From positions 40,598-104,597 of the forward strand of contig JAWXUU010000005.1 in assembly GCA_044426085.1 (NCBI GenBank): 64,000 nucleotides of DNA, in the 5' to 3' direction. Position 1 is the first letter of the stretch; each line of letters begins with the position of its first letter. Source of the DNA: Bacillota bacterium (GTDB taxonomy: Bacteria > Bacillota > Clostridia > Christensenellales > CAMQZB01). The translations under genes were made by a program, and so were the position numbers. Below are positions 1 through 64,000 of this stretch, one piece after another. Under the pieces are notes generated by a model. It was not told where the DNA came from. It worked only from the letters and a program-made list of their open reading frames with translations, and made no database searches.

Positions 1-1
1 T

Positions 2-496
2 TTGAAATCGCCAGCACTCGTGACAGTTGCAAAAGAGGCAAGCCAAACGGATAAAATCACAGTGGAAAATCTCGTGAAGATGTGGAATAGATTGTGGTCA
101 CGTTCAAGGGGCAATGCGGTTTGGTATATCAACCAAGAACTTGAACCATACCTATACACTTTGACTGTTGGGGATAAGCCAGTGTATATTCCAGCGGGCG
201 GACTTTCTGAAAAGCCATACGGCACGCTCTTTGGCAGACCAGTTGTTCCAATCGAGCAATGCGAGGCAGCAGGGGAACTCGGTGATATCATTCTTGCCGA
301 CGTTGGTCAGTACTTGCTTATCGATAAAGGTGGCATTTCCCAATCAAGTTCAATCCACGTGAGATTCCTATATGATGAAAATGTGTTCAGGTTCATCTAT
401 CGAGTTGACGGTCAACCAATTTGGAACAAACCACTAACACCATATAAAGGCAGTGCGACGGTATCGCCGTTCGTTACACTAGCAAAACGTAACTAA
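2..496 (+). CDS. Major capsid protein, HK97-fold family (C-terminal part; 5' end outside window)
   Basis: The frame is open from the window edge. The C-terminal pattern GRPVVPIEQC...VRFLYDENVFRFIYRVDGQP...SPFVTL is typical of HK97-type capsids. It sits directly upstream of the connector genes. Confidence 0.8.
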   Translation: MKSPALVTVAKEASQTDKITVENLVKMWNRLWSRSRGNAVWYINQELEPYLYTLTVGDKPVYIPAGGLSEKPYGTLFGRPVVPIEQCEAAGELGDIILADVGQYLLIDKGGISQSSSIHVRFLYDENVFRFIYRVDGQPIWNKPLTPYKGSATVSPFVTLAKRN

Positions 497-517
497 GCGT
501 AAAGGAGAAAACAAAAC

Positions 518-952
518 ATGACAAATAATATCGTAACTAAATATGAAGTATTGAAAGAAGCCGGTGCTATTTTTGCATCGGCTATCACTACACCATTTGT
601 TGAACTTGATAACTACAAATATGTGGATTTCGTGGTTCAATCTGGTGAGGGAACAGAGGCGGAAACGACTGTGACAATGGTCGGCAAAACCGCCGAAGAT
701 GGCGAAGAAGTGGCAATCCCATTCAGAGAAAAGATTGGTGCATGTGAGTATGCAAATATTGCAGAAACTGGCAAAGCCATTTCAATCGGTGGCGAAGAGG
801 GTGCGTGTGGCTATGCTGTTTTCAGAGTATCAACTGACCACCTTGCTAAAGATGAACTAAACATGGTGGCACTCAAAACCACAGCTGTTGCAAGTTCGGA
901 AGTTGCAGGTGGTATTCTTGCAGTGTGCTACGAGCCAAGATATAGCGAATAA
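518..952 (+). CDS. Hypothetical head-associated protein (position of a decoration protein)
   Basis: AGGAG RBS upstream of the ATG. The ORF lies between the capsid and connector genes. No motif recognised. Confidence 0.45.
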   Translation: MTNNIVTKYEVLKEAGAIFASAITTPFVELDNYKYVDFVVQSGEGTEAETTVTMVGKTAEDGEEVAIPFREKIGACEYANIAETGKAISIGGEEGACGYAVFRVSTDHLAKDELNMVALKTTAVASSEVAGGILAVCYEPRYSE

Positions 953-966
953 AAGGGGGTGATGTG

Positions 967-1251
967 ATGGTTGAACTAAGAGCCGTCAAGGAATATTTGA
1001 GAGTTGATGGCGATGAAGAGGACAACTTCATCACATCACTTATCATAACTGCGCAAGGACTTGTGGAAGGTGTTGTGCGTGCGAAGTTTGAAGATTTTGA
1101 AGAAGAGCCAGAGGTTATGAACCAAGCAGTGATGTTTGCTGTTGCGACCATGTTTGAAAACAGACAAGGCGGAAAGGACGGCTTGAATATGGCAGAAATG
1201 CTAGATATCATTCGCAGAATGACTTTTGCAGTGAGGTGTGAGGCATGGTAA
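967..1251 (+). CDS. Head-tail connector (gp6-like) protein
   Basis: GGGGG RBS 7 nt upstream of ATG 967. The N-terminal pattern LRVDGDEEDNFITSLIITAQ is typical of phage head-tail connector proteins. Confidence 0.7.
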   Translation: MVELRAVKEYLRVDGDEEDNFITSLIITAQGLVEGVVRAKFEDFEEEPEVMNQAVMFAVATMFENRQGGKDGLNMAEMLDIIRRMTFAVRCEAW

Positions 1252-1580
1252 TAAAAATTGGTGACCTCAACCGAAGAATAGAAGTTTTATCCCAACAATA
1301 CGGCAAAGATAGCTTTGGCGGAGCAGTGGGCAAATGGATAACAGTTGGGCGTGTTTGGGCGAAAATTCAGCCGTACCAAGCAAGTGAAACGATTGATGAC
1401 AACCAAGTGAAAACAAAGCAAATGGCAAACATCACAATGCGGTTTTATGCAGGGCTGACTTCAAAAAACAGGATAAAATATAAAGAGAAAATATATAATA
1501 TCCAATCGGTTAGTGATGTGGAAACATCTCACAGATGGACTGTCGCAGTTGTGGAGGAAATTGAAAGTGGGAAATTATAG
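1245..1580 (+). CDS. Head closure / head-tail adaptor protein (SPP1 gp16-like)
   Basis: Overlaps the upstream gene by 7 nt. Size (~110 aa) and the pattern VWAKIQP...ITMR fit phage head closure proteins. Confidence 0.65.
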   Translation: MVIKIGDLNRRIEVLSQQYGKDSFGGAVGKWITVGRVWAKIQPYQASETIDDNQVKTKQMANITMRFYAGLTSKNRIKYKEKIYNIQSVSDVETSHRWTVAVVEEIESGKL

Positions 1581-1971
1581 CGCAAAGCAAAATAAACAAA
1601 CAGTTCAAGTTGAGGGGGCAGATGAAATAATGGCTGCACTCGAATCAATGGGTGATGCTGCAAGCAAAGTTTTGCTAACTGCTGTCATGAAAGGTGGCGA
1701 GATTGCACTTGCTGATGCAAAGCGAAATTGTCCCGTGGACACGGGTGCATTCAAAGCAGCACTGAAAGTGGCAGAAAAGAAATCTTCAAACACAGTTGCT
1801 GTTGCAACAGTGGACTATGACTCTTCGATAAGCTATGGTGTTTCGGTGGAACTGGGTGCAAGGGGCAGACAGCCAAACCCATTCATGCGCAACGCAATCG
1901 ATGATAACATCGATGAAATAAACAGCGTGGTATCTGAAGAAATTGCTGATGCAATAGAAAAGGAGTGGTGA
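1567..1971 (+). CDS. HK97 gp10-family neck/tail morphogenesis protein
   Basis: GTG 1567 lies 9 nt after GGAGG and overlaps the previous stop. The motif NCPVDTGAFKAAL is typical of the family. Confidence 0.65.
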   Translation: MGNYSAKQNKQTVQVEGADEIMAALESMGDAASKVLLTAVMKGGEIALADAKRNCPVDTGAFKAALKVAEKKSSNTVAVATVDYDSSISYGVSVELGARGRQPNPFMRNAIDDNIDEINSVVSEEIADAIEKEW

Positions 1972-2360
1972 TGAAAGATTTTTTTGAGGGATTGTATTCA
2001 TATTTGCGAAACCACCCAAACCTAAAAGGTGTGTTCGGTGAAAGAATATACCCAGCAGTTGCCGCTCAAAATGTAAGCTATCCCATTATTGTTTATAACA
2101 GTATTGGGGTGTCATATGATAAGAACTTGCAAAAGGAAAGTGGCTTCGTGAGGCTCACAGTGCAGTTCTCTGTCGTGGATAATTCATTTGCAGGTGCAAG
2201 AATAAATTGCAAACGGCTCAGAAAAGCACTGAAAGATTTCCACGGAGATATGTCAGGTGTGTTTATTGAAGCCGTTCACACAGTTTCAGATGAAATTGAA
2301 ATCAACGAAGAAAATGAATACATGGCAATTCTAGAAATGGAATTTATGTATAAAGAATAG
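1971..2360 (+). CDS. Tail completion protein (DUF3168-like)
   Basis: ATG 1971 overlaps the upstream TGA (ATGA) and AGGAG lies 5 nt upstream. Position and size fit. Confidence 0.55.
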   Translation: MKDFFEGLYSYLRNHPNLKGVFGERIYPAVAAQNVSYPIIVYNSIGVSYDKNLQKESGFVRLTVQFSVVDNSFAGARINCKRLRKALKDFHGDMSGVFIEAVHTVSDEIEINEENEYMAILEMEFMYKE

Positions 2361-2370
2361 GAGGAAACAA

Positions 2371-2775
2371 ATGGCAATAGCAGGTAAAAATGGCAAATTG
2401 CAGATTGGAGATAGCACTCCAATCACAGTTGTTGGTATCAAGAATTGGTCACTAGATCTATCACTTGACACGCTTGATACGACAACACTTGGAAAAGATT
2501 GGAAAGAATATATAACAGGCTTAAAGGAATGGTCGGCATCAGCTGACGGTGACTTTAACATTCACACGGATACTACTGGTCAAGAGGCATTGCAAAAAGC
2601 ATTTCTTGAGGGAACAACTGTCAAGGTATATTTGTATGTTGACGGAGTGCATGCATATGTCGGTGATGCGTATGTTTCGAGTTTATCGATTGAAGATCCA
2701 GTCGATGATATCGTGAGTGTTTCGATTGACTTCACAGGAAGTGGAGAAATAACGTTTGGGGGAGATAGCGAATAA
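2371..2775 (+). CDS. Major tail (tube) protein
   Basis: 134 aa, immediately upstream of the chaperone pair and the tape measure gene. The N-terminal pattern AGKNGKLQIGD...WSLDLSLDTLDTTTLG is typical of TP901-1/phi13-type major tail proteins. Confidence 0.75.
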   Translation: MAIAGKNGKLQIGDSTPITVVGIKNWSLDLSLDTLDTTTLGKDWKEYITGLKEWSASADGDFNIHTDTTGQEALQKAFLEGTTVKVYLYVDGVHAYVGDAYVSSLSIEDPVDDIVSVSIDFTGSGEITFGGDSE

Positions 2776-3080
2776 TGAAAAAAGGTGTAAGCATACAGCT
2801 TGATAAAATAAGAATGTTGAGATACGGCATAAATGCACTTGTGATCGTGGAAGAACTGACAGGAAGAGCAATCACAAAACTTGATTTGAAAAACATTTCA
2901 ATCAAGGATTTGAGAACGATTGTCTATGCGGGTTTGTCGCATGAAGATAAGGATTTGACACCAGAAAGTGTGGGTGAGATTATCGACACATATTCTGATA
3001 TAACCTACGTGGCAGAAAAAGTTGGCGAAGCGTTCTCGCTTGCATTTGGAAAAGGAGATAAAACCGCCCCAAAGAAGTAG
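2775..3080 (+). CDS. Tail assembly chaperone (G-like)
   Basis: ATGA overlap with the major tail gene. Canonical position before the tape measure gene. A slippery site lies near its 3' end. Confidence 0.75.
   Translation: MKKGVSIQLDKIRMLRYGINALVIVEELTGRAITKLDLKNISIKDLRTIVYAGLSHEDKDLTPESVGEIIDTYSDITYVAEKVGEAFSLAFGKGDKTAPKK
3068..3074 (+). promoter_or_regulatory. -1 programmed ribosomal frameshift heptamer C CCA AAG
   Basis: The heptamer follows the X XXY YYZ pattern in the zero frame of 2775-3080, 4 nt before its stop codon. The -1 frame is open from 3062 through 3382. Confidence 0.75.
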
Positions 3081-3382
3081 ACTTCTCTCTGCAAGATTTT
3101 GTGGAGTCGGTGCTTGGAAGTTTGGATATCAATGTGTTTGAAGTCTACGACATGACGCCAAAAGAATTGCTTCTAAAATCAAAGCAGTTGCAAGCAATGG
3201 GGAGAGAGCAACTAAAACAAGACATTTCAGTCGCATACTTTGCAGAAAGATTTACAAGAAGCAAAAAACTTCCAAAGCTAGACAAAATCTTGAAAGGCGT
3301 GGATAAACCCACGGCGAAAACAACCAGCGTTGGTGACATGGTTCTAAAAGCAATGGCAAAGGAAAAGGGGGTGGAAATCTAG
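3074..3382 (+). CDS. T-like extension of the tail chaperone (made as a G-T fusion by -1 frameshift)
   Basis: This ORF is in the -1 frame relative to 2775-3080 and ends 1 nt before the tape measure start. No convincing RBS precedes the GTG 3101 given in the ORF track. Confidence 0.65.
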   Translation, partial: EVDFSLQDFVESVLGSLDINVFEVYDMTPKELLLKSKQLQAMGREQLKQDISVAYFAERFTRSKKLPKLDKILKGVDKPTAKTTSVGDMVLKAMAKEKGVEI

Positions 3383-5458
3383 TTGGCAGTAATAAGAAAT
3401 CTAGTTGTTAAGATAACGGCGGATATTGCGGATTTGAACGAGGCACTCACTTCGGCACAAACGGCGCTAACGAAAGCATCGGCGGAGTTTGGCAGAATTG
3501 GTAGCACGCTGACAACTTCAATAACAGTTCCACTTCTAGCAATTGGAACGGCGGCAGTCAGCGTTGCGGCAAGTTTTGAGCAGTCAATGGCAAATGCGGC
3601 ATCAGTTTCAGGTGCAACGGGTGATGAACTCGAAGCAATGACAGAGCTTGCTCGTGAGATGGGAACTACGACAGTGTTTTCTGCAAGCGAGGCGGCAGAT
3701 GCAATGTATTATATGGCATCGGCAGGATATAAAGCAGAGCAAATGGCGGAATCGCTAGAGCCTGTACTTGACCTTGCTGCGGCAACTCAAGCGGAACTTT
3801 CGTTTACAACCGACACAGTGATATCAACACTGAATCAGTTCGGACTTGAAGCAAGTGATGCATCGAGAGTGACAAACACGTTCGCTGCGGTTATTGGTAA
3901 TTCACAAGCCACAATAGATAAGCTATCCGATTCAATGACGTATGTTGCACCAGTTGCAAATGCACTTGGATATTCAATCGAAGAAACAACTGCGGCACTT
4001 GGTATTATGTATAATGCAGGTTATGAAGGCAGTCAAGCAGGAACAGTTTTGAGATCAGCTTTATCAAAACTTCTTGACCCAACAACTGACATGACAAACA
4101 CTCTTGCGGAAATGGGTTTGACATATGACGATGTGAACCCTGAAACAAATGCCTTTGCAGATATCATTGCAAATCTTGAGGGCGCAAGCATGACAGCAGC
4201 GCAGGCTGTTGCAATATTTGGAACAGAGGCAGGGCCTGGTATGCTTGCAGTTATATCGCAAGGCAGTGAAGCACTTCTTGAAATGGAAGCAAACATAACA
4301 GATACAACTGCGGCAAGCACAATGGCAGCAGTGCAACTTGATACGTTCGAGGGGTCACTCAAACTTTTGCAATCACAGCTTGAAGAAGTCGCAATCAGTA
4401 TTGGTGATGTTTTGATACCAAAGATAACCGCACTAATAGAAAAATACGTGACACCACTCATAGAAAAATTCAATAGTCTATCCGAAGAAAGTATAGAATC
4501 AGCCGTTCAAATAGGACTTATTGCAGCCGCAATCGGTCCTTTATTTTTGGCAATTTCCAAGGTTCTCAAGCTGATGGCAACATTCATTCAGATTGCAAAG
4601 CTGGCATTTTCACCGCTAACGATAAAAATAGCGTTGATAGTGGCGGCAGTTGTTTTGCTTGTGAGCGTGTTCAAAAACCTATATGCGACAAACGACGAAT
4701 TCAAAGAGAGTGTGGATAGTTTGCTATCTTCACTTGAGCCTATACTTGAACAGTTACAAGTGCTTGGCACGCTTGTTATGGCCACAGTGGCTAAGCTGTT
4801 TGAGATGATCTATCCACTACTTGTGAAGATTGGGGAGTTTCTTCTTATATATATTGTGAACAACATGCAAGCAATGATGCCAGTTATTGAAGTTCTGCTG
4901 TCAGCGTTTATAAGCCTTTTCAGTGGAATTATAAAACTGCTTGATGGTGACTTTAAGGGAGCGTTTGAAGATTTCAAAGACTTCTTCTCTTCTTTGTGGG
5001 AGGGGATTTGGATGTATTTGAAAGTTGTTATCAACAATATGATATCACTCGTGAATGGATTTTTGAGTTTGGTTGGTATAGGAATAAACTACCTTATTGG
5101 CAGTTTGAACAGCTTGCAGATTGATATCCCAGACTGGGTTCCGGGGATTGGTGGTGGCACATTTGGACTTAGTATTCCAGAAGTGACAATGCCACAAATA
5201 CCAATGCTTGCAAGCGGTGGTGTGATACCAGCAAACAGCGAGTTTCTTGCAATCCTCGGTGACCAAAAGAGCGGAACAAACATCGAAGCTCCACTAGACA
5301 CAATGGTATCAGCTTTCAAAACAGCTGCAAGCGAAATGCAATCAGGCACGTCGCAGGGCGATATAAGAATCACATTCGATGGAACTTTGGCAGCACTGAT
5401 AAAATTGCTTGCACCAAAGATAACGCAAGAGCAGAGAAAAATGGGTGTGCTGAAATAG
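3383..5458 (+). CDS. Tail tape measure protein
   Basis: 691 aa, alpha-helical and Ala-rich at the N-terminus, with a hydrophobic central segment. Canonical position after the G/GT pair. Confidence 0.85.
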   Translation: MAVIRNLVVKITADIADLNEALTSAQTALTKASAEFGRIGSTLTTSITVPLLAIGTAAVSVAASFEQSMANAASVSGATGDELEAMTELAREMGTTTVFSASEAADAMYYMASAGYKAEQMAESLEPVLDLAAATQAELSFTTDTVISTLNQFGLEASDASRVTNTFAAVIGNSQATIDKLSDSMTYVAPVANALGYSIEETTAALGIMYNAGYEGSQAGTVLRSALSKLLDPTTDMTNTLAEMGLTYDDVNPETNAFADIIANLEGASMTAAQAVAIFGTEAGPGMLAVISQGSEALLEMEANITDTTAASTMAAVQLDTFEGSLKLLQSQLEEVAISIGDVLIPKITALIEKYVTPLIEKFNSLSEESIESAVQIGLIAAAIGPLFLAISKVLKLMATFIQIAKLAFSPLTIKIALIVAAVVLLVSVFKNLYATNDEFKESVDSLLSSLEPILEQLQVLGTLVMATVAKLFEMIYPLLVKIGEFLLIYIVNNMQAMMPVIEVLLSAFISLFSGIIKLLDGDFKGAFEDFKDFFSSLWEGIWMYLKVVINNMISLVNGFLSLVGIGINYLIGSLNSLQIDIPDWVPGIGGGTFGLSIPEVTMPQIPMLASGGVIPANSEFLAILGDQKSGTNIEAPLDTMVSAFKTAASEMQSGTSQGDIRITFDGTLAALIKLLAPKITQEQRKMGVLK

Positions 5459-5474
5459 GCAAAGGAGATAAATA

Positions 5475-5921
5475 ATGGCAGATATAAAACCATTTGATTA
5501 TATAAAAATAAATGGCGAGGACGTTGAAGAAATGTATAGCAGTTATGTTTGCAAGAACAATCTGACATACGAAACCGACCCTATTATATATCCAGTTTCT
5601 TTTGCAAAGAACAGCGACCAAATCGACTTTGCGTATCGACCAAAGGTAGAATTCGTGTTTGCTAAAATCAACATTGAAAGTTACAGGTGGATGTTGTGGG
5701 AAGTCAATCAACCATTTTTCACAGTGGAGTATTACGATTATACTCTTGGTAAAAATGTTATAAGAGAGATGTGCATTGCAAGCGAAGAACTTGAATCACT
5801 TCAAGTTTATGCAGGAAACCTTGAGGGTATCATTGGTCTTACAATTTCTTTTGAAAGCAGATACGGATACGAAAGCAAAGAGGATTTGGAAAATGACAAT
5901 CCAATTATAGTGGGGATATAA
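5475..5921 (+). CDS. Phage tail component (position of the distal tail protein)
   Basis: First gene after the tape measure gene; AGGAG RBS. Confidence 0.5.
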   Translation: MADIKPFDYIKINGEDVEEMYSSYVCKNNLTYETDPIIYPVSFAKNSDQIDFAYRPKVEFVFAKINIESYRWMLWEVNQPFFTVEYYDYTLGKNVIREMCIASEELESLQVYAGNLEGIIGLTISFESRYGYESKEDLENDNPIIVGI

Positions 5922-5922
5922 A

Positions 5923-6954
5923 ATGGCAATAAGTGATATTAAAGTTGGGGTAAAATTCCTCGATGATGAAAATGGAGTGATAACGGAAATTTTATTGCCA
6001 CCCATAACAAACAATATAAGTGGGAGCGTAGAAAAGCTGAGCGAAATGACCAGCGGAGAAAATATTAAATTCTTCTGCGATTCATGGCGAGATAGCATAA
6101 AACTATATTCCAAAAATTCTGCAAACTTCATTATATTTGATGAATGTAGTGATGAAAACAGTAACTGCGATGTTGAAATAACAATCACGGGAGAAGCACT
6201 TCAGCATGTATCTTTGCAGTTTGATGGAGTGGTAAATGAATATGCAACAGAGATTGAGGTGAATGGGGTGAGCTATGTTAACGGCTCATTTATTTTTATC
6301 GCAAGCGGACTTGATGATGTGGGCATAGTTTCTATTGTTCTTAAAAAATGGAATAAACCAAATAGGCCAATAAGGCTAGTCAACTTGACTGTTGGGCTAG
6401 ACCTAGAGTTCAGACATCTTTCAAGTTATGAATTCACAATGAGTGGCAACGAGATCGTGGAAACATTGAACTACGGCATTGCTGTAAACGAGGGAGAAAT
6501 CACTTTGCAAGATACAAACAATATCTTGATGGGGCTATACGTGAGCGAGATTTTCACAAACGATTTACCAATCAACCTATATTTCAATAACAGAAAGCAA
6601 GGTGTGTTTTATTCAAGCAACGTAGATTATGTGCTAGAAAATAAAGAACTGACTTTTGAGCTGACATCGCAACTTGAAAACTTTCTTGATGAAAACGTGG
6701 TTGCATATGAACTGCCGTTATCTGCAGGAAGTGCAGAAACAAAAACGGCACTCACACTGCTTGAAGAGATAATGGCTGGGGTAAGTTATGTGATGGACAG
6801 CGAAACGCAAGGGGAGTTTACAAACAGAACGTATACGTTCCCACTTGCATCAACAACTACAAAATACGATATGCTCAATTCACTTCTGAAAACTTGCCTA
6901 TCGGTTATGTATGAAAATAAAAATGGGGAGATAGTGATTAAATATGTTGGATGA
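5923..6954 (+). CDS. Phage tail-tip/baseplate protein
   Basis: Tightly packed after 5475-5921. Call is by position only. Confidence 0.45.
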   Translation: MAISDIKVGVKFLDDENGVITEILLPPITNNISGSVEKLSEMTSGENIKFFCDSWRDSIKLYSKNSANFIIFDECSDENSNCDVEITITGEALQHVSLQFDGVVNEYATEIEVNGVSYVNGSFIFIASGLDDVGIVSIVLKKWNKPNRPIRLVNLTVGLDLEFRHLSSYEFTMSGNEIVETLNYGIAVNEGEITLQDTNNILMGLYVSEIFTNDLPINLYFNNRKQGVFYSSNVDYVLENKELTFELTSQLENFLDENVVAYELPLSAGSAETKTALTLLEEIMAGVSYVMDSETQGEFTNRTYTFPLASTTTKYDMLNSLLKTCLSVMYENKNGEIVIKYVG

Positions 6955-9184
6955 TGATGTGGCAGTAGTTGATGGATATTATTCCATCAGCACAAACTTA
7001 CTGCCAAAAAACACAATAAAGAAAGTGGACATAGTGCAAAACAACGTGTATTCGCAATCCGACACCACGGAAGCTGAGGGAAGCATTACTCCGAGTGATT
7101 GGTCGCAAACCGATGACTCTACAAACAGTTCGCTACTAACAAGCATGGGATTTGCAAGTGTGGAATTTCAAGACAAGGTGGAAGATGAGATGAACTACTA
7201 TCCACAGCCAAACAGTTCGTATGGAAATATTTCAATGCGAAAGGACTCTACGTCATTTTCGCTTGGCAATCTCAATTCGGGGGAATATACAAAAACCGAT
7301 ATGCTCAAAATTGGAGATGTCACATATTTTCTTGCGGGAAACAAAACCTATCCGTATTTTGATTTCAGAACAATCCAAGATGACGTTGTCACAAAGATTG
7401 ATGTTTCAAGCGTTGCGGGAAATATCAATTCCAAGGTTTGGGCGGTTGCACTTTCCAACGTGGATAGCAAAATATATATTGCGCTTGCAACGGAAAGCAG
7501 TCCATACCTAGTTTTGCTAAGCTATGAAAACGGCACGTTTGGGGTGGTAACGCAAACGTGGAGCAGTGGATTGACTAGAAGAATGACAGACGTAAAAATG
7601 AAAGGAACTCAAGGCATTGCATGTCTTGAAAGCACAAGTTCATCAAAGAACTTTATTGTGTTCAGTGTGACTGGCAATTCTTATGAATATAAGGATAGCA
7701 ACATCAGTGGCTACTATCCAATGTGCGTTGGTTTCTTGCCATATGATAACAGCTATGGCGTTATGGGTGGTTGTAGCACGCTTGACCAATATGCAGGCTC
7801 GGCAACCTATCAAACAGATGAGCCGTATCGGTTTTATTATAACGGAAGCTATCACAATATTTTCTCTTCGTCATATGATGATGGAACATACACGGCGTTT
7901 GACAGTGCAAGCTACACAATAAATGGCAAAACATACCATGCACTAATAGTTATCTATGGCAGTGCAATAAGGGTTTTTTGTTTGGACGGTAGCAGTACGG
8001 CGGATTATTGTTATTCGCTAACGCTGACAAATCTTGAAGATGACGATATAGATTTTGATATCACCAGTGGTTTTGAAAAGCTGAAGATAATAGATTATTC
8101 AATTTCAACAGAGAACTACACGGATATGAAATATAGAGCATATTTTTCTGTGCTAATTTCAGGGCGAAGCTATCACTCGACATTTGCACAATACTACAAA
8201 GACAGCAATGCATTCAGGTTTTCTATTGGATTTTCCACAGAGCCGTTTGGAAGCATATTCTACACAGCTTGCAAGCAGTGGGATTTATGGAGAAATTATA
8301 ATCAAAACTTTCATAATATATCTAGCACTGAGGATTATTGTGTTTATACCAATGCAAACTGCACGGCATCTGGTGGAGATTTTTCTAGTACAACTATATC
8401 TAGGATACAGATTGACGAAGAACAAACGGCAACATTAACCTATACTATGACAAATAAGTTCGCAGACCCTACGGCGGAAAACTTCAAAGTGGTGTTCAAA
8501 AACTTTTTGTGGTGGTCGAATATATCATATATAACGACAGGGCAAGTGAGTGTTTCAAGTCCGATTGGTGGATTTGAAGAAGTTGATGGTGTGAACTTTA
8601 ACCAAAACTATATTGATGTATCGGTGTTAATTTCATCGAGTGAAGTGAAACTGACTTTTCCAAATATGCTTATATACAGTACTGGTCAAATACTTTATAG
8701 CGGTGTAGATGCTGATGGTCTTGCGAGCAAAGATTATTTCAGCGGACTAAAATCGTTCGAGTTTTCAGTTGTTTATGGTGGTCTTACATATGAAGAGGTG
8801 CAAGTGGTTTTGGGTGATGAGAGCAACAGCGTTCAAGTTTACCAAATATCTGGCAACGGCTTTTATGAAACAGCGAGCCTATACGGTGCAGAGAATCTAG
8901 CTGAGCATAACGGAAATATTGTGCTAGAGAAATGGAGCAAAGGCAAGCAGTATCTAGAAATAGAGATTCCAGTCAAGGACTACTACAATGAAAGCGGAGA
9001 TTTGCTAGTTGGTGAAAACACAGCAAAGCAAGAGTTTGCGCCGTATGACAAATTTATATTGCAAACGAGAAAAGGCTATTCATTTGTATACGCAGATGGC
9101 TCGCCGAAAGTTTTTGAAATAAAGCAAATGACTTTTAGAAAGAAGGGTTATAAGTCAATGATACTAAAATGTTTGGAGATTTGA
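6944..9184 (+). CDS. Large tail-tip / receptor-binding structural protein
   Basis: 746 aa, overlaps the upstream gene by 11 nt. Ser/Thr/Tyr/Asn-rich, beta-rich composition typical of host-recognition proteins. Confidence 0.5.
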   Translation: MLDDDVAVVDGYYSISTNLLPKNTIKKVDIVQNNVYSQSDTTEAEGSITPSDWSQTDDSTNSSLLTSMGFASVEFQDKVEDEMNYYPQPNSSYGNISMRKDSTSFSLGNLNSGEYTKTDMLKIGDVTYFLAGNKTYPYFDFRTIQDDVVTKIDVSSVAGNINSKVWAVALSNVDSKIYIALATESSPYLVLLSYENGTFGVVTQTWSSGLTRRMTDVKMKGTQGIACLESTSSSKNFIVFSVTGNSYEYKDSNISGYYPMCVGFLPYDNSYGVMGGCSTLDQYAGSATYQTDEPYRFYYNGSYHNIFSSSYDDGTYTAFDSASYTINGKTYHALIVIYGSAIRVFCLDGSSTADYCYSLTLTNLEDDDIDFDITSGFEKLKIIDYSISTENYTDMKYRAYFSVLISGRSYHSTFAQYYKDSNAFRFSIGFSTEPFGSIFYTACKQWDLWRNYNQNFHNISSTEDYCVYTNANCTASGGDFSSTTISRIQIDEEQTATLTYTMTNKFADPTAENFKVVFKNFLWWSNISYITTGQVSVSSPIGGFEEVDGVNFNQNYIDVSVLISSSEVKLTFPNMLIYSTGQILYSGVDADGLASKDYFSGLKSFEFSVVYGGLTYEEVQVVLGDESNSVQVYQISGNGFYETASLYGAENLAEHNGNIVLEKWSKGKQYLEIEIPVKDYYNESGDLLVGENTAKQEFAPYDKFILQTRKGYSFVYADGSPKVFEIKQMTFRKKGYKSMILKCLEI

Positions 9185-9217
9185 AAGCAACTTTCAAATA
9201 AATGATAGGAGATATAG

Positions 9218-9916
9218 ATGAGTGAGTGGATAAGTGAAAAATTAGCCACCGATGATATAAACAGTGGCAATCAGTTTGGCACAGCGAGTAACACATGGAC
9301 ACTTGAAGAAATCAATGCATTTATTTGTGGCATTTTATATGCGCAGCAAAACGCAGATGATGCAAAAGAGATAGCAAGTGGAGCAGGTGAAACTTCAGCT
9401 AGTGCAGAAAGCCTAGCAACGGCAGCTAAAGAACTTGCTGAATCAGCTGTGGCAACAGCTACATCAGCTAAAAGCAGTGCAGAAAGTGCGGTGACAAAGT
9501 CGGAAGAAGCAGTGACCAAAGCGGACAGTGCGATTGAAATAGCAGGCTCGGCAAACACAAAATCTACCTTGGCGGTAGAAACAGCGGAAAGTGCAAACGA
9601 GAAAGCTAGTGATGCACTAAGTAAGGTGGAAAACTTTTCAGCTGAAGCTGTGGAAAACGGCGGTGAAATATCTGCAGAAGTAGAAACGCTTGAAGATGGA
9701 AACTTGAAACTAGTGCTGTATAACGCAAAAGGTGATACTGGAGAAAAGGGGGATAAGGGTGATGGCTCTATCCCCATATATAATGAACTCGGCGAGAACA
9801 CCGATGGCGCAATAAACCAAAAGGTCGTGACCGAAAACATAAACCAGATAAATGAAACACTAGCAACTGCCATTCTTGAAACCGACCAAATAAACATAAG
9901 TGGTGGGGAGGCATGA
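9218..9916 (+). CDS. Tail fibre/baseplate protein with an Ala/Ser/Glu coiled-coil and a short collagen-like GXY stretch
   Basis: Repetitive SAESAV/TAESA heptad-like region followed by GDTGEKGDKGDG. Confidence 0.55.
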   Translation: MSEWISEKLATDDINSGNQFGTASNTWTLEEINAFICGILYAQQNADDAKEIASGAGETSASAESLATAAKELAESAVATATSAKSSAESAVTKSEEAVTKADSAIEIAGSANTKSTLAVETAESANEKASDALSKVENFSAEAVENGGEISAEVETLEDGNLKLVLYNAKGDTGEKGDKGDGSIPIYNELGENTDGAINQKVVTENINQINETLATAILETDQINISGGEA

Positions 9917-9917
9917 T

Positions 9918-10520
9918 ATGGTGATTGAATTTAAAGGCAATAGTCCGAAAGTGAAATACTTCAGGCTAGGTGTTATCGGCAACAACAAGGTGGATAAACT
10001 TGAGTTTGTTATTGATAGATTTCAAGGAGATACCGACCTTGCTGACCACACTCCATATCTCAAAGTTCAAAGCAGAAATTTGGAGTGGGCAGATAAATAT
10101 TGGCTTGTGAATAACAGCAAAGATGAAACCAAGCTAAGGTTTATATATTCAATAACAGACATTCTCACTACGGAAAAAGCTGTTGATGTGCAGTTGTCTT
10201 TTGAAAAGCTTGTGGATGAAGATATTCTCGTGTGGCAAACAAAAACGTGCAACCTAGCTTTTGATGTGACGGTGAATGTTGGAGAAATTGTCGCAAGGAA
10301 GTATCCAGAAGTTCTAAAGAATATTGAAGTGGAACTGAGTGGCAAGATAACGGAATATACAAACCAATTCTTCTTTCCTAATGTTGGGGAAGAAAACAGA
10401 ATATATATTGATAAAGAAAACAACAGAATCTATCGGTACGATACCGAAGAAAACAAATACTACATCTGCGGTAGTGATTATACCGAGGTGGAAATTATAA
10501 ATTGTGGAGGAACAAATTAA
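9918..10520 (+). CDS. Tail-fibre module protein, unknown function
   Basis: GGGGAGG RBS ahead of ATG 9918, which lies 1 nt after the upstream stop. Confidence 0.45.
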   Translation: MVIEFKGNSPKVKYFRLGVIGNNKVDKLEFVIDRFQGDTDLADHTPYLKVQSRNLEWADKYWLVNNSKDETKLRFIYSITDILTTEKAVDVQLSFEKLVDEDILVWQTKTCNLAFDVTVNVGEIVARKYPEVLKNIEVELSGKITEYTNQFFFPNVGEENRIYIDKENNRIYRYDTEENKYYICGSDYTEVEIINCGGTN

Positions 10521-10521
10521 T

Positions 10522-11550
10522 ATGGCAAACAAAACAATGAACGTAACACTGCTTCTAAGAAACGATCCAGCATCGGTCTGGGAAAGTAGCAACCCAATTC
10601 TAGCGAAAGGCGAGATTGGTGTGGAAAATGACACGAGAAAATTCAAGTTCGGTGATGGAGTAACGGCATATAATTCACTAGCTTATGCAAGCAGTGGTGC
10701 TATCGAGGTGAATACAACTTCGCCACTCACAACGGATATTGGATATGACGTTGGTGCAATTTGGCTAAACACTACAACACAGCAACTGTATGTGTTGTTT
10801 GCATCGGACACAACAGCAACATGGATTGAAATTCCAAACGTAAGCGGAACAATCGATAAGGCAAACCAACTTGCAACTGCAAGAACATTCACGTTCGATG
10901 GAGCGGTGGTTTCAAACTCGAAATCTTTCGATGGTTCAGGCAATGTGACTTTCACTTTAGTGCTTGCAGGCTCAGGAGTGACAGCAGGAACGTATACAAA
11001 ACTCACAGTCAACGATAAAGGCATTGTGACAAGTGCAACAACATTGACAGCGGCGGATATCCCTGACTTGACACTTTCCAAAATCACCGACGCAGGAACT
11101 GCTGCGAGCAAAGATGTGGGAACGGAATCGGGGAATGTGCCAATCCTAGGAAGTGATGGCAAACTTGACACAAGTGTTATTCCATCCGTTGCAATGACCG
11201 ATGTTCACGTTGTTGCGAGTGAAACTGCAATGCTTGCACTAGAAGCTCAGCAAGGTGACGTGGCTGTGCGAACAGACCAAAGCAAAACATATATACTTGC
11301 AACCAACACTCCGGCAACACTTGATTCGTGGGTGCTATTGCAAACACCGGCAGATAGTGTCATTTCGGTGAATGGGAAAACAGGGGCGGTAACTCTCACA
11401 ACGTCAGATGTTTCGGAAGGTACTAACCTATATTTCACAACAGCAAGATTCGATACTGCGTTCGGTACAAAGAGCATTGCTGATTTGTCCGATGGAGATA
11501 CAGTTATGACAACGGCAGATGATATCACGCTCAATGGTGGCAATGCCTAA
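10522..11550 (+). CDS. Tail fibre protein
   Basis: GGAGG RBS. The N-terminal motif NDPASVWESSNPILAKGEIGVENDTRKFKFGDGVTAYNSLAY is the conserved phage fibre N-domain seen in HylP/Mtd-type fibres. Confidence 0.7.
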   Translation: MANKTMNVTLLLRNDPASVWESSNPILAKGEIGVENDTRKFKFGDGVTAYNSLAYASSGAIEVNTTSPLTTDIGYDVGAIWLNTTTQQLYVLFASDTTATWIEIPNVSGTIDKANQLATARTFTFDGAVVSNSKSFDGSGNVTFTLVLAGSGVTAGTYTKLTVNDKGIVTSATTLTAADIPDLTLSKITDAGTAASKDVGTESGNVPILGSDGKLDTSVIPSVAMTDVHVVASETAMLALEAQQGDVAVRTDQSKTYILATNTPATLDSWVLLQTPADSVISVNGKTGAVTLTTSDVSEGTNLYFTTARFDTAFGTKSIADLSDGDTVMTTADDITLNGGNA

Positions 11551-11561
11551 GGAGGGATTGA

Positions 11562-11978
11562 ATGGCAACTAGAGATATAACGGTTTCCATAAGTCAAAGA
11601 AGTGACACATGTGCAAATTGGCAAAGTGTGAATCCAACGCTGAAACTTGGCGAGATTGGCTATGACTCAACAAATAAACAGCTGAAGATTGGTGATGGCA
11701 CAACTGCTTGGAACAGCCTAGCTTATGTTGATGATAGCGTTGTTGCGATGATAGAAAGTCTGCAAGATAAAGTCGAGCCATCAAACACAGGCACGGCAGA
11801 CCAAGTTCTAACAAAAACATCAAGCGGTCAAGAGTGGCAAGATAAAGATGGTGGCGCTATAATCTCGACAACCGAGCCAGAAGGCAAGGAAAATGCTGTT
11901 TGGATAAACTCAAGCACAGGTGTTATAAAATATTGGAACGGAACGTCATGGGCAAGTGCCTATGGCGTTTTTGCGTAG
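11562..11978 (+). CDS. Short tail fibre paralog
   Basis: Carries the same N-terminal motif (NWQSVNPTLKLGEIGYDSTNKQLKIGDGTTAWNSLAY) as 10522-11550. Confidence 0.65.
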   Translation: MATRDITVSISQRSDTCANWQSVNPTLKLGEIGYDSTNKQLKIGDGTTAWNSLAYVDDSVVAMIESLQDKVEPSNTGTADQVLTKTSSGQEWQDKDGGAIISTTEPEGKENAVWINSSTGVIKYWNGTSWASAYGVFA

Positions 11979-11987
11979 GAGGTAAAA

Positions 11988-12506
11988 ATGACAAAACAAG
12001 ATTCTCTATTGATTTATAGAGGAGAGATGATAAGCAAAATAGCCGATGAGGGTTATTTGGGTGAAGATAAAATCCAAGAATTCAAGACTTTCATGGAAGA
12101 GAACTTTGCCACAACTGATGAAGTGAAAGCATTTGTGTATATCGAAGTAGTGAATGCGATTGCAATTTCTAAAGTTGAGGGTGATGGCCTAGAAACTAGC
12201 CTAGAAAATATGCTCAGCATCTTCGAGATGACACAATCAAAAGAAGATATAGTCACAGTTATATCCGCAATCAAAAGCATAAACAGCACAAGCTATACCG
12301 AAGCACAAGAGGAAATTGAACTGCTCAAAGAAACAACCTCAAACATACCGCATCTTGATTTGACAAGGGCGAGAATGCTCTTATCGGTGGCAATAGCAAA
12401 TAACGAGGTCGATGATATCAGAAGCTACACAACTTTACTAAGAGAATGTTCCGAAGTTGTGCAAGCGCAAAAAGATATCATGACATGGGAGAGTCAAGAT
12501 GTATGA
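11988..12506 (+). CDS. Hypothetical acidic protein in the fibre module
   Basis: GGAGG RBS; its 3' end overlaps the next gene by 8 nt. Confidence 0.4.
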   Translation: MTKQDSLLIYRGEMISKIADEGYLGEDKIQEFKTFMEENFATTDEVKAFVYIEVVNAIAISKVEGDGLETSLENMLSIFEMTQSKEDIVTVISAIKSINSTSYTEAQEEIELLKETTSNIPHLDLTRARMLLSVAIANNEVDDIRSYTTLLRECSEVVQAQKDIMTWESQDV

Positions 12507-13260
12507 GCAAGGTAGTATTATTTCTGCATCGGAAATAAACAGCCTTAAAGCCGAAGTGAAAGCGGAAATGTTGAGAAGAAGTTTGACAGGTTCGCTTTCT
12601 GCTTATGGTGGTACAAGTTGGGATTTTTCCGAAACACCAGTGAGTGGTGGAACTATCATGGAAGAACACTTCACTAAAATAAACACGCCAGTTGGGCAAA
12701 TAAACACAACTGGCTTGCCGACAGCAGAAGATTCCAAGTTCCCAGCACTTGATGGATTGAACGGAAAACTAGCCACGTATAAAAGCTATACAGGCCTTAG
12801 CAGTACAACGCATGGCTGTGTATCTTCTTGCAGTGGTCTTTGCTATTCATCTTGCACGAGTTGCACAAGCTGCACGGGGTGCAGTGGTTGTGGAAGTGGT
12901 TGTGCAAGTGGGTGTAGTGGCTGTGATGGATGTAGCGGTTGCGGAAGTGGTTGTGCGAGCGGATGCAGTGGTTGCGATGGATGTAGCGGTTGTGGCAGTG
13001 GCTGTGCTAGTGCCTGCGATGGCTGCGATGGATGTTCAGGCTGTGGAAGTGCCTGTTCAAATAGCTGTGATAGTAGCTGTAAAGGTGGCTGTGAGGGCGG
13101 TTGCACGGGCAGTTGCTCAAGCGGTTGCGTAGGCAGTTGTCAAGGTGGTTGCAATACTACTTGCTCAGGGACGTGCAGTGGTTGCTCGGGTTGTTCAAGT
13201 TGCACTGGTGGTTGCACAGGGTCGTGTGTAGGTGGTTGCTCGGGAGGTGTATTATTTTGA
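12499..13260 (+). CDS. Cys-rich repeat protein (~110-aa unique N-domain plus ~145-aa C-x2/3-C Gly/Ser domain with ~40 Cys)
   Basis: ATG overlaps the upstream gene. C-terminal sequence ...CSGCGSGCASGCSGCDGCSGCGSGC... I counted the Cys residues by hand. Confidence 0.8.
   Translation: MYEQGSIISASEINSLKAEVKAEMLRRSLTGSLSAYGGTSWDFSETPVSGGTIMEEHFTKINTPVGQINTTGLPTAEDSKFPALDGLNGKLATYKSYTGLSSTTHGCVSSCSGLCYSSCTSCTSCTGCSGCGSGCASGCSGCDGCSGCGSGCASGCSGCDGCSGCGSGCASACDGCDGCSGCGSACSNSCDSSCKGGCEGGCTGSCSSGCVGSCQGGCNTTCSGTCSGCSGCSSCTGGCTGSCVGGCSGGVLF
12886..13038 (+). repeat. 3 x 51-bp in-frame tandem repeat (17-aa unit GCGSGCASGCSGCDGCS) with degenerate flanking units
   Basis: Units at 12886-12936, 12937-12987 and 12988-13038 align by eye with a few substitutions. 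Confidence 0.85.
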
Positions 13261-13529
13261 TAAATATAAAAATTGATTGTGGATTATCTGAATATATTGA
13301 GAAATTGCAGTATGAAAAGAATACTGCAGAAAGAGAACTAAGGATTGCAAAAGCATTGGGTTTCAAAAAAGAAACAGTTTGTGCTGCTTGCAAGAGAGCA
13401 AAAGTGGCACAAGTGAAGTATGGCACAGCGTGTGAAGAATTTGGAAAAATGCTAACTGAGGCAATTCCAAAGCTGCAGCGTTGGAACTTGGATTTTCAGG
13501 CGCGGGAGGTGACTTATGAAACGTCTTGA
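13257..13529 (+). CDS. Small (90 aa) helical protein, TTG start, coupled on both sides
   Basis: GGGAGG at 13242-13247 lies 9 nt before TTG 13257, which overlaps the upstream TGA (TTGA). Its 3' end overlaps the rSAM start by 14 nt. The ORF track shows it only as the tail of a longer artefactual ORF, 13101-13529. Confidence 0.6.
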   Translation: MINIKIDCGLSEYIEKLQYEKNTAERELRIAKALGFKKETVCAACKRAKVAQVKYGTACEEFGKMLTEAIPKLQRWNLDFQAREVTYETS

Positions 13530-14775
13530 ACCATTCCACGATAAAATGGGTAGGTTGTACGGAGCAATGCCACTCAATGTGACACTGCAAGTAACGGAAG
13601 ATTGTAACTTAGCTTGCACCTATTGCTACCAATGCAGTAAGAGCAAAAATAGAATGACATTCGATGTTGCGAAGCAATTTGTCGATGAACTTATCAACGG
13701 CAACTATGATAACTATTTTGTGAAAGGTGAGCGTGATGGCTACATCTTCGACTTTATTGGCGGAGAACCGTTCCTTGAAATTGACTTAATTGATAGGACA
13801 ACAGAATATATTCTCAGAACAATGTTGGAGCGTGGCATGGACACATCAAAGGTGATGTTCAGCTTTTCTACCAACGGCACTCTATATTTTGAAGAGAAAG
13901 TGCAAGCTTACTTGGATAAATATTTTGAATATATCTCACTGAGCATAACACTTGATGGGAACAAAGCCTTGCATGATAGTTGCAGAGTATTTCACGATGG
14001 CTCAGGCAGTTACGACATGGCAGAAAAGGCAATGAAGCATTGGCAAGCTAAAGGCGGATACGTTGGCACAAAGCTAACAATTTGTCACGAGAACTTGCCG
14101 TATCTTTCGGAGGCTGTTATCCATATGCTAGGACTTGGTATCGAAGAACTGCACATGAATTGCGTGTACGAAGATGTATGGAAAGATGGCGATGCAAAAT
14201 TATTGTATCAGCAGTTGAAAGTGATTGGTGACCATATCATCGATAGAGGAAAAGATATTGCTGTATCTATGCTAAACAGAGAAAACTTTCAGCCACTTCC
14301 AGAAACGGAAACACAAAACTGGTGTGGCGGAGATGGAAGAATGATAGCTTTGGACTATGCAGGCAGAATTTTTCCATGCTTAAGATACATGGGTTCAAGT
14401 TTGAAAAATCAAAAACCATTTGAGATTGGAAGAATCGGCGAGGGAATTGCAAAACAAGAAAACTATTGCTCACGTTGCAGTGTTCTTTCTTGCATAACAC
14501 GTCAGAGCCAGTCACCAGAAAAGTGTTTGACTTGCCCAGTCGCAAAAGGTTGTGGGTGGTGTAGTGCGTATAACTATGATCTATTCGGAACTCCAAACAA
14601 GCGTGCAACATATCACTGCGAAATGCACAAAGCAACAGCACTTGCGAATGCGTACTATTGGAACAAGCGATTCATAGAATTTGAAGTCGGCTTGCCACGA
14701 GAAGAAGTGGAAAGCCTAATAGGAAAGGAAGAGGCAGAGTGCCTAAGGGAGGTAATATTTGGCAACAGTTACTAA
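13516..14775 (+). CDS. Radical SAM enzyme with a C-terminal SPASM-type auxiliary Fe-S domain (anSME / peptide-maturase-like)
   Basis: CNLACTYC (CxxxCxxC) at residues ~30-37. C-terminal Cys pattern: WCGGDG...GRIFPC, then CSRCSVLSC, CLTCPVAKGCGWC and YHC. Confidence 0.85.
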   Translation: MKRLEPFHDKMGRLYGAMPLNVTLQVTEDCNLACTYCYQCSKSKNRMTFDVAKQFVDELINGNYDNYFVKGERDGYIFDFIGGEPFLEIDLIDRTTEYILRTMLERGMDTSKVMFSFSTNGTLYFEEKVQAYLDKYFEYISLSITLDGNKALHDSCRVFHDGSGSYDMAEKAMKHWQAKGGYVGTKLTICHENLPYLSEAVIHMLGLGIEELHMNCVYEDVWKDGDAKLLYQQLKVIGDHIIDRGKDIAVSMLNRENFQPLPETETQNWCGGDGRMIALDYAGRIFPCLRYMGSSLKNQKPFEIGRIGEGIAKQENYCSRCSVLSCITRQSQSPEKCLTCPVAKGCGWCSAYNYDLFGTPNKRATYHCEMHKATALANAYYWNKRFIEFEVGLPREEVESLIGKEEAECLREVIFGNSY

Positions 14776-15124
14776 AATCTATAAAGGATATACAGTTAGA
14801 CTATCTGGCAGAAAGAAAGGGTGCATGTCATTCTTTGGCTATATCTCAATAGTGAGTTCAGCGTGGCACGATGTGTATATTCTAAACCATGAAATAGGTC
14901 ACGAAAGACAGCGTGCCAAATACGGCAATCTCAAAACTTTGTTCAAGGTTTATATCCCAAGTATCTTCGGATATTGGTGCAAAAATCTAAGCTATGAGGA
15001 CTACTATAAACAGCCGTGGGAAGCTGATGCAAATAAACTAGGTGGCAATGAGTATTGGGAAAATGACCAATACAATCCGCCTCTGACCGAAGATGAGATT
15101 GAGGAGGAAATTAGCAAAGGATGA
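14759..15124 (+). CDS. Small HExxH-motif protein (putative zinc metallopeptidase)
   Basis: TTG start 6 nt after AAGGGAGG, overlapping the rSAM 3' end by 17 nt. Motif ILNHEIGHERQ. Confidence 0.55.
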   Translation: MATVTKIYKGYTVRLSGRKKGCMSFFGYISIVSSAWHDVYILNHEIGHERQRAKYGNLKTLFKVYIPSIFGYWCKNLSYEDYYKQPWEADANKLGGNEYWENDQYNPPLTEDEIEEEISKG

Positions 15125-15417
15125 TTGAGATAGCAATCGGTATCGTGGCAAGTGTGACAGGTGGGTTCGCACTTTTTTTATTGCAAAGATATTTCAAAAA
15201 GAAAGAACGTCAAGATGAACTAAGAGATAGCAAAAAAGCGCGAGAAAACATACTTATAATTAAGAGTATTGATGCTATCGGAGATTTGACAGAAGCAAAC
15301 AGCATAGCACTTCGTGATGGAAAAACCAACGGAGAAATGCACGAGGCAATGGACCATTATGGTTCGGTGAAAAAAGAGATGTATATATATCTCTTGGAAC
15401 AAAATTCAAAGAAATAA
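15121..15417 (+). CDS. Small membrane protein (one N-terminal TM helix plus a charged helical tail)
   Basis: ATGA overlap with the upstream gene. N-terminus IEIAIGIVASVTGGFALFLL followed by a Lys/Glu-rich segment. Confidence 0.5.
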   Translation: MIEIAIGIVASVTGGFALFLLQRYFKKKERQDELRDSKKARENILIIKSIDAIGDLTEANSIALRDGKTNGEMHEAMDHYGSVKKEMYIYLLEQNSKK

Positions 15418-15561
15418 ATGTGAAAATACTTCGCACTGCTGCGTTAAGAGCAAATTTTTTCGGTTCACGTATTTTAATACGCTCGCCTCAAAAATTTCCT
15501 CTTGCCTTGCATTGCTCGCATTTTCGCATTTATTCAATATTAAAAATAGGAGTAAAATTTT

Positions 15562-15945
15562 ATGACAACAGAAATGATTCAAACAATAATTCAAACACTG
15601 CTAACAGCAGTAATCTTGCCACTACTAACATACGCAGGCGTGGCACTCAAAAATCTTATCGATGAAAAGATAAAAGACTCAACAGTTGCAAGATATCTAT
15701 CAAGCGCAACCGATGCCGTGGAAAATGCGGTTACTGCAGTAATGCAAACCTATGTTGCAAACTTAAAATACGATGATCTATTCGACGAAGAAGCTCAAAA
15801 AACAGCTTTCGCACTTGCAGTAGAAAAAGCAACACAATCAATAACAGTAGATGGCAAAGCTATCATAGCAGAACTATACGGTGACTTCGACACATGGCTA
15901 GCCGATAAAATCGAAGCAACAGTATATAAAGAAAACGCAGAGTAG
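15562..15945 (+). CDS. Holin (LL-H-family-like)
   Basis: AGGAG RBS. N-terminal TM segment IIQTLLTAVILPLLTYAGVAL plus an amphipathic tail, ~127 aa, at the end of the late operon. Confidence 0.6.
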   Translation: MTTEMIQTIIQTLLTAVILPLLTYAGVALKNLIDEKIKDSTVARYLSSATDAVENAVTAVMQTYVANLKYDDLFDEEAQKTAFALAVEKATQSITVDGKAIIAELYGDFDTWLADKIEATVYKENAE

Positions 15946-15954
15946 AAAGCGGAA

Positions 15955-15984
15955 AAAGCATTATCTTCGGGTAATGCTTTTTAT
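15955..15984 (+). terminator. Rho-independent terminator of the late operon
   Basis: Hairpin AAAGCATTA-TCTTCGG-TAATGCTTT followed by a T-run. Confidence 0.75.
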
Positions 15985-15998
15985 CTATATGGGGGAAT

Positions 15999-16211
15999 AT
16001 GGAAGAGAACACGGAAAAAAGAAAATTGCCACGTATGCGAACCATTGAAGAAACCTATGCTTTCTTGCTAGGTGAAGATGCGGAAACTGGCATAACAAAA
16101 TATTGGATTAGAGAAATGTGCAAGCAGAACAAAGTACATTGCTTGAAGAGTGGTAGTAAATATTTAATCAATTTAGATGATCTAATTGTGAAATTGTCTG
16201 AGGGTTGCTGA
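15999..16211 (+). CDS. Excisionase-family HTH DNA-binding protein
   Basis: 70 aa, immediately upstream of the integrase. Pattern RMRTIEETYAFL...ITKYWIREMCKQNKV fits MerR/excisionase-type HTH proteins. Confidence 0.6.
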   Translation: MEENTEKRKLPRMRTIEETYAFLLGEDAETGITKYWIREMCKQNKVHCLKSGSKYLINLDDLIVKLSEGC

Positions 16212-16352
16212 ACTTTCAGACGATTTTTTTATTTATTTTCATTCTAAGGCTGTGGTAGGAGTATTTGCTAGACTTTAAAAATTCTTTGCGGTAATGTTGC
16301 TGTTAGCAAAGCTGGAAGAATATATCGGCTAAAAATAAAAGGAGGAGATGTT

Positions 16353-17744
16353 ATGGCATCAATAACGAAAAGAGAGAATAAAAAAGGTATCGCATATAAG
16401 ATACAAGTAAAAGTAAAAGACAAAGGTTCGGGCAAAGACATAGTGAAATCAACTACATGGCAAGTGCCAGCTGGCATGAACGCAAAGCAAGCTGAAAGGG
16501 CGGTGATAGTTGAAGCTGAAAAATATGAAGAGCAAGTGAAGAAAATGCTGTCAAGTTCAGCGGATATAGATAGTGATAGCAAAATCACATTTGCAAAGTT
16601 CGCGGAAATATGGCTTGAGAAATGCAAGCAAGAGAACAGTGAGATATACTATGTGAACTCAAGAAAATGTATAAACACAGCTAATCAATATATAGGTGGA
16701 TATAAATTGACTGAGCTGAGTCCAAGAATAATTCAAAACTTCTATGGAAAAATAGATATGCTGACAATGATCACATATAAAATCACCCCTCACGTGGATA
16801 AAATCCGAGAGGCAATGAAAGAAAAGAGCATGAGATTCACGGACATGAAAAAAGGTAGCAATAACTTCACTGTAACAACTGTGCTTAATGGTAAGCCTGT
16901 CAAGCTGCAAACAGCTGAGCGGGTAAGCGAAATTCTAGGTCGCAAGGTGGAAGAACTGTTCGATGTGGAGAAAACTGAAAAGCCGTACGCTCACGAAACC
17001 ATACACAAAGTGAAAAGAACGGTGAGAGCAATATTGGCACTTGCCAAAAAGCAAAGGCTTGTTGATGACAACTATGCAACAGCTGACTACATCACATTCC
17101 CTAAAAAGCCAAAGGTGGAAATTGAGCATCTCGATGATGTGGGTGCAAAGAGATTGTATCAGGCACTTGAAACATGCGACAACCCGCAAAAGAAAATAGC
17201 GGTGCTGATACCACTGCTGACTGGCATGAGAAAAGGCGAACTATGTGGACTAGAGTGGGAAGATATAGACTTTGAGAAATCTACCATAAGCATAAAACGC
17301 AGTAGAATATCCGTGAACACAGTGGGTGTGATAGATAAGTCGACTAAGACTGAAAGTTCGGAAAGAACCTTAACAATGCCAAATAGACTCAAGGAAGAAC
17401 TGCTAATCTACAAGGCATGGCAAGAGGCTAGAATAGACACATTCGGAGATAGATGGGAGAACTCAGGGCGAATACTCACATCGGAATTCGGTGGCAAAAT
17501 ACACCCAAGTGTGCCAAATGGTTGGCTCAACGATATAGTGAAAAAAGCAGGTCTGCCACACGTAACTATGCACTCGCTTAGGCACACTAACATAACCCTT
17601 CAAATAATGGCAGGCGTGCCACTGGTCACAGTAAGCGGTCGAGCAGGACACGCAAGAACCAGCACTACAACGGATATATACAGTCACTTCATAAAAAGCA
17701 GTGATAAAGAAGCTGCAGATAAGTTGGATAGTATATTCGGATAG
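16353..17744 (+). CDS. int: Tyrosine site-specific integrase
   Basis: C-terminal catalytic pattern HSLRHT...GHARTSTTTDIYSH (R..HxxR..Y) and an N-terminal SAM-like domain. GGAGG RBS. Confidence 0.9.
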   Translation: MASITKRENKKGIAYKIQVKVKDKGSGKDIVKSTTWQVPAGMNAKQAERAVIVEAEKYEEQVKKMLSSSADIDSDSKITFAKFAEIWLEKCKQENSEIYYVNSRKCINTANQYIGGYKLTELSPRIIQNFYGKIDMLTMITYKITPHVDKIREAMKEKSMRFTDMKKGSNNFTVTTVLNGKPVKLQTAERVSEILGRKVEELFDVEKTEKPYAHETIHKVKRTVRAILALAKKQRLVDDNYATADYITFPKKPKVEIEHLDDVGAKRLYQALETCDNPQKKIAVLIPLLTGMRKGELCGLEWEDIDFEKSTISIKRSRISVNTVGVIDKSTKTESSERTLTMPNRLKEELLIYKAWQEARIDTFGDRWENSGRILTSEFGGKIHPSVPNGWLNDIVKKAGLPHVTMHSLRHTNITLQIMAGVPLVTVSGRAGHARTSTTTDIYSHFIKSSDKEAADKLDSIFG

Positions 17745-17753
17745 GATAGGACA

Positions 17754-17815
17754 TTATATAGTAAAGTACAAACACCCCTAGTGAAGATAAATTCTTCCGC
17801 CAGGGGTGTTTTTTC
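17754..17815 (+). repeat. Copy 1 of a ~61-bp terminator-containing direct repeat
   Basis: TTATATAGTAAAGTACAAACACCCCTAGTG...CAGGGGTGTTTT; near-identical to 18959-19019. Contains hairpin ACACCCCT(A)G/C(Y)AGGGGTGT plus a T-run. Confidence 0.85.
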
Positions 17816-17817
17816 TA

Positions 17818-17846
17818 TTGCAATTGTGTGTAAATTATGCTAATAT
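17818..17846 (+). promoter_or_regulatory. Sigma-A-type promoter for the cargo gene
   Basis: TTGCAA, 17-nt spacer, TAATAT. Confidence 0.5.
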
Positions 17847-17981
17847 ATATGCGTAAGTAGTACGTTCAAAATCACTTAGAATCGTTTGTTATGCCTAGAT
17901 TTTTAAAAGTGGAGGTGTACGCAGAAAGCCTTGCAGAATTTACTCTATTATATAGGAATATAATTCAAAGGAGTAAAATAT

Positions 17982-18956
17982 ATGAAAAACACACAAAAAG
18001 TTGAAAGATTTGATTATACAAAGATCGAATCGAGAGAAGATTTGAAATACTTTGGCATACATAAAAAATGTGGCAGAGTTATTATTGATACCGATAGGTA
18101 TCAAGAGATTCTTGAAGAGGATGGGATTGATAAATTTCTTCCTGTCGGTTTATTTGCCGATAGTAATGTATCATATTTCACGCCAAATAAGGTGAAACGG
18201 CATGACTATAAAATTAATATTTTTAGAGATTTAATATATAAACTCAAAAACGATTGGTTTGAAGAATACAAACCTATATTTCAAACAATTAAGTCGCCAG
18301 ATGAAGTGTATAATAGCACATTTCTGGATGCATTATCTGTTACGGGATGCTCGGAAGATTATGATAGCGTACAAGAAGAAGCTGTCATGGCGAAAATTAA
18401 AAGAATACCTACGTATAATTGGATTCTGCAAAATCTTTACTGCAGCTTTATATCAAAAATAACTGCAGAGATTGATAGATATGCATTCATAGTAATGGCT
18501 GAAATGGGTTATAAATCTACGGATTTTAGCATGCTTTCCTTTTTTCAATTTTCAGATGGATTACAAAAGGATAATAACGGGATAAAAATAAATAAATTAA
18601 AAAAATATAACGCTTATAATATGTTGCACAAAATTAATAATTTTTTGAAACATAACTCAATCGATTCGTATAACGAATTGAAAAAATATTATCCAGATAA
18701 TGTGCGCTCGCTAAAGAAAGATACAGCCAAGTCGGCATATCAAAATGGTATGTTTGCAGGAGATTGGATAGTCATAAAAGATGAGTATATAGATAATATT
18801 TTTGACAGTTTAATCTTATTTTTTGAAGATTATTGTAGAAAGTTTTTAAATGAAGATATGGATGACTCGATGTGGAACTACGATGAGTATTTTTTAGGCG
18901 CATACAAAGAGATTAAAAACTTGGATGTGTACTTTTATAAAGAGTATGGTTTTTAA
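17982..18956 (+). CDS. Hypothetical 324-aa protein (AT-rich cargo gene; candidate anti-phage function by context only)
   Basis: AGGAG RBS. Lys/Asn/Tyr/Asp-rich, no motif recognised. Bracketed by the duplicated terminator. Confidence 0.4.
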   Translation: MKNTQKVERFDYTKIESREDLKYFGIHKKCGRVIIDTDRYQEILEEDGIDKFLPVGLFADSNVSYFTPNKVKRHDYKINIFRDLIYKLKNDWFEEYKPIFQTIKSPDEVYNSTFLDALSVTGCSEDYDSVQEEAVMAKIKRIPTYNWILQNLYCSFISKITAEIDRYAFIVMAEMGYKSTDFSMLSFFQFSDGLQKDNNGIKINKLKKYNAYNMLHKINNFLKHNSIDSYNELKKYYPDNVRSLKKDTAKSAYQNGMFAGDWIVIKDEYIDNIFDSLILFFEDYCRKFLNEDMDDSMWNYDEYFLGAYKEIKNLDVYFYKEYGF

Positions 18957-18958
18957 TA

Positions 18959-19019
18959 TTATATAGTAAAGTACAAACACCCCTAGTGTAAGATGAAATT
19001 CTTCTGCTAGGGGTGTTTT
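18959..19019 (+). repeat. Copy 2 of the terminator-containing direct repeat
   Basis: See 17754-17815. Copy-to-copy distance is 1205 bp. Confidence 0.85.
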
Positions 19020-19036
19020 ATTTGTAGTTATTTTTA

Positions 19037-19918
19037 TTATATCCAAAGTGATAGGTCAACTTCTTTTGATATTCTTTTATAATAATTCTTGCCATCTTCG
19101 TGATAATCAAAAATGAATATTCCTATAAATTTATATCCCGCTTCTCCTAGTGCGTTTCTTGATTTGCCAAAGAGAATTCTGTTTGATGGTGTTCCACGTT
19201 CAAAGGATATTGAGTCTCTTGTGTCATTGACTTCGCACATTATTTCTTGATCTTCGGTCAATGTATTGACCCAACCTCGAGAAGAACCAGCTGTGGGCAC
19301 TCCATCAATTACGATTGCCATTTTGAGACACCAAAGATAATTTGTGCCATCTAAGTGGACGGAACTTTTCTGATAGCCTGTATAGTCCTTTCCGAAGCAA
19401 TTGGCAATTTCGTAAATTGTACTAAACGTTAAGTTGTCATCAACGTGGATTTTACCATTTTTTCTTGCAATTTCTGTTGGATTTTTGTCAACTTCCCAAG
19501 TGGAAAATTGCATGGTATTAATTCTGTGATTTATTATGTTTACGGCATTGTTAATTTGCTTTATGACATCATTGTAACTTAGGTCTGCACGTATGCGGAT
19601 CAAATCTTTTTCTACGTTGAAATTATTCAGAGCAGACAGAGCTGATTCAATACTGATTTCACGTTGTCTGTCGTGTGCTTTGTTTTCTTGATGATAAGAC
19701 TCGTCACATTCAATTGCTAAGTTAAGTTGGGGAAAATATAAATCAAGCAAAGAGTATTTGCCGTTACCTAAATTGACATACTGTTGGGAAACGGGTTGTA
19801 TATCATCACGATCCATTTTGTTCCAAATGGCGTTGATGATGAAATTCTCGTAGTCTTTCCTTTTTGTTCGAGAAAAAGTTTTGATTAAATAATTTAATTT
19901 TTTGTCAACAGCACTCAT
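19037..19918 (-). CDS. Putative PvuRts1I/AbaSI-family modification-dependent (5hmC / glucosyl-5hmC) restriction endonuclease
   Basis: 293 aa. N-terminal motif LLDLYFPQLNLAIECDESYH and C-terminal GYKFIGIFIFD...GKNYYKRISKEV match my memory of PvuRts1I (YLADLLFPQLNLYLEIDEAHH ... YRFLGVFQID...GKNIFKRINTKV). That protein is, as I recall, also 293 aa. This needs checking by alignment. Confidence 0.55.
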   Translation of the reverse strand: MSAVDKKLNYLIKTFSRTKRKDYENFIINAIWNKMDRDDIQPVSQQYVNLGNGKYSLLDLYFPQLNLAIECDESYHQENKAHDRQREISIESALSALNNFNVEKDLIRIRADLSYNDVIKQINNAVNIINHRINTMQFSTWEVDKNPTEIARKNGKIHVDDNLTFSTIYEIANCFGKDYTGYQKSSVHLDGTNYLWCLKMAIVIDGVPTAGSSRGWVNTLTEDQEIMCEVNDTRDSISFERGTPSNRILFGKSRNALGEAGYKFIGIFIFDYHEDGKNYYKRISKEVDLSLWI

Positions 19919-19940
19919 AATTCCTCCAAGATATTTGTAA

Positions 19941-19960
19941 AGCCACCTGCAAAGGTGGCT
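19941..19960 (-). terminator. Hairpin directly downstream of the tRNA
   Basis: AGCCACCT-GCAA-AGGTGGCT, a perfect 8-bp stem. Confidence 0.5.
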
Positions 19961-19964
19961 TTAG

Positions 19965-20039
19965 TGGTAGGCCCACCGGGAATCGAACCCAGAATTAATC
20001 CTTAGGAGGGATTTGTAATATCCGTTTTACTATGGACCC
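19965..20039 (-). tRNA. tRNA-Arg (anticodon CCU), CCA encoded
   Basis: Folded by hand. Acceptor GGGTCCA/TGGGCCT; D-arm GTAA-AACGGATA-TTAC; anticodon arm AATCC-CTCCTAA-GGATT; T-arm CTGGG-TTCGATT-CCCGG; then A-CCA. Confidence 0.9.
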
Positions 20040-20189
20040 ATATTTGATTTTTTTGATAGACTATACTCTTAATTTTTACAACACGGGTGAAAAATTGGGT
20101 GACAAGGTTTTGGTGACTTAATATTTATGCATAAAATATTGATTTTATGCGTTATATTGGCAGTTTATACGTCATATTATACATATATG

Positions 20190-20253
20190 CAAATTCGCAC
20201 AATCGCCCAGTTGGCTTAGGAGGGGGCTGTTATATCCATTTAACTATGGAAGC
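20190..20253 (-). pseudogene. Decayed tRNA-Arg(CCU)-like paralog
   Basis: The 5' half GCTTCCATAGTTAAATGGATATAACAGCCCCCTCCTAAG is ~80% similar to the intact tRNA up to the anticodon loop. The 3' side of the anticodon stem, the T-arm and the acceptor 3' strand no longer pair. Confidence 0.45.
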
Positions 20254-20376
20254 TTGTTTGGTGGGGTGAATTTATTGGGGTTTGTTATATTGACTTTATA
20301 TTTATGGCGTATTATTAACACTATAAACTATTATATATCATATTTTCGCAAAAATCAAGCGTATTGGCGGGTTTTG

Positions 20377-20600
20377 GGGCGTGGCTTTTGAAACTGCATT
20401 TTTGAAGCGGGGTTTTGAAATTGGACTTTCGAAGCTGTTTTTTGAAGTAGTGTTTGTGAAACCGTTCTTTCAAAACCGTTCTTTTGAAGTTCTGCTTTTG
20501 AAACTGCATTTTGGGCGCGCGAATGCTGTCGTGAAATGGCGAAGAATTTTGCTTGGGCAGATATTCTTATCAAACGGCGGATATTCTTGCAATTTGGGAT
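20377..20600. repeat. Non-coding region packed with short direct repeats (TTTTGAA-type motifs)
   Basis: GCTTTTGAAACTGCATTTT occurs twice (20384, 20494), ACCGTTCTTT twice (20461, 20475) and GATATTCTT twice (~20560, ~20579), plus about 8 TTTGAA(A/G) motifs. Confidence 0.6.
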
Positions 20601-20687
20601 TTAATATGATAAAATAACAGGTGTGGCATTGCCACGGTACTAATGAAATTTATCGCGGACGCGAGACATATATTTTTGGGAGGGACT

Positions 20688-23327
20688 ATGAAAAACAAGA
20701 TTTTTCGTTCGGCAATTGCAGTGATTTTGATTTTTGCAATGACATTCACGCTTGTGGCGTGCGGAAGCGACACGGCTGTGCAAACGACAACAGCGCCTAC
20801 AACTGCGCCAACTTCAGCACCAGAGGTTGAAGTGACAACTTCGGGGGCTGCGACAGCTACGCCAACAGTGACGGACACAAAAACTGAAGTTTCCGACGAT
20901 TTTTCTTTGAAGGCTAGCGGGGTTGATGGCGTTTTTGGCACTGACTTAGAAGATGACGACGACGTTGAAATTTCCCCAGGCTATTTCAAGATTTCATGGG
21001 ACAGCGAAGAAGCGCAAGATCAGCACTATGCACTAGATTTTGAAATCGACCTTTCAGGCGATGATGATGATTATTCATTCATAATTTCAATTCCTGCGGG
21101 CAACTCTTCTGCCACTCCAACATATGATATTGGAAGCTCGGTGGATAACACTTTTTCCGCAAGCACAGTATATGACGACGCATATCAAGCGACAATCGAC
21201 ACTCTTGTTGTTGTGCTTTATGAAGATTATATAATCATTCAACTTGAAAACGCCGACGAATACGAACTTTCCGCTGATGTGACAGTGACAGACAAAGCTG
21301 TCGACTACGGCGCTTGGAACGAAGAAGATGAAACAGAATTTGAATTTTCGCTTTCTGCAGAACTTGAAATTGAAAAAGAAGAAATAATAATAGAAATTGC
21401 CCCTGCTGTTATCAAAGCTGGCGAATATGAATTGCAAGTTTTGGCTGCGGGCACATATGATAGCAGTGTGAAATATTGGTACGACCAAGGCTTCACACCA
21501 AATTCTGACGGCGACACAATCGCAACAACTGTATACTTCCCAGAATATTTCGAGTTTGGCGGATACTATATTTCCCTTGAATATGAAATTGACTACACAA
21601 AAGAAGCCAGCGTTGGCTCGTACGCTGTTTCAATAACAGAATCATACAAAATTGGCACGCTAGACACAAGAGGTGATTTGGTTTACACAAACACTGTTTA
21701 TGACGATCTTGACGATTTGAACGACAACTTTGCAAACTATGAAATAACAGCGGTGAAAGACACTGCAGTTTACGTTATTTCGGAATATGACTATACAGAA
21801 CTTGCCGACGTGATCACTTCTATTGCGGAAATTGATTATACAAGTTTGAATGGCTTTTTTATAAATGGCAACATCGAAGTTCAACTTCCACTTGCAATTT
21901 CAAGATACAACGCACTTTCAACTTATCAAAAAGCGTTTCTTGATACTTTTGCCGATATAACATTCACAAACGTTTCAAAAAGCAATGTGGGTGCGTTTTT
22001 AGTTGATGCTATCGCAAATGACGACATTGATTATGTGACTGGCGAAATTTCTAGCACTGACGCTATTGCATACCGAGAATATATGGACTTTGCAATAGAA
22101 GCTTACGCGGATTACGCAGTGTACACTGCTTTTGATGAATATGCAGAAGATTCAGACTTGCCAAAAAATGGCGAAACTTTCAATATTTACAACAGCAATC
22201 ACACTTCAAGCTTCAACTTGGTGGACAGCTATTTCAACAATCTTTCTGATGACGATCAAGATGTTATAAAAACTGAGAATTCAGCATGGTATCAATCGTA
22301 TAAAAATGCCTATGATGATATCAAGGAATCGGAAATCGACAGCGTTGAACAACTTATTGTTGCAGCATACCAAGCTTATATCAAGGCACTCACAAACGGC
22401 GCTGATATCATATATCAACACAGCGATACAGCAGACGAAGTTGCTACGCAATGGGCATATATTTATTCAGAAGAAACACAGCTTCTAACAGCAAAGGCAA
22501 AAACTGCTTTTGATGCACTTTCAGAAGAGCAACAAGATTTCATGCAAGACATGAGTTATGAGCCATTGATAATAAACTACTACAATGCTTCTTCAGCAAA
22601 TGTGGTGGTGTTCAAATCAATGCAAAACACAGTGTATAACGCACTTGATTTGCTTGTGGAAATGGACGAAATGGTTGAAATTATGGTTGAAATTTGTCAT
22701 TATGTCAACATTGAAGACTATTCAACATCAATAATTCCATACACAAGATTGAATATGCTTGTATACGGTGGCGGTTATGGTGTTGGCTTATATTTCCCAA
22801 CATATTCTGAAACTGATGGAGCACAAGATTATAGATACGCAATGCAAGACCTTATAAACGCGCCAACAAGAAACTACGATGCGATTATCGCGGAATATAA
22901 AGAGTGGGCAACTTACATCACTGAGGTTGAAGTTTATAAAAATACAGCACTAATAGAATTTATGTCACAAATTTCTGCCGAAGCGAAGAAACTTGACGAA
23001 GATGATTATTCAAGCTACGTAATAAGTGGGGTTGCCGACACAAGTAACGCTGTTGCATGGCGTATTGTTGCGGCAATTATGTATGAAGATATCAGTGCTT
23101 ATATGGAATCACATGACGGCACATATGTTCTTACTGGTGAGTATGCACCTTCACTTTTCGATGCAACAGCAATCATTTTGACAAATGAAGATGTCGTTCC
23201 GTTCTTCTATGCAGGGTTCCTTAATGATAAAGATAACTTTGAAGACGTATACGAAAGCTATGACGACTTTATGGATGTCGACGATATTTTGGATTCATAT
23301 ATGGATGCGGTTTTGACAAATAATTAA
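20688..23327 (+). CDS. Large acidic lipoprotein, unknown function
   Basis: Signal peptide plus lipobox MKNKIFRSAIAVILIFAMTFTLVAC; a Thr/Ala/Pro linker; ~850 aa rich in Asp/Glu/Tyr. The start is moved to ATG 20688 (GGAGG upstream). Confidence 0.7.
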   Translation: MKNKIFRSAIAVILIFAMTFTLVACGSDTAVQTTTAPTTAPTSAPEVEVTTSGAATATPTVTDTKTEVSDDFSLKASGVDGVFGTDLEDDDDVEISPGYFKISWDSEEAQDQHYALDFEIDLSGDDDDYSFIISIPAGNSSATPTYDIGSSVDNTFSASTVYDDAYQATIDTLVVVLYEDYIIIQLENADEYELSADVTVTDKAVDYGAWNEEDETEFEFSLSAELEIEKEEIIIEIAPAVIKAGEYELQVLAAGTYDSSVKYWYDQGFTPNSDGDTIATTVYFPEYFEFGGYYISLEYEIDYTKEASVGSYAVSITESYKIGTLDTRGDLVYTNTVYDDLDDLNDNFANYEITAVKDTAVYVISEYDYTELADVITSIAEIDYTSLNGFFINGNIEVQLPLAISRYNALSTYQKAFLDTFADITFTNVSKSNVGAFLVDAIANDDIDYVTGEISSTDAIAYREYMDFAIEAYADYAVYTAFDEYAEDSDLPKNGETFNIYNSNHTSSFNLVDSYFNNLSDDDQDVIKTENSAWYQSYKNAYDDIKESEIDSVEQLIVAAYQAYIKALTNGADIIYQHSDTADEVATQWAYIYSEETQLLTAKAKTAFDALSEEQQDFMQDMSYEPLIINYYNASSANVVVFKSMQNTVYNALDLLVEMDEMVEIMVEICHYVNIEDYSTSIIPYTRLNMLVYGGGYGVGLYFPTYSETDGAQDYRYAMQDLINAPTRNYDAIIAEYKEWATYITEVEVYKNTALIEFMSQISAEAKKLDEDDYSSYVISGVADTSNAVAWRIVAAIMYEDISAYMESHDGTYVLTGEYAPSLFDATAIILTNEDVVPFFYAGFLNDKDNFEDVYESYDDFMDVDDILDSYMDAVLTNN

Positions 23328-23370
23328 TTGAAAAGCCAACAAACAAAATAAACAAAATAAACAACAATAA

Positions 23371-23407
23371 AAAGCCGAGCGGAAAAGCTTGGCTTTTGAT
23401 TTTTTTA
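23371..23407 (+). terminator. Rho-independent terminator
   Basis: AGCCGAG-CGGAAAAG-CTTGGCT followed by a T-run. Confidence 0.6.
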
Positions 23408-23520
23408 AAAGACAACATATGCAAAAATATAAATATGTCGATATGTGATGTTTGAATATGTGCACTTATGTAAAGTTTTTGCATGTTACAAAAAAAGATA
23501 CAACAAAACGCTAAAAACAG

Positions 23521-23549
23521 TTGACAAATTTTTTTGTGGTGGGTATAAT
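23521..23549 (+). promoter_or_regulatory. Sigma-A promoter
   Basis: TTGACA, 17-nt spacer, TATAAT (both hexamers consensus). Confidence 0.8.
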
Positions 23550-23577
23550 AGCAACAATAAACCAAATATATAAACAC

Positions 23578-23847
23578 GTATGAGAAAAGACGCGGGAATG
23601 ATTTTAACGCTTTTCAGAGAGCAAACGTCAGGTGAAAGTTTGCAAGCTAGATTTTATTTTTATCCCTTTTCCAGTGGAGCAACCCAAAGAGCAATCGAGT
23701 AGGGGGCTACGGAATGGCACCGTAAAACTGCCAAGGACTTGTTAGAGTCTATTGAGTGGGCAAAGCTTGAAACTTTGTCAATTTGGGTGGTAACGCGAAT
23801 TTTTCGTCCCAATGAAATGCTAGGGCATATTCATTGGGGCTTTTTTA
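23578..23847 (+). promoter_or_regulatory. T-box riboswitch leader (tRNA-sensing transcription attenuator)
   Basis: GA-motif region ATGAGAAAAG, AG-bay AGAGAG, distal loop GGTGAAAG, T-box sequence AATTTGGGTGGTAACGCG (23780-23797), then terminator CCCAATGAA...TTCATTGGGG plus TTTTTT. Confidence 0.8.
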
Positions 23848-23914
23848 TTACCCCAAAAATGCAAGCATGGTTTATAAAAAGCAGTTTTCAAAAGTTATAA
23901 AACTTTGATAATAA

Positions 23915-23946
23915 ATGAAATTAATATGAAATTAATATGAAAATTA
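23915..23946 (+). repeat. 11-bp tandem ATGAAATTAAT x ~2.8 between the T-box terminator and the start codon
   Basis: Units at 23915-23925 and 23926-23936, plus a partial unit at 23937-23946. Confidence 0.6.
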
Positions 23947-23971
23947 CTAGGAAAAAATAAGGAGAAACAAA

Positions 23972-26245
23972 ATGGATAACCAAGTTAAAGAAATCGCGAA
24001 AAGAATAGCGGAACTTCGCCAAATAACTGGTCACACGGCGGAATATATGGCGGAAGTTCACGGCATTTCAGCGGAAGATTATCTTCGTGCGGAAAACGGT
24101 GAAGTTGATTTTTCTTATACATTCATGCACAAGTGTGCAAAAACATTCTCGGTTGACGTGTCGGAGCTTATTTCGGGTGAAGCGCCAAAGCTTTTCAAAT
24201 ATCAAATAACAAGATCGGGGGAAGGTCTTCCACTCAAACGCGAAAGTGAATTTGAATATGACCACCTTGCGGCAAACGTGAAAAACAGAAAATGTGATCC
24301 ATTTCTTGTAACTGCAAAGTATGATCCAGCCCTTGCAAACGGCGAAATCCCATGTTCTTGCCACGGCGGGGAAGAAATGAGCTACGTTGTGAAAGGCAAG
24401 CTTAAAGTTCAAATCGGCGATCACATTGAAATCCTTTATCCAGGCGACTGCGCTTATTATAACTCTTCAATCATGCACGGTATGGTTGCGGTGGACGGCG
24501 ATGCACAGTTTGTTGCAATCGTTTTGGAAGATGAAGCAATGGACGCCCAAAAAAGCGAGTTCCAAGTTCCAGAAATGGAAGAGCGCGTAAGATCAAGCGC
24601 TGATGCGGTTTATCGCAAATATGTTAAGCGTGAAGAAGATGGCAACGGCATTTTGAAAAACATATCTTTCAACATTCCTGAAAACTTCAACTTTGCATAC
24701 GATGTTGTTGATGAAGTTGCAAGAAAAGCTCCTGAAAAAACTGCTATGATGTGGGTTTCTGAAACCTTTGAAGATAAAAATATCACGTTTGACGATATGA
24801 AAGTTCAATCTGATAAATGCGCGAATTATTTCCTTTCTATGGGTATCAAACGCGGTGATAAAGTTATGCTTGTTCTTCGTCGTCACTATCAATTCTGGAC
24901 AGCAATTATCGCCCTTCACAAAATCGGTGCGGTTGTTATCCCTGCAACAGACCAACTTCTTGCAAAAGATTATGTTTACAGATTCAACAAAGCGGGCGTG
25001 ACGGCGGTTGTCGCAACGGCAAAAGGTATTGTGACTGATGAAATCGATAAGGCGCAAAAAGATTGCCCAACGCTTAAACTCAAGTTTGTTGTAAATGGCG
25101 AAGCGGATGGATATTTCGACTTTGATTTGGGTGTTGAAAACGCAAGAAAACACCTTGAAAGAAGAGAAACAAAATCAACAGACCCAATGCTTATGTATTT
25201 CACATCGGGCACAACAAGCTATCCAAAAATTGCAGAGCACGACTTCACATATCCACTTGGTCACTTTGTGACAGCAAAATATTGGCACCAAGTTCGTGAA
25301 GACGGTCTTCACTTCACAATTTCCGACACAGGCTGGGGCAAATCAGTTTGGGGCAAACTTTATGGTCAATGGCTTTGTGAAGCGGGTGTGTTCACTTATG
25401 ATATGGACAGATTCAAAGCGAGCGAAATCTTGCCAATGATTGAAAAATATAAAATCACAACTTTCTGTGCACCGCCAACAATGTATCGTTTCTTTATCAA
25501 AGAAGATTTGACAAAATACGATTTCTCAAGCGTGAAACACACATCAATTGCGGGTGAAGCATTGAATCCAGAAGTGTTTGATAAATTCAAACAGCTCACG
25601 GGCCTAGAACTTTTCGAAGGTTTTGGTCAAACAGAAACAACGCTTGTGGTTGCTAACCTTTATGGAACAACGCCAAAACCGGGTTCTATGGGCAAACCAA
25701 ATCCGCAATATAATGTAGAACTTTTGTCGGGTGATGGCTCGCCAGCCAAGCTTGGTGAACCGGGCGAACTTTGCCTTAATTTGAAAGACGGCAAGCCTGT
25801 TGGTATGTTCGCAGAATACTATCGCGACGAAGAAAAAACTGCCGAAGCGGTTTATGATGGCTACTATCACACTGGCGATATGGCGTGGGAAGATGAAGAT
25901 GGCTACCTTTGGTATGTCGGCAGAATCGACGACCTTATCAAATCTTCAGGATACAGAATCGGGCCGTTTGAAATCGAATCAGTTATCATGGAACTTCCAT
26001 ACGTTCTTGAATGTGCTGTCACAGGTGTGCCAGACGAAGTCCGCGGTCAAGTGGTGAAAGCAACAATCGTTCTTTCTAGCAAGGAAGGTAGCGAAGAATT
26101 GAAAGCTGAAATCCAAGAATACGTGAAAAAACACACAGCTCCATATAAATATCCACGTATCATCGAATTCATGACAGAACTCCCAAAAACAATCTCAGGC
26201 AAAATCCGCCGTGTTGAACTAAGAAACAACGGAGAAAATAATTGA
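23972..26245 (+). CDS. Fusion protein: XRE-type HTH plus cupin domain plus AMP-forming medium-chain acyl-CoA synthetase (ACSM/MACS-like)
   Basis: N-terminus IAELRQITGHTAEYMAEVHGIS (HTH). Cupin core YVVKGKLKVQIGDH...MHGMVA. Adenylation motifs MYFTSGTTSYPK, YHTGDMAWEDEDGYLWYVGRIDDLIKSSGYRIGPFEIES and PKTISGKIRR. Confidence 0.85.
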   Translation: MDNQVKEIAKRIAELRQITGHTAEYMAEVHGISAEDYLRAENGEVDFSYTFMHKCAKTFSVDVSELISGEAPKLFKYQITRSGEGLPLKRESEFEYDHLAANVKNRKCDPFLVTAKYDPALANGEIPCSCHGGEEMSYVVKGKLKVQIGDHIEILYPGDCAYYNSSIMHGMVAVDGDAQFVAIVLEDEAMDAQKSEFQVPEMEERVRSSADAVYRKYVKREEDGNGILKNISFNIPENFNFAYDVVDEVARKAPEKTAMMWVSETFEDKNITFDDMKVQSDKCANYFLSMGIKRGDKVMLVLRRHYQFWTAIIALHKIGAVVIPATDQLLAKDYVYRFNKAGVTAVVATAKGIVTDEIDKAQKDCPTLKLKFVVNGEADGYFDFDLGVENARKHLERRETKSTDPMLMYFTSGTTSYPKIAEHDFTYPLGHFVTAKYWHQVREDGLHFTISDTGWGKSVWGKLYGQWLCEAGVFTYDMDRFKASEILPMIEKYKITTFCAPPTMYRFFIKEDLTKYDFSSVKHTSIAGEALNPEVFDKFKQLTGLELFEGFGQTETTLVVANLYGTTPKPGSMGKPNPQYNVELLSGDGSPAKLGEPGELCLNLKDGKPVGMFAEYYRDEEKTAEAVYDGYYHTGDMAWEDEDGYLWYVGRIDDLIKSSGYRIGPFEIESVIMELPYVLECAVTGVPDEVRGQVVKATIVLSSKEGSEELKAEIQEYVKKHTAPYKYPRIIEFMTELPKTISGKIRRVELRNNGENN

Positions 26246-26550
26246 AAATTAAAAACAGGCTTCGCTCTGCGAGCTCGATAAAAATTAAAAACAGGCTTCG
26301 CTCTGCGAGCTCGATAAAAATTAAAAATTAAAAATTAAAAATTAAAAATTAAAAATTGTGGTAATGCATTTCGCTACGCTACATGCATTTCAATTATATT
26401 TGGCTACAATAAGCCAAACACTTCAGCATTAACAATCTATTAATGTAAAAAGGCTTAAAAATTGAAAGCACGAGCGGTACGCGAGTGCATTACCACAATT
26501 TTTAATTTTTATCGAGCTCGCAGAGCGAAGCCTGTTTTTAATTTTTAATT
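26246..26550. mobile_element. MITE/REP-like structured inverted-repeat element, copy A (full length, with outer modules)
   Basis: Left end: 2 x AAAATTAAAAACAGGCTTCGCTCTGCGAGCTCGAT, then (AAATTA)n, then GTGGTAATGCA. Right end: TGCATTACCACAATTTTTAATTTTTATCGAGCTCGCAGAGCGAAGCCTGTTTTT. The core is nearly identical to copy E. Confidence 0.8.
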
Positions 26551-26551
26551 A

Positions 26552-26594
26552 TAAAAAATGGGTTCGTCCAAGCTGTAAACTTGAACGAACCCAT
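26552..26594 (-). terminator. fba terminator
   Basis: Hairpin ATGGGTTCGTCCAAG/CTTGAACGAACCCAT with a U-run on the minus strand. Confidence 0.75.
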
Positions 26595-26622
26595 TATTAT
26601 TTTATTTTTAAATTGTCAGCGA

Positions 26623-27558
26623 TTAAGCTTTGCCGTTTGCGCCTAGAACATCCACAAGTTTGTGTGAAACAACTTCTGTGATGGCTTTTCTGCCAGCGCC
26701 GCAGTATTGACGTGGGTCGAAGTGACCTGGGTTTTCTGCGTAGTGTTTTCTGATTGTTCCTGTGAAAGTCACGCGAAGGTCAGAATCGATGTTGATTTTG
26801 CAAACTGCCATAGAAGATGCTTTTCTTAGCATTTCTTCTGGAATACCAATTGCATCAGGCATATATCCGCCGTTTTCGTTAATCATTTTCACGTATTCTT
26901 GTGGAACAGAAGATGCGCCGTGAAGAACGATTGGGAAACCTGGAAGTCTTTTTGAAATTTCTTCCAAGATGTCAAAACGAAGTTGTGGTTTTGTGCCTGG
27001 TTTGAATTTAAATGCGCCGTGGCTTGTTCCGATTGCGATTGCAAGAGAATCTACGCCAGATTTAGTAACGAATTCTTCAACTTCAGCAGGGTTAGTGTAT
27101 TGTGCGTCGTCAGCAGCAACGTTAACGTCATCTTCAATACCAGCAAGTCTGCCAAGTTCAGCTTCAACAGTAACGTTTCTTGCGTGAGCGTATTCAACAA
27201 CTTTTTTTGTTACAGCAATATTTTCTTCAAGAGAGTGGTGTGATGCGTCGATCATAACAGAAGTGAATCCATTGTCGATACATTCTTTGCAAAGTTCAAA
27301 ACTGTCGCCGTGGTCAAGATGAAGTGCGATTGGAAGACCAGTTTCTTCAACAGCTGCTTTAACCATAGCAACAAGATATGCTGGTTTTGCATATTTGATT
27401 GCGCCAGAAGAAGCTTGCAAGATAACAGGTGCGTTGTGGATTTTACAAGCCTCAACAATACCTTGAAGTGTTTCCATGTTGTTCACGTTGAATGCGCCGA
27501 TAGCGTATCCGCCGTCGTAGGCTTTTGCGAACATTTCCTTAGTGTTAACTAATGGCAT
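26623..27558 (-). CDS. fba: Fructose-1,6-bisphosphate aldolase, class II
   Basis: MPLVNTKEMF...GAFNVNNMETLQ...HLDHG...HGASS. Start set at MPLVN (GGAGG 8 nt upstream). Confidence 0.9.
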   Translation of the reverse strand: MPLVNTKEMFAKAYDGGYAIGAFNVNNMETLQGIVEACKIHNAPVILQASSGAIKYAKPAYLVAMVKAAVEETGLPIALHLDHGDSFELCKECIDNGFTSVMIDASHHSLEENIAVTKKVVEYAHARNVTVEAELGRLAGIEDDVNVAADDAQYTNPAEVEEFVTKSGVDSLAIAIGTSHGAFKFKPGTKPQLRFDILEEISKRLPGFPIVLHGASSVPQEYVKMINENGGYMPDAIGIPEEMLRKASSMAVCKINIDSDLRVTFTGTIRKHYAENPGHFDPRQYCGAGRKAITEVVSHKLVDVLGANGKA

Positions 27559-27782
27559 ATTAAATTCCTCCATATAATGAAAATCATTTCAGGCTTTCGC
27601 CTTATTATCTATATTATATCACAAGAAAATCCATTTGACCATAGTTTTTATATAGTTTTTTAATAAAAGTTAAAAAAATAACAAACTAATTTTTAAATTT
27701 TAAAAAAATCACCTATCCAAAGTGGATAGGTGACAGTTTTTTTGTTTTATATTACAGTTATTGATAAATCCAAAAGCGTTTA

Positions 27783-29396
27783 TCACTTTCTGTTTTCAAC
27801 TGATTTGAACCAAGCGGGAAGCCTTTTCAAAAGTTCTGTGTTTGTAGGCACTTTTTCAAACAGCTCGGTGATGATTTCCATAGGCTGTTTTTGCTTTGAT
27901 TGCACATATTTGCGAAGTTTAGAAATTGAATTATATTCCACTGCATCATATAAAAGTTCGTCGCGTCTTGTTCCTGATTTTGCAATGTCGATAGCGGGAA
28001 AAATTCTCTTTTCTGATAGTGACCTATCCAAAACAACTTCGCTGTTGCCTGTTCCTTTGAACTCTTCAAAAATCAAATCGTCCATGCGGGAATTTGTATC
28101 CACAAGTGCCGTTGCAATAAGGGTAAGCGAGCCACCGTCTGTCGTGTTTCTGCCACTGCCAAAGAAAGTTTTCACAGTTTGAAGGGCAGAAGCGTCCATA
28201 CCGCCCGAAAGCGATCTGCCACTGTTTTGAATGTTCATGTTAAGCGCCCTTGCAAATCTTGTCAAACTGTCCATAAGAATGCAAACGTCGTCGCCGTTTT
28301 CAACAAGTCTTTTTGCGCGCTCTAAAAGTGCTGTTGCAATTTTGATGTGACGTTCGGGCTTGTCGTCGTATGCCGAAAACACCACTTCACCGCAATCTGC
28401 AAGTTGCATATCTGTCACTTCTTCAGGTCTTTCGTCGATAAGAAGAATGAAAATAACAGTGTTTGGATTGCCTTTCTTGATTGCCTTTGCAAGGTTTTTG
28501 ATTATTGTGGTCTTGCCTGATTTTGGCGGAGACACGATAAGTGCACGTTGACCTTTGCCAATAGGCGCAAACAAGTCGATTGCACGAACGGCGTTGTCGG
28601 TTGAATCAAGAATGAATTTCTCGCTTGAAAATGTGGCTGTCAAGTTTTCAAAAGGCACGCGTTTGAATGCGTCGTCAACGCTTTTGCGATTGACGCCTTT
28701 GATATAAAATGCCGCGTATTTGTCGGGGCTTCTTTCTGAATAAAGTGCCTTGACAAAATCCCCCGCTTTAAGGCACATTTTTTGTATTAGTGCGCCCGAA
28801 ATATAAACGTCAAATTTTTCCGTTCTGATAAATCCGAAATTCTTGCCAGGGATAATTTCAAGAAGTCCCTCGCATTCCATTTGAATTTTTTGTGCAGTGT
28901 TGTCGGAAACATAATTCTCGATTTCCGTTGGAATAAGCGGTATTGATTCTGGGATAGGCTTTGTTGAAGGGATAAATGGAATATCTTCAATAAAGTCTTC
29001 CAAAATATTGCGACCTTTGTCAAAATCATTTGTTTCCACATTTGGTTTTGTTGGAATGTCGCTTTGATTGGGTGTTTTTTCAAGATTGTCGTGATAATTT
29101 TTTGCAAGCTCTTTTGATTTTTCCGCAAGGTTAGTGTATTCTTCAAAACTTGGTGCTAGCGGTTGGAACTGCTCGAATGCTGAAAGGTTTTCAATCAGTT
29201 CGCGAAGCCCCATCATCTGCTTTCTGCCTTTTTTGGAAGCGGTTTCAACTTGCGGTGTATCCAAAAATTGTATGATTGAATCAATCAATTCGTTTTTCTT
29301 CACCCCAGTGGAATTTGCCACCCCAATAAAAGAAGCAAACTCACGCAATGTGTAGATACTGCTTTCTCCTAGAATATTGCTGATTTCTTTGTTCAT
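27783..29396 (-). CDS. rho: Transcription termination factor Rho (long N-terminal insertion form)
   Basis: FAPIGKGQRALIVSPPKSGKTT, LLIDERPEEVTDM, and the C-terminus RIFPAIDIAKSGTRRDELL. Start set at MNKEISN (GGGGAG RBS). Confidence 0.9.
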   Translation of the reverse strand: MNKEISNILGESSIYTLREFASFIGVANSTGVKKNELIDSIIQFLDTPQVETASKKGRKQMMGLRELIENLSAFEQFQPLAPSFEEYTNLAEKSKELAKNYHDNLEKTPNQSDIPTKPNVETNDFDKGRNILEDFIEDIPFIPSTKPIPESIPLIPTEIENYVSDNTAQKIQMECEGLLEIIPGKNFGFIRTEKFDVYISGALIQKMCLKAGDFVKALYSERSPDKYAAFYIKGVNRKSVDDAFKRVPFENLTATFSSEKFILDSTDNAVRAIDLFAPIGKGQRALIVSPPKSGKTTIIKNLAKAIKKGNPNTVIFILLIDERPEEVTDMQLADCGEVVFSAYDDKPERHIKIATALLERAKRLVENGDDVCILMDSLTRFARALNMNIQNSGRSLSGGMDASALQTVKTFFGSGRNTTDGGSLTLIATALVDTNSRMDDLIFEEFKGTGNSEVVLDRSLSEKRIFPAIDIAKSGTRRDELLYDAVEYNSISKLRKYVQSKQKQPMEIITELFEKVPTNTELLKRLPAWFKSVENRK

Positions 29397-29493
29397 TTTT
29401 TCTCCCCAATGAGTATTGTTGGAACGATGTTCCATTGTGATTTTATTCGTTTATTTTATGACTGCAAATAAAGTTTAAAAGTCAAAATTAAAA

Positions 29494-29535
29494 TTGCTGT
29501 GTAAGTTGTTTGTGTTGTTGCTGTGTAAGTTGTTT
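29494..29535 (-). repeat. Tandem 18-mer (24-bp period) in the rho leader
   Basis: TTGCTGTGTAAGTTGTTT at 29494-29511 and 29518-29535. On the rho-sense strand this reads AAACAACTTACACAGCAA (C-containing, G-poor). Confidence 0.6.
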
Positions 29536-29561
29536 ATGCGTTTTAAATTGTGCTTAATAAA

Positions 29562-29960
29562 TCAAATTTCAGAAAAAGATATTTGAATTTTTTTGTGGCT
29601 TGCATTTTCAGAATCGAAATCTGTGTTGTATGCAAGGCTGATATATGTTGCAGTTTTTGTTTTTTTCACGCCGAAAGTGTGGGTGATAATCTTGCCAGAA
29701 AAATCCCCCATTTCTGTGCCAACAGAAACGTAGCCACGTCTTTTTTTGTTGAATTCTAGATATGTTTTGTTTTGGGCAATACGCGTGATTTTCACGCAGT
29801 CATCAGAAAATTCAATATTGTGAAGCACTTTGTCTTCACCAATATATTCAACTGCATCTAAAATAATTCTGTTTTCCATCTCCCTTTTGGTTCCGTCGCC
29901 ATAAAAAAGCCAAGGCACACCATCAACAAGTGAAGAAATTTTGATTTTAATATTTTCCAT
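29562..29960 (-). CDS. Small beta-barrel protein, DUF1934 (YwiB)-like
   Basis: 132 aa. The call rests on size and pattern recalled from the family, so confidence is low. Confidence 0.4.
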   Translation of the reverse strand: MENIKIKISSLVDGVPWLFYGDGTKREMENRIILDAVEYIGEDKVLHNIEFSDDCVKITRIAQNKTYLEFNKKRRGYVSVGTEMGDFSGKIITHTFGVKKTKTATYISLAYNTDFDSENASHKKIQISFSEI

Positions 29961-30167
29961 AAACTCTCTAACTCATATTTTGTAATGTAATAATCAATTT
30001 GATATATAATAATCAATTTAATATATAGTATAATACACTAATTTTAAAAAAAAGTCTACACATATTTAAAAATTCTTTCATTTTCATGTTCGCTTTTGTG
30101 TTATTTTGATGATTTTTTATCATTTTGGACAAAATACTTCCAATCAGTTATTGTGCTAGGGGGTATT

Positions 30168-31292
30168 ATGTTTAAGAAAATTACACTGTTTAAAAAAGTT
30201 GCACTGCTTATATTGTGCGTTGCGGTTGTGTTGTCGGTTGTGAGCGTGGAAAAATCATGCGCGCTTGCAAATTTAAAGGAAATTGAGATGTGTGGGGCGG
30301 TTGAAAGTGGCAATGAAGTGCTGTATGACGGTGATGTTTGTCACTTGTTTACCCACTGTCTTGTTGCAAATCCGAAAAAAGCTTTTGTGAAATCAAACGA
30401 TATGGCGGTGCACTACGATGCCGACTGCCTTGTGCCGTGCGAGTTTGAAAGGATTTTGCAGGAGCTTTATAACAACAATTATGTGCTTTGCGATATATCT
30501 GATACCTACGAAATTGAAAATGGCAAGGCGAAAAAGAAAAGTTTTTTGTTTCCGCAAAATAAAAAGCCACTCGTTTTAAGTTTCGACGATGTGGTTTACG
30601 ACCCCAAAAAAAGTGGCAAGGGCATGGCGGATAGGCTTGTTTTGCAAAACGGCGAAATCGCCACAGAAACTTTTGGCGAGGGCGTCAGCTTCGATAACGA
30701 ATTTGTAGGCATTTTGGAAAGCTTTATAAAAAAGCACCCCGATTTTTCGCATAACGGTGCAAGGGGAATAATTTGCCTAACGGGGTTTTCTGGTGTGTTT
30801 GGATATAGAACGCAAGAGGGAAGCGAGAACCGCGAAAGTGAAATCGCAAAGGCAAAGCAAGTTGCAAAAAGGCTTAGCGAAAGCGGTTGGAAGTTCGCTT
30901 GCCACAGCTTTGCCCACGGACACATGAAAAAAATGACAGCAGAGCAAATTGCTCTGGACACCCAAAAGTGGAACGACCAAGTTGCCAGCATAGTTGGAAA
31001 AACACAGCTGTATGTTTATCCTTATGGCGAGTGGGTGATCAGCGAAAATCAGAATGGCGAAAATGTCACAAGCGAAAAGCACACCGCGCTTGTGGATGCA
31101 GGCTTCAAAGTCTTTTTCGGTGTGGGCGCAAAACAGTTCTATTCATATCTGCCTTTCTCGGGTGAAGATAAATATCTTTTCATGGATAGATGTTCCCTTG
31201 ATGGAGTGACACTGAGAAGCGAAAACGGCGAGATAGAAAGGTATTTTGACCCTAAGAAAGTTATTGATGAAGAGAGTAGGAGGAAAAATTAA
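30168..31292 (+). CDS. Membrane-anchored polysaccharide deacetylase-family protein
   Basis: N-terminal TM segment KVALLILCVAVVLSVVSV. LVLSFDDVVYD and CHSFAHGHM resemble NodB-type motifs. Confidence 0.5.
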   Translation: MFKKITLFKKVALLILCVAVVLSVVSVEKSCALANLKEIEMCGAVESGNEVLYDGDVCHLFTHCLVANPKKAFVKSNDMAVHYDADCLVPCEFERILQELYNNNYVLCDISDTYEIENGKAKKKSFLFPQNKKPLVLSFDDVVYDPKKSGKGMADRLVLQNGEIATETFGEGVSFDNEFVGILESFIKKHPDFSHNGARGIICLTGFSGVFGYRTQEGSENRESEIAKAKQVAKRLSESGWKFACHSFAHGHMKKMTAEQIALDTQKWNDQVASIVGKTQLYVYPYGEWVISENQNGENVTSEKHTALVDAGFKVFFGVGAKQFYSYLPFSGEDKYLFMDRCSLDGVTLRSENGEIERYFDPKKVIDEESRRKN

Positions 31293-31405
31293 AAATTAAA
31301 AATTAAAAATTCAAAATTAAAAATTGTGGTAAGGCACTCGCTTCGCTTGTGCTTTCTATAATTTAAATAATTGAAAGTGCGGGCAGAGTGAGTGCATTAC
31401 TGCAC
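31286..31405. mobile_element. MITE/REP-like element, copy B (short variant)
   Basis: (AAATTA)n then GTGGTAAGGCACTCGCTTCGCTTGTGC ... TTGAAAGTGCGGGCAGAGTGAGTGCATTAC. The upstream gene's stop codon lies inside the hexamer tract. Confidence 0.65.
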
Positions 31406-31523
31406 CTATTCGCATTTGCTGTTTTAAATCGGAAAGGTTTATTATGTTTTTTTGCAAATGTGCGGAAAAAGATAATGAAAACAATTGACTTTTTTTTAAA
31501 AAAAGTATAAAATATGCATTGTG

Positions 31524-31635
31524 AGTTTAGAAATGCTAAACTTTTGGTTTATATATAGCTAAACTCGCTAAACTTATTGTTTAAAATTACTACATCTGTT
31601 AAACAAAAAGTTTATTTTAACGTAACATACTAAAC
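31524..31635. promoter_or_regulatory. Array of (G)CTAAAC motifs including a palindrome (candidate operators)
   Basis: AGTTTAG-AAATG-CTAAACT at 31524-31542; further GCTAAAC at 31558 and 31567; GTTAAAC at 31598; ACTAAAC at 31629. Confidence 0.45.
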
Positions 31636-31680
31636 AGAATGTTTATAAATACGTGCTTTATGCACCTTTTCGGCACTCTA

Positions 31681-31701
31681 AATCACAAAATCGTTGTGAT
31701 T
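31681..31701. promoter_or_regulatory. Inverted repeat AATCACAA-N5-TTGTGATT just upstream of the regulator RBS
   Basis: Perfect 8-bp arms. Confidence 0.45.
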
Positions 31702-31722
31702 TCACAAAAATAGGGGAACAAA

Positions 31723-32259
31723 ATGGAAATCGGAATCAAAATCAAACAAATGCGTTTGTCGCTTGGGCTCACACAAGAGGAACTTGCCGACAGATGTGAA
31801 ATAACAAAGGGGTATATTTCCCAGCTAGAAAACGACCTAACCAGTCCTTCGATTGCAACGCTTTCGGATATTTTATCCGCACTTGGAAGTGACCTCAGCG
31901 AGTTTTTTGAAAAGGGTGGCAAGGATGAAAGGGTTGTGTTTTCTGAAGATGCCTTTATCATAAAGGAAACCGACGAAGGCAAGCTTACTTGGCTTGTGCC
32001 AAACTCGCAAAAAAACACAATGGAACCTATTTTGATGATTGTGAAAAAGGGGTGCGCAACAGAAGATGATATGCCACACGAAGGTGAGGAATTTGGCTAT
32101 GTTTTAAAAGGCAGAATCAAAATCAACCTTGGATCTAAAAGCTATATTGCAAAAAAGGGCGAGTCTTTTTATTACGTTTCTGATAAGACGCACAACATCG
32201 AAAGTATTGGCTCGGAAGATGCGAAGATTATTTGGGTATCTTCACCACCAAACTTTTAA
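31723..32259 (+). CDS. XRE-family HTH plus cupin transcriptional regulator (PuuR-like)
   Basis: IKQMRLSLGLTQEELADRCEITKGYISQLEN plus a C-terminal cupin; upstream of potABCD. Confidence 0.8.
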   Translation: MEIGIKIKQMRLSLGLTQEELADRCEITKGYISQLENDLTSPSIATLSDILSALGSDLSEFFEKGGKDERVVFSEDAFIIKETDEGKLTWLVPNSQKNTMEPILMIVKKGCATEDDMPHEGEEFGYVLKGRIKINLGSKSYIAKKGESFYYVSDKTHNIESIGSEDAKIIWVSSPPNF

Positions 32260-32352
32260 AATAGCAATTGAAATATAAAAACAATAAAGAAAAATAAAAA
32301 ACAACAAAATTTTTCATACATACATGACGCTGTCGCGTCGGGAGGAATAGAC

Positions 32353-33810
32353 ATGATTGACAAGAATCACGTAATCATTGATTTAAAAAGCATCACTAAA
32401 AGCTTTGGTGATTTTCACGCGGTAAAGGATTTGAGCCTTTTTGTGAGAAAGGGTGAATTTATCACTTTGCTTGGACCATCTGGTTGTGGCAAGACAACAA
32501 CGCTTCGCATACTTGCGGGTTTTGATATGCCAACTTCTGGTTCGGTTATCATCGATGGTGAAGATTTCACGTCAGTGCCTCCCCACCTTCGCCCTGTCAA
32601 CACTGTTTTCCAAAGATACGCACTTTTCCCACACCTTAATGTTTACGATAACATTGCGTTTGGATTGAAGCTAAAAAAATGGGATTCTGATAGAATTGAA
32701 AAGAAAGTCAACTACGTTTTGAAAGTTGTTGGCATGACTGATTATGAAGATAGGGATGTGGCTTCTCTTTCTGGCGGACAACAACAGCGTGTTGCAATTG
32801 CCCGCGCGATTGCAAACGAGCCACAAATCTTGCTTTTGGATGAGCCACTTGGTGCGCTTGATTTGAAGATGAGAAAAGATATGCAACTTGAACTTATCAA
32901 AATGCATAACGAACTTGGAATCACTTTCCTTTATGTGACGCACGATCAAGAAGAAGCGCTCACAATGAGCGATGTTATTGTGGTTATGAACGAAGGTGTT
33001 ATCCAACAAATCGGAAAGCCAACTGATATTTATAACGAACCTATCAATGCGTTTGTTGCCGACTTCATTGGCGACAGCAACATTTTGTCGGGCACGATGA
33101 AAAAGGACTATCTTGTTCATTTCGACGGCGTGGATGTTGAATGTGTTGACGGCGGATTTGAAGAAAACGAACCTGTGGACGTTGTTATTCGTCCAGAGGA
33201 TATATATATTGTTGATAGAACAATGAAAGAAGGCTATCATCACGGCGAAGTTATCTCTTGCATATTCAAAGGTGTGCATTATGAAATGGGCGTGAAAACA
33301 GAAAGCACAACAGAATATTATGTTCAAGATACAAAAGCTCGCCAAATCGGCGAACAAGTAAGCATATATGTGGATAGCGAAGATATTCACATCATGCATA
33401 AAATGCACCTCACAAACACTTTCAGTGGTGTTGTTTCTGATTTCTGCGAAGTGGAATTTGCCGGCGAAGTTTTCGATTGCAACACAAACCAACTTGCAAA
33501 AGGTGCAACTCTTTCGGAAGATAAACGCCCAATCGATGCAAGCGGAAACGAAATCAGCTTCAAGGGTGATAAAGTGAAAGTGGAAATCGACTTTGCAGAT
33601 GTGGAACTTACTGATAACCAAGAAGAAGGCACACTTGCAGGTGAAATCAAAACGATTCTTTTCAAGGGCAACCACTATCACCTTGGCGTGAAAACTGAAT
33701 ATGGCGACATGTTTTATGTGGACACAACAGATGTTTGGGACGACGGCGACAGAGTTGGTATCAAAATCCACCCTGAAAAAATCCGCCTATGCCACAGCGA
33801 GGTAGAATGA
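32353..33810 (+). CDS. potA: Spermidine/putrescine ABC transporter ATPase with an extended C-terminus
   Basis: Walker [10 protein letters not shown], signature LSGGQQQR, Walker B LLLDEP. 485 aa, with two TOBE-like C-terminal segments. Confidence 0.85.
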
Positions 33811-34586
33811 TGAAATTCAAAAGAAAGTATTTGGGATTCCCATATGTGGCGTTCCTGCTTTTGTTTGTGGTGCTTCCATTGATATTTATTTTGTGGTATG
33901 CATTCACAGATTCGCAAGGTAACTTCACCGTTTCAAACTTCACTTATTTCTTCACGAATTCCGAAGCTTTGAACGCACTTATATATTCACTTTATATCGC
34001 GCTTGCAACAACGGGGCTTTGCCTTGTTATTGCGTATCCAGTTGCGATGATACTATCAAACAAGAAATTTAACAATTCCAGCCTTATGATTGTACTTTTC
34101 ATTTTGCCTATGTGGATGAATTTTCTTTTGAGAACTCTTTCTATTAGGGAAATGTTTTGGGCATTTAATATGAACCTTGGCGAGCTTACAACCATTATTG
34201 GTATGGTTTATAACTTCCTTCCGTTCATGATTTTGCCTATATATACAACTCTTCTAAAAATGGATAAATCTCTTATCGAAGCCGCCGAAGATTTGGGGGC
34301 AAAACCAGCAGAAGTTTTCTTGAAGGTGACTTTTCCCCTTTCAATCCCTGGTGTGGTCAGCGGAATTCTCATGGTGTTTATGCCAACGATTTCCACTTTC
34401 GTCATATCAGACTTGCTAAGCGTGGGAAGAATCCAACTTCTTGGAAACCTTATCAACTTGTATTTCACAACTGGTAATAACTGGCATCTTGGCAGTGCGA
34501 TTGCACTTCTCATGCTTGTGCTTATCGGTATCACGATGCTACTTTCAGGAAAAGATGAAAGTGGCGAAAGGGGGTCTTTATGGTAA
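33807..34586 (+). CDS. potB: Spermidine/putrescine ABC transporter permease
   Basis: ATGA overlap with potA; EAA-type loop [15 protein letters not shown]. Confidence 0.85.
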
Positions 34587-35371
34587 AGAAAATATCAGCA
34601 TGGGTGTATATCGCCTTGGTGCTTTGCTTTATATATCTCCCTATTGCAACAATCATGGTCTATTCTTTCACAACATCGAAAGTTATCGGAACGTGGACAG
34701 GTTTTTCATTCGAACTTTATAAAGAACTTTTTGTGGGTTCTTCAAGCGAAGCAATATTGCAAGCGTTCAGAAACACTATCGTTTTGGGGCTTAGTGCCGC
34801 AACGATTTCAACGTTTTTGGGCACTATTGCGTCGATTGGTATTTTCACAATGAAGGGCAGTGCGAAAAAGAAAGTCTTGTCGCTAAACCAAATCCCAATC
34901 TTGAATGCCGATATCGTGACGGGTGTTGCGCTTATGTTGTTTTTTGTTGTGCTTGGTGTTTCAAGAGGTTTTTTCACCATCTTGATTGCACATATCGTCA
35001 TATGCACACCTTTTGTTGTGCTCGCGATTATGCCAAAGCTGAAACAAATGGACGGCTCGCTTTATGAGGCGGCGTGCGACCTTGGTGCAAAGCCACTTCA
35101 AGTGATTCACAAAGTTATCGTTCCGCAAATTTTGCCGGGGATTTTGTCTGGGTTTATGCTTGCGTTCACCCTTTCAATCGACGATTTTGTAATCACTATA
35201 TTCAACAACGGAAGCTTCCAAACACTTTCAACATATATCTATGCCGACGCAAAAAAAGGCGGACTCACGCCAAGCTTGCGCGCACTTTCAACACTGATTT
35301 TTGTTTTTGTGCTAACTATGCTTCTCATTGTTAACATAAGAAAGAGCAAGGATGAAAAGAAAAACAAATAA
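34580..35371 (+). CDS. potC: Spermidine/putrescine ABC transporter permease
   Basis: Overlaps potB; loop YEAACDLGAKPLQV. Confidence 0.85.
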   Translation: MVKKISAWVYIALVLCFIYLPIATIMVYSFTTSKVIGTWTGFSFELYKELFVGSSSEAILQAFRNTIVLGLSAATISTFLGTIASIGIFTMKGSAKKKVLSLNQIPILNADIVTGVALMLFFVVLGVSRGFFTILIAHIVICTPFVVLAIMPKLKQMDGSLYEAACDLGAKPLQVIHKVIVPQILPGILSGFMLAFTLSIDDFVITIFNNGSFQTLSTYIYADAKKGGLTPSLRALSTLIFVFVLTMLLIVNIRKSKDEKKNK

Positions 35372-35532
35372 TACAAACAAATAATACAAACAAAATAAAC
35401 AAACGAAATAAATAAAACCAAAATAAGAGAAAAGAAGAAACAAACAAAGACAATTTGAAAAGAAAAGTTTTTAAATCACGAAAAGAAAAGAAAAAAGTAA
35501 AAAGAAAAAGTAAAAATTAATGAGGAAGTAAA

Positions 35533-36933
35533 ATGAAAAAAATTATTATTCTAATTTTGATACTATGCCTGACGCTGAGCATGTTTGCGGGTTGCGGAAA
35601 TGAAGACAGAAGCACAATATTGAAAGTTTATAACTGGGCGGATTATATCGATGAAGATCTTATCGACGAATTCGAAGCGTACTATTTTGAAAAATACGGT
35701 ATCGAACTTACAGTTCAATACGACACGTTCGATACAAATGAAATCATGTATAACAAAATTGCACAAGCAAAAGAAGACTACGACGTTGCTTGCCCATCAG
35801 AATACATGATTGAAAGAATGCTTAATAACGACTTGCTTATCCCAATCGACCAAGATATCATCGATGGCATCTATGCGGAAAATGTTCCACAGTTCATCAT
35901 TGATAACTTTGCGGAAATGGCTGTCAAAGATGGCGAAACTTATGCCGCAGGTTATATGTGGGGAACGATTGGTATTATGTATAACAAAAACGAAGTTTCA
36001 CTTGAACAGCTTGAAGCAGAAGGTTGGGGAATTTTGTGGGATACAGATTATTCAAACAAAATCTTCATGAAAGATTCAATAAGAGATACTTTCGCAGTTG
36101 GTAACCTCTACGCTTTCGAAGATGAATATAACGCACTTCTCGATAGCTACAACGCGGGTGAAATCACAGCGGAAGAATATGAAAATGCATTTTCTGAAAT
36201 CTTCAACGACACTTCAGCTGAAACAATCGCTGCAGTGGAAGCGGTTTTGACGGAGCAAAAAACATCAGTAAACGCAATGTATGATGTAGACTATGATAAA
36301 GACGCTATGGTTAATGGCACAGCATACCTAGACGTTGCTTGGAGCGGAGACGCTATGTGGGCAATTTGGGAAGCTGAAGAAGCAGACAACGGCGTAGAGC
36401 TTGGCTACTACATTCCGACAAGCGGAACAAACATTTGGTTCGACGGTTGGATTATCCCAGCATATGCGGGCAATGTTCAAGCGGCAAACGAATGGATTGC
36501 TTTCATGCTTGAAGAAGAATCTGCAATCGCAAATATGGACTATATCGGATACACTTCTGTTGTTGCAGGAACAACTGGCGAAGTTTTGGAATACGTTGAA
36601 GAATACGCGTTCGAAGATGACGACGCAATCGACGCAGAATACTTCTTTGGCGATGATGCACACAATGTTGTTTTGAACTCTACAATGTATCCAGATTCTT
36701 CAATCGTTTTGTCAGCTGGCGTGATGAGAGACTTCGGTGGCGCAGACGACGCAGTGACAGAAATGTGGACAAGACTTAAAGGAAACGAAATTTCTTGGAC
36801 AGTTATCATCGTTATCGCTGTGGTTGTTATCGCAGGTGTTGCTGTGGTTGTTTTGAAAGTTAAAAAGAACGCAAAAAAGAAATCAAAATCTAAATCAAAA
36901 TCAAAGAAAAAATCAGGATATACGCCTGAATAA
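35533..36933 (+). CDS. potD: Polyamine-binding lipoprotein (PotD-like) with an extra C-terminal TM helix and a Lys/Ser tail
   Basis: Lipobox LSMFAGC. PotD-like body. C-terminus WTVIIVIAVVVIAGVAVVVL then KVKKNAKKKSKSKSKSKKK. Confidence 0.75.
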   Translation: MKKIIILILILCLTLSMFAGCGNEDRSTILKVYNWADYIDEDLIDEFEAYYFEKYGIELTVQYDTFDTNEIMYNKIAQAKEDYDVACPSEYMIERMLNNDLLIPIDQDIIDGIYAENVPQFIIDNFAEMAVKDGETYAAGYMWGTIGIMYNKNEVSLEQLEAEGWGILWDTDYSNKIFMKDSIRDTFAVGNLYAFEDEYNALLDSYNAGEITAEEYENAFSEIFNDTSAETIAAVEAVLTEQKTSVNAMYDVDYDKDAMVNGTAYLDVAWSGDAMWAIWEAEEADNGVELGYYIPTSGTNIWFDGWIIPAYAGNVQAANEWIAFMLEEESAIANMDYIGYTSVVAGTTGEVLEYVEEYAFEDDDAIDAEYFFGDDAHNVVLNSTMYPDSSIVLSAGVMRDFGGADDAVTEMWTRLKGNEISWTVIIVIAVVVIAGVAVVVLKVKKNAKKKSKSKSKSKKKSGYTPE

Positions 36934-36961
36934 GAAAGAGGTGGCAGTGCCACCTTTTTCT
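36934..36961 (+). terminator. potD terminator
   Basis: AGGTGGCA/TGCCACCT hairpin plus a T-run. Confidence 0.65.
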
Positions 36962-36966
36962 TATTT

Positions 36967-37173
36967 AATTAAAAATTAAAAACAGGCTTCGCTCTGCGAG
37001 CTCGATAAAAATTGAAAATTGTGGTAAGCACGGGAGCGAAGCTCCCTGTGCATTCAATTATTAGATACAACAGTAAAAGAGTTACGATTAACAAGTAATG
37101 CTCCTATATAAATTTCTAACTAATAGTATGCACGAACGCAGTGAGTGCGTTACTACAATTTTCCATTTTCAAT
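36967..37173. mobile_element. MITE/REP-like element, copy C (left outer module present, different core)
   Basis: AATTAAAAATTAAAAACAGGCTTCGCTCTGCGAGCTCGATAAAAATTGAAAATTGTGGTAAGCACGGGAGCGAAGCTCCCTGTGCATTCAAT ... GCACGAACGCAGTGAGTGCGTTACTACAATTTTCCATTTTCAATT. Confidence 0.7.
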
Positions 37174-37238
37174 TATACAATCGCTTTGACTTTGATTACG
37201 AAACATGTTATACTGTATCCACGAAAGGGGGAGTTATT

Positions 37239-37640
37239 ATGAAGGAAAAATATTTGGAACTTTTTGAAATGGCTTGCGAGGCGAGAACTCGTGCTTATGT
37301 GCCTTATTCTGGTTATTCGGTGGGGGCTGCATTGCTTTGCAAAAACGGCAAGATATTTCTTGGTTGCAACATAGAAAATTCTGCGTTCACCCCAACATCT
37401 TGTGCTGAAAGAACTGCTATTTTCAAAGCGGTTTCAGAATGCGAAAGAGAATTCGAAGCAATCGCTGTGGTCGCTGGCAAGGATAAACTTGAACCGCCAT
37501 CACCTTGCGGGGTATGCCGTCAAGTCATGCTTGAATTTTGCGACGATAATTTCGAAGTGATTTTGGGAACATGTGTGGAAGATTTGTATGTCACAACACT
37601 AGGTGATCTCATTCCAAATTCTTTCAGAACATATAAATAA
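37239..37640 (+). CDS. cdd: Cytidine deaminase
   Basis: CAERTAIF and PCGVCRQVMLEF zinc-binding motifs. Start at MKEKYL (GGGGGAG RBS). Confidence 0.9.
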   Translation: MKEKYLELFEMACEARTRAYVPYSGYSVGAALLCKNGKIFLGCNIENSAFTPTSCAERTAIFKAVSECEREFEAIAVVAGKDKLEPPSPCGVCRQVMLEFCDDNFEVILGTCVEDLYVTTLGDLIPNSFRTYK

Positions 37641-37732
37641 GCTACCCGAAAAAATAAACAAAGAAAACAAAATATATAAAATCAAATATATATATGCGAA
37701 AACAAAACATGTAAAATCAAATATCGAAAAAT

Positions 37733-37764
37733 AAAAAAGCTGAGCAACAATTGCTCAGTTTTTT
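37733..37764 (+). terminator. cdd terminator
   Basis: CTGAGCAA-CAA-TTGCTCAG plus TTTTTT. Confidence 0.8.
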
Positions 37765-37944
37765 CAATTTCAAACCGGTGTGAGGTTTGATTGGCAAGTG
37801 AGGATTGCCGTGCTATAAGTTTTGTTGGCGTGTGATGCCAAAGTGAAAAGGCACTTGTGTGGAGTGGATTTTCGTGTGGTTAAAATATCTATTAAGGATG
37901 TTATAAATATATGCAATAAGGATAAAATTATGTGCATAATGTAT

Positions 37945-38409
37945 CTAAATTTCAAGTGTGTGGCTTGAAAAATATTCTGGTGGTGGCATTTTGATTTCCG
38001 CTTTAGAAGCAAAGAATTTCAAATTCTTTTCGTATTCCATTCGTTCAATCAATAAAACTTCAAGATAACTTGAAGCGTATGATAAAATTTCATCAAGATA
38101 TCTGTGATATGTGCGCGGGGAAATATCAAGCTTTTTGCAAGTTTTTGCCCGCTTGTGTCGCAAGAAATATCGCGACTTTATTATGTATCGCTTGTTTTCG
38201 CGAAAGTATCGGTATGTTTTTTGCACAACTTTGCTCATCATGATGTTCAAAAAATCAGCAGTTCCAAATTCTTCGTCCCCCGAATAAAGCAGAGCACTGT
38301 TGAATGGATACATAGTGTTTGTGAAAGCGACTAACTTTTTCGAACATGTGTTGAAATGTTCATCGTAATGAAAAAAATAGTATTCAATAAGTTTTTTGTT
38401 GGCGTTCAT
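37945..38409 (-). CDS. ArpU/RinA-like phage transcriptional regulator (sigma region-4-like HTH)
   Basis: 154 aa; C-terminal HTH LDISPRTYHRYLDEILSYAS. Confidence 0.5.
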   Translation of the reverse strand: MNANKKLIEYYFFHYDEHFNTCSKKLVAFTNTMYPFNSALLYSGDEEFGTADFLNIMMSKVVQKTYRYFRENKRYIIKSRYFLRHKRAKTCKKLDISPRTYHRYLDEILSYASSYLEVLLIERMEYEKNLKFFASKAEIKMPPPEYFSSHTLEI

Positions 38410-38651
38410 AAATGTTCACCCCCAAAAGACATCTTTGCATCATCGGAAAAAACCGTCAGCATTTCTTCGTTAAAATGTTGGAAAAATTCCCAGAAAAAAT
38501 TGTTGATTAAGTATTCTAGTAATGCAGTAGTATTTTTGTTTGCCTCAATTCCAAATGAATCTATAAGTTCCTTTTTCATCGCTTTTTTAATGCTGTTCTT
38601 TGGCACGTCGTATTCAAATGGAATCTCAAATTGATATTTGAGCTTTGCCAT
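38406..38651 (-). CDS. Hypothetical 81-aa protein
   Basis: ATGA overlap with the downstream ArpU-like gene; AAGGAAGG RBS. Confidence 0.45.
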   Translation of the reverse strand: MAKLKYQFEIPFEYDVPKNSIKKAMKKELIDSFGIEANKNTTALLEYLINNFFWEFFQHFNEEMLTVFSDDAKMSFGGEHL

Positions 38652-38713
38652 TTTATCACCTTCCTTTTTCCTTTTGGGCTGTAAAAATTTCTTTTTATCT
38701 TTCGTATGTTTGT

Positions 38714-38733
38714 ATGACCGAAATCACGGTCAT
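38714..38733. promoter_or_regulatory. Palindrome ATGACCG-N6-CGGTCAT (candidate operator) in the divergent control region
   Basis: Perfect 7-bp arms. An extra half-site CGGTCAT lies near 38887. A second palindrome TCGCTAA-AAAA-TTAGCGA lies at 38738-38755. Confidence 0.4.
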
Positions 38734-38947
38734 ATTATCGCTAAAAAATTAGCGAAAAGAATTGTGGGCACGCTGTTCCATGGCGTTTTCACATCAAACA
38801 CATCGCAAGGGCAGGAAAAGTTGAAAGGACTTGATGTTGTGGGGCTTTAAGCACCTTGTGATTAAATGTATTATATACGATATTTCGGTCATTGTCAAGA
38901 GTTTTTTGTGTTTTTTTACGAATTTTCGTAATATTTTTTCAAAATGC

Positions 38948-38976
38948 TTGCAAAAGCGGTAATTTTGTGATAGTAT
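38948..38976 (+). promoter_or_regulatory. Promoter of the repressor gene
   Basis: TTGCAA, 17-nt spacer, TAGTAT. Confidence 0.5.
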
Positions 38977-39022
38977 ATGTGTGAGAAGTTGTGAAAAGTT
39001 GCAACTTCAAAGGAAATATATT

Positions 39023-39781
39023 ATGGATATACAAATCAAAATAAGGGAATACATAAAATATAACAAGATGTCCTTTCGCGAGTTTGCGAAACTTGCGGGG
39101 CTTCCGAATTCCACATTGCAATCCATTTGCGAGCGTGGCATTGGGTCGGCAAGTTTTTTGAACGCTTCAAAGATTGCAAAAGTTTTAGGGGTTTCTCTTT
39201 CTGATTTTGAAACTTTCAACGGCGATTTTTCCGCATCTGATAGCGAACAAAACATGATTTTGAAATACAGAAGTATCGACAGTCGCGGTAAGCAATCTGT
39301 TGATGCTGTGCTTTTGCATGAATTTGCAAGGGTGGAAACTTTCGCTGTGAAAGATGCCCCTGCCGCTTATTCTTTTGATAAGAAAAAGGCGAATTATATT
39401 AATATAGAAAAAAGAGCGCCAAAACTTTCCACTGTCAAGATTTTCTTGCAACCTGCCGCCGCGGGATATGGCAACTATCTCGACGATGAATATTTTGAAG
39501 AACTCGAACTTGAAAATGTTCCCGCATCCGCCGATTTTGGCGTGCGAATCGCAGGTGACAGCATGCAACCAAAAATCTGCGATGGCGATATAGCATTCGT
39601 GAAAAAACAAGAAACCATCCAAGAAGGTGAAATCGGTATATACATCATCGATGGCGACGCTTTCTGTAAAAAACTAATCAAAAAACAAGGGGAGTTTTAT
39701 CTCCATTCCCTAAACGAAAAATACGACGATTTCATCCTCCCGCAAAATGCATACGTGGTTGGAAAAGTTGTGCAAATTTGA
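39023..39781 (+). CDS. CI/LexA-like repressor (XRE HTH plus S24 peptidase domain)
   Basis: HTH MSFREFAKLAGLPNSTLQSICERG. S24 motif GDSMQP...IAFVKK...GEIGIYIIDGDAFCKKL. Confidence 0.85.
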   Translation: MDIQIKIREYIKYNKMSFREFAKLAGLPNSTLQSICERGIGSASFLNASKIAKVLGVSLSDFETFNGDFSASDSEQNMILKYRSIDSRGKQSVDAVLLHEFARVETFAVKDAPAAYSFDKKKANYINIEKRAPKLSTVKIFLQPAAAGYGNYLDDEYFEELELENVPASADFGVRIAGDSMQPKICDGDIAFVKKQETIQEGEIGIYIIDGDAFCKKLIKKQGEFYLHSLNEKYDDFILPQNAYVVGKVVQI

Positions 39782-39830
39782 GCAAAGCCAAATTTGTAAG
39801 GAAAAAGAAAAAGTAAAAGTAAGCCAATAT

Positions 39831-39868
39831 AAAAAAGGAGTGTACAAACAACTTGTGCACTCCTTTTT
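39831..39868 (+). terminator. Repressor gene terminator
   Basis: GGAGTGTACAA/TTGTGCACTCC hairpin plus a T-run. Confidence 0.7.
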
Positions 39869-39887
39869 CATATACTCTACTTAAAAT

Positions 39888-39978
39888 ATTGAATGCACAG
39901 GGAGCTTGCTCACGTGCTTACCTCAATTTTTAATTTTTATCGAGCTCGCAGAGCGAAGCCTGTTTTAAATTTTTAATT
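39888..39978. mobile_element. MITE/REP-like element, copy D (half element, inverted relative to the left half of copy C)
   Basis: Its reverse complement aligns at ~93% (by eye) with 36967-37055. Confidence 0.7.
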
Positions 39979-40022
39979 AAAAAAGAAGGTGGCAAAATTC
40001 CATTTTGCCACCTTCTTTTTTT
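39979..40022. terminator. Bidirectional hairpin terminator
   Basis: GAAGGTGGCAAAAT-TCC-ATTTTGCCACCTTC flanked by A- and T-runs. Confidence 0.7.
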
Positions 40023-40051
40023 GTCGTTTTTTGCGAAAAAGTGACTTGCAT

Positions 40052-40207
40052 TGTGCCATTTTTCGCATTTGATAAAAAAAATGTGTGCCAATTTAATTAT
40101 TTTTTTGTGCCACAAATTTTTTTTCAATCCCTTATTCAAAAAAGCCAAAGTGGGGATGAAAAAAATCAGTTTTGTGCCATTTGATTTTCCCAAAAGTGCC
40201 ATGGCAC
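40052..40207 (+). promoter_or_regulatory. Array of five (T)GTGCCA motifs upstream of terS (candidate late-promoter activator sites or pac/terS sites)
   Basis: TGTGCCA at 40052, 40084, 40106 and 40173; the palindrome GTGCCATGGCAC at 40196-40207. Confidence 0.55.
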
Positions 40208-40263
40208 GCACAAAAGTTTTTTTTAGTATATGATATTAGGGAAGTAGCAAGGAGGTGAAGTAA

Positions 40264-40560
40264 ATGTCAGTTTCGCAAGATGAAAAAAGGGACAAGCGTG
40301 TGGAAGACGCACTTTTCAAAAGGTGCATTGGATACGATAAAAATGTTTCTAAGCCGATAAAGCTCAAGCGAATCACATATTCCGAATCGGGGCGAAAGCT
40401 TGCCGAAGAAGAATTTGTTGAATACGCAAAGGAGAGCAAGTATATCGAACCAAACGTTTCGGCAATCGCGATGTATCTAAAAAATCGCATGCCAAACAAG
40501 TGGGGAAATATGCCGGATGCGGAACTCACGCAGATTGCACTTGAAGTTTTGGAAGATTAG
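40264..40560 (+). CDS. terS: Terminase small subunit
   Basis: 98 aa directly upstream of terL. The C-terminal pattern AIAMYLKNRMPNKWGN resembles the conserved (F)WLKNRRPxxW motif of Firmicute phage small terminases. Confidence 0.65.
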   Translation: MSVSQDEKRDKRVEDALFKRCIGYDKNVSKPIKLKRITYSESGRKLAEEEFVEYAKESKYIEPNVSAIAMYLKNRMPNKWGNMPDAELTQIALEVLED

Positions 40561-40646
40561 TTGCTAGGGCTAAACAAAAATGCTCCATGCGGGAGAAATC
40601 ATAAAAATAAAACCAGTAACTATCAAAAAAACAGCAAGGCAAAACG

Positions 40647-40747
40647 CTTTAAATCAAACTTCAAAAATCAAATCCAAAACCCAAAACCCAAACCAAAAGA
40701 CCAAACCAAAAACCCAAAATCCCAAACCAAAACCCAAATCAAAAAAA
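40647..40747 (+). repeat. 101-nt A/C-only tract (one G) with CCAAAA/CCCAAA repeats between terS and terL
   Basis: AAATCCAAAACCCAAAACCCAAACCAAAAGACCAAACCAAAAACCCAAAATCCCAAACCAAAACCCAAATC. Confidence 0.8.
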
Positions 40748-40756
40748 GGAGGACTT

Positions 40757-42085
40757 ATGAACGATAACATACTGACAATTCAGCTGACAAAAAAGCAACA
40801 TCAGTTTCAAAGGAGCGAAGCATTTGAAACGCTCTTTGGTGGCGCCGCTGGTGGTGGCAAGAGTTACGCACAGATTGTCGACAGTCTTGTTTTCGCAATC
40901 AAGTATCCAAAATCCAAGCAAATTCTTTTGCGAAGAACTTTGGTGGAACTTGAAAAGTCACTTCTAAGAACGGCGATAGACGTTTATCCAAAGGGGATAT
41001 ATATCTATCGCGAAAGCAAGCATTCTTTCGAGTTTGTGAACGGTTCGATTATTGATTTTGGGTATATCGGGCAGGAAAGTGACGTTTGGAAATACCAATC
41101 GACGGAATATGACATCGTGCGGTTTGACGAACTTACTCACTTTTCCGAAAGCATGTATCTTTATATGCTTTCAAGGGTTCGGGGTGCAAACGATTTTCCA
41201 AAAGGCGTGAAATCAACCACCAATCCTGGTGGTGTTGGTCACGACTTTGTGCGAAAGCGGTTTGTGGATATTGGCGAGTGGGGAAAACTTCAAAAATTTG
41301 AAACGGGAAACAGAATTTTCATACCAAGTTTGGTTTTTGAAAACAAGTTTCTTATGGATAAAGACCCAGACTATGTCAAACGGCTTGAAAATTTATCGCA
41401 AAAAGATAAACAAGCGTTGCTTTATGGCAATTGGGACATTTTCGAAGGTAGATTTTTTCCTGAGTTTTCAAGAGACACCCACGTTTGCGACCCATTTGAA
41501 ATACCACAAGGATCGCGAATATTTTGCGTGTTTGATTATGGACTTGACATGCTTGCTTGCTACTTTATCGCGGTTGACAGCTTTTCAAACTGCTATGTGT
41601 TCAAAGAAATTTATAAGCCCGGGCTTATCATTTCGGAATGTGCAGAATTGATAAAAGACACCGCAAGGGGACAACCCATTGAAGCTTTCATCGCACCGCC
41701 CGACATGTGGAATCGCAATCGCGAAGCCGGTCAAAGCGTTGCGGGAATCTTCAAAAAATACGGCATAACATTGCAAAAGACGAACGCTAGGCGTGATGTT
41801 GGCTGGTTCGAACTTAAGGAACTTTTGAAAGTGGGGCTTGACGAATTTGGAAATCAAAACCCACGGCTTAAAATTTTCTCTTGTTGCACCAACCTGATTC
41901 GGTGTTTGGGTAGCATACTGGTTGACACTTCAAAGGTGTTCGACTGTGCAAACCACCCACACGAACTCACCCACAGCGTGGATGCGATAAGGTATTTTGC
42001 AAGCTTTCAGAAAAAAAGCGGTAAAAAGCCTATCAAAACCCCAAAACGCAATGGCGATGTCGGCATGAAAATAACAAAGATATAA
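40757..42085 (+). CDS. terL: Terminase large subunit
   Basis: Walker A FGGAAGGGKS. Start set at ATG 40757 (AAAGGAGG RBS). The upstream 59 codons of the ORF merely translate the A/C tract. Confidence 0.85.
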   Translation: MNDNILTIQLTKKQHQFQRSEAFETLFGGAAGGGKSYAQIVDSLVFAIKYPKSKQILLRRTLVELEKSLLRTAIDVYPKGIYIYRESKHSFEFVNGSIIDFGYIGQESDVWKYQSTEYDIVRFDELTHFSESMYLYMLSRVRGANDFPKGVKSTTNPGGVGHDFVRKRFVDIGEWGKLQKFETGNRIFIPSLVFENKFLMDKDPDYVKRLENLSQKDKQALLYGNWDIFEGRFFPEFSRDTHVCDPFEIPQGSRIFCVFDYGLDMLACYFIAVDSFSNCYVFKEIYKPGLIISECAELIKDTARGQPIEAFIAPPDMWNRNREAGQSVAGIFKKYGITLQKTNARRDVGWFELKELLKVGLDEFGNQNPRLKIFSCCTNLIRCLGSILVDTSKVFDCANHPHELTHSVDAIRYFASFQKKSGKKPIKTPKRNGDVGMKITKI

Positions 42086-42106
42086 CAAAGTTCAAAGGAG
42101 GACAAA

Positions 42107-42334
42107 ATGGAAACTCAAACATTGATGCTTTATATCTTAATACTTATAAATCAAATAATTTCTTATGGACTACTTTTCTATCTTGCAATGAGGGGAAACG
42201 GCGATGTGATTTCTGGCAATGCCAGTGTGGAAAAGCCCGCCAAACCGAATAAAAAGAAATCCGAATCGGAAGAAAAGGAAGACACCAGCGGAAAATATCT
42301 TGATTATATCAACAAGTTTGAGGTGGAAGCATGA
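42107..42334 (+). CDS. Small membrane protein
   Basis: AGGAGG RBS. One TM segment (LMLYILILINQIISYGLLFYLAM) plus a charged tail. ATGA overlap with the portal gene. Confidence 0.5.
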   Translation: METQTLMLYILILINQIISYGLLFYLAMRGNGDVISGNASVEKPAKPNKKKSESEEKEDTSGKYLDYINKFEVEA

Positions 42335-44028
42335 ATTATTCCCTAGCGACAATTCCCGACTACACGCTGTATGAAAAATGCAAGCGCAGGTTGAAAATCG
42401 CGGGATATTTCAAGAAAGTAGAAACTGCCCATGAATTTTTTCAGGGCAACCAGTGGGGCGATTCCCCGCCGGATAACATGCCACGCCCCGTCGTGAACAT
42501 TATCGAGCCAATCGTGAGTTATAAGGTTTCGCAAATAAGCCAAAACGGCATGAATCTTTATATAGAATCGGAAGAATCGAAAGTTCAGCAAGCGTTTGCC
42601 GATAGAATCGATAAAATCTGGGAAAAGCAAGATATGGATAACCTTATTTATGAAGTGCTTTTGAACGCATCTGTTTCGGGCGTTTCGGCGGTTTATTGCT
42701 ATTTCGACGAAGAAAATAAAGATGTGGTTTGCGAAATTAAAGATGCACGGGATATCATTTTCAGTTGCGAACAGGAAACCGATTTGGAAAAGCAAGATTT
42801 TATCATGCTACCTTATCGCGACAGCATTGTAAGGATAAAAGCGGAAGGTGAAAGCCTTGGTCTTTTGCCACAGCAACTTGAAATGATAAGGAAGGATCAA
42901 GATGATTTCGACGACATCGTGGAAAGAACAACTTGCGTTTTGAAGATGTGGAAGGAAAACGGCACAGTGCATTTTTCCAAGTTCACAAGACATGTGGTTT
43001 TGGTGGAAGATGAAGATACAGGCCTAGAAACCTATCCCATTTCCATACTCCCATGGGGTGAAAACGCGGGGAATATCCGCGGGCTTGGCGAAGTTACGAA
43101 AATCTTGCAAAACCAGATTGAAATCAACAAAAACTACGCTCGACGTGGCGTTTCCATTATGGACGGGGCATACCCAAAGATTGCGTATCTCACCGACATG
43201 GTGGAAAATCCCGAATCAATAACAGAAGTTGGTTCAGCAATCGGGGTAAGTGGCACAAGCGTTGCGGATGTTGCAAAGGCGATAACATATCTTTCGCCCG
43301 TGCGAATTTCAAGCGATGCAGAAGCCTACACATCAGAACTTATCGAGCTTACTCGTGCACTTGCGGGTGCTTCGGATAACTCAATTGGGCTTGTGAATCC
43401 CGAAGCTGCTTCGGGCACGGCAATTCTTGCGGTGCAATCGGCGCAACAAATGCCACTTTCAAGGCAGATTGCAAAGATGCGTAAGTTCATCGAAAAACTC
43501 GGCAGGGTTTGGCTTGAACTTTATAAAATGTATTTGCCTTCAGGGTTTGTGACGGATAAGGGCAAAAGGATTTCTAAAAAACAAATCGAAGATGCAATAA
43601 AACATCTGAAAGTTGAAATCTATTCTAAAAGTCCATACACAACAACAGCTGTGGAAAATGCGCTTAAGGGATATTTGGAATCTGGACACATCACCTTTGA
43701 AGATTATTGCAAACTTTTGCCAAACGGCGGTGTCGGTCAAATGGTTTTGAAAAACTACACCCCACCAAGCCAAGAAGAAAAAGCGGAAAGTGCTCAAAGT
43801 GCTATTCAAAGCATGCTTGGTGCAAACGGCTCGGCAAACGGCTCGGCTCAAAACACAGCCACCAACCAAACGGTGAATGCAAACCAAATGGCGAATGCAA
43901 ATCAAGGTGGCGACAGTCAGCTTTACAGCAAAGTTGCAACCCTTGCGAAAAACCGTTGGGGTGATAACAGCGTGAAAACAAACAATAAAAGCAGTGGTAG
44001 CACTGCAAAAAAGACTAATTCAAAATAA
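42331..44028 (+). CDS. Portal protein
   Basis: 565 aa, positioned between terL and the coat gene. Asn/Gln/Ala-rich C-terminal tail. Confidence 0.7.
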   Translation: MNYSLATIPDYTLYEKCKRRLKIAGYFKKVETAHEFFQGNQWGDSPPDNMPRPVVNIIEPIVSYKVSQISQNGMNLYIESEESKVQQAFADRIDKIWEKQDMDNLIYEVLLNASVSGVSAVYCYFDEENKDVVCEIKDARDIIFSCEQETDLEKQDFIMLPYRDSIVRIKAEGESLGLLPQQLEMIRKDQDDFDDIVERTTCVLKMWKENGTVHFSKFTRHVVLVEDEDTGLETYPISILPWGENAGNIRGLGEVTKILQNQIEINKNYARRGVSIMDGAYPKIAYLTDMVENPESITEVGSAIGVSGTSVADVAKAITYLSPVRISSDAEAYTSELIELTRALAGASDNSIGLVNPEAASGTAILAVQSAQQMPLSRQIAKMRKFIEKLGRVWLELYKMYLPSGFVTDKGKRISKKQIEDAIKHLKVEIYSKSPYTTTAVENALKGYLESGHITFEDYCKLLPNGGVGQMVLKNYTPPSQEEKAESAQSAIQSMLGANGSANGSAQNTATNQTVNANQMANANQGGDSQLYSKVATLAKNRWGDNSVKTNNKSSGSTAKKTNSK

Positions 44029-44078
44029 GGGGACTTAAAAAAGTTCCCACAAAATAAACAGACTAAAGGAGAATTATA

Positions 44079-44900
44079 ATGGCATATAAAAACTTTGTCC
44101 CAGAATTTTGGGCGGAAAAAATCGAAGTGGAAAACGAAAAACTATTGGTGCTAGCACCGCTAACAAACCGCAATTGGGAAGGTCAACTTCTTGAAAAAGG
44201 CGACGCGGTGAACATCTTGGGGCTTGCGCGCCCAACGATTGGCGATTATGACGGCGGAGATATCGCAGAAGCAGAAACGCTTGAAGATACAGCAGTGAAA
44301 CTCACAATCGACAAGGCGAAATATTTCAACGTTATTGTCGACGATATCGATAAGCGTCAATCACAACAAAGCATGATGGAAGACATTTTGCACGAATGCA
44401 ACGAATCTATGGCGGACAGGGAAGACAGCGACATCGGCGCAATCATGTGTGAAGGTGCTGGCGTGACGATTGAAGTTGAAGAACTTTCTTCAGACAACGC
44501 GAGAAAATATTTACAAGAAGGCAAAACTGTACTTCTCAAAAACGGCGTGAAAAATTCAAGTGTAATCTGCGCGGCAGTAACGCCAGAATTTTTGGAAAAA
44601 ATCGAACAAGCTGTGGAAAAATTGGACACAGATAACAGCACAGTTGTGACAAACGGATTTGTTGGCAAAACTTCTGGCGTTGAAATTTACGTTTCAAACA
44701 ACTTGCCAACGGAAGACGGCGACGACCTCTGTTTCCTTTTCACAAAACGTGCGGTTGCGCATGCCAAGCAAGTTGCAAAAGTGGAAGCATACCGCCCACA
44801 AGGCAAGTTCTGTGATGCGGTGAAAGGGCTTTCTCTTTACGGATCTAAAGTTATTCGCCCAAAAGAACTCGTGAAATTCAAAATTGAAGAATACGTTTAA
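44079..44900 (+). CDS. Major capsid protein, P22-coat-like small form
   Basis: The N-terminus NFVPEFWAEKIEVENEKLLVLAPLTNRNWEGQLLEKGDAVNI matches the pattern I recall for the P22_CoatProtein family (NFIPEIWS...L...V.A.LVNRDYEG.I...GDTV.I). Confidence 0.65.
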   Translation: MAYKNFVPEFWAEKIEVENEKLLVLAPLTNRNWEGQLLEKGDAVNILGLARPTIGDYDGGDIAEAETLEDTAVKLTIDKAKYFNVIVDDIDKRQSQQSMMEDILHECNESMADREDSDIGAIMCEGAGVTIEVEELSSDNARKYLQEGKTVLLKNGVKNSSVICAAVTPEFLEKIEQAVEKLDTDNSTVVTNGFVGKTSGVEIYVSNNLPTEDGDDLCFLFTKRAVAHAKQVAKVEAYRPQGKFCDAVKGLSLYGSKVIRPKELVKFKIEEYV

Positions 44901-44926
44901 AAATCAAAGATAAAAGGAGATAAAAC

Positions 44927-45250
44927 ATGAATAAAATTGAAAAAGCCAACACAGCTGTGACAGTTGCAACTGCCACAGCAATGACAGCGCAAACAGCATA
45001 CGACCTAACATCAAAAGACGGAAAAACTATGTTTATTGCGGAAAATGCCACTTCATCAGCAATCAATTTGGTGGTGGAAGCTGGCGAAGGACTTCAAGGA
45101 ACAGAAAACCTTACAATGGCTGTTCCTGCAAACTCAAAAATTTGCTTTGCCCTTGAAAGTGGCAAGTATAAAAAGCTTTATGGCGAAAATAAAGGTTGCG
45201 TGCTTTTCAGCGGTACGGGTCTTAAAATTTCGACATTCATCCTTCCGTAG
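44927..45250 (+). CDS. Hypothetical virion-module protein (107 aa)
   Basis: AAGGAG RBS; follows the coat gene. Confidence 0.45.
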   Translation: MNKIEKANTAVTVATATAMTAQTAYDLTSKDGKTMFIAENATSSAINLVVEAGEGLQGTENLTMAVPANSKICFALESGKYKKLYGENKGCVLFSGTGLKISTFILP

Positions 45251-45378
45251 GTTTATTGAAAAACAAATAACAACAATACAAAAATAAAAAAATAACAACA
45301 AAACAAAATAACAATACAAATCAATAAACAAACAAAAAAAGGGAGCGTGGAAAATTTTCACCTCCCAAAGGAGGATGT

Positions 45379-45945
45379 ATGAAGCTAGGAGAACTAAAGG
45401 AATATACAATGCAAATGTGCGAAGATTATACCTCCGCACCATCGACATACGATGAAGAAAACAGCGGTTATAACTTCACAAGCGACAGCGACTACGACAA
45501 AAAAATAATCGTTGCAATCAACAGTGTGTTTTCTGAAATCGCTTCGGTGGTTCCCCTTATCAAAACCACAACAGTAATCCCAATCGCGGGGGAAGTGGCA
45601 CTTCCCGTTTCAACAAAGCAAGTGAAGAAGTGCTGTATTTTTGATAAAAGCGTGCCTTTTGTTGTGTCTGATGACATCATAAGGTTTGGCAGGGAATATC
45701 CAAGCGTGGATATCACCTATGAAAAAGTGCCAACTATGTTTTTTGCCAGCACGCCAAACTCCACTGTGCTTGAATTTACCGACGATGTTTGCGGTGTTGC
45801 GGTTTACGGCGTTTGTGCGGACCTTTTGAAGATTTCTGGCGATTATGAAATCTTTGAAGCGAAGTATCAATCGAGGATTGCAAGGCTTTCAAAGCCAAGC
45901 AAAATACAGTTTGTCAACTTGCATAAGCGAGGTTTTGCGCCATGA
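45379..45945 (+). CDS. Hypothetical virion-module protein (188 aa)
   Basis: AGGAGG RBS; ATGA overlap with the next gene. Confidence 0.45.
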   Translation: MKLGELKEYTMQMCEDYTSAPSTYDEENSGYNFTSDSDYDKKIIVAINSVFSEIASVVPLIKTTTVIPIAGEVALPVSTKQVKKCCIFDKSVPFVVSDDIIRFGREYPSVDITYEKVPTMFFASTPNSTVLEFTDDVCGVAVYGVCADLLKISGDYEIFEAKYQSRIARLSKPSKIQFVNLHKRGFAP

Positions 45946-47864
45946 AAACAGTAACAAAAGTATGCGCAGAACTCGCGGGTGTAGACTTTTCCAAAGATGA
46001 AAGTTTCGTGTCTGATAGAAGGTCGCCAATGATGGTGAATATGTATAAAGACTACAATCAAACATTCAACACTGCGGTGGAAACTCGCCCAGGATTTCGC
46101 CTTGAAAAGCCCTTTGAAGATGGAATAACAAACGCGTTTGCATCAAAGAATTTAGATGATTGCTTGTTTGTTCATTCGGATGGCGTGATATATCTTTATC
46201 GCGAAGAAAACGAAAAGATGTTTCTTGCAGACTGCGAAAAAACCCCTTATTTTGTGGACTTTTTCGGGCGAATAATCGCCTATGCGGGAAGCGAGATTTT
46301 CGGCTTTCAGTTTGAACAGGTGGATGAAGATGGCGAAGTTTCCGACCTTTCTGAAAGCGACGGATATATTTCCACCAAAAACCTTGGCGATGATATTTAT
46401 ATGCACGTTTTTAACGAGATGGAAAGGGCGTTTGTGCCACTTACTTATATGATAGCACGCGACGGCACAGTCACGGAATATCAAGGCATAAACCTTCTCA
46501 CGGGGAAACAGCGAAACTATTTTCAAGTGGACGGCTCAACAAAAGATTTAACCCTTATCCCATACGCGCCAGATGGTGATTGTGAAATCCTTTCTGTGCT
46601 TGTTTCGGGAGTTGAAACAACTGCGTACACAGTTTATGAAAATGTTCTCACGCTCAGTTCAACACCCGCCGATATGACAGAAATTGAAATCACTTATTAT
46701 CAAGAAGTGGATAACGCAATTGCAAATTGCAATGTGTTTTATTGCTTTGACGAACGCGTGTTTGCGGGGGGATATGGCGACGGGTATTTTTGGTCGGGAC
46801 TTTCCGACCCAACGTATTTTCCCGTGCTTGCTTATGAAGGGATAGATAACGGCCCAGTGACAGGGTTTTTCCAAGTGTCGTCGAATCTTTTGGTGACGTC
46901 GGAAAACCAAACGTGCATTTGTTCCACTGTGCTAACAGAGGTGGAAACGCTTCCAAAAACCTATCCAAACTATGCCATTTCAAACACTTATGGTGGCAAG
47001 GTTTGCGGAGATTTTCTAAACGACCCAGTGGTGCTTACAAACTATGGTCTTATGGGCATTTCAAGTGTGGATTACTACGGCGAAAGAAACCTTTTTCCAA
47101 GGTCTACACTCGTGAATGGCAGGCTGACAAACGAATCTGACCTGCAAAATGCCAGCATGTGTTTATACCGCGAATATTTGGTTATTGCGGTTAATGGCAA
47201 CATATATATGGCGAATTCGCGCGAGACAATAGACACCGATACCGACTTTGAATACGAGTGGTATTATTGGACGGATATCGGGGCGGAAGAAGACGGGATT
47301 TTCTTTCCGGCAACGAAGATTTTTCAAAACAACGACAGACTGCTTTTTGTGACGGAAAACGGATACGTGGGAATTTTCAACACCGATATGCTTAAGCCAA
47401 TATACGGCGGAGAGCAAGGTGGCGAGCTGGTTTCCTACGCATATGCCGACGATGTTGCAACGGTTTCTGATGGCGAAGTGGTTCTTTCAAAAAAGGCAAT
47501 CTTTTCCTGTTATGTGACAACGCTTGACGACTTTGGTTTTCGAGCCTTTCGCAAAAACAGCCGAAAGGTGGGCAACCTTTGCGATTTGAAAGCCTTTTCG
47601 CACACAAAGTGTAAAATAAGGGCGAGATCATCAACTTCAACTTTCAACGATGTTGGGTCTTATATTGGGGATTATATGGACTTTTCCGATGTGGATTTTA
47701 GCAATTTCACATTCAGCACGTCAGACCTAGCAACGTTTTTTTTCAAGCCGTCGCTAAAGAAATTCCAAAAGAGTCAACTTATGTTGTATTCCGACGAACT
47801 TTATAAGCCTTTTGGCGTTCTTGGTATTTATCAAGAAGTGGAAGTTTTGGGATACGCAAAATAA
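45942..47864 (+). CDS. Large virion/tail structural protein (640 aa)
   Basis: Called from position and size; beta-rich composition; no motif recognised. Confidence 0.45.
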   Translation: MKTVTKVCAELAGVDFSKDESFVSDRRSPMMVNMYKDYNQTFNTAVETRPGFRLEKPFEDGITNAFASKNLDDCLFVHSDGVIYLYREENEKMFLADCEKTPYFVDFFGRIIAYAGSEIFGFQFEQVDEDGEVSDLSESDGYISTKNLGDDIYMHVFNEMERAFVPLTYMIARDGTVTEYQGINLLTGKQRNYFQVDGSTKDLTLIPYAPDGDCEILSVLVSGVETTAYTVYENVLTLSSTPADMTEIEITYYQEVDNAIANCNVFYCFDERVFAGGYGDGYFWSGLSDPTYFPVLAYEGIDNGPVTGFFQVSSNLLVTSENQTCICSTVLTEVETLPKTYPNYAISNTYGGKVCGDFLNDPVVLTNYGLMGISSVDYYGERNLFPRSTLVNGRLTNESDLQNASMCLYREYLVIAVNGNIYMANSRETIDTDTDFEYEWYYWTDIGAEEDGIFFPATKIFQNNDRLLFVTENGYVGIFNTDMLKPIYGGEQGGELVSYAYADDVATVSDGEVVLSKKAIFSCYVTTLDDFGFRAFRKNSRKVGNLCDLKAFSHTKCKIRARSSTSTFNDVGSYIGDYMDFSDVDFSNFTFSTSDLATFFFKPSLKKFQKSQLMLYSDELYKPFGVLGIYQEVEVLGYAK

Positions 47865-47896
47865 AAGAAATGTCAAAAAAATTTAAAGGAGATAAA

Positions 47897-48616
47897 ATGA
47901 ATCAACAAAATAACAAAATGAATATGTCGCAAGAAGATTTGCGAAACGAAGTGCTCAAAAGCGGTCTTTGCAACGAACTTATGGGTGGATTGCTTGATGA
48001 AAACGGCAATCTGCCACAAGTTGGTGGCGGAAATCAAGGTATGCAAGGAATGCAAGGTCAAGGCATGCAAAATATGCAAGGTGGGGGTATGCAAGGAATG
48101 CAAGGTCAAAACATGCAAGGTGGGGGAATGCAAGGCATGCAATCTCCGCCAAAGTCGGAAGAAGAGATTGTCGCATTCATTGAAAACTGCAGGGCAAATT
48201 GCAAACAAGATGAAATCACAATACAATCGCTTTTGTGCAAGGTTTATGACCTTATTCAAAAGGAAAAAAGGCTTGTTGAAGTTATCAATTCCTACAAGCA
48301 AAAGGGGTTTGGAAGACAGATGCCACAAATGCAAATGCAAGGCTACGGCACGCCTATGCAAGGATACGGTATGCAAGGTTATGGCATGCAAATGCCTATG
48401 CAAGGATACGCAATGCCAACGCAAAGCTATGGAACGCAAAGCTATGGAATGCAAAGTGGTGGGGAAGAAAATTTCAACATGCCAAAATCAACTGGAAGCA
48501 CTCGCCAAACAATAAAGGATCGTCAGTTCATTCCAAAATCCCAAGCAATGCAAATGTCGCGTGACGAAATTCGCGAAAATTTTGATTTGATAGATAAGTC
48601 AAGAAAGGAGTGGTGA
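47897..48616 (+). CDS. Met/Gln/Gly(/Tyr)-rich low-complexity protein
   Basis: AGGAG RBS before ATG 47897. Contains GMQGMQGQGMQNMQGGGMQGMQGQNMQGGGMQGMQ and MQMQGYGTPMQGYGMQGYGMQMPMQGYAMP. Confidence 0.6.
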   Translation: MNQQNNKMNMSQEDLRNEVLKSGLCNELMGGLLDENGNLPQVGGGNQGMQGMQGQGMQNMQGGGMQGMQGQNMQGGGMQGMQSPPKSEEEIVAFIENCRANCKQDEITIQSLLCKVYDLIQKEKRLVEVINSYKQKGFGRQMPQMQMQGYGTPMQGYGMQGYGMQMPMQGYAMPTQSYGTQSYGMQSGGEENFNMPKSTGSTRQTIKDRQFIPKSQAMQMSRDEIRENFDLIDKSRKEW

Positions 48617-48617
48617 T

Positions 48618-50324
48618 ATGCCAATAGAAGATTATAAACTCAAATCCTCCGATTATGAAGGCAACAGAATTGCCGACCTTTCGGACAGACCAACCGACAC
48701 AGATATGGAAGGTGGCGACGGACTGAGTGCGAGTATGTTGAAAGCTTGTTTCGATTATATTCCAATCAATGTGCTTGGCGAACAAAAACTCAACGGACTT
48801 ATTGATTATCTTCTCACTGGTGATTTTGCAAGTGAATTTCCAATGGATAACGCAAGCGGGAATGTTTCCACGCTTGCGGAATCAATCGCGGAAAAGATTG
48901 CAAGCACCAACGTGAAGTTTATAAGGATAAATTCCGATAAGGTTTTGGAAACGTCAACCGACGGCGAAACTTGGGAAGCAACTGGCTCTTCTGGTCACAT
49001 CATATTGAATGACGAAGGGGAGGAGATAACTCAACGTTCGCGTTTGCAATTCAAAACTGTTGATGTTTATGACGAAGGCGATGTGACTGTTGTGGAATGC
49101 TTGAAAGGCGACCAAGGCGAAAAAGGCGACACTGGCGAAAAAGGTGACACAGGTGACACGGGCAACACGGGAAATCAAGGCGAGCGTGGCTACGCACTTG
49201 TTCCAACAGTATCTGAAACGGGTGATATTTCGTGGGCGGTTTCCGAAACGGCAACAATCCCAACGGCAAGAAACATTCAAGGTCCACAAGGTTCGCAAGG
49301 CATACAAGGCGTTCAAGGCGTCGCGGGGTCGCAAGGCATGCAGGGCATTCAAGGTCCAAGTGGTGTTCAAGGTGTGCAAGGCGAAAAGGGTGACACCGGT
49401 GAAACGGGCACAACGGGGCCACAAGGATCGCAAGGGGTGCAAGGCATTCAAGGTTATCAAGGTGAAAAAGGTGACGACGGCGAAGACGGAAGAAGCTTTT
49501 CTATTGCGGATATATATGCCACGTTATACGACTTGAAATCAGCGCTGCCAAACGGTGACGAAAATGCCTATCAAGTGACATCAGAAGATAAAGAAATCTT
49601 TATTTTCAGCGAACTTGAAAACGATTGGGAAAGTCTTGGTGCACTTCAAGGTGTTCAAGGCGAGCAAGGTGTTCAAGGCGAACAAGGGCCTCAAGGTGAA
49701 CAGGGCGAACAAGGTTTGCAAGGTGCAACGGGGGCTCAAGGTATTCAAGGTCCAGAAGGCATTCAAGGTCCAGAAGGTGCTCAAGGGTCTCAGGGGCTTC
49801 AAGGTGAAACAGGTCCTGCGGGGCTTTCGGCATACGAACATGCTCTTAATGGTGGCTACACAGGCACTCAAGAAGAATATGAAATTGACATTGCAAATAT
49901 CGGTGCCTACGCGCTTGAGGCTGACCTTGTAACCCTTCAAGGCTCTGGGTATGTTTCAACGGAAAACGTGCACGCAAATGCCCTTGCGATATCAGAAAAA
50001 GCGTCGCAAGAAGATTTGAACTCGGTATCGGCTGTGGCTGTTGCAAAGGTGGGAAAGTCGACATATCAAACGGCAACGCTTTATGCAGACACTTGGAGTG
50101 GCACAGATGCCCCATTTGGTTATTCCCTTGCTGTTTCAGGTGTGACGGCAACTTCAAATCAAGAACTTTTGCCAAGTCTTTCAATAACGGTAGACCAGCT
50201 TGAATATTTGCAAGTTGCAAATGTGCAAGATGCAGGGCAATCGGACGGTGCAATAAGTCTTTATGCTTGGGGGGATAAGCCAGAAGTGGATATCCCAATA
50301 AGAATTATTTTGAGAGGTGACTAG
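48618..50324 (+). CDS. Collagen-like tail fibre (three GXY blocks)
   Basis: GDQGEKGDTGEKGDTGDTGNTGNQGERG; GPQGSQGIQGVQG...GEKGDDGEDG; GVQGEQGVQGEQGPQG...GETGPAG. Confidence 0.8.
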   Translation: MPIEDYKLKSSDYEGNRIADLSDRPTDTDMEGGDGLSASMLKACFDYIPINVLGEQKLNGLIDYLLTGDFASEFPMDNASGNVSTLAESIAEKIASTNVKFIRINSDKVLETSTDGETWEATGSSGHIILNDEGEEITQRSRLQFKTVDVYDEGDVTVVECLKGDQGEKGDTGEKGDTGDTGNTGNQGERGYALVPTVSETGDISWAVSETATIPTARNIQGPQGSQGIQGVQGVAGSQGMQGIQGPSGVQGVQGEKGDTGETGTTGPQGSQGVQGIQGYQGEKGDDGEDGRSFSIADIYATLYDLKSALPNGDENAYQVTSEDKEIFIFSELENDWESLGALQGVQGEQGVQGEQGPQGEQGEQGLQGATGAQGIQGPEGIQGPEGAQGSQGLQGETGPAGLSAYEHALNGGYTGTQEEYEIDIANIGAYALEADLVTLQGSGYVSTENVHANALAISEKASQEDLNSVSAVAVAKVGKSTYQTATLYADTWSGTDAPFGYSLAVSGVTATSNQELLPSLSITVDQLEYLQVANVQDAGQSDGAISLYAWGDKPEVDIPIRIILRGD

Positions 50325-51218
50325 ATGGCAAATATAATAAAATTTGGCGGTGGCGCTGGTGGGTATAACAAGCTGAAAATTGTCGTGCCAGATGGCGCAA
50401 CCGAAGTGAAGTGCTACAGACTGGACGAAAGCGATGGAAGTATCGTGAGGGAACTTAGTGATGGTGCAACGCTCAGGGCAGGTTGGATACTAAAAACATT
50501 CGCCACGCCAGACACAATTGAAAGCAATGTGTATGTAGTGCCAGAACTTGATGTGAATTTTGTGGTTACCGCAGGTGACAGATTGTGGGAAGGCATAGTT
50601 GAACTTGTTGAAAAAGGTATTGTTGAAAATGTATATGAAGTAGGCGATACAATTTCTTTCACTTGCACTGATGATTGGACAGGATATGCAACTATCATGG
50701 GCTTCAATCACGATGAAAAAAGTGACGGAACTGGTTATGCAGCAGTGACATTTGGAACGGAATATTTGTATCATACAACATATTCTATGTGGAATACCAG
50801 TGGTGCACAGGGTTCGTATCCAAATATGAAGATGGCGTATGAACATTTGCCAGCCATATTGGAAACTCTTCCCGATACGATAAAAGATAATATCAAAACA
50901 GTTGTTAAATCTTCTGAATACTTCAATGGTAACTGTGTTGATACTGACGCTAATTTATGGCTGTTTTCATCAGCGGAAATTGGACTGCATACAGGGGCGG
51001 AGGATTCCACGCTTTATCCATACTATCGCGACGGTGGAAGTTTGATAAAGAATATATATGGTGCTTCTGCAAGCAATTGGCTCACACGAAGTGCTGTATA
51101 CAGTTATAATAGTTCAACAATATACTACTCATCTTGGCTAGGGGTTACAGCAACAGGGACATTGACAATGATTGGCTGTGGCACTTCGGCAGGCGTCAAT
51201 TTTGGCTTCTGCTTATAA
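50325..51218 (+). CDS. Putative receptor-binding / fibre-tip protein
   Basis: Starts 1 nt after the fibre gene stop. The C-terminal pattern NLWLFSSAEIGL...NWLTRSA resembles DUF6273-type domains, recalled from memory. Confidence 0.4.
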   Translation: MANIIKFGGGAGGYNKLKIVVPDGATEVKCYRLDESDGSIVRELSDGATLRAGWILKTFATPDTIESNVYVVPELDVNFVVTAGDRLWEGIVELVEKGIVENVYEVGDTISFTCTDDWTGYATIMGFNHDEKSDGTGYAAVTFGTEYLYHTTYSMWNTSGAQGSYPNMKMAYEHLPAILETLPDTIKDNIKTVVKSSEYFNGNCVDTDANLWLFSSAEIGLHTGAEDSTLYPYYRDGGSLIKNIYGASASNWLTRSAVYSYNSSTIYYSSWLGVTATGTLTMIGCGTSAGVNFGFCL

Positions 51219-51227
51219 GGGGGAAAC

Positions 51228-51779
51228 ATGAAAACAATAATTATAACTGGAAAGCAGTGTTGCGGAAAGCGAACGCTTGCAAACCACATTGCGTATTCTT
51301 TGAAATTTCAGCATGTGTATAAGGTTGCAGTGACGGATGAAACCGACCTTTTCGGGCAGATAGACAGCTATTATTACAGCGAAGTTCAAAATGAAGTTTT
51401 CGATGATGATATTGGCGATGTTGTGTTTGTGGCGGGCACGCAAAAAGAACTTTTGGGAAGCTACGGTTTTGAAAAGTCTGCTTTTGAAGATGGCGATTAT
51501 GTGATAACTGCAATGCCTTCTCAACTTGAAAGTATCTTTGAATTTTTGGGAAGTGAAAATTGCGTTGTAATATATTTGAATGTCTTAAACAAGCTAGAAC
51601 GCAGACACAGGGCGATTGGCGAAGGTGATTTTCGAAACTTGCCTTATTGGACTCGGGAAACTGATGAATCTGCACAATTCGAAGATTTGCAATTTGATTT
51701 AGAACTTGATAACAAAGATAAAGATACAAGCAAAGTGATAACTCAAATTCAAAGCTTTATAAAAAATAACGGAGGTTAA
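51228..51779 (+). CDS. P-loop NTPase/kinase-like protein
   Basis: Walker A-like ITGKQCCGKRT at the N-terminus; 183 aa. Confidence 0.45.
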   Translation: MKTIIITGKQCCGKRTLANHIAYSLKFQHVYKVAVTDETDLFGQIDSYYYSEVQNEVFDDDIGDVVFVAGTQKELLGSYGFEKSAFEDGDYVITAMPSQLESIFEFLGSENCVVIYLNVLNKLERRHRAIGEGDFRNLPYWTRETDESAQFEDLQFDLELDNKDKDTSKVITQIQSFIKNNGG

Positions 51780-51781
51780 AA

Positions 51782-52570
51782 ATGAATAAAAATAACAGAA
51801 ACTTTCTCTGGCTTGTCTTGTGCCTTATCTGCGTTGTCGCATTTGTTGCACTTGGCATTTGCAGTGGCGTAAGCCTTGCAAGCGCACAGGAATATGAAGA
51901 TGCGACAGTTGAAGATTTGACTGCTGTGGAAACCATAGTTTCAAGCATTTCAGGCTCGACAGATGATATTTCAGCGCAAATAGAGCTGTGGCAAGAGTAT
52001 ATAGATAAATACATAATGCCAAACGCACTTGCGGTTGTCACGGGGGTAAGCATGGTTTTTGCAGTGTTTTCCAAATTCAAGTATCTTGTGAATCTATATA
52101 AGGAAAACAAGGAGGAATTCGACAGCGAAAAGGAAACGATTTTTGCTGAACTGAAAAGCGAAGTTTCCACAATTATGCAAACTCTTTCGGATGTGAAGCA
52201 ATCGACATCAGACACAATAGAAAGCATGCCGATTTCGCAAATTCAAGAAGATTTATCCAAGGCGAAAGAAGCGTTGGAAACAGAAGTCAGCTCCATTCAA
52301 GATTTCACGAGAATGTTTGAAATCTTTCTCGCGTCAGAAAGAAAGCTTGTCGACACATCATACCTTTCAGCTCAGGATAAGAAAACCATGAAAAAGCTGT
52401 TTTATGAAGGCGAACAGCTTGCAAAGAAAAACCAAGCAAGCCTTTCGGATGTGTCTGATTTTGTGCTTGCAACAATCGGAAGCACAACGGAAGAAACTTC
52501 GCAAGCAGAAAGTGAAAGCGTGGCAACTGATGGCTCAGAAAACACTCAAACGGCGGTGGTGTCAGCATGA
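51782..52570 (+). CDS. Membrane-anchored coiled-coil protein
   Basis: N-terminal TM segment FLWLVLCLICVVAFVALGIC followed by an acidic helical region. Confidence 0.45.
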   Translation: MNKNNRNFLWLVLCLICVVAFVALGICSGVSLASAQEYEDATVEDLTAVETIVSSISGSTDDISAQIELWQEYIDKYIMPNALAVVTGVSMVFAVFSKFKYLVNLYKENKEEFDSEKETIFAELKSEVSTIMQTLSDVKQSTSDTIESMPISQIQEDLSKAKEALETEVSSIQDFTRMFEIFLASERKLVDTSYLSAQDKKTMKKLFYEGEQLAKKNQASLSDVSDFVLATIGSTTEETSQAESESVATDGSENTQTAVVSA

Positions 52571-52983
52571 AAAGAAAGCAACTAACATTTCACGTAATGG
52601 CGTTTATCTTGTCGATTTTGCCACTTGTGGTGCATCTTGGGTTGAATTATGAATACTATTTCACTCAGGTGGATAAAAGTTATGGCGTTGGGTTATTTTT
52701 GGTGATAATCATCTTGATTTACGCACTAAAAGATAAGTTTGCCCAGCTGTTTTGTCACAATGCACAAATGAAAATTTCGCTGTTTTTGCTGATTTTGTTC
52801 TGGTGTGTTTCTAAGGTTTATTCCGAAGTGATACTTCTTGCGTTTTTGTCTTTTGTGGGCAGTGTGCTTTCTGTTCCGCTCACAATTCTCGCAAAAAAGC
52901 AAGCGGGCAAAATCAAAAAAGCTCATCAAATCGACGTGACAAGGGAAGCCCTTGAAGGGGTTATTTCTATCAATAAGAAATAA
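52567..52983 (+). CDS. Multi-pass small membrane protein (holin candidate)
   Basis: 138 aa, about 4 hydrophobic segments, Lys-rich C-terminus; ATGA overlap upstream. Confidence 0.4.
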   Translation: MKRKQLTFHVMAFILSILPLVVHLGLNYEYYFTQVDKSYGVGLFLVIIILIYALKDKFAQLFCHNAQMKISLFLLILFWCVSKVYSEVILLAFLSFVGSVLSVPLTILAKKQAGKIKKAHQIDVTREALEGVISINKK

Positions 52984-52992
52984 GGAGAAGCA

Positions 52993-53862
52993 ATGAGAAA
53001 TATTTTCAGAAACAAAACACTACTTCTAGAAACGCTGTATTTTATTGTGATTGCCGCAATAATCATGGTTGTCACGCTGATAAACTTCACCGAGGCAACG
53101 TTTGAACTTTCGAGGCTGAAAGATGATTATTTTTGGTTTCAATATTCGCTCACTCTTATTTTGGGGCTTTCAACATTCTTTTTATCAAGCCAATGCGGAA
53201 AGATAAAAAAGAAGAAATCCCCAGAAGTTGCAAGGGTGCAAAACGAACTTTCAACATATTTTTCATATATTTCTTCAAACGACGGACTTTATTCTAAGCT
53301 AAAGGAATATTTGAAAAAGGAAAACGAAAATCGCAAGTGCGAACTTTATGTGGCGTGGCTCAAGAAAAAGCGTGAAAAAACGCGAAGTCAAAAAAAGATT
53401 GACTATTATGACAAGCGGATTGAAAACGCAAAAGCGGAATCGGAATTTGCAAATATCAAGTTCACCAAAAAGACAATCAACTTGATTTTTTCGGGATTTT
53501 CCACAAAGGACGAAGACGAGCTTCTGACGTATCGCGGAAACGAACAAATGGCGGAATTTTTGATACCTGCAATTTTTTCGGGGCTACTGATAACGGCAAT
53601 CACGCTTGCGTTTGTTTTGAACTTCACGGAAATTTCAGCGGAAGCTGTTATCAATCTTTGCACCAGATTGGTTTGTATTGGCTCTTATATTTTGAAAGGC
53701 AATGCCTACAGTGAATATTCCGTTGGCACAATTTATTTATCCGCTCTTGAAAACAGAAAAGGCGTGGTGCAGTGCTTTTTCGACGAGATTGGATACAACA
53801 TAACAATAAAAGAAAATCCGTATTATATGTTCTACGGAGAAAAGGAGGATAACACAAAATGA
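52993..53862 (+). CDS. Membrane protein, unknown function
   Basis: TM segments at both ends, with a Lys/Glu-rich central loop. Confidence 0.4.
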   Translation: MRNIFRNKTLLLETLYFIVIAAIIMVVTLINFTEATFELSRLKDDYFWFQYSLTLILGLSTFFLSSQCGKIKKKKSPEVARVQNELSTYFSYISSNDGLYSKLKEYLKKENENRKCELYVAWLKKKREKTRSQKKIDYYDKRIENAKAESEFANIKFTKKTINLIFSGFSTKDEDELLTYRGNEQMAEFLIPAIFSGLLITAITLAFVLNFTEISAEAVINLCTRLVCIGSYILKGNAYSEYSVGTIYLSALENRKGVVQCFFDEIGYNITIKENPYYMFYGEKEDNTK

Positions 53863-54656
53863 GTACAGACACTTCATATTCATCATCATTTCACACGGCA
53901 AATCCATACGAAGCTTATCCAAGCAGTGTTTTTGATAGCGATGAAAAGGAAACAACAACCACAGAAACAACCGAAACGGCAAGCGACTATGTCACTCTTG
54001 CTGTAAGGTCAACAAGTTCATATCTTGAAGAACTTGAAGCGCAAGCGGAAGCTCAGGCTGCCGCAATACTTGAACAGTATGAAATTGCAAAGGCTTCAGC
54101 TTATGAAGACATGAACAATTCAATTTCTCTTTCTCAGCAAGAGTATTTGAAAAACACAAACCCTTATGGCGTGCTAAGCGAAAACCTTTCGTCTTATGGC
54201 TTCGACAGCACTGGCGGATATTCCGTTTCAAACGCGCAATCAAGTTATGCAAACTATATCAACTCGCAAAACAGTGCGAACAGTGCGTATAGCGATGCGG
54301 TCACGGACCTAGCGGTAAGCGCCATTGATTCTCAACTTGAAAACAGCTATTTTTATACCGACATAACAGCGGATCTCATGGGGGATATGCAATCGATTTA
54401 TAGTCAGCTTGTTTCAAGTTCCGACAGTTCTAGCAGTGAATATCAAGAAAACATCTTGTCGGCGCTTGAGTTTGTTGAAACGCTTTATAACGTGTCGCCA
54501 ACCAAGGTGACGGCGGATAATGCCGATCTGCAAGCGTATATCGAAAAGATATACGGCGTGACGGGGGATGACTACACTTTCATCGTCGATTCTGTCTTGA
54601 ACCTTTTGGGCTCGTACGGCTTTGTTGAAAATGATTTTTGGAATCAGTTTGAATAG
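53859..54656 (+). CDS. Ser/Thr/Tyr/Asp-rich hypothetical protein
   Basis: ATGA overlap upstream; last gene before the terminator. Confidence 0.4.
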   Translation: MSTDTSYSSSFHTANPYEAYPSSVFDSDEKETTTTETTETASDYVTLAVRSTSSYLEELEAQAEAQAAAILEQYEIAKASAYEDMNNSISLSQQEYLKNTNPYGVLSENLSSYGFDSTGGYSVSNAQSSYANYINSQNSANSAYSDAVTDLAVSAIDSQLENSYFYTDITADLMGDMQSIYSQLVSSSDSSSSEYQENILSALEFVETLYNVSPTKVTADNADLQAYIEKIYGVTGDDYTFIVDSVLNLLGSYGFVENDFWNQFE

Positions 54657-54666
54657 CTAAAACGGC

Positions 54667-54696
54667 AAAAGTCAGCAATTTTTTTGCTGACTTTTT
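54667..54696 (+). terminator. Terminator at the end of the phage-like operon
   Basis: GTCAGCAA-TTTTT-TTGCTGAC plus a T-run. Confidence 0.8.
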
Positions 54697-54793
54697 GTCT
54701 TTTATTAAAAGTCAATTTACAAATGCAAATAAGTGTGGTATTATGTTATTAATAATGTGGTGCACTTATAAAAAGTGTCAGAAAGGGGAAATC

Positions 54794-55840
54794 ATGAACG
54801 TGATTAAAGTTGGAAATCAAACAATTGGTGGTGGCAAAATTGCTATTCAATCAATGATTTCAAAAAAAATAGATAAAACAGAGGAAATCCTTTGTGAAAT
54901 ATCACAAATGAAAGAAGCGGGGCTTGATATCATTCGCCTTGCTGTGCCAACCCTTGGGGATATCCCACACTTCAAAAAAATAGCGGAAAATTCACCCGTG
55001 CCCGTTGTTGCCGACATTCATTTTGATTATAAAATTGCAATCGGGGCGGTGGAAAACGGCGCGTCTAAAATCCGAATCAATCCAGGAAACATCGGAAGTG
55101 AAGATAAAATCAAAGCGGTGTGCGACGCTTGCAAAATGGCGGGTGTGCCAATCCGCGTTGGTGCAAACTTGGGCTCGCTTGAAAAATCAAGTGAAATGCA
55201 GTTTGGAAGAACGGCAAAAGCCATTGTTCACTCTGCTTATGAAAACATAAGAATACTAGAAAAACACAACTTTCACGACATCTGCGTAAGCCTTAAGGCA
55301 AGCGATGTGAAAAGAACGGTCGAGGCAAACCGCTTATTTCGCGAAAGCTATCCGGATTATCCACTGCACATCGGCGTGACGGAAACTGGCACTCGCGAGA
55401 TGGGTGAAGTGAAATCTGCAATCGGCATCGGCGCGTTGCTTTTGGATGGCATTGGTGAAACGCTCAGGGTGTCGCTTACGTCCGACCCAATAAACGAAGT
55501 GCTTTTTGCAAAAAAAATTCTGCGCGGTTGCGGGCTTGAAAAATATGTTGAAGTGATTTCGTGCCCAACTTGCGGAAGGTGCAATTATGACGTTGAAAAA
55601 GTTTCTGCCAAGGTTTCGCAAATGGTTGGTGGAATCGCGTCGGAAAAGGGATATAAAATCGCCGTTATGGGCTGTGTTGTCAACGGCATTGGCGAAGGTA
55701 AGGAAGCGGATATTGGCATAGCTTGCGGTGATAAAAAGTTTGTGATTTTCAAAGGTGGCAAAGTTTTGCAAAGCATTGGCGAGGATGATATGGATATCTT
55801 CTACAACATAATCAAAACAGAATTAAAGGTGGAAAAATAA
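54794..55840 (+). CDS. ispG: 4-hydroxy-3-methylbut-2-enyl diphosphate synthase
   Basis: IGGGKIAIQSM, VADIHFDY and CPTCGRC motifs. Start at MNVIKVG (AGGGGA RBS). Confidence 0.9.
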   Translation: MNVIKVGNQTIGGGKIAIQSMISKKIDKTEEILCEISQMKEAGLDIIRLAVPTLGDIPHFKKIAENSPVPVVADIHFDYKIAIGAVENGASKIRINPGNIGSEDKIKAVCDACKMAGVPIRVGANLGSLEKSSEMQFGRTAKAIVHSAYENIRILEKHNFHDICVSLKASDVKRTVEANRLFRESYPDYPLHIGVTETGTREMGEVKSAIGIGALLLDGIGETLRVSLTSDPINEVLFAKKILRGCGLEKYVEVISCPTCGRCNYDVEKVSAKVSQMVGGIASEKGYKIAVMGCVVNGIGEGKEADIGIACGDKKFVIFKGGKVLQSIGEDDMDIFYNIIKTELKVEK

Positions 55841-55841
55841 A

Positions 55842-57341
55842 ATGAACATAGAAAAAATGCTGTGGGACGAATTCGAGCTTAAAAGCGAAGAAATTAAAAT
55901 CCACCAAGTAAACCTTTGCGAAAAGGATAAAAAAGTCCAAATCGAACTTTTGGTGAAAGAAATCATGCCAGGCGAGAAACAAGATATGGTTAAAGATTTT
56001 TTTTGCGACATAATAAAAACGGATTTTGAAATTTCAATAAAACAAATAAAAAACCACTGTGCTTGCGACATCATCGCAAAAAAAGTTAAGGATTTCATAA
56101 CTCGCGAATCTTCATTTTTGAGAAGTACAAAAGGGGAGGGAGAAATTTCGGTTGAGCAGTTTGAAGATAAATTTTTGGTGATTTATTCAATTGGCGAAAG
56201 GTTTGCAGGCTACTTCAAAACATCGCTAGAAAAAGAGCTCACAAAATATCTATACCGCTGTTTTTTGCAAGAAATTGAAGTGCAAACAGTGGTGATTTCA
56301 GAATTTGAAAGCACCGCCAAAACAGCTTCAAGCGTGCAAGAAAAACCCGTGGAAATTCTGCTTTCAGAAATTGAGCCACTGATTGGTGCAAAGGTGGATC
56401 TTGCCCCCGCGTTTATTTCCGCAGTGGATAGAGAAGCCAAGTTTGTTGTGGTTTGTGGAAAGGTTACAAACCTTAAGCGAATTCAAATCAAAAATCCACG
56501 TCCAAACAAGAACGACCACTTTTATGTGTTCACCCTTGAAGATGTTTCGGGAAGCATAACGTGCAAAATCTTCCAAGCGAAAAAATATAACAAAATCTGC
56601 AGTGAACTTGACGGTGCAGAAATCATAATTTCCGGCTCTTCGGAAAACAACTCGTTTTCGAAAGATGTGGAAATAGTGGTTAAGGCGATTTCCGCTTGCA
56701 AAATCCCCGAAGACATTGAAGACCCACGTTCAAAATCAAAGGCTGTGCCGGAAGAATACAACCTTATTTTCCCCGAAGAAATAGAAGTGTTCACGCAAGA
56801 AAACATCTTCGAAAGCAAAAGGGAAAGCGTTTCGCAACGCGTGAAAGAAAAGCGTATTGTCTGTTTCGACCTTGAAACAACAGGGCTTGATTCTAAACTT
56901 GAAACAATAATAGAAATTGGCGCTGTGGAAATCGTGGACGGCGTTATAATAAGAAAATTTTCAACGCTTGTCGACCCACTTCGTTCGCTTCCGCCGATAA
57001 TAACTCAAATAACAGGCATAACTGATGAAGATGTGGCAGGTCAGCCCACAATCGACGAGGTTTTTCCCGACTTTTTTAAATTCTGCGACGGTGCAGTTTT
57101 GTGCGGTCACAATCTGAAGGGGTTTGATATGAAATTTATCAACGAAGAAGCCGCTCGCGAAGGGTATATTTTCCACAACGAATTGTGGGATACTCTCGAC
57201 ATTGCAAGAATGCTTGTGAAAAACGTAAAAAACCACAAACTTGGCACGCTTTGCGAACATTTTGGCATAGATCTCACAAATGCACACAGAGCGTATCACG
57301 ATGCCATTGCAACAGCGCAATTGCTTATAAAAATCTATTAA
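55842..57341 (+). CDS. DnaQ/PolC-type 3'-5' exonuclease with a ~300-aa N-terminal extension
   Basis: ExoI CFDLETTG, ExoII CGHNLKGFDMKF, ExoIII HRAYHDAIATAQL. Confidence 0.75.
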   Translation: MNIEKMLWDEFELKSEEIKIHQVNLCEKDKKVQIELLVKEIMPGEKQDMVKDFFCDIIKTDFEISIKQIKNHCACDIIAKKVKDFITRESSFLRSTKGEGEISVEQFEDKFLVIYSIGERFAGYFKTSLEKELTKYLYRCFLQEIEVQTVVISEFESTAKTASSVQEKPVEILLSEIEPLIGAKVDLAPAFISAVDREAKFVVVCGKVTNLKRIQIKNPRPNKNDHFYVFTLEDVSGSITCKIFQAKKYNKICSELDGAEIIISGSSENNSFSKDVEIVVKAISACKIPEDIEDPRSKSKAVPEEYNLIFPEEIEVFTQENIFESKRESVSQRVKEKRIVCFDLETTGLDSKLETIIEIGAVEIVDGVIIRKFSTLVDPLRSLPPIITQITGITDEDVAGQPTIDEVFPDFFKFCDGAVLCGHNLKGFDMKFINEEAAREGYIFHNELWDTLDIARMLVKNVKNHKLGTLCEHFGIDLTNAHRAYHDAIATAQLLIKIY

Positions 57342-57459
57342 AAAAAGTAGTTTTTGGCTCAAGATTGCTTTGATATTTTCAAAAAAAGGTATATAATGCT
57401 TTTTATATATGGAAATTGGTAAAATAAATGAAAATAAAATAGTGATTTAAGGTGAAAAT

Positions 57460-58884
57460 ATGTCAAAAACAAAAACTGCACGTGCAATAAACATGTCAAC
57501 CGACCCAATAAAAAAATGCATTGTGAAGCTTGCCCTTCCAATGATGGTGGCTCAGCTTGTCAATATGCTATACAGCATGGTCGACAGAATATACATAGGT
57601 AACATTTCGGAAATTGGCAACTTTGCCTTTGCGGGGATGACAGTTGCATATCCAATAATTGCAATAGTCGCTGCTTTTGCCGCGCTTGGTGCTTATGGTG
57701 CGTCGCCACTTGTGGGAATAAAACTTGGCGAAAAAGACCGTGAAGGTGCACAACAAATCTTGTCCAACTCGTTCTTTATGCTCACGATTTTTGGCGTTAC
57801 TATGACGGCAGTTATCATGCTTTTCAGAGCGGATTTGTTGATTGCTTTTGGCGCAACGGAAAACAATTTCCAATACGCATATGAATACCTATCAATATAT
57901 ATGATAGGCACGATTTTCGTTATGTATGCACTCGGACTCAACGTGTTCATAACTGCACAAGGGTTCTCAACTCGCGCTATGAAAAGCGTCATTTTGGGCG
58001 CTGTGATCAACATCGTGCTAGACCCGATTTTCATTTTCGGACTTGGCATGGCAACAAAGGGCGCTGCACTTGCGACAATCATCGCGCAGTTTTGCAGTGC
58101 GATTTATATCATGAGTTTCCTATTCTCTGGCAAGGGAATTTTGAAGCTGGATTTGAAAAATTTCAAACCGAATCCAAAGATTATCAAATCATTCCTTGCC
58201 CTTGGCGCTGCACCGTTTATTATGTACGTGACAGAAGCCGCCGTTCAAATTGTCTTTAACATTCAAATGACTAATTATGGCGGGGATATGACGGATTATT
58301 TAATAACAACAGTGGGCATTTGCATTTCACTTTTGCAAGTTGTTCTCGTGCCGGTTTCTGCCTTTGCGCAAGGCGCTGCGCCGTTTGTTTCTTTCAACTT
58401 CGGAAGTGGCAATATGCAAAGGGTGAAAAGTGCGGTGAAATTCACCTTGACTGTAACTTTCACAATCGCATTCATAATCGCAATTTGTGCGATTTCAGTT
58501 CCAGAATTGTTTGTTCGAATATTCAACCAAGACCCAATTGTTATTGCTTATGGCAAGCAATATATCCCAATTTTCTTTGCAGGGCTCACCCTTATGGGCG
58601 TTCAAACAGGCATGCAAAACACATTCCTTGCGCTTGGTAAAGCGAAAATTTCACTCTGCCTTGCTTGTTTAAGAAAGCTTGTTTTGCTTATTCCTGCACT
58701 GCTTATTTTGCCAATATTCCTTGGTGTGGATGGCGTGTTTTATGCCGAAGCAATATCGGATTTTATCGCAATAGGCACAACCGTTGTGGTGTTTTCGTTA
58801 ATGTTTGGAAAAATACTCAAACAGCGTGAACAAATGCTTTTGGAAAAAGCTGAAAAAGAAGCGATTGCAAATTTAGAAATATAA
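57460..58884 (+). CDS. MATE-family efflux transporter
   Basis: 474 aa, about 12 TM segments; N-terminus LALPMMVAQLVNMLYSMVDRIYIG. Confidence 0.8.
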   Translation: MSKTKTARAINMSTDPIKKCIVKLALPMMVAQLVNMLYSMVDRIYIGNISEIGNFAFAGMTVAYPIIAIVAAFAALGAYGASPLVGIKLGEKDREGAQQILSNSFFMLTIFGVTMTAVIMLFRADLLIAFGATENNFQYAYEYLSIYMIGTIFVMYALGLNVFITAQGFSTRAMKSVILGAVINIVLDPIFIFGLGMATKGAALATIIAQFCSAIYIMSFLFSGKGILKLDLKNFKPNPKIIKSFLALGAAPFIMYVTEAAVQIVFNIQMTNYGGDMTDYLITTVGICISLLQVVLVPVSAFAQGAAPFVSFNFGSGNMQRVKSAVKFTLTVTFTIAFIIAICAISVPELFVRIFNQDPIVIAYGKQYIPIFFAGLTLMGVQTGMQNTFLALGKAKISLCLACLRKLVLLIPALLILPIFLGVDGVFYAEAISDFIAIGTTVVVFSLMFGKILKQREQMLLEKAEKEAIANLEI

Positions 58885-58897
58885 TTTAAACAGTGAT

Positions 58898-58936
58898 AAA
58901 CTGCAACGATTTTGAAAATTTCGTTGCAGTTTTTTT
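58898..58936. terminator. Bidirectional terminator between convergent genes
   Basis: CTGCAACGA-TTTTGAAAATT-TCGTTGCAG plus a T-run. Confidence 0.75.
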
Positions 58937-59900
58937 ATGCGAAAAATGCCGAAAAAAATATGAAAGTCACAATAAAACCCCAACACATCTGCAAAGTTTT
59001 CAGCGTGAAATATCGCCCACTTGAAATGCCAAACGGAAGTAAAATCCCAAGCGACTGCATGTTTATCGAAACCCCACCAAAGGAAATAAGTGCCACAATA
59101 AAAGCAAGGTTCAAAGGTGAAATTTCAAGCGTCGCAAGGGTGGAAATGCCTTGCGTTATTTCAAAAATCCCCCGTATAACACCGCTTATTTGCGTGTTGA
59201 AAACAGAAAATAATCCGATAACTTCAAGCATTTTTGTGGCGACAGAAAATATGCAAACATATGCACCCACAAGCAGTATTGTCTGAAGTGCGGTGGCAAC
59301 GCTTTGGGTGAAACTTTCAAAAATGCTGAACTCAGATGATGTGTCCCTTTTGATTTTTATTTGTGAAACCGCGGTGATTTTTGGCTGATGAAAAAATATT
59401 TTGTCGAAAAAACAAAGTGAAAAGTATCCAAGAAGACAAGCCGATATGTGGCAAAGCATAAGCAAAACGCCTATCAAAGTTGAGCCTAGCATGATTGTGC
59501 CAACGGTGGCAACAACGAACAAAATGCCAGAACAAGATGTGGAAAACGCGAGCGATTCACCCTCGCGATTGTCAATTTCGCCACTTTGCATAAGGTCGCA
59601 AGCAAGCTTAGCATTCATGGGATATCCCGACAAAAATGCCAGCAAAAACACGTAGGGAAAATGTCGTGACAGCCCGATTTTTTCAAATGGTGCAGAAAGA
59701 AACTTCTGTGAAATTTCAAGCAGAATTCCCGTTTTTAAAAGCACACCACAAAACACAAAAAAAGGAAAAAGCAAAGGCAAAAGCTTCTCGCAAAAAAGTG
59801 TCAGCCCAAAATAAAATGCATCGATATAAACAGCGGGAAAAATCACCACCTGTAAAATCGCCCCCAAACACAAAAAACAAAACGCCCACCGATTTTTCAT
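58935..59900 (-). CDS. ylbJ: YlbJ-like sporulation integral membrane protein (nucleoside-recognition-domain family)
   Basis: Polytopic; the pattern LLPLLFPFFV...LSGYPMNAKL is typical of YlbJ. Lies next to tmcAL (ylbM), as in Bacillus. Confidence 0.55.
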   Translation of the reverse strand: MKNRWAFCFLCLGAILQVVIFPAVYIDAFYFGLTLFCEKLLPLLFPFFVFCGVLLKTGILLEISQKFLSAPFEKIGLSRHFPYVFLLAFLSGYPMNAKLACDLMQSGEIDNREGESLAFSTSCSGILFVVATVGTIMLGSTLIGVLLMLCHISACLLGYFSLCFFDKIFFHQPKITAVSQIKIKRDTSSEFSIFESFTQSVATALQTILLVGAYVCIFSVATKMLEVIGLFSVFNTQISGVIRGIFEITQGISTLATLEISPLNLAFIVALISFGGVSINMQSLGILLPFGISSGRYFTLKTLQMCWGFIVTFIFFSAFFA

Positions 59901-59995
59901 AACCACCCCCGCTGTTATTGTATGCGGAAAGGAAGTTGGGTAGAAGGGGAGTTTGCGTTTGGTTACTAGATACGAAATTCTGCACCACGTTTTAT

Positions 59996-60184
59996 AATTA
60001 AAAATTAAAAATTGTGGTAAAGCATTCCGCTATCGCTGCATGCATTTCAATATATTTTGGCTACAAAAAGCCAAACGCTTTAACCTTTCAAATCTATTAA
60101 TGTAAAAAAGGCTTTAAATTGAAAGCACGAGCAACGCGAGTGCATTACCACAATTTTCAATTTTCACTTTTCACTTTTCAATTC
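59996..60184. mobile_element. MITE/REP-like element, copy E (full core, no outer modules)
   Basis: AATTAAAAATTAAAAATTGTGGTAAAGCATTCCGC...TGCATTTCAAT...TTGGCTACAAAAAGCCAA...ATTGAAAGCACGAGCAACGCGAGTGCATTACCACAATTTTCAATTTTCAC. The core is collinear with copy A. Confidence 0.8.
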
Positions 60185-60205
60185 GAGTGGCAAAGTCACT
60201 TGTAT

Positions 60206-61375
60206 CTAACATCCCCCGACGTCCATCCCCCCGACGTCCCTCCCCTCCGCCACTTCCATTTGCAATTGAACTTCTTTTGAGAAGATTGAATAAACAAGGT
60301 CGGATTTTTGCATTTGGGATAGGATTTTTTTCTGTTTTTTGCCTAGGGTTTGGATATCTTTTGTTCGTTTGATAAGTTTAATTCCTAAATCTTGAGAAAA
60401 CAAGTCGGTTCTTTCTTTTTTCACGGCGAGAACTTTCAAGAATTTCACGTGTTTTTTTGCAAATTTCACGTCAGATTTAGTGATGTTCAAAACGTTTTTC
60501 ACGCTCATTCGCTTGATTCTTGCAAGGGTGTATCGCTTGGATTTTATCTTCATTGCGTATTCAGAAAAACCGTCGAAATCATTTTGGAACATCAAGTTTT
60601 CAAGCCCTTCGGAAACTTCCGAAATATCTTCGCGCTCTTTCCCAAAAATGCCTTGATAACTTGCCAAAACGCCCAGTGAAGAGCAGTCTACAATATCGCT
60701 TTCCAAAAGCAATTCGAACGCTTTTGTTGGCATGTATTGTCTGGCTTTTTCAGTGTCGCCCGCAAGAAGGCAAGAACGGATAAAACTCGCACTTGCAAAT
60801 TCCCCCTGTGGATTTTCGCTGTCGTGGTCGCTACCGATTCGCTTGATAGTTTCAAATTCGCCTTTGAACCCCACTTTTTTCCCCGCGCGGATGTATTCTA
60901 CCCCCAAAACGTCGTTTGGCGATAACGAAAATTCGCTTCCGCTTTCAAGGTGGGTGTCTGATTTTGCCTTTGCGAAAGTTGTTCCCTTCGCGAGATTTTT
61001 CGAAAGTGATTTTTTGAAATATTTATCTTCGGAAAAGTCCGCCTGTGCTTGAAGCCTTGTGATGTTGCCACATTCGCTTCCAAAAAGCACTCTGTCCACC
61101 CCTTTGATTTGAGAAATCAACTTCATCGCGCCAAACGCAAATGTTTCTGCATTGCAACAAGAAAAGTGCACGGGCAGTTCGCAAACCATGTCCGCCCCCG
61201 CAAGAACAGCCATTTTTGCGCGCACGTGTTTTGGCAAAATACTGCCTTCCCCACGCTGAACGAAATTACCGCTCATAATGCAAATGACAGTGTCGCCGTT
61301 TTCCGATGCTTTTTTTATTATATGTTTGTGCCCGTTTGTTATGGGATTGAATTCCGAGATAATTGCAGTTATCAT
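60206..61375 (-). CDS. tmcAL: tRNA(Met) cytidine acetate ligase (YlbM/UPF0348 nucleotidyltransferase)
   Basis: N-terminus AIISEFNPITNGHKHII (HxGH-type) and MSGNFVQRGE. Confidence 0.8.
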   Translation of the reverse strand: MITAIISEFNPITNGHKHIIKKASENGDTVICIMSGNFVQRGEGSILPKHVRAKMAVLAGADMVCELPVHFSCCNAETFAFGAMKLISQIKGVDRVLFGSECGNITRLQAQADFSEDKYFKKSLSKNLAKGTTFAKAKSDTHLESGSEFSLSPNDVLGVEYIRAGKKVGFKGEFETIKRIGSDHDSENPQGEFASASFIRSCLLAGDTEKARQYMPTKAFELLLESDIVDCSSLGVLASYQGIFGKEREDISEVSEGLENLMFQNDFDGFSEYAMKIKSKRYTLARIKRMSVKNVLNITKSDVKFAKKHVKFLKVLAVKKERTDLFSQDLGIKLIKRTKDIQTLGKKQKKILSQMQKSDLVYSIFSKEVQLQMEVAEGRDVGGMDVGGC

Positions 61376-61673
61376 ATTTTCTCCTGGCTGTGCTGTCTTT
61401 TTTTCTTATTATACCACACCACCCAAAAAAAATGTATGGTTTTAATGGGATTTTGCATAAAATCAAGCCTTTTTTGGTGGCGAGATTGCACTGTGCACTT
61501 TTTTGGCGTGCAACTGAAGATTAATCTTGCAAATCGCTCAGTATTTTGCAATAAAATAACAAAAAAATCAAAATAAAAAAGCGAGTTTGCAAAAGTGTGT
61601 GATTTTCCCCATAACAAAAGGGAATTTGATAAAAATTAAACAAAGATTTTTGCGATTTTTTACGCTACAACCC

Positions 61674-61702
61674 TTTACAAATCGACATATTTATTATATA
61701 AT
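61674..61702 (+). promoter_or_regulatory. ackA promoter
   Basis: TTTACA, 17-nt spacer, TATAAT. Confidence 0.6.
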
Positions 61703-61759
61703 AACAAGGTTATAAAAACAAAATATTAGAAATAAAATTATAAACACGGGGGTAGTATA

Positions 61760-62971
61760 ATGAATATACTAGTTATCAATGCTGGATCTTCATCACTTAA
61801 ATATCAATTGATTGACATGAGCGATGAAAGTGTAGTTGCAAAAGGTCTTTGTGAAAGAATCGGAATCGCAGGAAGCAAGCTAAGCGGAAAAGGCAAGGGT
61901 GGAAACTCTTTCGAAATCGCTAGCGACATGCCAACTCATGACGTAGCAATCAAAATGGTTCTCGATAACCTTGTAAGTGAAGAAAACGGCGTTATCGCAT
62001 CAATGGACGAAATCGTTGCTGTTGGTCACAGGGTTTTGCACTCTGGACTAGACTTCAAAGGATCTGTTCTTGTTGACGACAGCGTTATGGTAATCAACGA
62101 TAAAAATGCAGAACTCGGACCACTCCACATGCCAGCAAACATCTCTGGTATCAAAGCTTGTCAAGCTGCAATGCCAACAACTCCAAACGTTTGTGTTTTC
62201 GACACAGCGTTCCATTCAACAATGCCTGATTATGCCGCACTATACGCTATCCCATACGAAGCATACACAGACTGGAATATCAAAAAATACGGTTTCCACG
62301 GAACAAGCCACCAATTTGTTTCTGGCGAAGCTGCAAAATACCTTGGCAGAAACGATTTGAAAATCGTCACTTGTCACCTTGGCAACGGTTCTTCTCTCGC
62401 TTGCGTGAAAGACGGAATTTGTATCGATACAACTATGGGACTAACACCGCTTGAAGGCGTTCCAATGGGAACAAGATCTGGCGATATCGACCCAGCAGCA
62501 ATCGAATTTATCAGCCACAAATCAGGAATGACAGTTGAAGAAACTATTACATACCTAAACAAAAAATCAGGAATGCTTGGTATTTCTGGTGTTTCAAGTG
62601 ACTTCAGAGACCTTTGCAAAGGCGCAGAAGAAGGACACGAAAGATGCAAACTTGCACTTGATATGTTCAACTATCACGTAAAAAAATACGTTGGTTCATT
62701 CATCGCAGTTATGGGTGGTGTTGATTGTATCGTCTTCACTGGTGGCGTTGGTGAAAACACAGAAGTTGTAAGAAACGATGTTTTGTCAACTCTTGGCTAC
62801 GCTGGTGTAGAAATCGATCCAGAACTCAACAAGAAATATTCAAACGGAAAAGTTTATGCAAACGGCATAACAGAAATCCAATCTGCAAACTCAAAAGTTA
62901 AAGTTTTGGTTATCCCAACTAACGAAGAACTCGTTATCGCAAGAGAAACTTTGGCGCTAGCTTGCAACTAA
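61760..62971 (+). CDS. ackA: Acetate kinase
   Basis: MNILVINAGSSSLKYQL, GFHGTSH, and the C-terminus VIPTNEELVIA. Confidence 0.95.
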   Translation: MNILVINAGSSSLKYQLIDMSDESVVAKGLCERIGIAGSKLSGKGKGGNSFEIASDMPTHDVAIKMVLDNLVSEENGVIASMDEIVAVGHRVLHSGLDFKGSVLVDDSVMVINDKNAELGPLHMPANISGIKACQAAMPTTPNVCVFDTAFHSTMPDYAALYAIPYEAYTDWNIKKYGFHGTSHQFVSGEAAKYLGRNDLKIVTCHLGNGSSLACVKDGICIDTTMGLTPLEGVPMGTRSGDIDPAAIEFISHKSGMTVEETITYLNKKSGMLGISGVSSDFRDLCKGAEEGHERCKLALDMFNYHVKKYVGSFIAVMGGVDCIVFTGGVGENTEVVRNDVLSTLGYAGVEIDPELNKKYSNGKVYANGITEIQSANSKVKVLVIPTNEELVIARETLALACN

Positions 62972-63022
62972 GAAAAAACTACGCAATTATTCCATAAATA
63001 TCTGAAAATCATGCAAAATTGA

Positions 63023-63051
63023 TTGACAAACAACAAGGCTGTATGTATAAT
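63023..63051 (+). promoter_or_regulatory. rpmF promoter
   Basis: TTGACA, 17-nt spacer, TATAAT. Confidence 0.7.
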
Positions 63052-63101
63052 AGGGTGGTATTTATGAAAAAAATAGTCATCAAGTAAGGAGGTGCAACAA
63101 T

Positions 63102-63290
63102 ATGGCAGTACCAAAAAGAAAGATATCAAAACAAAGAGGTAACACAAGATTCGCAAACTGGAAAGCAACAGCTCCAACAATCAGCGAATGCCCACATTGC
63201 CATGAAATGAAGCTATCACACAGAGTTTGTAAACAATGTGGCTACTATGATGGCAAACAAATCGTGGTTCAAAAAGTAAAAGAAGACTAA
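63102..63290 (+). CDS. rpmF: 50S ribosomal protein L32
   Basis: MAVPKRKISKQRGNTR...CPHCHE...CKQCGYY. Confidence 0.95.
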   Translation: MAVPKRKISKQRGNTRFANWKATAPTISECPHCHEMKLSHRVCKQCGYYDGKQIVVQKVKED

Positions 63291-63312
63291 TTCTTTAACA
63301 GTGAAATTATAA

Positions 63313-63339
63313 GTGCAGATTTTTTATCTGCACTTTTTT
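63313..63339 (+). terminator. rpmF terminator
   Basis: GTGCAGAT-TTTTT-ATCTGCAC plus a T-run. Confidence 0.8.
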
Positions 63340-63544
63340 CATGCCTTTTTTATGCCACAAATAAAACGTTGCGGTGGAATTTTCCTATCTTTGCTATCGC
63401 AATAATGCGGTAAAACTCAATATAAAAAGCAAAACACCTTGATTTTTTAGGTGTTTTTCCTTGTGATATCAAGGAAAATATTGTATAATAAAAAAGTATA
63501 TAAAAATGTATATAAAATCTAAAATACGCAAGGGGTAAACCAAA

Positions 63545-64000
63545 ATGAATAAAATCGTAGTTGACGCATTTGGCGGTGACAACGCACCAGCAGAAATTGT
63601 TAAAGGTGCAATAAAAGCAATAGAAGAAAAAGAAGGATTTGGCGTCTTGCTTGTTGGAAAAGAAGAAGAAATTTCAGCAATTTTGAAAGAAAACAACTGC
63701 GCAAGCGACAGAATTGAAATTTTGAACGCGACGGAAGTTATCACAAACGACGACGCTCCAACTTCAGCAATCAGATCAAAAAAGGATTCCTCACTCGTTC
63801 GCGGTTTGGAAACTTTGAAAGAAAAGGAAGATTGTGTTGGTTTTGTTTCTGCGGGAAGCACAGGCGCGGTTCTTGCGGGTGCACTTTTCAAACTTGGCAG
63901 ACTCGACGGCATCGCTCGCCCAGCGCTTGCACCTTCTATGCCATCTGCAAAAGGTTCGGAAGTTGTCATGCTTGATATCGGCGCAAACGTAGATTGTAAA
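63545..64000 (+). CDS. plsX: Phosphate acyltransferase PlsX (5' part; continues beyond the window)
   Basis: MNKIVVDAFGGDNAP...FVSAGSTGA. The frame is open to the window end, which is why it is absent from the ORF track. Confidence 0.9.
   Translation, partial: MNKIVVDAFGGDNAPAEIVKGAIKAIEEKEGFGVLLVGKEEEISAILKENNCASDRIEILNATEVITNDDAPTSAIRSKKDSSLVRGLETLKEKEDCVGFVSAGSTGAVLAGALFKLGRLDGIARPALAPSMPSAKGSEVVMLDIGANVDCK

Follow-up and report, generated by a model that had tools for sequence, protein, structure and literature searches.

A phage-borne CXXX-repeat system with a dedicated radical SAM/SPASM enzyme and its possible role in maturing a fibre-associated protein

The siphovirus late operon of a prophage in the window, i.e., the complete 64,000-nucleotide stretch of Bacillota DNA analysed here, contains a three-gene system composed of a Cys-rich repeat protein (ORF1), a small partner protein (ORF2) and a radical SAM (rSAM)/SPASM enzyme. 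This system is a widespread and unstudied phage-borne variant of the CXXX system curated in sequence databases. The Cys-rich tail of ORF1 is very probably the substrate of the enzyme, and we see an even chance that the three genes act as a maturation system of the fibre module, in which a Cys-rich shaft is crosslinked, probably through thioethers. We place moderate confidence in the reading that the mature product has a structural role and is associated with the fibre.

The original prediction described five coupled ORFs at this locus, and their coordinates and overlaps (4, 14, 17 and 4 nt, in order) all hold when rechecked in the window, as does an overlap of 8 nt between ORF1 and the upstream gene at 11988-12506, to which ORF1 is translationally coupled. 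Each of the five starts is preceded, at a distance of 7-13 nt, by a Shine-Dalgarno sequence, which reads GGGAGA for ORF1, GGGAGG for ORF2, the rSAM gene and ORF4, and GAGGAGG for ORF5, and the GC content of the module is unremarkable compared with its flanks. However, the conserved system is limited to ORF1, ORF2 and the rSAM gene, with ORF4 and ORF5 lying outside of it. For ORF2, mechanical ORF calling yields a longer frame from 13101, which we regard as an artefact, since the GGT-TGC (Gly-Cys) codon pairs of the ORF1 repeat give rise to repeated TTG codons when read out of frame. The start at 13257 is preferred and supported by ORF2 homologs, which begin with MKVEIKGELVDYIESLQYE, in agreement with INIKIDCGLSEYIEKLQYE in the window.

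The two downstream genes are coupled neighbours rather than members of the system. ORF4 (14759-15124, + strand, 121 aa, TTG start) does carry the reported HEIGH motif, but among about 240 loci it is found beside the CXXX system only in one 93%-identical relative (L003). Its relatives are few (89 in 1.8 billion representatives), and many of them constitute the C-terminal domain of RHS-repeat proteins. We considered ORF4 as a leader peptidase of the system and rejected this idea, because it is not conserved with the system and its domain recurs at the C-termini of RHS proteins. ORF5 (15121-15417, + strand, 98 aa), which has a single N-terminal transmembrane helix, matches phrog_9428 (E = 3e-24) and, weakly, P21 holin S. 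Its homologs in other phages are encoded about 6 kb away from the CXXX system, so that it drops out of the module as originally drawn; it probably belongs to the lysis region.

The enzyme (13516-14775, + strand, 419 aa) belongs to TIGR04115 ('CXXX-repeat target family'), whose HMM it matches with 429.7 bits (cutoff 350) over profile positions 4-359 of 359. It is also matched by PF04055, Fer4_12 and phrog_1802 and contains the CNLACTYC motif together with the SPASM cysteines C270, C288, C337, C340, C346, C349 and C368. The CxxxCxxC motif and all seven SPASM cysteines are invariant across 20 diverse homologs, and the proposed identity as a radical SAM/SPASM peptide maturase is thus borne out by both motifs and family score. 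The runner-up families, all below their own cutoffs, are PapB, CcpM, QhpD and SCIFF, which are thioether formers or maturases of Cys-rich peptides. The second-best among all families is PapB (NF047865), with 175.8 bits (cutoff 340), while CcpM (TIGR04068) reaches 107.5 against 500 and SCIFF (TIGR03974) 90.7 against 425. An anaerobic sulfatase maturase, named at the outset as an example of an identity that would speak against the proposal, can be set aside: the corresponding model (TIGR03942) gives 56.3 bits (cutoff 349), and no sulfatase partner was detected among the scanned window genes or in the precomputed Pfam annotations of four related loci (L245-L248).

ORF1 (12499-13260, + strand, 253 aa) consists, as predicted, of an ordinary N-terminal domain followed by a Cys-rich tail. 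The N-domain (residues 1-106, 12499..12816) is conserved in more than 880 homologs and is characterized in an alignment (A1) by the motif LKAxVKAEMxRR..GS..Y.G..YDY..P..EH..K, with invariant residues K17, R27 and K60. It is predicted to be helical, with an AlphaFold2 (AF2) model that has a pLDDT of ~90 over residues 10-70 and contains helices at 10-26, 55-68 and 82-96. It has no match in the PDB, either by sequence or by fold, and no family in Pfam, NCBIfam or PHROG, and a BFVD search with ORF1 returned uncharacterised homologs only. No signal peptide is visible in the sequence, and the start of the protein, MYEQGSIISASEINSLKAEV, lacks the RR motif of a Tat signal.

Of the 147 residues of the tail (residues 107-253 and stop codon, 12817..13260), 40 are Cys, another 40 are Gly and 35 are Ser; its Cys content is 26%. 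All 39 Cys-Cys spacings are either 3 (n=16) or 4 (n=23), a pattern that, like the composition, is far from chance. The same rule is kept in 120 homologs, with 73% CxxxC and 26% CxxC spacings, the CxxC units having the form C-[S/T/D]-G-C and Gly at position +2 in 85% of cases. PF27846 (tSAM_targ_Cxxx_rpt) is present in ORF1 homologs. ORF1 itself gives no match to the target models TIGR04114 and TIGR04117, even at E <= 10, and is counted as a CXXX target by inspection of its sequence. Within the region that encodes the repeat lies a tandem DNA repeat (12886..13051) with a period of 51 nt, 3.3 copies and 80% matches, a DNA pattern that points to recent growth of the CXXX repeat.

ORF2 (13257-13529, + strand, 90 aa, TTG start) is a remote homolog of TIGR04116, titled 'CXXX repeat peptide modification system protein'. 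It has no direct match to this HMM, but an hhalign comparison of its family profile (A4) with TIGR04116 members yields a probability of 94.7% (E = 5.9e-8) over 87 columns, corresponding to the full length. In 160 of 185 loci, an ORF2 homolog directly precedes the rSAM gene, and in seven loci (L185, L051, L031, L034, L149, L145 and L041) it is fused in frame to the N-terminus of the enzyme. Conservation, fusion and homology to TIGR04116 support the initial assumption that the small coupled ORF is a true partner. Its AF2 model (pLDDT 93.6) comprises a beta strand, two long helices and a beta hairpin, and a Foldseek search with this model produced nothing below E = 0.3, with generic helical hairpins as the only matches. 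We also evaluated ORF2 as a PqqD-type recognition element (RRE) and discarded this assignment on account of its different fold, in which a small sheet is added to a helical hairpin. ORF2 is found beside carriers that have the A1-type N-domain and beside others that lack it, so that a specific 'leader' interaction between the N-domain and ORF2 is no more than a possibility.

The linkage between the Cys-rich gene and the rSAM gene is close to total in both search directions. In loci seeded by the N-domain alone, the enzyme adjoins the N-domain gene on the same strand in 75 of 76 evaluable viral cases; conversely, a CXXX ORF adjoins the enzyme in 144 of 145 evaluable enzyme-seeded loci, the sole apparent miss (L201) being a frameshifted copy. 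Among the phage-type loci compared, we found no conserved protease or exporter and no further conserved gene beyond these three. The system is conserved across 57 clusters of the enzyme, which come from contexts of sipho-, myo- and podo-type, and lytic jumbo phages carry it as well; their CXXX proteins are shorter (~130 aa) and have leader-like N-terminal parts of ~50 aa. In several phages, 2-5 paralogous CXXX genes are associated with one enzyme.

The pairing of a Cys-rich target with an rSAM enzyme is already catalogued. NCBIfam and Pfam curate the enzyme (TIGR04115), the repeat targets (TIGR04114, TIGR04117 and PF27846), the small protein (TIGR04116) and a second maturase (TIGR04119), whereas no paper on the phage or the classical version was found in the searchable literature. 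The window system shares with the curated one the enzyme family, a target with Cys at every third or fourth position and a homologous partner of ~90 aa. In the classical operons (L214, L241 and L242), which are cellular, the targets carry Tat signals and are accompanied by the second SPASM protein, TIGR04119, and by dedicated TatA and TatC proteins. The window version, by contrast, is phage-borne, lies in a tail-fibre module, combines the repeat with a novel 106-aa N-domain and lacks both TIGR04119 and Tat, and its enzyme scores 430 bits against TIGR04115, compared with 629 bits for classical members. TIGR04119 has no match among the window proteins scanned against NCBIfam (11988-15945) and is missing from all phage-type clusters, occurring only in L242 and L233; Tat genes are confined to cellular loci.

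The closest solved structure is that of the SCIFF thioether maturase CteB (5WGG, E = 1e-19), whose radical SAM and SPASM domains (residues 99-440) align with residues 22-373 of the window enzyme. Residues 1-98 of CteB, within which its N-terminal RRE domain lies, are without a counterpart in the window enzyme; instead, there is the separate ORF2, which has a different fold and is joined to the enzyme in some phages. A second likeness is to the freyrasin ranthipeptide maturase PapB, a SPASM enzyme that acts on repeated C-x3-acceptor motifs (PMC12373016). PapB modifies a short peptide target with six CxxxD motifs, whereas the window protein has 40 Cys and only rare Asp, and its enzyme stays below the PapB cutoff. 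Collagen-like fibre shafts offer a third parallel, in that they are low-complexity, length-variable repeats in fibre-module proteins with swappable distal domains, and collagen-repeat fibres are direct neighbours of the CXXX system. They differ in that they are built on Gly-X-Y rather than on a Cys-based period of 3-4 with a dedicated modifying enzyme, and a corresponding structural role of the CXXX repeat is putative.

ORF1 is encoded inside a tail-fibre module, as expected for a fibre protein. The late operon runs from the tape measure through the fibre genes to the module and the holin, in agreement with the setting described previously: fibre-like genes with an Mtd_N domain are found upstream and a holin (phrog_13712) downstream. 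No family match was obtained for the gene directly preceding ORF1 (11988-12506), whose designation as part of the fibre module is positional only. The position of the system is unchanged in a Desnuesiella massiliensis prophage of myovirus type and in a prophage of siphovirus type, where it is located directly 3' of a 1,373-aa collagen-repeat fibre, and in another locus (L001) it is flanked by fibre-like genes on both sides. Across the 57 dereplicated clusters, the neighbours mostly match tail or tail-fibre PHROGs. In addition, proteins of ~800 aa combine the CXXX module with two ALK/LTK glycine-rich domains in a single chain, and globular distal domains behind it are swapped between related phages. 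In a lineage of 31 loci with the N-domain and a constant repeat of ~235 aa, the distal domain behind them varies: some loci have it, and in others it is split off, replaced or missing.

Based on these observations, we propose that ORF1 starts out as an ordinary protein, in which a helical N-domain precedes an unstructured tail of Cys, Gly and Ser. ORF2, standing where other maturases carry their substrate-recognition domain, may partner the rSAM/SPASM enzyme, and the two proteins together would install many intramolecular crosslinks in the tail. By analogy with the nearest characterised relatives, these would most likely be thioethers between Cys sulfur and carbon, which would make the repeat a stiff rod that does not respond to redox conditions. 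A fibre or whisker component associated with the virion is the most likely product. What the data establish is the family membership, the linkage of all three genes, the fusions and the fibre-module setting, while the thioether chemistry, the direction of processing and the incorporation into virions are inferred. The N-domain may serve as the docking part or as a handle held by the enzyme, with the crosslinked CXXX segment forming the shaft and, in related phages, a swappable distal domain lying beyond it.

Several points count against this proposal. No known fibre or baseplate domain was identified in ORF1 by sequence or fold (Pfam, PHROG, PDB), and AF2 leaves the tail unmodelled (pLDDT <50). 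The PapB acceptor is Asp, which makes up only ~3% of the tail residues. Moreover, the classical cellular relatives have a Tat system of their own for export and do not belong to virions, cargo genes are classically found between the tail genes and the lysis cassette, the order of genes (precursor, small partner, rSAM enzyme) resembles that of RiPP loci, and the searchable literature contains no experiment on any CXXX family member.

The second of the two readings put forward originally takes ORF1 as a precursor of the RiPP kind whose leader is unusually long. On this view, the enzyme complex would recognise the N-domain as leader, and the modified Cys-rich part, cleaved or not, would be freed at lysis to act as a bacteriocin, signal or protective polymer outside the virion. 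Apart from the gene layout, it draws on the NCBIfam family name ('peptide maturase'), the short jumbo-phage versions with their leader-like N-terminal parts, the export of the classical relatives and the multiple CXXX paralogs per enzyme, reminiscent of multi-precursor RiPP loci. We nevertheless consider it unlikely, given that the phage-type system has no conserved protease or exporter, ORF4 not being conserved, and that the modified regions (100-400 aa) far exceed the size of a RiPP core. There is also no PqqD-like RRE for leader binding, as the enzyme lacks the CteB RRE region and ORF2 has a different fold. Large globular-domain fusions and distal-domain swapping suit structural proteins, and the genes are located within fibre modules, in some cases between fibre genes. 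Fibre-module context and domain fusions are thus what favours the other original reading, a crosslinked fibre protein.

Some phage fibres and spikes bind metal ions, an example being the His-coordinated iron in the tip of the T4 long tail fibre. With this precedent, the CXXX tail could mainly bind metal, in a metallothionein-like manner or via Fe-S clusters, for instance to form a metal-stabilised fibre needle, leaving the enzyme with a limited or different modification. The Cys content, the CxxC/CxxxC spacing and the small intervening residues do resemble metal-binding sequences, and dedicated Tat export in the cellular relatives would suit cofactor-loaded proteins. Yet, the loci show no sign of metal handling. 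Moreover, the repeat is strictly linked, one to one, with a SPASM maturase, and each of the nearest relatives of this enzyme forms crosslinks from Cys, which speaks for a chemical consumption of the Cys residues and makes the metal-binding explanation improbable. Least probable of all is that the module is a lysogenic-conversion cargo (moron) that benefits the host and is merely parked between tail and lysis genes, unrelated to the virion: the tail/lysis junction it occupies in the window and two further loci (L245, L246) is a common cargo site and takes up accessory genes such as ORF4, but ORF1 overlaps the upstream late gene, the module matches its flanks in GC content, the enzyme clusters cover all three tail-type contexts, with some loci within the fibre gene set, and lytic jumbo phages carry the system too.

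Known radical SAM/SPASM substrates are small peptides and a few enzyme cofactors, whereas the apparent substrate here is a repeat of 150-400 residues within proteins of phage fibre modules. Tentatively, hundreds of gut phages, and some jumbo phages, may build a fibre part from an rSAM-crosslinked Cys-repeat rod. If ORF1 were indeed crosslinked and incorporated into virions, it would represent the first virion structural protein crosslinked by a radical SAM enzyme and provide a new natural scaffold with at least 40 staples in a row. Phages of anaerobes would then stiffen or protect their host-recognition organelle without disulfides, using a new kind of protein fibre that is redox-inert and tuned in length by repeat expansion, and the uncharacterised curated system (TIGR04114-04119, PF27846) would acquire a function. 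For annotation, such prophage regions constitute a trap, as genome-mining tools will report them as clusters for ranthipeptides or RiPPs. A second trap is the CXXX-repeat DNA, which gene callers read in the wrong frame, for example in deposited jumbo-phage genomes. Cultured carriers of the system include SPN3US-like Salmonella phages, Erwinia jumbo phages and the D. massiliensis prophage.

The module at 12499-15417 carries a phage variant of the CXXX system, a known but uncharacterised kind; neither that system nor its phage arrangement was described in the literature searched (two candidate preprints proved irrelevant). In an NCBIfam HMM search, the 419-aa product of the radical SAM gene (13516-14775) reached 429.7 bits against TIGR04115 ("radical SAM peptide maturase, CXXX-repeat target family"; cutoff 350) and covered the whole profile, in agreement with the original prediction of a radical SAM/SPASM maturase. 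Lower-ranked matches to PapB (175.8), CcpM, QhpD and the SCIFF maturase all lay far under their own cutoffs, and an identity as anaerobic sulfatase maturase was rejected (56 bits, cutoff 349). The enzyme shares the CxxxCxxC motif and seven SPASM cysteines with 20 diverse homologs, in all of which they are invariant. The closest solved structure is that of CteB, a thioether-forming SCIFF maturase (E = 1e-19), with which the enzyme aligns from CteB residue 99 on; it thus lacks the N-terminal region of CteB, which carries that protein's recognition domain. As a single sequence, the enzyme was too narrow a query, giving no match in the viral scan and, among genome contigs, only L003, a Bacillota MAG locus. 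At other loci, inteins split the radical SAM gene within the CxxxCxxC iron-sulfur motif at two distinct positions, before the second Cys (L182, 4825-7194; ~330 aa, with a LAGLIDADG-like segment) or before the third (L005, 10489-12237; L190, 4776-7176; L008, 11594-12025); the enzyme of the window contains none.

The putative target, ORF1 (12499-13260), begins with an N-domain of 106 aa. Its tail of 147 aa contains 40 Cys, each 3 or 4 residues from the next without exception (39 spacings), and consists otherwise almost entirely of Gly, Ser, Thr, Ala and Asp; part of the tail is encoded by a tandem DNA repeat of 51 nt. The family of ORF1, which has no name, exceeds 880 proteins, most of them ~200 aa long, with a conserved N-domain, a tail of variable length and a Cys spacing that is always 3-4 (CxxxC 73%, CxxC 26%, the CxxC units reading C-[S/T/D]-G-C). 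Lys and Arg are absent from the tails. PF27846 (tSAM_targ_Cxxx_rpt) is present in some members, and ORF1 itself is matched by no NCBIfam, Pfam or PHROGs model. No signal peptide was seen. AF2 confidently modelled the N-domain as a small helical domain and failed on the tail. Neither sequence nor fold searches revealed a known relative of the N-domain, its profile finding nothing meaningful among PDB sequences and its model nothing significant in the PDB by Foldseek. At L205, a locus with a "swapped" carrier, the C-terminal domain aligns with the N-domain family over 25 columns only (probability 56%). At the DNA level, the module matched none of 50,697 phage records.

The linkage of the Cys-rich gene and the radical SAM gene is near-constant in both search directions. 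Among the 79 IMG/VR loci found with the N-domain, which, like the other locus sets, derive from the best 80 matches of each scan and are biased toward relatives of the query, an intact TIGR04115-like gene adjoins on the same strand in 73 and is fragmented in two, while three loci stop at a contig edge and one (L056) has no enzyme. L056, the sole evaluable locus of this set without a radical SAM gene, encodes an N-domain/CXXX protein and a partial second copy (7597-8907), and the flanking 8-9 kb in each direction contain no such gene. Conversely, 141 of the 160 viral and metagenomic loci found with the enzyme have a neighbouring ORF with at least eight consecutive Cys at a spacing of 3-5; three show a shorter Cys run, 15 are cut by a contig end and one (L201) carries a frameshifted copy. 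Gene order varies (target-partner-enzyme or partner-enzyme-target) and linkage is constant. The partner, a homolog of ORF2 (13257-13529), lies upstream of the enzyme in 160/185 loci and is fused in frame to the enzyme N-terminus in seven. Dereplication at 70% enzyme identity left 57 clusters, 37 of them with the complete trio, and hundreds of matching stretches in IMG/VR indicate that the system is widespread. Some loci encode two to five paralogous N-domain/CXXX proteins per single enzyme (L185, 2648-5500; L095, L083, L091, L146, L148).

ORF2 represents a divergent family of ~100 aa: used alone in a word-index search, it retrieved one near-identical protein, and an alignment query retrieved 38 unnamed proteins. 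No NCBIfam, Pfam or PHROGs model matches it directly, yet profile-profile comparison identified it as a remote full-length homolog of TIGR04116, the "CXXX repeat peptide modification system protein" (probability 94.7%, E = 6e-8). Its confidently predicted fold (pLDDT 93.6), in which one strand precedes two long helices and a hairpin, does not resemble that of a PqqD-type RRE, and the partner is not a classical RRE; Foldseek of the model against the PDB gave no significant match, and the profile found nothing meaningful among PDB sequences.

With its enzyme, target and TIGR04116 homolog, the window resembles the classical, cellular system. The latter is represented by the operons L214 (5242-9709), L241 (4515-9535) and L242 (5476-9507), which encode one to three Tat-signal CXXX targets (TIGR04117, TIGR04114), TIGR04115, TIGR04119 and TIGR04116, followed by their own TatA and TatC; the Tat assignment is based on sequences read by eye and on TatA/TatC matches. 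In contrast, the phage variant lacks TIGR04119 and Tat components, has a new N-domain and resides in a fibre module. The dedicated TatA and TatC of the cellular operon imply that its modified Cys-rich proteins are exported pre-folded.

All five ORFs of the module, with overlaps of 4, 14, 17 and 4 nt, are exactly as first described; the upstream gene overlaps ORF1 by 8 nt, and a good Shine-Dalgarno sequence precedes all five starts, including both TTG codons. However, the conserved unit comprises three genes rather than the five initially proposed, as ORF4 and ORF5 are not conserved with the system, and neither is the 172-aa gene upstream of ORF1 among the compared loci. ORF4 (14759-15124, HEIGH motif) is found at L003 alone among these loci and is matched by no NCBIfam, Pfam or PHROGs model. 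An exhaustive HMMER scan yielded 89 relatives, many of them C-terminal domains of RHS-repeat proteins. The C-termini of such proteins are the site of polymorphic-toxin effector domains, and because the ORF4 domain recurs at this position, ORF4 is classed as an accessory gene; a role as leader peptidase of the system was rejected. It may be an unusual lysin or a toxin-like accessory protein. No recognisable endolysin lies beside the holin in the window (15121-15417, 15562-15945 region) or L003 (808-1862); in the related prophages L245 and L246, the holin is followed by an amidase. ORF5 (15121-15417) corresponds to phrog_9428, which other phages encode ~6 kb away from the system. The ~190-aa proteins encoded between the ORF1 and ORF2 homologs at many loci were rejected as a fourth component, since no relationship among them is detectable and none occurs in the window.

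Several lines of evidence favour a fibre-associated structural product. The window starts within the late operon of a siphovirus-type prophage, with genes for head closure, neck, tail terminator, major tail protein, tape measure, distal tail proteins and then, in three successive cases, fibre-like proteins, of which two contain an Mtd_N fibre domain. The module, whose GC content does not differ noticeably from its flanks, is followed by a holin gene, a small ORF of excisionase type and a tyrosine integrase gene. A 232-aa fibre-like protein (9218-9916) combines a coiled region rich in Ala, Ser and Glu with a short collagen-like GDTGEKGDKGDG stretch and matches tail-fibre PHROGs weakly. In a myovirus-type prophage of the cultured Desnuesiella massiliensis (GCA_001403615, LN879456, ~163-166 kb), the system closes the tail module (sheath, baseplate J, gp48, fibre, system, holin, amidase), and in a siphovirus-type prophage it occupies the same place, directly after a 1,373-aa collagen-repeat fibre. 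Fibre-like genes flank it on both sides at locus L001, and its nearest neighbours in the 57 clusters most often match PHROGs named tail fibre, tail, minor tail or collagen-like minor tail. Judged by architecture, the CXXX module is portable: in proteins of ~800 aa it precedes two glycine-rich domains of the ALK/LTK type (PF12810, E = 4e-102), and in a 31-locus lineage it follows the N-domain and is succeeded by a distal domain, the latter being in frame, split off, replaced or absent. Such a constant repeat with a variable distal domain is typical of receptor-binding fibres. Within this lineage (L040-L081, L174, L187; representative L054, ~8970-10600; radical SAM proteins at least 70% identical), the N-domain and a ~235-aa repeat with 62 Cys are constant; the distal ~190-aa domain is in frame at ~16 loci (the fibre with N-domain, CXXX repeat and distal domain is of the L044 type), a separate downstream ORF in seven and replaced by an unmatched ~136-aa tail in L065 and L069, whereas at the remaining loci a tail of just 9-14 aa is left.

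A structural product is further favoured by the lack of a visible signal peptide on ORF1 and of any protease or exporter conserved with the phage-type system among the compared loci. Against a structural role, the N-domain has no known counterpart and the gene layout is RiPP-like, so that the product could instead be RiPP-like. By its position, the module might also be cargo, as the slot ahead of the lysis genes also serves as a cargo site. The original interpretation is partly supported: a fibre-associated product is the favoured reading and the pairing of a radical SAM enzyme with a Cys-rich protein stands, whereas the five-gene unit does not.

As to the modification, we infer thioether chemistry for the CXXX tail by analogy, because the nearest characterised relatives all make Cys-sulfur-to-carbon thioethers (for PapB, see PMC12373016). 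Asp is scarce in the tail, where Ser, Thr and Gly prevail, and this composition does not point to a particular acceptor residue. The Tat route carries pre-folded cargo, and the dedicated TatA/TatC pair of the cellular branch is therefore consistent with a product that is rigid before export.

The closest relative, L003 (93% protein identity over the aligned part), has the same string of radical SAM gene, ORF4, ORF5 and holin, followed by serine recombinases. The integration module has been exchanged, with a tyrosine integrase in the window (16353-17744) versus two large serine recombinases in L003 (2140-5292), while the late and lysis modules are common to both.

DNA encoding CXXX repeats contains long false ORFs, both in the alternative frames and on the complementary strand, with products rich in Val/Ala or Pro/Gln/Leu, here at 12812-13132 (+), 12843-13106 (-) and 13101-13256 (+). 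A longer listed ORF from 13101 is a by-product of out-of-frame Gly-Cys codon pairs, and the ORF2 start at 13257 is favoured because homologs support it. Such ORFs can mislead gene callers, as happened at L201 and in jumbo-phage records. The CXXX system is testable in cultured phages. Two cultured jumbo phages, Salmonella phage SEGD1 (KU726251; ~1190-1483, 1497-1898) and Erwinia phage Caitlin (NC_031120; 1101-1490, ~1500-1894), each contain two CXXX-repeat genes that lack annotation (~130 aa, 20-21 Cys, N-terminus MAIGLKELNNRL... or MAINLKDIQNRL...) just upstream of both radical SAM genes, with a "virion structural protein" gene adjoining. The deposited annotation places Val/Ala-rich wrong-frame or wrong-strand ORFs there (SEGD1_169, _170; Caitlin gp175, gp176), and Caitlin gp174 is a further 69-aa peptide with four CxxxC-spaced Cys at its end.

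Follow-up and report, generated by a model that had tools for sequence, protein, structure and literature searches.

A T-box leader with a predicted isoleucine specifier upstream of a cupin-fused acyl-CoA synthetase gene in an anaerobic Bacillota bacterium

Introduction

It has been established since the 1960s that anaerobes of the rumen and the gut require "isoacids" (2-methylbutyrate, isobutyrate and isovalerate), which they turn into branched-chain amino acids by reductive carboxylation. In T-boxes, the leader elements considered here, AUC is the usual specifier for isoleucine. Our literature search found no paper describing the genes for the isoacid-activating step and their regulation, and no publication on the pairing of a T-box with a branched-acid CoA ligase. 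Two described ligases handle such acids: MacsMa of Methanosarcina acetivorans (PDB 3ETC), for which 2-methylbutyrate is the preferred substrate (PMC10455477), and MbcS of Staphylococcus aureus, which activates 2-methylbutyrate and isobutyrate (PMC10026030).

Here we report on a leader and its gene in a 64,000-nucleotide stretch of Bacillota DNA (the window). Our combined findings suggest, with a probability of roughly 0.7, that a class I transcriptional tRNA-Ile T-box gates a short branched-chain acyl-CoA synthetase for the synthesis of isoleucine from 2-methylbutyrate.

Results

The leader is a genuine T-box. In an Rfam covariance-model scan read by E-value it matches RF00230 over the full length of the model (positions 1-219 of 219), with 87.1 bits and an E-value of 1.4e-19. 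The curated gathering score of this family is 93, and the leader, 6 bits under it, is missed by a default-threshold scan; only 5 of the ~20 family leaders that were checked pass this cut-off. A reading made from the sequence only had proposed a T-box here based on a consensus promoter, hallmark motifs and a terminator competing with the T-box sequence. The model match agrees with this proposal, and its elements were all found (Table 1): a perfect promoter, the AG bulge, the distal loop GGTGAAAG, the T-box sequence AATTTGGGTGGTAACGCG (23780-23797) and a terminator hairpin that shares sequence with the antiterminator's 3' strand.

Table 1 Features of the locus (positions within the window). L098 and L099 are the two closest relatives (94% and 88% protein identity).
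Feature	Position	Strand	Basis
Sigma-70-type promoter, TTGACA-17 nt-TATAAT	23521..23549	+	12/12 consensus positions
T-box leader	23570..23814	+	Full RF00230 model match; near-identical in L098 and L099
Stem I lower helix, 5' strand GAAAAG	23584..23589	+	MFE pairing with 23666-23671
Stem I AG bulge, AGAGAG	23616..23621	+	Aligned to the model's AGAGA
Stem I distal loop GGUGAAAG, tRNA-elbow docking platform	23631..23638	+	Aligned to the model's GGUGaaAg
Predicted specifier codon AUC (Ile), then C23665	23662..23664	+	MFE fold, family columns, pheS leader layout
Stem I lower helix, 3' strand CUUUUC	23666..23671	+	Pairs with GAAAAG 23584-23589
Antiterminator: helix A1 UUGGG/CCCAA, 7-nt bulge UGGUAAC, helix A2	23783..23812	+	Fold and model-aligned T-box sequence
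Intrinsic terminator, stem 23806-23840 and U-run 23841-23846	23806..23846	+	Fold energy
11-bp tandem repeat, ATGAAATTAAT x3.5, in AT-rich hypervariable spacer	23915..23954	+	TRF score 57
Ribosome-binding site AAGGAG, 7 nt before ATG	23959..23964	+	Sequence; kept in L098 and L099
CDS, 757 aa: HTH-like ~1-70, cupin ~85-185, linker, MACS-type acyl-CoA synthetase ~227-754	23972..26245	+	
Gly456 codon GGC in DTGWGK (A4-motif position), candidate Ile/2-methylbutyrate class marker (Val class Ala)	25337..25339	+	

Over 93 distinct related leaders, Stem I is 96.6% paired versus 20-46% in slid registers, and its covariation score of 0.553, compared with 0.226 in shuffles, was reached by none of 500 shuffles. 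The homologue of the lower helix is 99.2% paired in these relatives, AGAGA is invariant in all 93, and 68 of 80 related loci have the T-box sequence ~100 nt ahead of the orthologous gene. According to the RF00230 alignment, the K-turn of the window leader is non-canonical, with the 5' UGA present and CCAG in place of UGAG on the 3' strand, and its S-turn is not recognisable, the AGUA/GAA positions reading CGGG/UUU; the leaders of more distant relatives carry the canonical K-turn (UGA...UGAG).

The antiterminator, laid out as UUGGG-UGGUAAC-GCGAA...CCCAA with a 7-nt bulge, folds at -7.8 kcal/mol, and UGGU at 23788-23791 in this bulge would pair with the 3' ACCA of a tRNA. The terminator hairpin folds at -20.4 kcal/mol (z -5.4, matched by 0 of 200 shuffles). 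Positions 23806-23812 are common to the terminator and the antiterminator 3' strand, such that the two structures are mutually exclusive.

From fold and homology, the specifier is read as AUC (Ile) and not as UUU (Phe). In the MFE fold, the 3' side of the specifier internal loop is exactly AUCC (23662-23665) and adjoins the lower stem, and in the 93 related leaders that precede genes of this family the codon slot holds AUC in 59, GUA or GUC in 34, and nothing else. The pheS T-box of the same genome has an equal layout of codon, C and stem (UUC-C-CUUU). Three features anchor the register in the window: pairing of G23589 with C23666, the shared 'G|ACG' junction, and this pheS leader. The sequence-only reading had preferred UUU followed by A (23659-23662), which would have the enzyme activate phenylacetate for phenylalanine synthesis. 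A run of U ahead of the codon slot lets UUU be read by eye, and tRNA-Phe, with A73, is also compatible with the UGGU bulge. However, UUU falls off the codon slot, inside a predicted upper-helix/loop run, whereas AUC-C directly abuts the lower stem; UUY stands at the slot in 0 of the 93 leaders, all being AUC or GUN; and the genome already has the UUC pheS T-box. In addition, two separate operons of a PaaK-like phenylacetate-CoA ligase and IorAB serve phenylacetate in this genome, and the closest characterised relative of the enzyme prefers 2-methylbutyrate. The Phe assignment is thus already contradicted by comparative data and is almost certainly wrong. None of the other registers that had been listed with it (UUA, AUU and UAU) is exactly AUC, though AUC lies near them.

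The raw RF00230 alignment, with a model stem of 4 bp, places UCC in the codon positions, so that the case for AUC depends on homology and one additional G-C pair. Moving the register by one in this way would yield a serine specifier, and the relatives would then read UCA, UCC and UCG, which are Ser codons throughout. Yet the G23589-C23666 pair lengthens the helix and makes C23665 the post-codon base, and an equal shift would turn the Val class into a UAG stop codon and would read UCC in the genome's own pheS leader too. Furthermore, the UGGU of the bulge fits a tRNA with A73, whereas all three Ser tRNAs of the genome carry G73, which would merely wobble with it, and no metabolic logic ties serine to this synthetase. 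We consider a Ser specifier highly improbable. Returning to isoleucine, a tRNA-Ile(GAU) gene, looked for as a control on anticodon and discriminator, is absent from the organism's assembly; this gene probably lies in unassembled rRNA operons.

The leader precedes a single gene, whose product had been described beforehand as an XRE HTH and a cupin fused to a complete acyl-CoA synthetase. The single open reading frame, the cupin-synthetase fusion (Cupin_2, 1.8e-08; AMP-binding; AMP-binding_C) and the motifs SGTTSYPK, YHTGD, GYRIGPFEIES and SGKIRR were all confirmed. The ligase part has the two-domain ANL architecture (PF00501, 1.7e-56; PF13193, 8.5e-23), and its catalytic domain is 55.5% identical to MacsMa (E 2.5e-205). 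The best NCBIfam match is MbcS (NF047394), at 459.4 bits versus an equivalog cut-off of 850, indicating a related protein but no MbcS equivalog. The protein is not AcsA, scoring 255 against a cut-off of 725 for that model, and none of 41 genomes from the order has AcsA. We predict that the enzyme most likely prefers 2-methylbutyrate.

Tandem paralogues, Ile-gated then Val-gated, are found in ~20 of the related loci. In the tree, the 33 Val-gated enzymes fall together in a single clade (support 100) inside the Ile-gated ones, a result unaffected by the class labels of L043_5668, L070_2980 and L062_708, which are regex errors that contradict the per-leader calls. Residue 456 is Ala in all 33 members of this clade and Gly in all 66 sequences outside it, and both the window protein and MacsMa carry Gly. 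Based on its motif position (A4) and on the Acs/ACSS2 literature (PMC10906504), this residue would have a role in the substrate pocket, and Gly versus Ala at 456 is a candidate sequence marker of substrate class.

We then consider the use of the acyl-CoA. In 13 relatives the genes run ACS-(BCAT)-NTPase-ferredoxin-VorB-VorA-VorC on one strand. The window genome encodes VorB (538 bits; cut-off 399), the VOR beta and gamma subunits and a class-IV aminotransferase (BCAT), with VOR and BCAT unlinked to the ligase gene and free of T-box control. Neither ilvD nor ilvC was found in this genome, and both families were recovered in 14 of 14 control genomes. Among the 17 fusion-bearing genomes of the order, ilvD is absent from 12 and kept in five; over 40 genomes, the association of the fusion with ilvD loss is a trend only (Fisher p 0.12). 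The earlier suggestion that the enzyme activates an amino-acid-derived acid for synthesis by reductive carboxylation is supported as the most plausible one.

The same Ile T-box and ligase could instead supply an acyl-CoA whose main use is to prime the synthesis of anteiso branched-chain fatty acids, with 2-methylbutyrate scavenged for lipids under isoleucine shortage and isoleucine thereby spared from degradation. MbcS, the best NCBIfam match, uses 2-methylbutyrate and isobutyrate to make branched-chain acyl-CoA primers (PMC10026030, PMC11167679), and an Ile T-box would also fit such a sparing strategy. Against this, the protein lies far under the MbcS equivalog cut-off (459 versus 850), and the ligase of relatives is co-directional with BCAT, ferredoxin and VorBAC, a set that links an acyl-CoA to an amino acid. 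Moreover, a genome without ilvC and ilvD needs a source of isoleucine, and the existence of parallel Val-gated paralogues is in keeping with a role in amino-acid supply. Lipid priming as the main use is therefore unlikely.

The N-terminal 190 residues were modelled as a five-helix bundle and a cupin barrel (pLDDT 86), in which H131, E135 and H169 (an H-x3-E...H triad) are invariant in 50 sequences. Of the XRE HTH claimed beforehand, the HTH-like N-domain stands but a recognisable XRE HTH does not, HTH_31 reaching 16.8 bits where the cut-off is 27. The 11-bp repeat had been suggested as an operator for this domain, which would bind DNA and autoregulate the gene as a trigger enzyme, with the T-box providing the other half of a dual control. 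The module does have the fold of XRE-cupin regulators, with 1Y9Q among the best Foldseek matches (HppE and 1Y9Q, E 3e-14 to 5e-13); many family members have precomputed Pfam matches to HTH_3, HTH_19 or HTH_31; and Lentisphaerota relatives retain the module without any T-box. However, the repeat, although it exists, is absent from L098 and L099 despite their near-identical T-box, its spacer is hypervariable, and its motif is not enriched within the window, occurring at chance frequency; it is probably without function. The sub-cut-off HTH score also contrasts with 60.7 for a bona fide PuuR-like regulator in the same window, the putative recognition helix has an acidic family consensus (S-x-E-E-Y-L), and enzymes of the HppE/HEPD type give the best structural matches (HppE, 2.8e-14). 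Autoregulation through the repeat is thus quite improbable. The net charge of the HTH was dropped as a test of DNA binding, as the PuuR-like regulator is equally acidic (-5 against -6).

Discussion

Under the favoured reading, the consensus promoter would transcribe a leader of ~290 nt, in which the AUC of Stem I would face the anticodon of tRNA-Ile(GAU) while the tRNA elbow docks on the platform of AG bulge and distal loop. If uncharged, the tRNA would pair its 3' ACCA with UGGU in the antiterminator bulge, block the far more stable terminator and let RNA polymerase read into the ligase gene. Charged tRNA-Ile would be unable to make this contact, and transcription would end at the U-run. The ligase would then convert 2-methylbutyrate, ATP and CoA to 2-methylbutyryl-CoA. 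A VorBAC-type 2-oxoacid:ferredoxin oxidoreductase would reductively carboxylate this product to 3-methyl-2-oxopentanoate, a direction of flux that we infer, and a branched-chain aminotransferase would yield isoleucine. Since the ilvC/ilvD pathway is absent, this salvage route would be the source of isoleucine for this gut anaerobe.

The locus and its ~90 relatives thus supply a gene-level candidate for the isoacid-activating ligase, together with residue 456 (Gly/Ala) as a putative marker of substrate class and a control scheme under which the acid-activating enzyme would be turned on by its matching tRNA, tRNA-Ile or tRNA-Val, in uncharged form. They would also add a new kind of target gene to the T-box regulon, with most leaders of the family hidden by the Rfam gathering cut-off. 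These findings are relevant to isoacid feed supplementation, to models of gut cross-feeding and to how auxotrophies are annotated in MAGs.

They also flag a strictly conserved HTH-cupin module on a metabolic enzyme. Tentatively, and with more doubt than confidence, we suggest that the HTH-like and 2-His-1-Glu cupin head is an undescribed regulatory module for adenylate-forming ligases that reads a small molecule. The signal may be the end-product amino acid, its 2-oxo acid, the acyl-CoA or a metal/redox cue, and the head may act through allosteric gating of the ligase or through binding to nucleic acid. If so, each unit would join "amino acid needed", sensed by the T-box as tRNA charging, with a second, protein-level input. 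Combined with the Gly/Ala456 switch and the paired Ile and Val T-boxes, this would amount to a modular, tRNA-gated system for salvaging isoacids into amino acids, widespread in gut and rumen Clostridia.

With regard to known systems, the H131-x3-E135...H169 arrangement of the head, a predicted metal site, resembles the facial triad of HppE, and an O2-dependent reaction of the cupin is implausible in this anaerobe. We know of no DNA-binding role for the HTH-like domain of HppE/HEPD-type enzymes. Unlike these enzymes and the XRE-cupin regulators (PuuR type, 1Y9Q), the window module is fused to a ligase and has a weak HTH signature, and overall TM-scores of only 0.37-0.50 indicate another domain orientation. 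MbcS, the best NCBIfam match of the ligase part, differs in feeding fatty-acid primer synthesis and in lacking the N-terminal module; to our knowledge, no T-box is known on mbcS. MacsMa shares with the window enzyme the DxGWGK motif with Gly, and its "alternate" pocket residue Trp259 corresponds to W438, but it is archaeal, without a T-box and without an HTH-cupin head. With class I T-boxes (the Ile leaders of ileS and ilv-leu operons; tyrS and glyQS of B. subtilis), the window leader shares Stem I, the AG bulge, the distal loop, a T-box sequence with a UGGN bulge, an antiterminator opposed to an intrinsic terminator, and the predicted AUC codon. It differs from them in its apparently degenerate K-turn and S-turn, in having C and not a purine as the post-codon base, and in its target, which is an acyl-CoA synthetase rather than a tRNA synthetase, a biosynthesis gene of a standard pathway or a transporter.

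A T-box leader upstream of a single gene

The leader preceding the 757-aa HTH-cupin-acyl-CoA-synthetase fusion is almost certainly a functional-type T-box, as the sequence-only reading had claimed. The Rfam model RF00230 matched it over its full length (87.1 bits, E = 1.4e-19), a search of the whole assembly that holds the window (the own genome) gave the identical match, and all of the hallmarks named from the sequence were found in place. This score is below the curated gathering score of 93 bits, which is why a default Rfam scan reports no T-box at all. In the antiterminator fold (-7.8 kcal/mol), helix A1 (UUGGG/CCCAA) is followed by a 7-nt bulge (UGGUAAC) and then by helix A2, and nucleotides 23806-23812 form both the antiterminator 3' strand and the terminator 5' strand. 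The K-turn and S-turn appear degenerate, with the architecture otherwise being ordinary for the T-box family. The fusion gene is the sole ORF downstream of the leader, followed by a convergent fructose-bisphosphate aldolase gene and then by rho. Since the neighboring aldolase gene is convergent, the leader governs one gene only.

Features of the T-box leader, the fusion protein and associated genes. Plain coordinates are window positions; C, contigs of the own genome; L, fetched loci.
Feature	Location	Strand or size	Basis or remark
Promoter TTGACA-17-TATAAT	23521-23549		sigma-70-type, perfect consensus
T-box leader (RF00230)	23570-23814		Rfam covariance match over whole model
AGAGAG	23616-23621		T-box hallmark, sequence read
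GGTGAAAG	23631-23638		T-box hallmark, sequence read
AATTTGGGTGGTAACGCG	23780-23797		T-box hallmark, sequence read
Terminator	23806-23840		-20.4 kcal/mol, z -5.4; U6 directly after
11-bp repeat	23915-23954		between terminator and ribosome-binding site
AAGGAG ribosome-binding site	before ORF 23972-26245		sequence
HTH_31	residues 8-65		Pfam, sub-threshold match only
Cupin_2	residues 124-183		Pfam
AMP-binding	residues 247-602		Pfam
AMP-binding_C	residues 667-744		Pfam
P-loop NTPase	13 relatives; L060:5271-5951, L071:4002-4685	~226 aa	weak ParA/CbiA-like matches
2x[4Fe-4S] ferredoxin	downstream of ligase in 13 relatives	~70 aa	
IorAB + PaaK-like operons	C29:96053-99601 and C31:38250-41870 (L096, L097)		
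Stand-alone Macs paralogue	C23:123879-125540 (L087:3380-5041)	553 aa	
Stand-alone HTH + Cupin_2 protein	C32 ~67861-68589 (L088:3362-4090)	minus	beside phosphofructokinase gene

Several other features were observed in the window. An 894-aa ORF without any NCBIfam match (20643-23327) lies immediately upstream of the T-box promoter, and an equivalent 874-aa gene is found upstream in L098, one of the two closest relatives. Within 26246-26595, downstream of the aldolase gene, is a terminator-like hairpin with an 18-bp stem (26595-26557, minus strand). The region 16353-20039 carries a tyrosine recombinase gene (463 aa), two ORFs without family matches and a tRNA gene (19968-20039, minus strand; anticodon CCU by eye, so probably tRNA-Arg), and may represent an element that has integrated at a tRNA locus. 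A RiPP cluster is suggested by a radical SAM peptide maturase (13516-14775), which belongs to the CXXX-repeat target family (TIGR04115, 430 bits).

The specifier codon

The window T-box very probably reads isoleucine. In the minimum-free-energy fold of Stem I, GAAAAG (23584-23589) pairs with CUUUUC (23666-23671), and the 3' side of the internal loop then consists of exactly A-U-C-C (23662-23665). For comparison, 80 loci with protein relatives were taken from species-representative genomes. The T-box sequence G[AG]GUGGUACCGCG was found ~100 nt upstream of the gene in 68 of these, with the remaining loci mostly truncated upstream or belonging to Lentisphaerota. Across 93 distinct Stem I sequences, the lower helix was 99.2% paired, with compensatory changes, and the whole tested structure was 96.6% paired, compared with 20-46% when the 3' partners were shifted by 1-3 columns. 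The covariation score was 0.553 versus 0.226 in shuffles, and none of 500 shuffles reached it. The codon slot, one spacer base 5' of the lower helix, held AUC in 59 leaders (Ile class) and GUA (31) or GUC (3) in the other 34 (Val class), with no other codon among the 93. The UUU (Phe) register of the sequence-only reading was therefore abandoned. Two neighboring registers were also rejected: one base earlier, the reading would take in the varying base before the slot (CAU/UAU in the Ile class, UGU/CGU in the Val class), and one base later the Val class would read UAG, a stop codon.

The raw cmscan alignment of the window leader sets UCC at the codon positions, because the lower stem of the model has just four pairs. 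AUC followed by C is taken as the register on four grounds: a G23589-C23666 pair can form, the window leader and its relatives share the junction 'G|ACG', the lower helix of the window leader has one extra base on each strand, and the pheS leader of the own genome has an identical layout (UUC-C-CUUU). The bulge sequence UGGU is compatible with an A73 tRNA. In the own genome, the Phe, Val, Leu and Tyr tRNAs carry A73 and all three Ser tRNAs carry G73. Of the five other T-boxes, four match the discriminator base of their tRNA by Watson-Crick pairing. tRNA-Ile(GAU) is absent from the assembly.

Two further observations concern tRNAs. In the aspS T-box of the own genome (C17:141831-142103, minus strand), AAC (Asn) apparently adjoins the lower stem, and the bulge is UGGU, yet tRNA-Asn has G73; this may point to tRNA-dependent Asn synthesis with a non-discriminating AspRS. 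At locus L003, a tRNA gene (2502-2574) lies ~100 nt upstream of an Ile T-box leader.

Ile-gated and Val-gated acyl-CoA ligases

The catalytic part of the window protein is 55.5% identical (E = 2.5e-205) to PDB 3ETC, which is MacsMa of Methanosarcina acetivorans, an enzyme whose preferred substrate is 2-methylbutyrate (PMC10455477). The top NCBIfam model was that of MbcS, the 2-methylbutyrate/isobutyrate ligase of S. aureus, with a score of 459, well under the equivalog cut-off of 850. The AcsA model scored 255 against a cut-off of 725, and the window enzyme is therefore not an acetyl-CoA synthetase. Proteins with this three-part architecture abound among uncultured Clostridia of the gut and rumen. 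Each of the 8000 candidates scored was significant, the best being 57-61% identical, except for two close relatives at 94% (L099) and 88% (L098). The features originally described from the sequence stood, apart from the codon register and the XRE HTH, which was only weakly matched, below threshold (HTH_31).

In ~20 loci the gene occurs as a tandem pair. An AUC T-box precedes the first copy and a GUA T-box the second, which lies ~2.6 kb downstream; in a few loci the second copy lacks its own leader. A tree of 104 family members placed the Val-gated copies in a single clade (33 sequences, support 100) nested among Ile-gated lineages, and the window protein, L098 and L099 on a basal branch whose members are all Ile-gated. 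A residue scan found one perfect class discriminator, position 456 of the motif DTGW[G/A]K, which is Ala in 33/33 members of the Val clade and Gly in 66/66 non-members, the window protein among them; MacsMa has Gly at the equivalent position (DSGWGK). This motif sits at the A4 position of ANL enzymes, and the corresponding two residues of acetyl-CoA synthetases (Ile362/Thr363 in ACSS2) form part of the acyl-pocket lining (PMC10906504). Judged by motif spacing, residue 456 would correspond to this pocket position. A change from Gly to Ala costs roughly one methyl group of space, matching the size difference between 2-methylbutyrate and isobutyrate.

Three loci from Victivallales/Lentisphaerota MAGs (L021, L034, L047) encode this HTH-cupin-ligase fusion without any T-box, with Gly at position 456 in two and Ala in one. 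They group as one clade within the Clostridia part of the tree, suggestive of horizontal transfer. The phylum Lentisphaerota is not known to use T-boxes.

The HTH-cupin head and the 11-bp repeat

The N-terminal head (residues 1-215) was modeled from a 50-sequence alignment. The model was confident to residue 189 (mean pLDDT 86) and showed a five-helix segment leading into a cupin barrel, and its best PDB matches in Foldseek were HppE and HEPD/MPnS, together with the Vibrio HTH_3 regulator 1Y9Q (E 3e-14 to 5e-13, TM-scores 0.37-0.50). H131, E135 and H169 are invariant in the alignment and fit an H-x3-E...H metal triad, and the putative recognition helix carries conserved acidic residues (S-x-E-E-Y-L). 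Net charge was set aside as a criterion for DNA binding, being uninformative because a PuuR-like regulator in the window is just as acidic. The HTH signature of the head is weak, and DNA binding by it is hypothetical. A stand-alone HTH + Cupin_2 protein of the own genome is 41% identical to fusion residues 1-185; the head thus also exists free in the same cell.

The PuuR-like protein (within 31723-33810; 178 aa) is a bona fide HTH_3 + cupin regulator, against which the HTH of the fusion looks weak, and its gene immediately precedes one for a potA-type spermidine/putrescine ABC transporter ATPase.

An operator role had been suggested for the 11-bp repeat. The T-boxes of L098 and L099 are almost base-for-base identical to that of the window, and conservation of the terminator-to-ribosome-binding-site spacer was found in neither of these relatives (88% and 94% protein identity). 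In addition, the motif occurs at chance frequency within the window. We therefore attribute the repeat to slippage within a hypervariable, AT-rich spacer, and the operator claim was dropped.

A proposed route from 2-methylbutyrate to isoleucine

In the mechanism we propose, the Ile T-box would control a ligase that activates 2-methylbutyrate for Ile synthesis through a VorB-type 2-oxoacid:ferredoxin oxidoreductase (VOR) and a branched-chain aminotransferase (BCAT), and we estimate its probability at about 0.7. In the 13 relatives whose sequence extends far enough, co-oriented genes for an NTPase, a ferredoxin and VorB, beta and gamma subunits come after the ligase gene or genes, the last three products being 50-72% identical to their own-genome orthologues. 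The NTPase gene lies between the ligase/BCAT and ferredoxin-VorBAC genes in these 13 loci, and in L071 a class-IV (branched-chain) aminotransferase gene is inserted between the ligase gene and the NTPase-ferredoxin-Vor set. In the own genome (2.02 Mb, 94.6% complete), the VOR and BCAT genes are unlinked to the ligase gene; the VorB-type operon is on contig 25 (VorB 538.7 bits versus a cut-off of 399), and the one class-IV aminotransferase gene is 16 kb from it. Neither ilvD nor ilvC was found in the own genome, and both families were detected in 14/14 control genomes. In a survey of the order, the fusion was present in 17 of 40 genomes, with ilvD missing from 12/17 genomes with the fusion versus 10/23 without it, a trend only (Fisher p = 0.12). 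ilvC was also missing from the four fusion-bearing genomes checked, one of which is 100% complete.

The own genome also has two IorA/IorB (indolepyruvate:ferredoxin oxidoreductase) operons, both of which include a gene for a PaaK-like phenylacetate-CoA ligase and lack a T-box at E <= 0.001. Other genes thus serve the aromatic branch of this strategy, and for arylacetates the two operons parallel the branched-acid route. The stand-alone Macs paralogue, 49-50% identical to the catalytic part, has Ala at the 456-equivalent position (DTGWAK) and neither a T-box nor an HTH-cupin head, making it a candidate isobutyrate-CoA ligase under different control. Overall, the T-box, the fusion and the logic of amino-acid salvage were retained from the original interpretation, and Phe, the operator and dual control were not.

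Comparison with known systems

In the literature searched, we found neither branched-acid CoA ligases paired with Ile and Val T-boxes nor any mention of the fused HTH-cupin head. Only 5 of ~20 family leaders (15 loci) reached the Rfam gathering score, and the association between T-box and ligase was thus probably missed by annotation. Specific to the window are its basal low-GC lineage, its sub-threshold leader, the combination of a single Ile-gated copy with an ungated Ala-type paralogue, and a genome lacking ilvC and ilvD whose VOR and BCAT genes lie apart from the ligase gene. Among characterized enzymes, the catalytic part is a close relative of MacsMa, and the head resembles HppE and HEPD/MPnS, enzymes that have an HTH-like alpha domain together with a 2-His-1-Glu cupin site.

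What the first reader, a model, noticed from the sequence alone, without database searches (positions are those of the whole stretch)
26246..26550. Family of structured MITE/REP-like inverted-repeat elements (five copies in 64 kb)
Seen: copies lie at 26246-26550 (A), 31286-31405 (B), 36967-37173 (C), 39888-39978 (D, half) and 59996-60184 (E). The shared architecture starts with an AT hexamer tract (AAATTA)n and an inner terminal inverted repeat, GTGGTAA(N)GCA on the left and TGCATTACCAC on the right. Each inner repeat is followed by a GC-rich hairpin, and nested TTTCAAT / ATTGAAAG arms follow. In copies A and E there is also a ~65-bp core with its own hairpin (TTGGCTACA-AAGCCAA). A, C and D additionally carry an outer module, AAAAACAGGCTTCGCTCTGCGAGCTCGAT, which is duplicated in tandem on the left of A and inverted on its right. 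All copies are intergenic and sit at the 3' ends of genes. A and E cores are nearly identical although 34 kb apart, which argues for recent spread or selection. Inference: a non-autonomous mobile element, or a structured-RNA / terminator-insulator repeat family. I do not recognise it as a described family.
Basis: partly seen in the sequence, partly recalled or inferred. Interest (0 to 1): 0.7.

Follow-up and report, generated by a model that had tools for sequence, protein, structure and literature searches.

The report
High-copy palindromic repeat with heptamer arrays
The five copies are real members of a very abundant family of nested-palindrome DNA repeats in an uncultured fish-gut Clostridia bacterium. 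Their ends are 7-base tandem arrays of the same kind that flank 'intervening sequence' protein genes in several other bacterial phyla.

Summary
All five copies sit where stated, and their shared motifs are far beyond chance. There are two corrections. The AT tract has a 7-base period, (AAAAATT)n, not a hexamer. The A and E cores are 82% identical, not nearly identical.

The family is not local. Word depth in the source fish-gut metagenomes is about 300-1000 times the flanks over the arrays and arms. Three related MAGs carry it at about one arm per 3 kb.

Each element is modular:
- an optional outer hairpin module;
- a period-7 array;
- an invariant GTGGTA head;
- an arm hairpin, GCAC-(2x2 loop)-GC..GC-GTGC, supported by compensatory changes;
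- a hypervariable core;
- the mirror image of the arm, head and array.

Arrays use different units in different copies (AAAAATT or GAAAGGT), but left and right nearly always match. I found no target-site duplication, no Rfam family and no transposase.

Conspecific genomes differ in array length and carry swapped, inverted interiors at one site. One site is empty in the window and filled in the MAGs.

My best reading is a REP/BIME-like non-autonomous selfish element whose mobilising enzyme is unidentified. Unexpectedly, 9 of 11 four-helix-bundle ('23S rRNA IVS protein') genes from four phyla are flanked by complementary inverted heptamer arrays, against 0 of 2040 control positions. One hairpin-type element lies inside a 23S rRNA gene.

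The parts
26246..26327 (+). Copy A, left outer region: 36-nt unit (heptamer + small GC hairpin CAGGCTTCGCTCTGCGAGCTCGAT) repeated 2.3 times in tandem; modules at 26256-26279 and 26292-26315
26315..26357 (+). Copy A, left period-7 array (AAAAATT)x6
   Evidence: period 7, 6.1 copies, 100% matches
26358..26394 (+). Copy A, left arm: head GTGGTAAT, hairpin GCATTTCGCTACGCTACATGC (26366-26386), then ATTTCAAT
26395..26459 (.). Copy A core (A/E type, with small hairpin TTTGGCT-ACAATA-AGCCAAA); few-copy (about 6x flank depth)
   Evidence: (D12)
26460..26496 (-). Copy A, right arm: AATTGAAA, hairpin GCACGAGCGGTACGCGAGTGC (26468-26488; tandem G.A internal loop on this strand), head ATTACCAC
26497..26552 (-). 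Copy A, right array (AATTTTT)x2, inverted outer module (26511-26534), terminal array (TTTTTAA)x2.3
31284..31325 (+). Copy B, left array (AAAAATT)x6; the first unit supplies the TAA stop of ORF 30096-31292
31326..31359 (+). Copy B, left arm: GTGGTAAG + GCACTCGCTTCGCTTGTGC + TTTCTAT
31369..31404 (-). Copy B, degenerate right arm (AATTGAAA-GTGCGGGCAGAGTGAGTGC-ATTACTGCA); no right array
   Evidence: (D19)
36967..37020 (+). Copy C, left end: array, outer module (36983-37006), array
37021..37058 (+). Copy C, left arm: GTGGTAA + fully paired hairpin GCACGGGAGC-GAA-GCTCCCTGTGC + ATTCAAT
37059..37129 (.). Copy C core (unrelated to the A/E core)
37130..37174 (-). Copy C, degenerate right arm (GCACGAACGCAGTGAGTGC-GTTACTAC) and degenerate array (AATTTTC CATTTTC AATT)
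39888..39979 (-). Copy D, solo arm: ATTGAAT, hairpin 39895-39917, head TTACCTC, array, outer module (39939-39962), array. It is 94% complementary over 80 nt to the left end of C
   Evidence: (I1)
59996..60013 (+). Copy E, left array (AATTAAA)x2.6
60014..60051 (+). Copy E, left arm: GTGGTAAA + GCATTCCGCTATCGCTGCATGC + ATTTCAAT
60052..60117 (.). Copy E core, 82% identical to the A core
   Evidence: (D12)
60118..60151 (-). Copy E, right arm: ATTGAAA + GCACGAGCAACGCGAGTGC (60125-60143) + ATTACCAC
60152..60183 (-). Copy E, right array with variant units (AATTTTC)x2 (ACTTTTC)x2
32259..32353 (.). Empty site: intergenic region between the HTH-cupin gene and the ABC gene. It has no element and no array here but is occupied in the related MAGs (L162 4300-4660, L163 4435-4790)

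Best explanation
These are copies of a high-copy, non-autonomous, nested-palindrome mosaic element of the REP/BIME (REPIN-like) kind. The host is an uncultured fish-gut Clostridia bacterium.

Each unit consists of:
- an optional small outer hairpin module;
- a tandem array of a 7-base unit;
- an invariant GTGGTA head;
- a short GC-rich arm hairpin with a conserved 2x2 internal loop;
- a hypervariable core;
- the mirror image of the arm, head and array.

Shown:
- The arms and arrays are present in hundreds of copies per genome.
- The arm hairpin is kept by compensatory changes.
- The unit sequence of the array differs between copies, but left and right arrays match.
- Modules are reshuffled: the same arms occur with either array type and with unrelated cores.
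- Arrays change length between conspecific genomes.
- One site carries differently oriented, diverged interiors in two conspecific genomes.
- A site is filled in one species and empty in another.
- There is no target-site duplication.
- The elements are present in RNA.

Inferred:
- The element spreads as a selfish sequence through its fold-back single-stranded form. The GTGG-tagged arm hairpins are read by a structure-specific enzyme supplied in trans, most likely a HUH/Y1 (RAYT- or IS200-like) enzyme. The strand ending ...hairpin-ATTACCAC-(AATTTTT)n would be the active one.
- The arrays grow and shrink by replication slippage. They also serve as homology for ectopic exchange between copies.
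- The element is tolerated because the arrays place stop codons in all three frames for incoming ribosomes, and because the long self-complementary ends let the transcript fold into a rod that can be cut out by RNase III, as in rRNA intervening sequences.

By architecture the family belongs to a wider class of cassettes bounded by inverted heptamer arrays. That class also includes four-helix-bundle ('23S rRNA IVS protein') genes in four phyla.
For: Reality and chance.

Copy number:
- Flank word depth is 44/31/93/37 in four DNA runs, against 42,000/32,000/161,000/56,000 over array plus head, about 14,000 over the right arm in X1, about 10,000 over the outer module in X1, and about 270 over the A/E core.
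- The Logan short-read contig breaks exactly at copies B and C.
- Density is 9 arms in 64 kb here and 8 arms in 21 kb of L162.

Relatives: the family is present in three MAGs at syntenic and other sites.

Arm hairpin:
- 95.7% of cells are paired.
- 4 of 7 pairs show double changes (for example GC:17 against CG:16).
- The covariation score is 0.186 against 0.080 in shuffles (0/500 reach it).
- The 2x2 internal loop is paired in only 21% of cells.
- The ...TACCAC strand reads GCAC-GA-GC-GNA-GC-GA-GTGC and is the more stable strand in 26 of 35 arms.

Arrays and modules:
- The array unit is concordant left and right in 13 of 15 elements.
- The same arms occur with either array type and with unalignable cores.
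- A GAAAGGT array joined to the same head is also seen in the window's own community (X7 loose end at 26352).

Dynamics: array-length polymorphism, swapped and inverted interiors at site A, an empty site in the window against a filled site in the MAGs, and no TSD.

Rod-like fold: -132.7 kcal/mol, z = -14 for A; z = -4.4 for E as DNA.

Transcribed: RNA depth over the arms is about 330-400x the flank, and the upstream-gene RNA contig runs into the element.

Wider class:
- GTGGTA head plus a species-specific hairpin follows heptamer arrays in metagenome contigs of 31-61% GC. These include Hymenobacter and a copy inside a 23S rRNA gene.
- 9 of 11 four-helix-bundle genes are flanked by complementary inverted period-7 arrays, against 0 of 2040 control positions.

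REP definition (GTAG/GTGG tag 0-2 nt 5' of a hairpin): PMC6006769. Unpaired GA in REP stems and inverted dimers: PMC3733652.
Against: - No mobilising enzyme was found. The window's only recombinase is a phage-type integrase.
- No RAYT-like ORF occurs in the window or in about 90 kb of MAG loci.
- The RAYT-like genes I did find in other gut Clostridia lie in the ruvA-ruvB operon. A canonical GC-rich GTAG REP lies directly downstream of them, not a GTGGTA arm.
- Such GTAG REP pairs are a separate family in the MAGs, nested inside the cores of these elements, and are absent from the window.
- The arm stem (4 bp, a 2x2 loop, then 2-4 bp) is shorter than the 7 or more fully paired bases used to define REPs, and the tag is 3-4 nt from it.
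- Insertion itself was never observed, only differences between genomes.
- Depth-based copy numbers come from metagenomes that also hold related strains, and they include a simple repeat.
- The link to four-helix-bundle cassettes rests on architecture and shared site use, not on sequence homology of the interiors.
Confidence: 0.55

Rival explanations
1. It is a classical MITE. The inner inverted repeat TGTGGTAA...TTACCACA is the end of a DDE-type insertion sequence with TG...CA termini. A full-length copy elsewhere in the genome moves the short copies by cut-and-paste or copy-paste. The heptamer arrays are a preferred target.
For: - There is a perfect 26-nt terminal inverted repeat in A, with TG...CA termini (I15).
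- The element is short, lacks an ORF, is intergenic and is multi-copy.
- Ordinary MITEs are active in the same clade: a 185-bp element with a TTAA duplication is polymorphic between two conspecific MAGs.
Against: - There is no direct repeat at the head/array junction. The two flanks are reverse complements of each other, so the palindrome simply continues.
- The empty site has no array, so arrays arrive with the element and are not a pre-existing target.
- No transposase was found in the window or in relatives' loci.
- The arms keep a hairpin by compensatory change, which a protein-bound duplex end does not need.
- Heads are conserved across phyla while everything after them differs.
Confidence: 0.15
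2. It is a host-serving RNA element. Transcribed as part of 3' untranslated regions or operon spacers, the rod-like fold acts as an RNase III processing site, an mRNA stabiliser, or an insulator that stops translation and transcription between neighbouring genes. Its abundance would then reflect selection rather than mobility.
For: - The elements are present in metatranscriptome contigs at depths comparable to genes, and the upstream gene's RNA contig reads into element A.
- The fold is very stable.
- The arm hairpin shows covariation.
- Position is always at a gene's 3' end and never between divergent genes.
- Arrays give stop codons in all frames (read directly from the sequence).
- A related element lies in the 23S rRNA helix-25 region, where intervening sequences are removed by RNase III (the RNase III step is established knowledge).
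Against: - The element is symmetric, and its two unlike arm types show no constant orientation relative to transcription in the few cases that could be scored.
- Cores are unalignable between copies.
- Orthologous sites are empty, filled, or filled with a different copy in close relatives.
- Copies sit beside ordinary terminators, and no terminator-like site is found inside them.
- Logan RNA contigs carry no strand or end information and may contain DNA.
Confidence: 0.2
3. It is not a transposing unit at all. Simple heptamer microsatellites and hairpins arise locally next to terminators by replication slippage. They are then homogenised among loci by gene conversion between arrays, without any dedicated enzyme.
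For: - Heptamers are the most over-represented long simple repeats in bacteria, and slippage has been proposed for them (Mrazek 2007 as cited in PMC4679880; PMC4692102).
- Array length differs between conspecific genomes in steps of 7 or of larger blocks.
- Interiors are exchanged between identical arrays.
- Elements abut the A and T runs of terminators.
Against: - Hundreds of near-identical GTGGTA arms at unrelated loci need copying to sites that had no prior homology. The empty site in the window has no array.
- The invariant head is shared with elements in other phyla.
- Inverted rather than direct arrangement of the two arrays is not what slippage produces.
Confidence: 0.1

Closest known systems
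REP / BIME / REPIN elements with RAYT (TnpA-REP) transposases
   Same: - Copy number is in the hundreds.
- Location is extragenic, mostly after genes.
- A short GC-rich imperfect hairpin is preceded by a conserved unpaired GT[AG]G tag (here GTGG).
- Two hairpins in inverted orientation flank a spacer with the tags outside.
- Combinations are mosaic and tandemly reiterated.
- Unpaired GA residues occur in the stem, as in one Pseudomonas family.
- There is no target-site duplication.
(PMC6006769; PMC3733652; here.)
   Different: - The tag is 3-4 nt from a 4-bp basal stem, rather than 0-2 nt from a stem of 7 or more bp.
- Period-7 arrays bound every arm.
- Cores are hypervariable.
- No cognate RAYT was found.
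- A separate canonical GTAG REP family coexists in the related MAGs and nests inside these elements.
- GTAG/CGTC REPs were not reported from Firmicutes in PMC3733652.
Heptameric simple-sequence repeats: cyanobacterial STRR, TAACTGA repeats of Beggiatoaceae/Cyanobacteria/Bacteroidetes, GGGAATC of Xanthomonas, GGGGAYT of Nostoc, Geobacter heptanucleotide sites
   Same: - They are intergenic tandem arrays of a 7-base unit with 2 to tens of copies.
- Length varies between close strains in steps of 7.
- Units often contain stop codons.
- In Xanthomonas 70-75 pairs lie in convergent (inverted) orientation.
- No function is known.
(PMC4679880; PMC4692102; PMC2700814.)
   Different: - Those reports treat the arrays alone. 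Here the arrays are the outer part of a larger element with heads, arm hairpins and cores.
- The unit sequence differs between copies within one genome.
- The pairing of arrays around four-helix-bundle genes is not mentioned in the papers I could read.
23S rRNA intervening sequences and their four-helix-bundle protein (Pfam PF05635, Avd-like)
   Same: - Complementary ends form a long stem.
- One hairpin-type element with heptamer arrays lies at the helix-25 position of a 23S rRNA gene.
- PF05635 genes are bounded by inverted heptamer arrays, including AAAAATT/GAAAATT units as in the window (L182).
- The ruvC-ruvA spacer of related Clostridia holds either a PF05635 cassette or a GTGGTA-hairpin element.
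   Different: - The window copies carry no ORF.
- No PF05635 gene was seen in the window or the MAG loci.
- The interiors share no sequence.
- The relation rests on architecture and site use only.
Modular MITE-like repeats of other bacteria (Neisseria Correia elements, pneumococcal BOX; from my own knowledge, not tested here)
   Same: They are short, ORF-less, intergenic and transcribed elements that fold into a long stem. BOX has a variable number of internal tandem modules, and Correia RNA is cut by RNase III.
   Different: Correia elements have TA duplications and fixed 26-bp ends. BOX modules are 45-59 nt, not 7-nt arrays. There is no sequence similarity.

Membership tests
REP / REPIN-RAYT | Conserved GTAG or GTGG tetranucleotide 0-2 nt 5' of the hairpin (PMC6006769) | tested here: inconclusive
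   GTGG is nearly invariant in 35 arms. It lies 3-4 nt from the GCAC stem in the window family and 2 nt from the hairpin in the metagenome relatives.
REP / REPIN-RAYT | Basal stem of 7-20 fully paired bases, optionally a second stem after a 1-3 nt bulge | tested here: not met
   The typical arm has a 4-bp basal stem, a 2x2 internal loop and a 2-4 bp inner stem. Only a few arms (C-left, L044 6541) are fully paired over 9-10 bp.
REP / REPIN-RAYT | High copy number, extragenic, predominantly downstream of genes, often as inverted dimers | tested here: met
REP / REPIN-RAYT | A single-copy RAYT gene flanked by the same REPs | not testable with these tools
   The whole genome is not available. No RAYT-like ORF occurs in the window or in about 90 kb of MAG loci. 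RAYT-like genes found in other Clostridia have a canonical GTAG REP directly downstream instead.
MITE (TIR transposon derivative) | Terminal inverted repeats | tested here: met
   (I4, I5, I14, I15)
MITE (TIR transposon derivative) | Target-site duplication flanking the ends | tested here: not met
   In 17 elements the flanks at both candidate boundaries are reverse complements or unrelated, not direct repeats. A true TTAA duplication is easily seen for another MITE in the same genomes.
MITE (TIR transposon derivative) | Autonomous partner with the same ends | tested here: inconclusive
   None was found in the window or in the fetched loci. The genome as a whole was not searchable.
Heptameric simple-sequence repeats (STRR / LSSR type) | Tandem repeats of a 7-nt unit, 2 or more units, intergenic, length-variable between strains | tested here: met
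23S rRNA IVS-type cassette | Encodes a PF05635 four-helix-bundle protein | tested here: not met
   There is no ORF in the cores. phmmer with the L182 protein finds nothing in the window or MAG loci.
23S rRNA IVS-type cassette | Complementary ends forming a long stem; found in helix 25/45 of 23S rRNA | tested here: inconclusive
   The stem feature is met. The rRNA location is seen only for a metagenome relative, L151, not for the window family.
Any Rfam RNA family | Match at or above the family's gathering score | tested here: not met
   Only tRNA-Arg matches in the window. E-value scans of element A and of nine relatives give no credible hit.
Intrinsic terminator | GC-rich hairpin immediately followed by a U tract | tested here: not met
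   No terminator-like site lies inside A or E. The only one near A is the aldolase terminator at 26557-26595, outside the element.

The most novel reading that the evidence does not exclude
Inverted arrays of a 7-base unit, with a unit sequence private to each copy but complementary between the two sides, mark one cross-phylum class of insertion cassettes that has not been recognised as such.

Its members would include:
- the ORF-less GTGG-tagged hairpin elements of this window, present in hundreds of copies per genome;
- the four-helix-bundle (Avd-like, '23S rRNA IVS protein') genes of Cyanobacteria, Bacteroidota, Spirochaetota and Clostridia;
- at least some intervening sequences of 23S rRNA.

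The long-noted excess of heptameric simple repeats in bacterial intergenic DNA (STRR, TAACTGA, GGGAATC, GGGGAYT) would largely be the footprint of these cassettes.
Probability: 0.35. Interest if true: 0.8.

Novelty: new variant of a known kind. Interest (0 to 1): 0.62.

Why it matters
- Repeats of this density shape genome assembly. Short-read contigs break at every copy.
- They also affect gene-end structure, mRNA processing and recombination in a gut Clostridia lineage for which I found no such family described.
- The arm hairpin, with its conserved tandem G.A loop and invariant GTGG tag, is a concrete substrate for finding the enzyme that copies such elements outside Proteobacteria.
- Heptamer repeats have been known to be over-represented in bacteria since 2007, without a mechanism or role.
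- The link found here between inverted heptamer arrays, four-helix-bundle genes and rRNA intervening sequences makes that question testable with existing genomes.

Tried and rejected
- **Genome-contig scan wasted.** The 16-base head pattern was too unspecific. Only three loci of one MAG were useful.
- **Metagenome scan.** With a 20-base pattern about two thirds of the hits were chance, several of them promoters of the form TTGACA-N17-TGTGGTATAAT. These were set aside.
- **Viral contigs.** There were three hits, all one unrelated phage sequence.
- **Rfam.** No family matched at gathering or E-value thresholds.
- **Literal sequence strings in the paper library.** Nothing relevant turned up. Two keyword searches were too loose to be useful.
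- **Sigma-54 look-alike.** TGGCAC-N5-TTGCT occurs in one MAG arm and arises from the head plus hairpin. It is absent from most arms and was rejected (sequence).
- **Terminator function.** No terminator-like site lies inside A or E.
- **Promoter inside the element.** Single consensus-level hits are no more than shuffles give.
- **RAYT as the cognate enzyme.**
  - One RAYT-like ORF turned up near a related element.
  - Its homologues sit in the ruvA-ruvB operon with a canonical GTAG REP directly downstream.
  - The link to the GTGGTA arms is therefore unproven.
- **C-left and D as ends of a 2.9-kb cargo cassette.** The segment holds cytidine deaminase, a 154-aa ORF and a LexA-like repressor. The idea is possible but untested. 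C also has its own right arm, and short-read contigs cannot span the 80-nt repeat.
- **Exact ends from the empty site.** Window-versus-MAG intergenic DNA is too diverged to place the boundary to the base.
Full report

Reading the five stretches shows the described features at the stated coordinates.
- The head pattern AAAATTGTGGTAAN{0,1}GCA occurs six times in the window against 0.00 expected from shuffles.
- The 24-nt outer module occurs five times without a mismatch against 0.00 expected.
- The repeat finder recovers the inverted arms of A and E and the A/E core similarity.

Four points need correction.
- Tandem Repeats Finder gives period 7 for the AT tract, (AAAAATT)n, with six copies in A and in B. 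It is not a hexamer.
- The A and E cores are 82% identical over 99 nt (D12), not nearly identical.
- B lacks a right array and has a degenerate right head.
- D is a solo arm whose 80 nt are 94% complementary to the left end of C, 2.87 kb away (I1).

All copies are intergenic and next to a gene's 3' end.
- A lies between the convergent AMP-binding and class II aldolase genes.
- B follows a polysaccharide deacetylase gene whose TAA stop is supplied by the first heptamer.
- C follows the terminator of an ABC-transporter binding-protein gene.
- D lies between two terminators after a LexA-like gene.
- E lies 22 nt after a HIGH-nucleotidyltransferase gene.

**2. Where does it come from, and is it confined to this region?**

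The window is held almost word for word by four fish-gut metagenome runs. A short-read contig of one of them ends exactly inside copies B and C.

Laying the contigs of those runs on element A gives these word depths:

| Region | Depth |
|---|---|
| Flanks | 44, 31, 93, 37 |
| Array plus head | 42,000, 32,000, 161,000, 56,000 |
| Right arm | about 14,000 (X1) |
| Outer module | about 10,000 (X1) |
| A/E core | about 270 |

Related strains share the sample and the array is a simple repeat. Even allowing for both, the arms exist in hundreds of copies per genome and the cores in a few. The assembled density agrees: 9 arms in 64 kb here and 8 arms in 21 kb of a relative.

The nearest relatives of the aldolase are a 'Bacillota bacterium' MAG at 94% identity, then Oscillospirales-type Clostridia at 75-82%. 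Three MAGs of that clade carry the family at syntenic and other sites.

**3. Anatomy**

From 35 distinct arms the unit is:

[heptamer]n - GTGGTA - 1-2 nt - GCAC - NN - GC/GGC - loop - GC/GCC - NN - GTGC - (A)TTTCAAT-like.

The hairpin is supported by comparative evidence.
- 95.7% of cells are paired.
- Four of seven pairs have changes on both sides, for example GC in 17 arms and CG in 16 at one pair.
- The covariation score is 0.186 against 0.080 in shuffles, and none of 500 shuffles reaches it.
- All slid controls are lower.
- The two positions between the stems are paired in only 21% of arms. This is a conserved 2x2 internal loop, TC/TC on the GTGGTA strand and GA/GA on the other strand.

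On that other strand the arm reads GCAC-GA-GC-GNA-GC-GA-GTGC-ATTACCAC-(AATTTTT)n. With RNA parameters it is the more stable strand in 26 of 35 arms. Tandem sheared G.A pairs and GNA triloops are stable in both DNA and RNA. That is established knowledge and was not tested here.

The whole of A folds into one rod at -132.7 kcal/mol, z = -14.

**4. The arrays are part of the element and co-vary**

In the MAGs most copies carry (GAAAGGT)n on the left and (ACCTTTC)n on the right. Others carry (AAAAATT)n and (AATTTTT)n.
- Left and right units agree in 13 of 15 elements.
- One RNA contig of the window's own community joins a GAAAGGT array to the same head.
- Identical arms occur with either array type and with cores that cannot be aligned. 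The element is therefore a mosaic of modules.
- The intergenic site between the HTH-cupin and ABC genes is filled in the MAGs. In the window it is empty and has no heptamers, so arrays come with the element.
- There is no direct repeat at the head/array junction or at the outer boundary. The flanks are reverse complements of each other, often ending in AAAAACAG plus a small GC hairpin, which is the 'outer module'.
- Three or four heptamers of either type place TAA or TGA in all three frames for a ribosome entering the element (read directly from the sequence).

**5. Dynamics**

Two conspecific MAGs are 98% identical over 21 kb. They differ in two ways.
- Array length differs, by blocks of AATTGAACGAAGTTTTT plus heptamers.
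- At site A they carry homologous but diverged interiors in opposite orientation between the same arrays.

The window has yet another interior and another array unit at that site. This is rapid turnover. The most economical explanations are slippage and exchange between copies through the arrays. Because the arrays are inverted repeats, they allow either orientation.

The same two MAGs also differ by two insertions of an unrelated 185-bp MITE with a clear TTAA duplication. A duplication would therefore have been seen if this family made one.

**6. Transcription**

Four metatranscriptomes of the same study hold the locus.
- RNA contig depth over the arms is about 330-400 times the flanking gene.
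- The upstream gene's RNA contig continues into the outer module.
- These contigs have no strand or end information and may include DNA. This shows presence in RNA and nothing more.
- No terminator-like site lies within A or E.

**7. Relatives in other organisms**

A metagenome scan for two heptamers plus GTGGTA gave 52 loci. About 16 of them are real elements: longer arrays, often with AAGAATT variants, followed by GTGGTA and a species-specific hairpin, usually a second hairpin and an inverted array.
- They come from contigs of 31% to 61% GC.
- One is in Hymenobacter, between dxr and rseP, and is conserved in a 94%-identical relative.
- One lies inside a bacterial 23S rRNA gene at the helix-25 region.
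- Several abut or overlap the stop codon of the upstream gene.
- Hairpins differ by compensatory changes between copies of one assembly.

A conserved unpaired GTGG tag next to a variable hairpin is the signature used to define REPs (PMC6006769). Inverted dimers with tags outside, and unpaired GA in the stem, are also known for REPs (PMC3733652).

**8. Search for the enzyme**

- The window encodes a phage-type integrase (16353-17744) and no transposase.
- With E. coli RayT as probe, the only hit in all fetched DNA was a 165-aa ORF in metagenome locus L139, 650 bp from a related element.
- That ORF matches NCBIfam REP_Tyr_transpos at E = 1.3e-14, below the curated cutoff.
- Its homologues keep the position ruvA-RAYT-ruvB in many gut Clostridia contigs.
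- Those genes have a canonical GC-rich GTAG REP directly downstream and, in L183/L184, also one upstream of ruvA.
- Such GTAG REP pairs form a separate family in the MAGs, nested in the cores of the larger elements. They are absent from the window.

The RAYT link to the GTGGTA arms is therefore unproven. No RAYT-like ORF occurs in the window or in about 90 kb of MAG sequence.

**9. An unexpected connection**

In those Clostridia the ruvC-ruvA spacer holds one of four things:
- nothing;
- a GTAG REP;
- a GTGGTA-hairpin element;
- a gene for a four-helix-bundle protein (Pfam PF05635, '23S rRNA intervening sequence protein') bounded by inverted heptamer arrays.

In L182 the arrays are GAGAATT AAAAATT GAAAATT before the ATG and TTTTCAATTCTCAATTTTCAATT after the stop.

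I then fetched nine such genes from plasmids of Monoglobus, Treponema, Bernardetia, Chondrinema, Nostoc, Anabaena, Aulosira, Euhalothece and Planktothrix.
- Of the 11 genes in all, 10 have period-7 tracts within 150 nt on both sides.
- In 9 of them an upstream and a downstream tract are at least 12/14 complementary.
- Each has its own unit: AATTCGC, TAGTGAT, GGTCACT, AATCCCC, AATTCAA, GTGGAAA and others.
- None of 2040 random positions in unrelated loci has tracts on both sides.

Some of these units are the very heptamers described as unexplained simple repeats: GGGGAYT in Nostoc, and TAACTGA-like in Bacteroidota (PMC4692102; PMC4679880). Paired convergent heptamer arrays were also noted in Xanthomonas. 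I found no paper in the library that links heptamer arrays to these genes. The library is incomplete, so this is not proof of novelty.

**10. Interpretation**

The best-supported reading is a non-autonomous, selfish, REP/BIME-like mosaic element.

Shown:
- abundance and modularity;
- a structure-constrained arm;
- co-varying inverted arrays;
- turnover between close relatives;
- absence of a duplication;
- presence in RNA.

Inferred:
- copying through a fold-back single strand, recognised at the GTGG-tagged hairpin by a HUH/Y1-type enzyme acting in trans;
- slippage and array-guided exchange;
- tolerance through all-frame stops and through a stem that RNase III could remove.

I give 0.55 to the general statement and about 0.25 to the specific HUH step. 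The rivals are a DDE-type MITE (0.15), a host-serving RNA element (0.20), and slippage with conversion only (0.10).

**11. Novelty**

The kind is known: REP/BIME-like repeats and heptamer simple repeats. The combination is new as far as I could check:
- period-7 arrays as co-varying ends;
- a GTGG-tagged hairpin with a conserved G.A loop;
- hypervariable cores;
- a Clostridia host.

The wider link to four-helix-bundle genes and rRNA intervening sequences is the most novel reading not excluded. It needs a systematic survey.

Noticed in passing
L179 855-1275; L182 7005-7390; L186-L194 (plasmid loci): Genes for the four-helix-bundle '23S rRNA IVS protein' (PF05635) are bounded by inverted period-7 arrays with a unit private to each gene. 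This holds in Clostridia, Spirochaetota, Bacteroidota and Cyanobacteria: 9 of 11 genes, against 0 of 2040 control positions.
   Followed up: partly
L151 250-720 (reverse strand): A heptamer-array / GTGGTA / two-hairpin element lies inside a bacterial 23S rRNA gene at the helix-25 region, the usual place of intervening sequences.
   Followed up: partly
L162 9633-9815 and L163 13645-13825: A different 185-bp MITE (ends GGTCACTTCTAAAAAGT... / ...ACTTTTTAGAAGTGCCC) with a TTAA target duplication is present or absent between two conspecific MAGs, so it has moved recently.
   Followed up: partly
L044 6343(+)/6486(-); L162 14307(+)/14464(-); L163 14394/14551: Canonical GTAG-tagged REP pairs (TGTAGGGGCGnACCCATGTGTnCGCCC) are nested inside the cores of the larger elements in the MAGs. 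None occurs in the window (0 hits against 3.2 expected by chance).
   Followed up: partly
L171-L185, e.g. L184 4416-7439: A RAYT-like gene (NCBIfam REP_Tyr_transpos, below cutoff) is conserved inside the ruvC-ruvA-RAYT-ruvB operon of many gut Clostridia contigs. A GTAG REP lies directly downstream of it and, in some contigs, another lies upstream of ruvA.
   Followed up: partly
window 36958-37037 and 39908-39987: The left end of C and the solo arm D form an 80-nt, 94% inverted repeat. It encloses 2.87 kb with a cytidine deaminase gene, a 154-aa ORF without a Pfam match and a LexA-like (HTH + S24 peptidase) gene. This could be an invertible or cargo-carrying segment.
   Followed up: no
window 17583-20268 versus L162 17851-20515: This stretch is 95% identical to the MAG, while neighbouring syntenic genes are 66-89% identical. 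It holds a PvuRts1I-like/SRA endonuclease gene and a 324-aa ORF, next to tRNA-Arg at 19965-20039. This suggests a recently shared island.
   Followed up: no
window 1-17744 and about 37900-54000: There are two phage-like gene clusters. The first ends with an integrase (16353-17744). The second has a large terminase (ORF to 42085, likely start 40758) and genes with collagen-like GXY repeats (49096-49813) and Q/G/M-rich repeats (48023-48456). A Cys-rich 51-nt repeat lies at 12852-13153.
   Followed up: no
window 35362-35520; 40650-40745; 23333-23373; 45261-45340: Long A/C-rich, low-complexity leaders (AAAC, AAAACCC and similar) lie directly upstream of the ribosome-binding sites of several genes.
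   Followed up: no
L167 11160-11330 versus L116 8430-8550: In Hymenobacter the dxr-rseP spacer holds either the AT-rich heptamer element or, in a 93%-identical relative, a GC-rich 130-nt perfect-stem palindrome. The same site is used by two unrelated repeats.
   Followed up: no
L122, L136, L146, L150, L153, L157: The 20-mer used for the metagenome scan also hit promoters of the form TTGACA-N17-TGTGGTATAAT, in which AAAATTAAAAATTGTGG is the spacer plus extended -10. These are unrelated to the repeat family.
   Followed up: no
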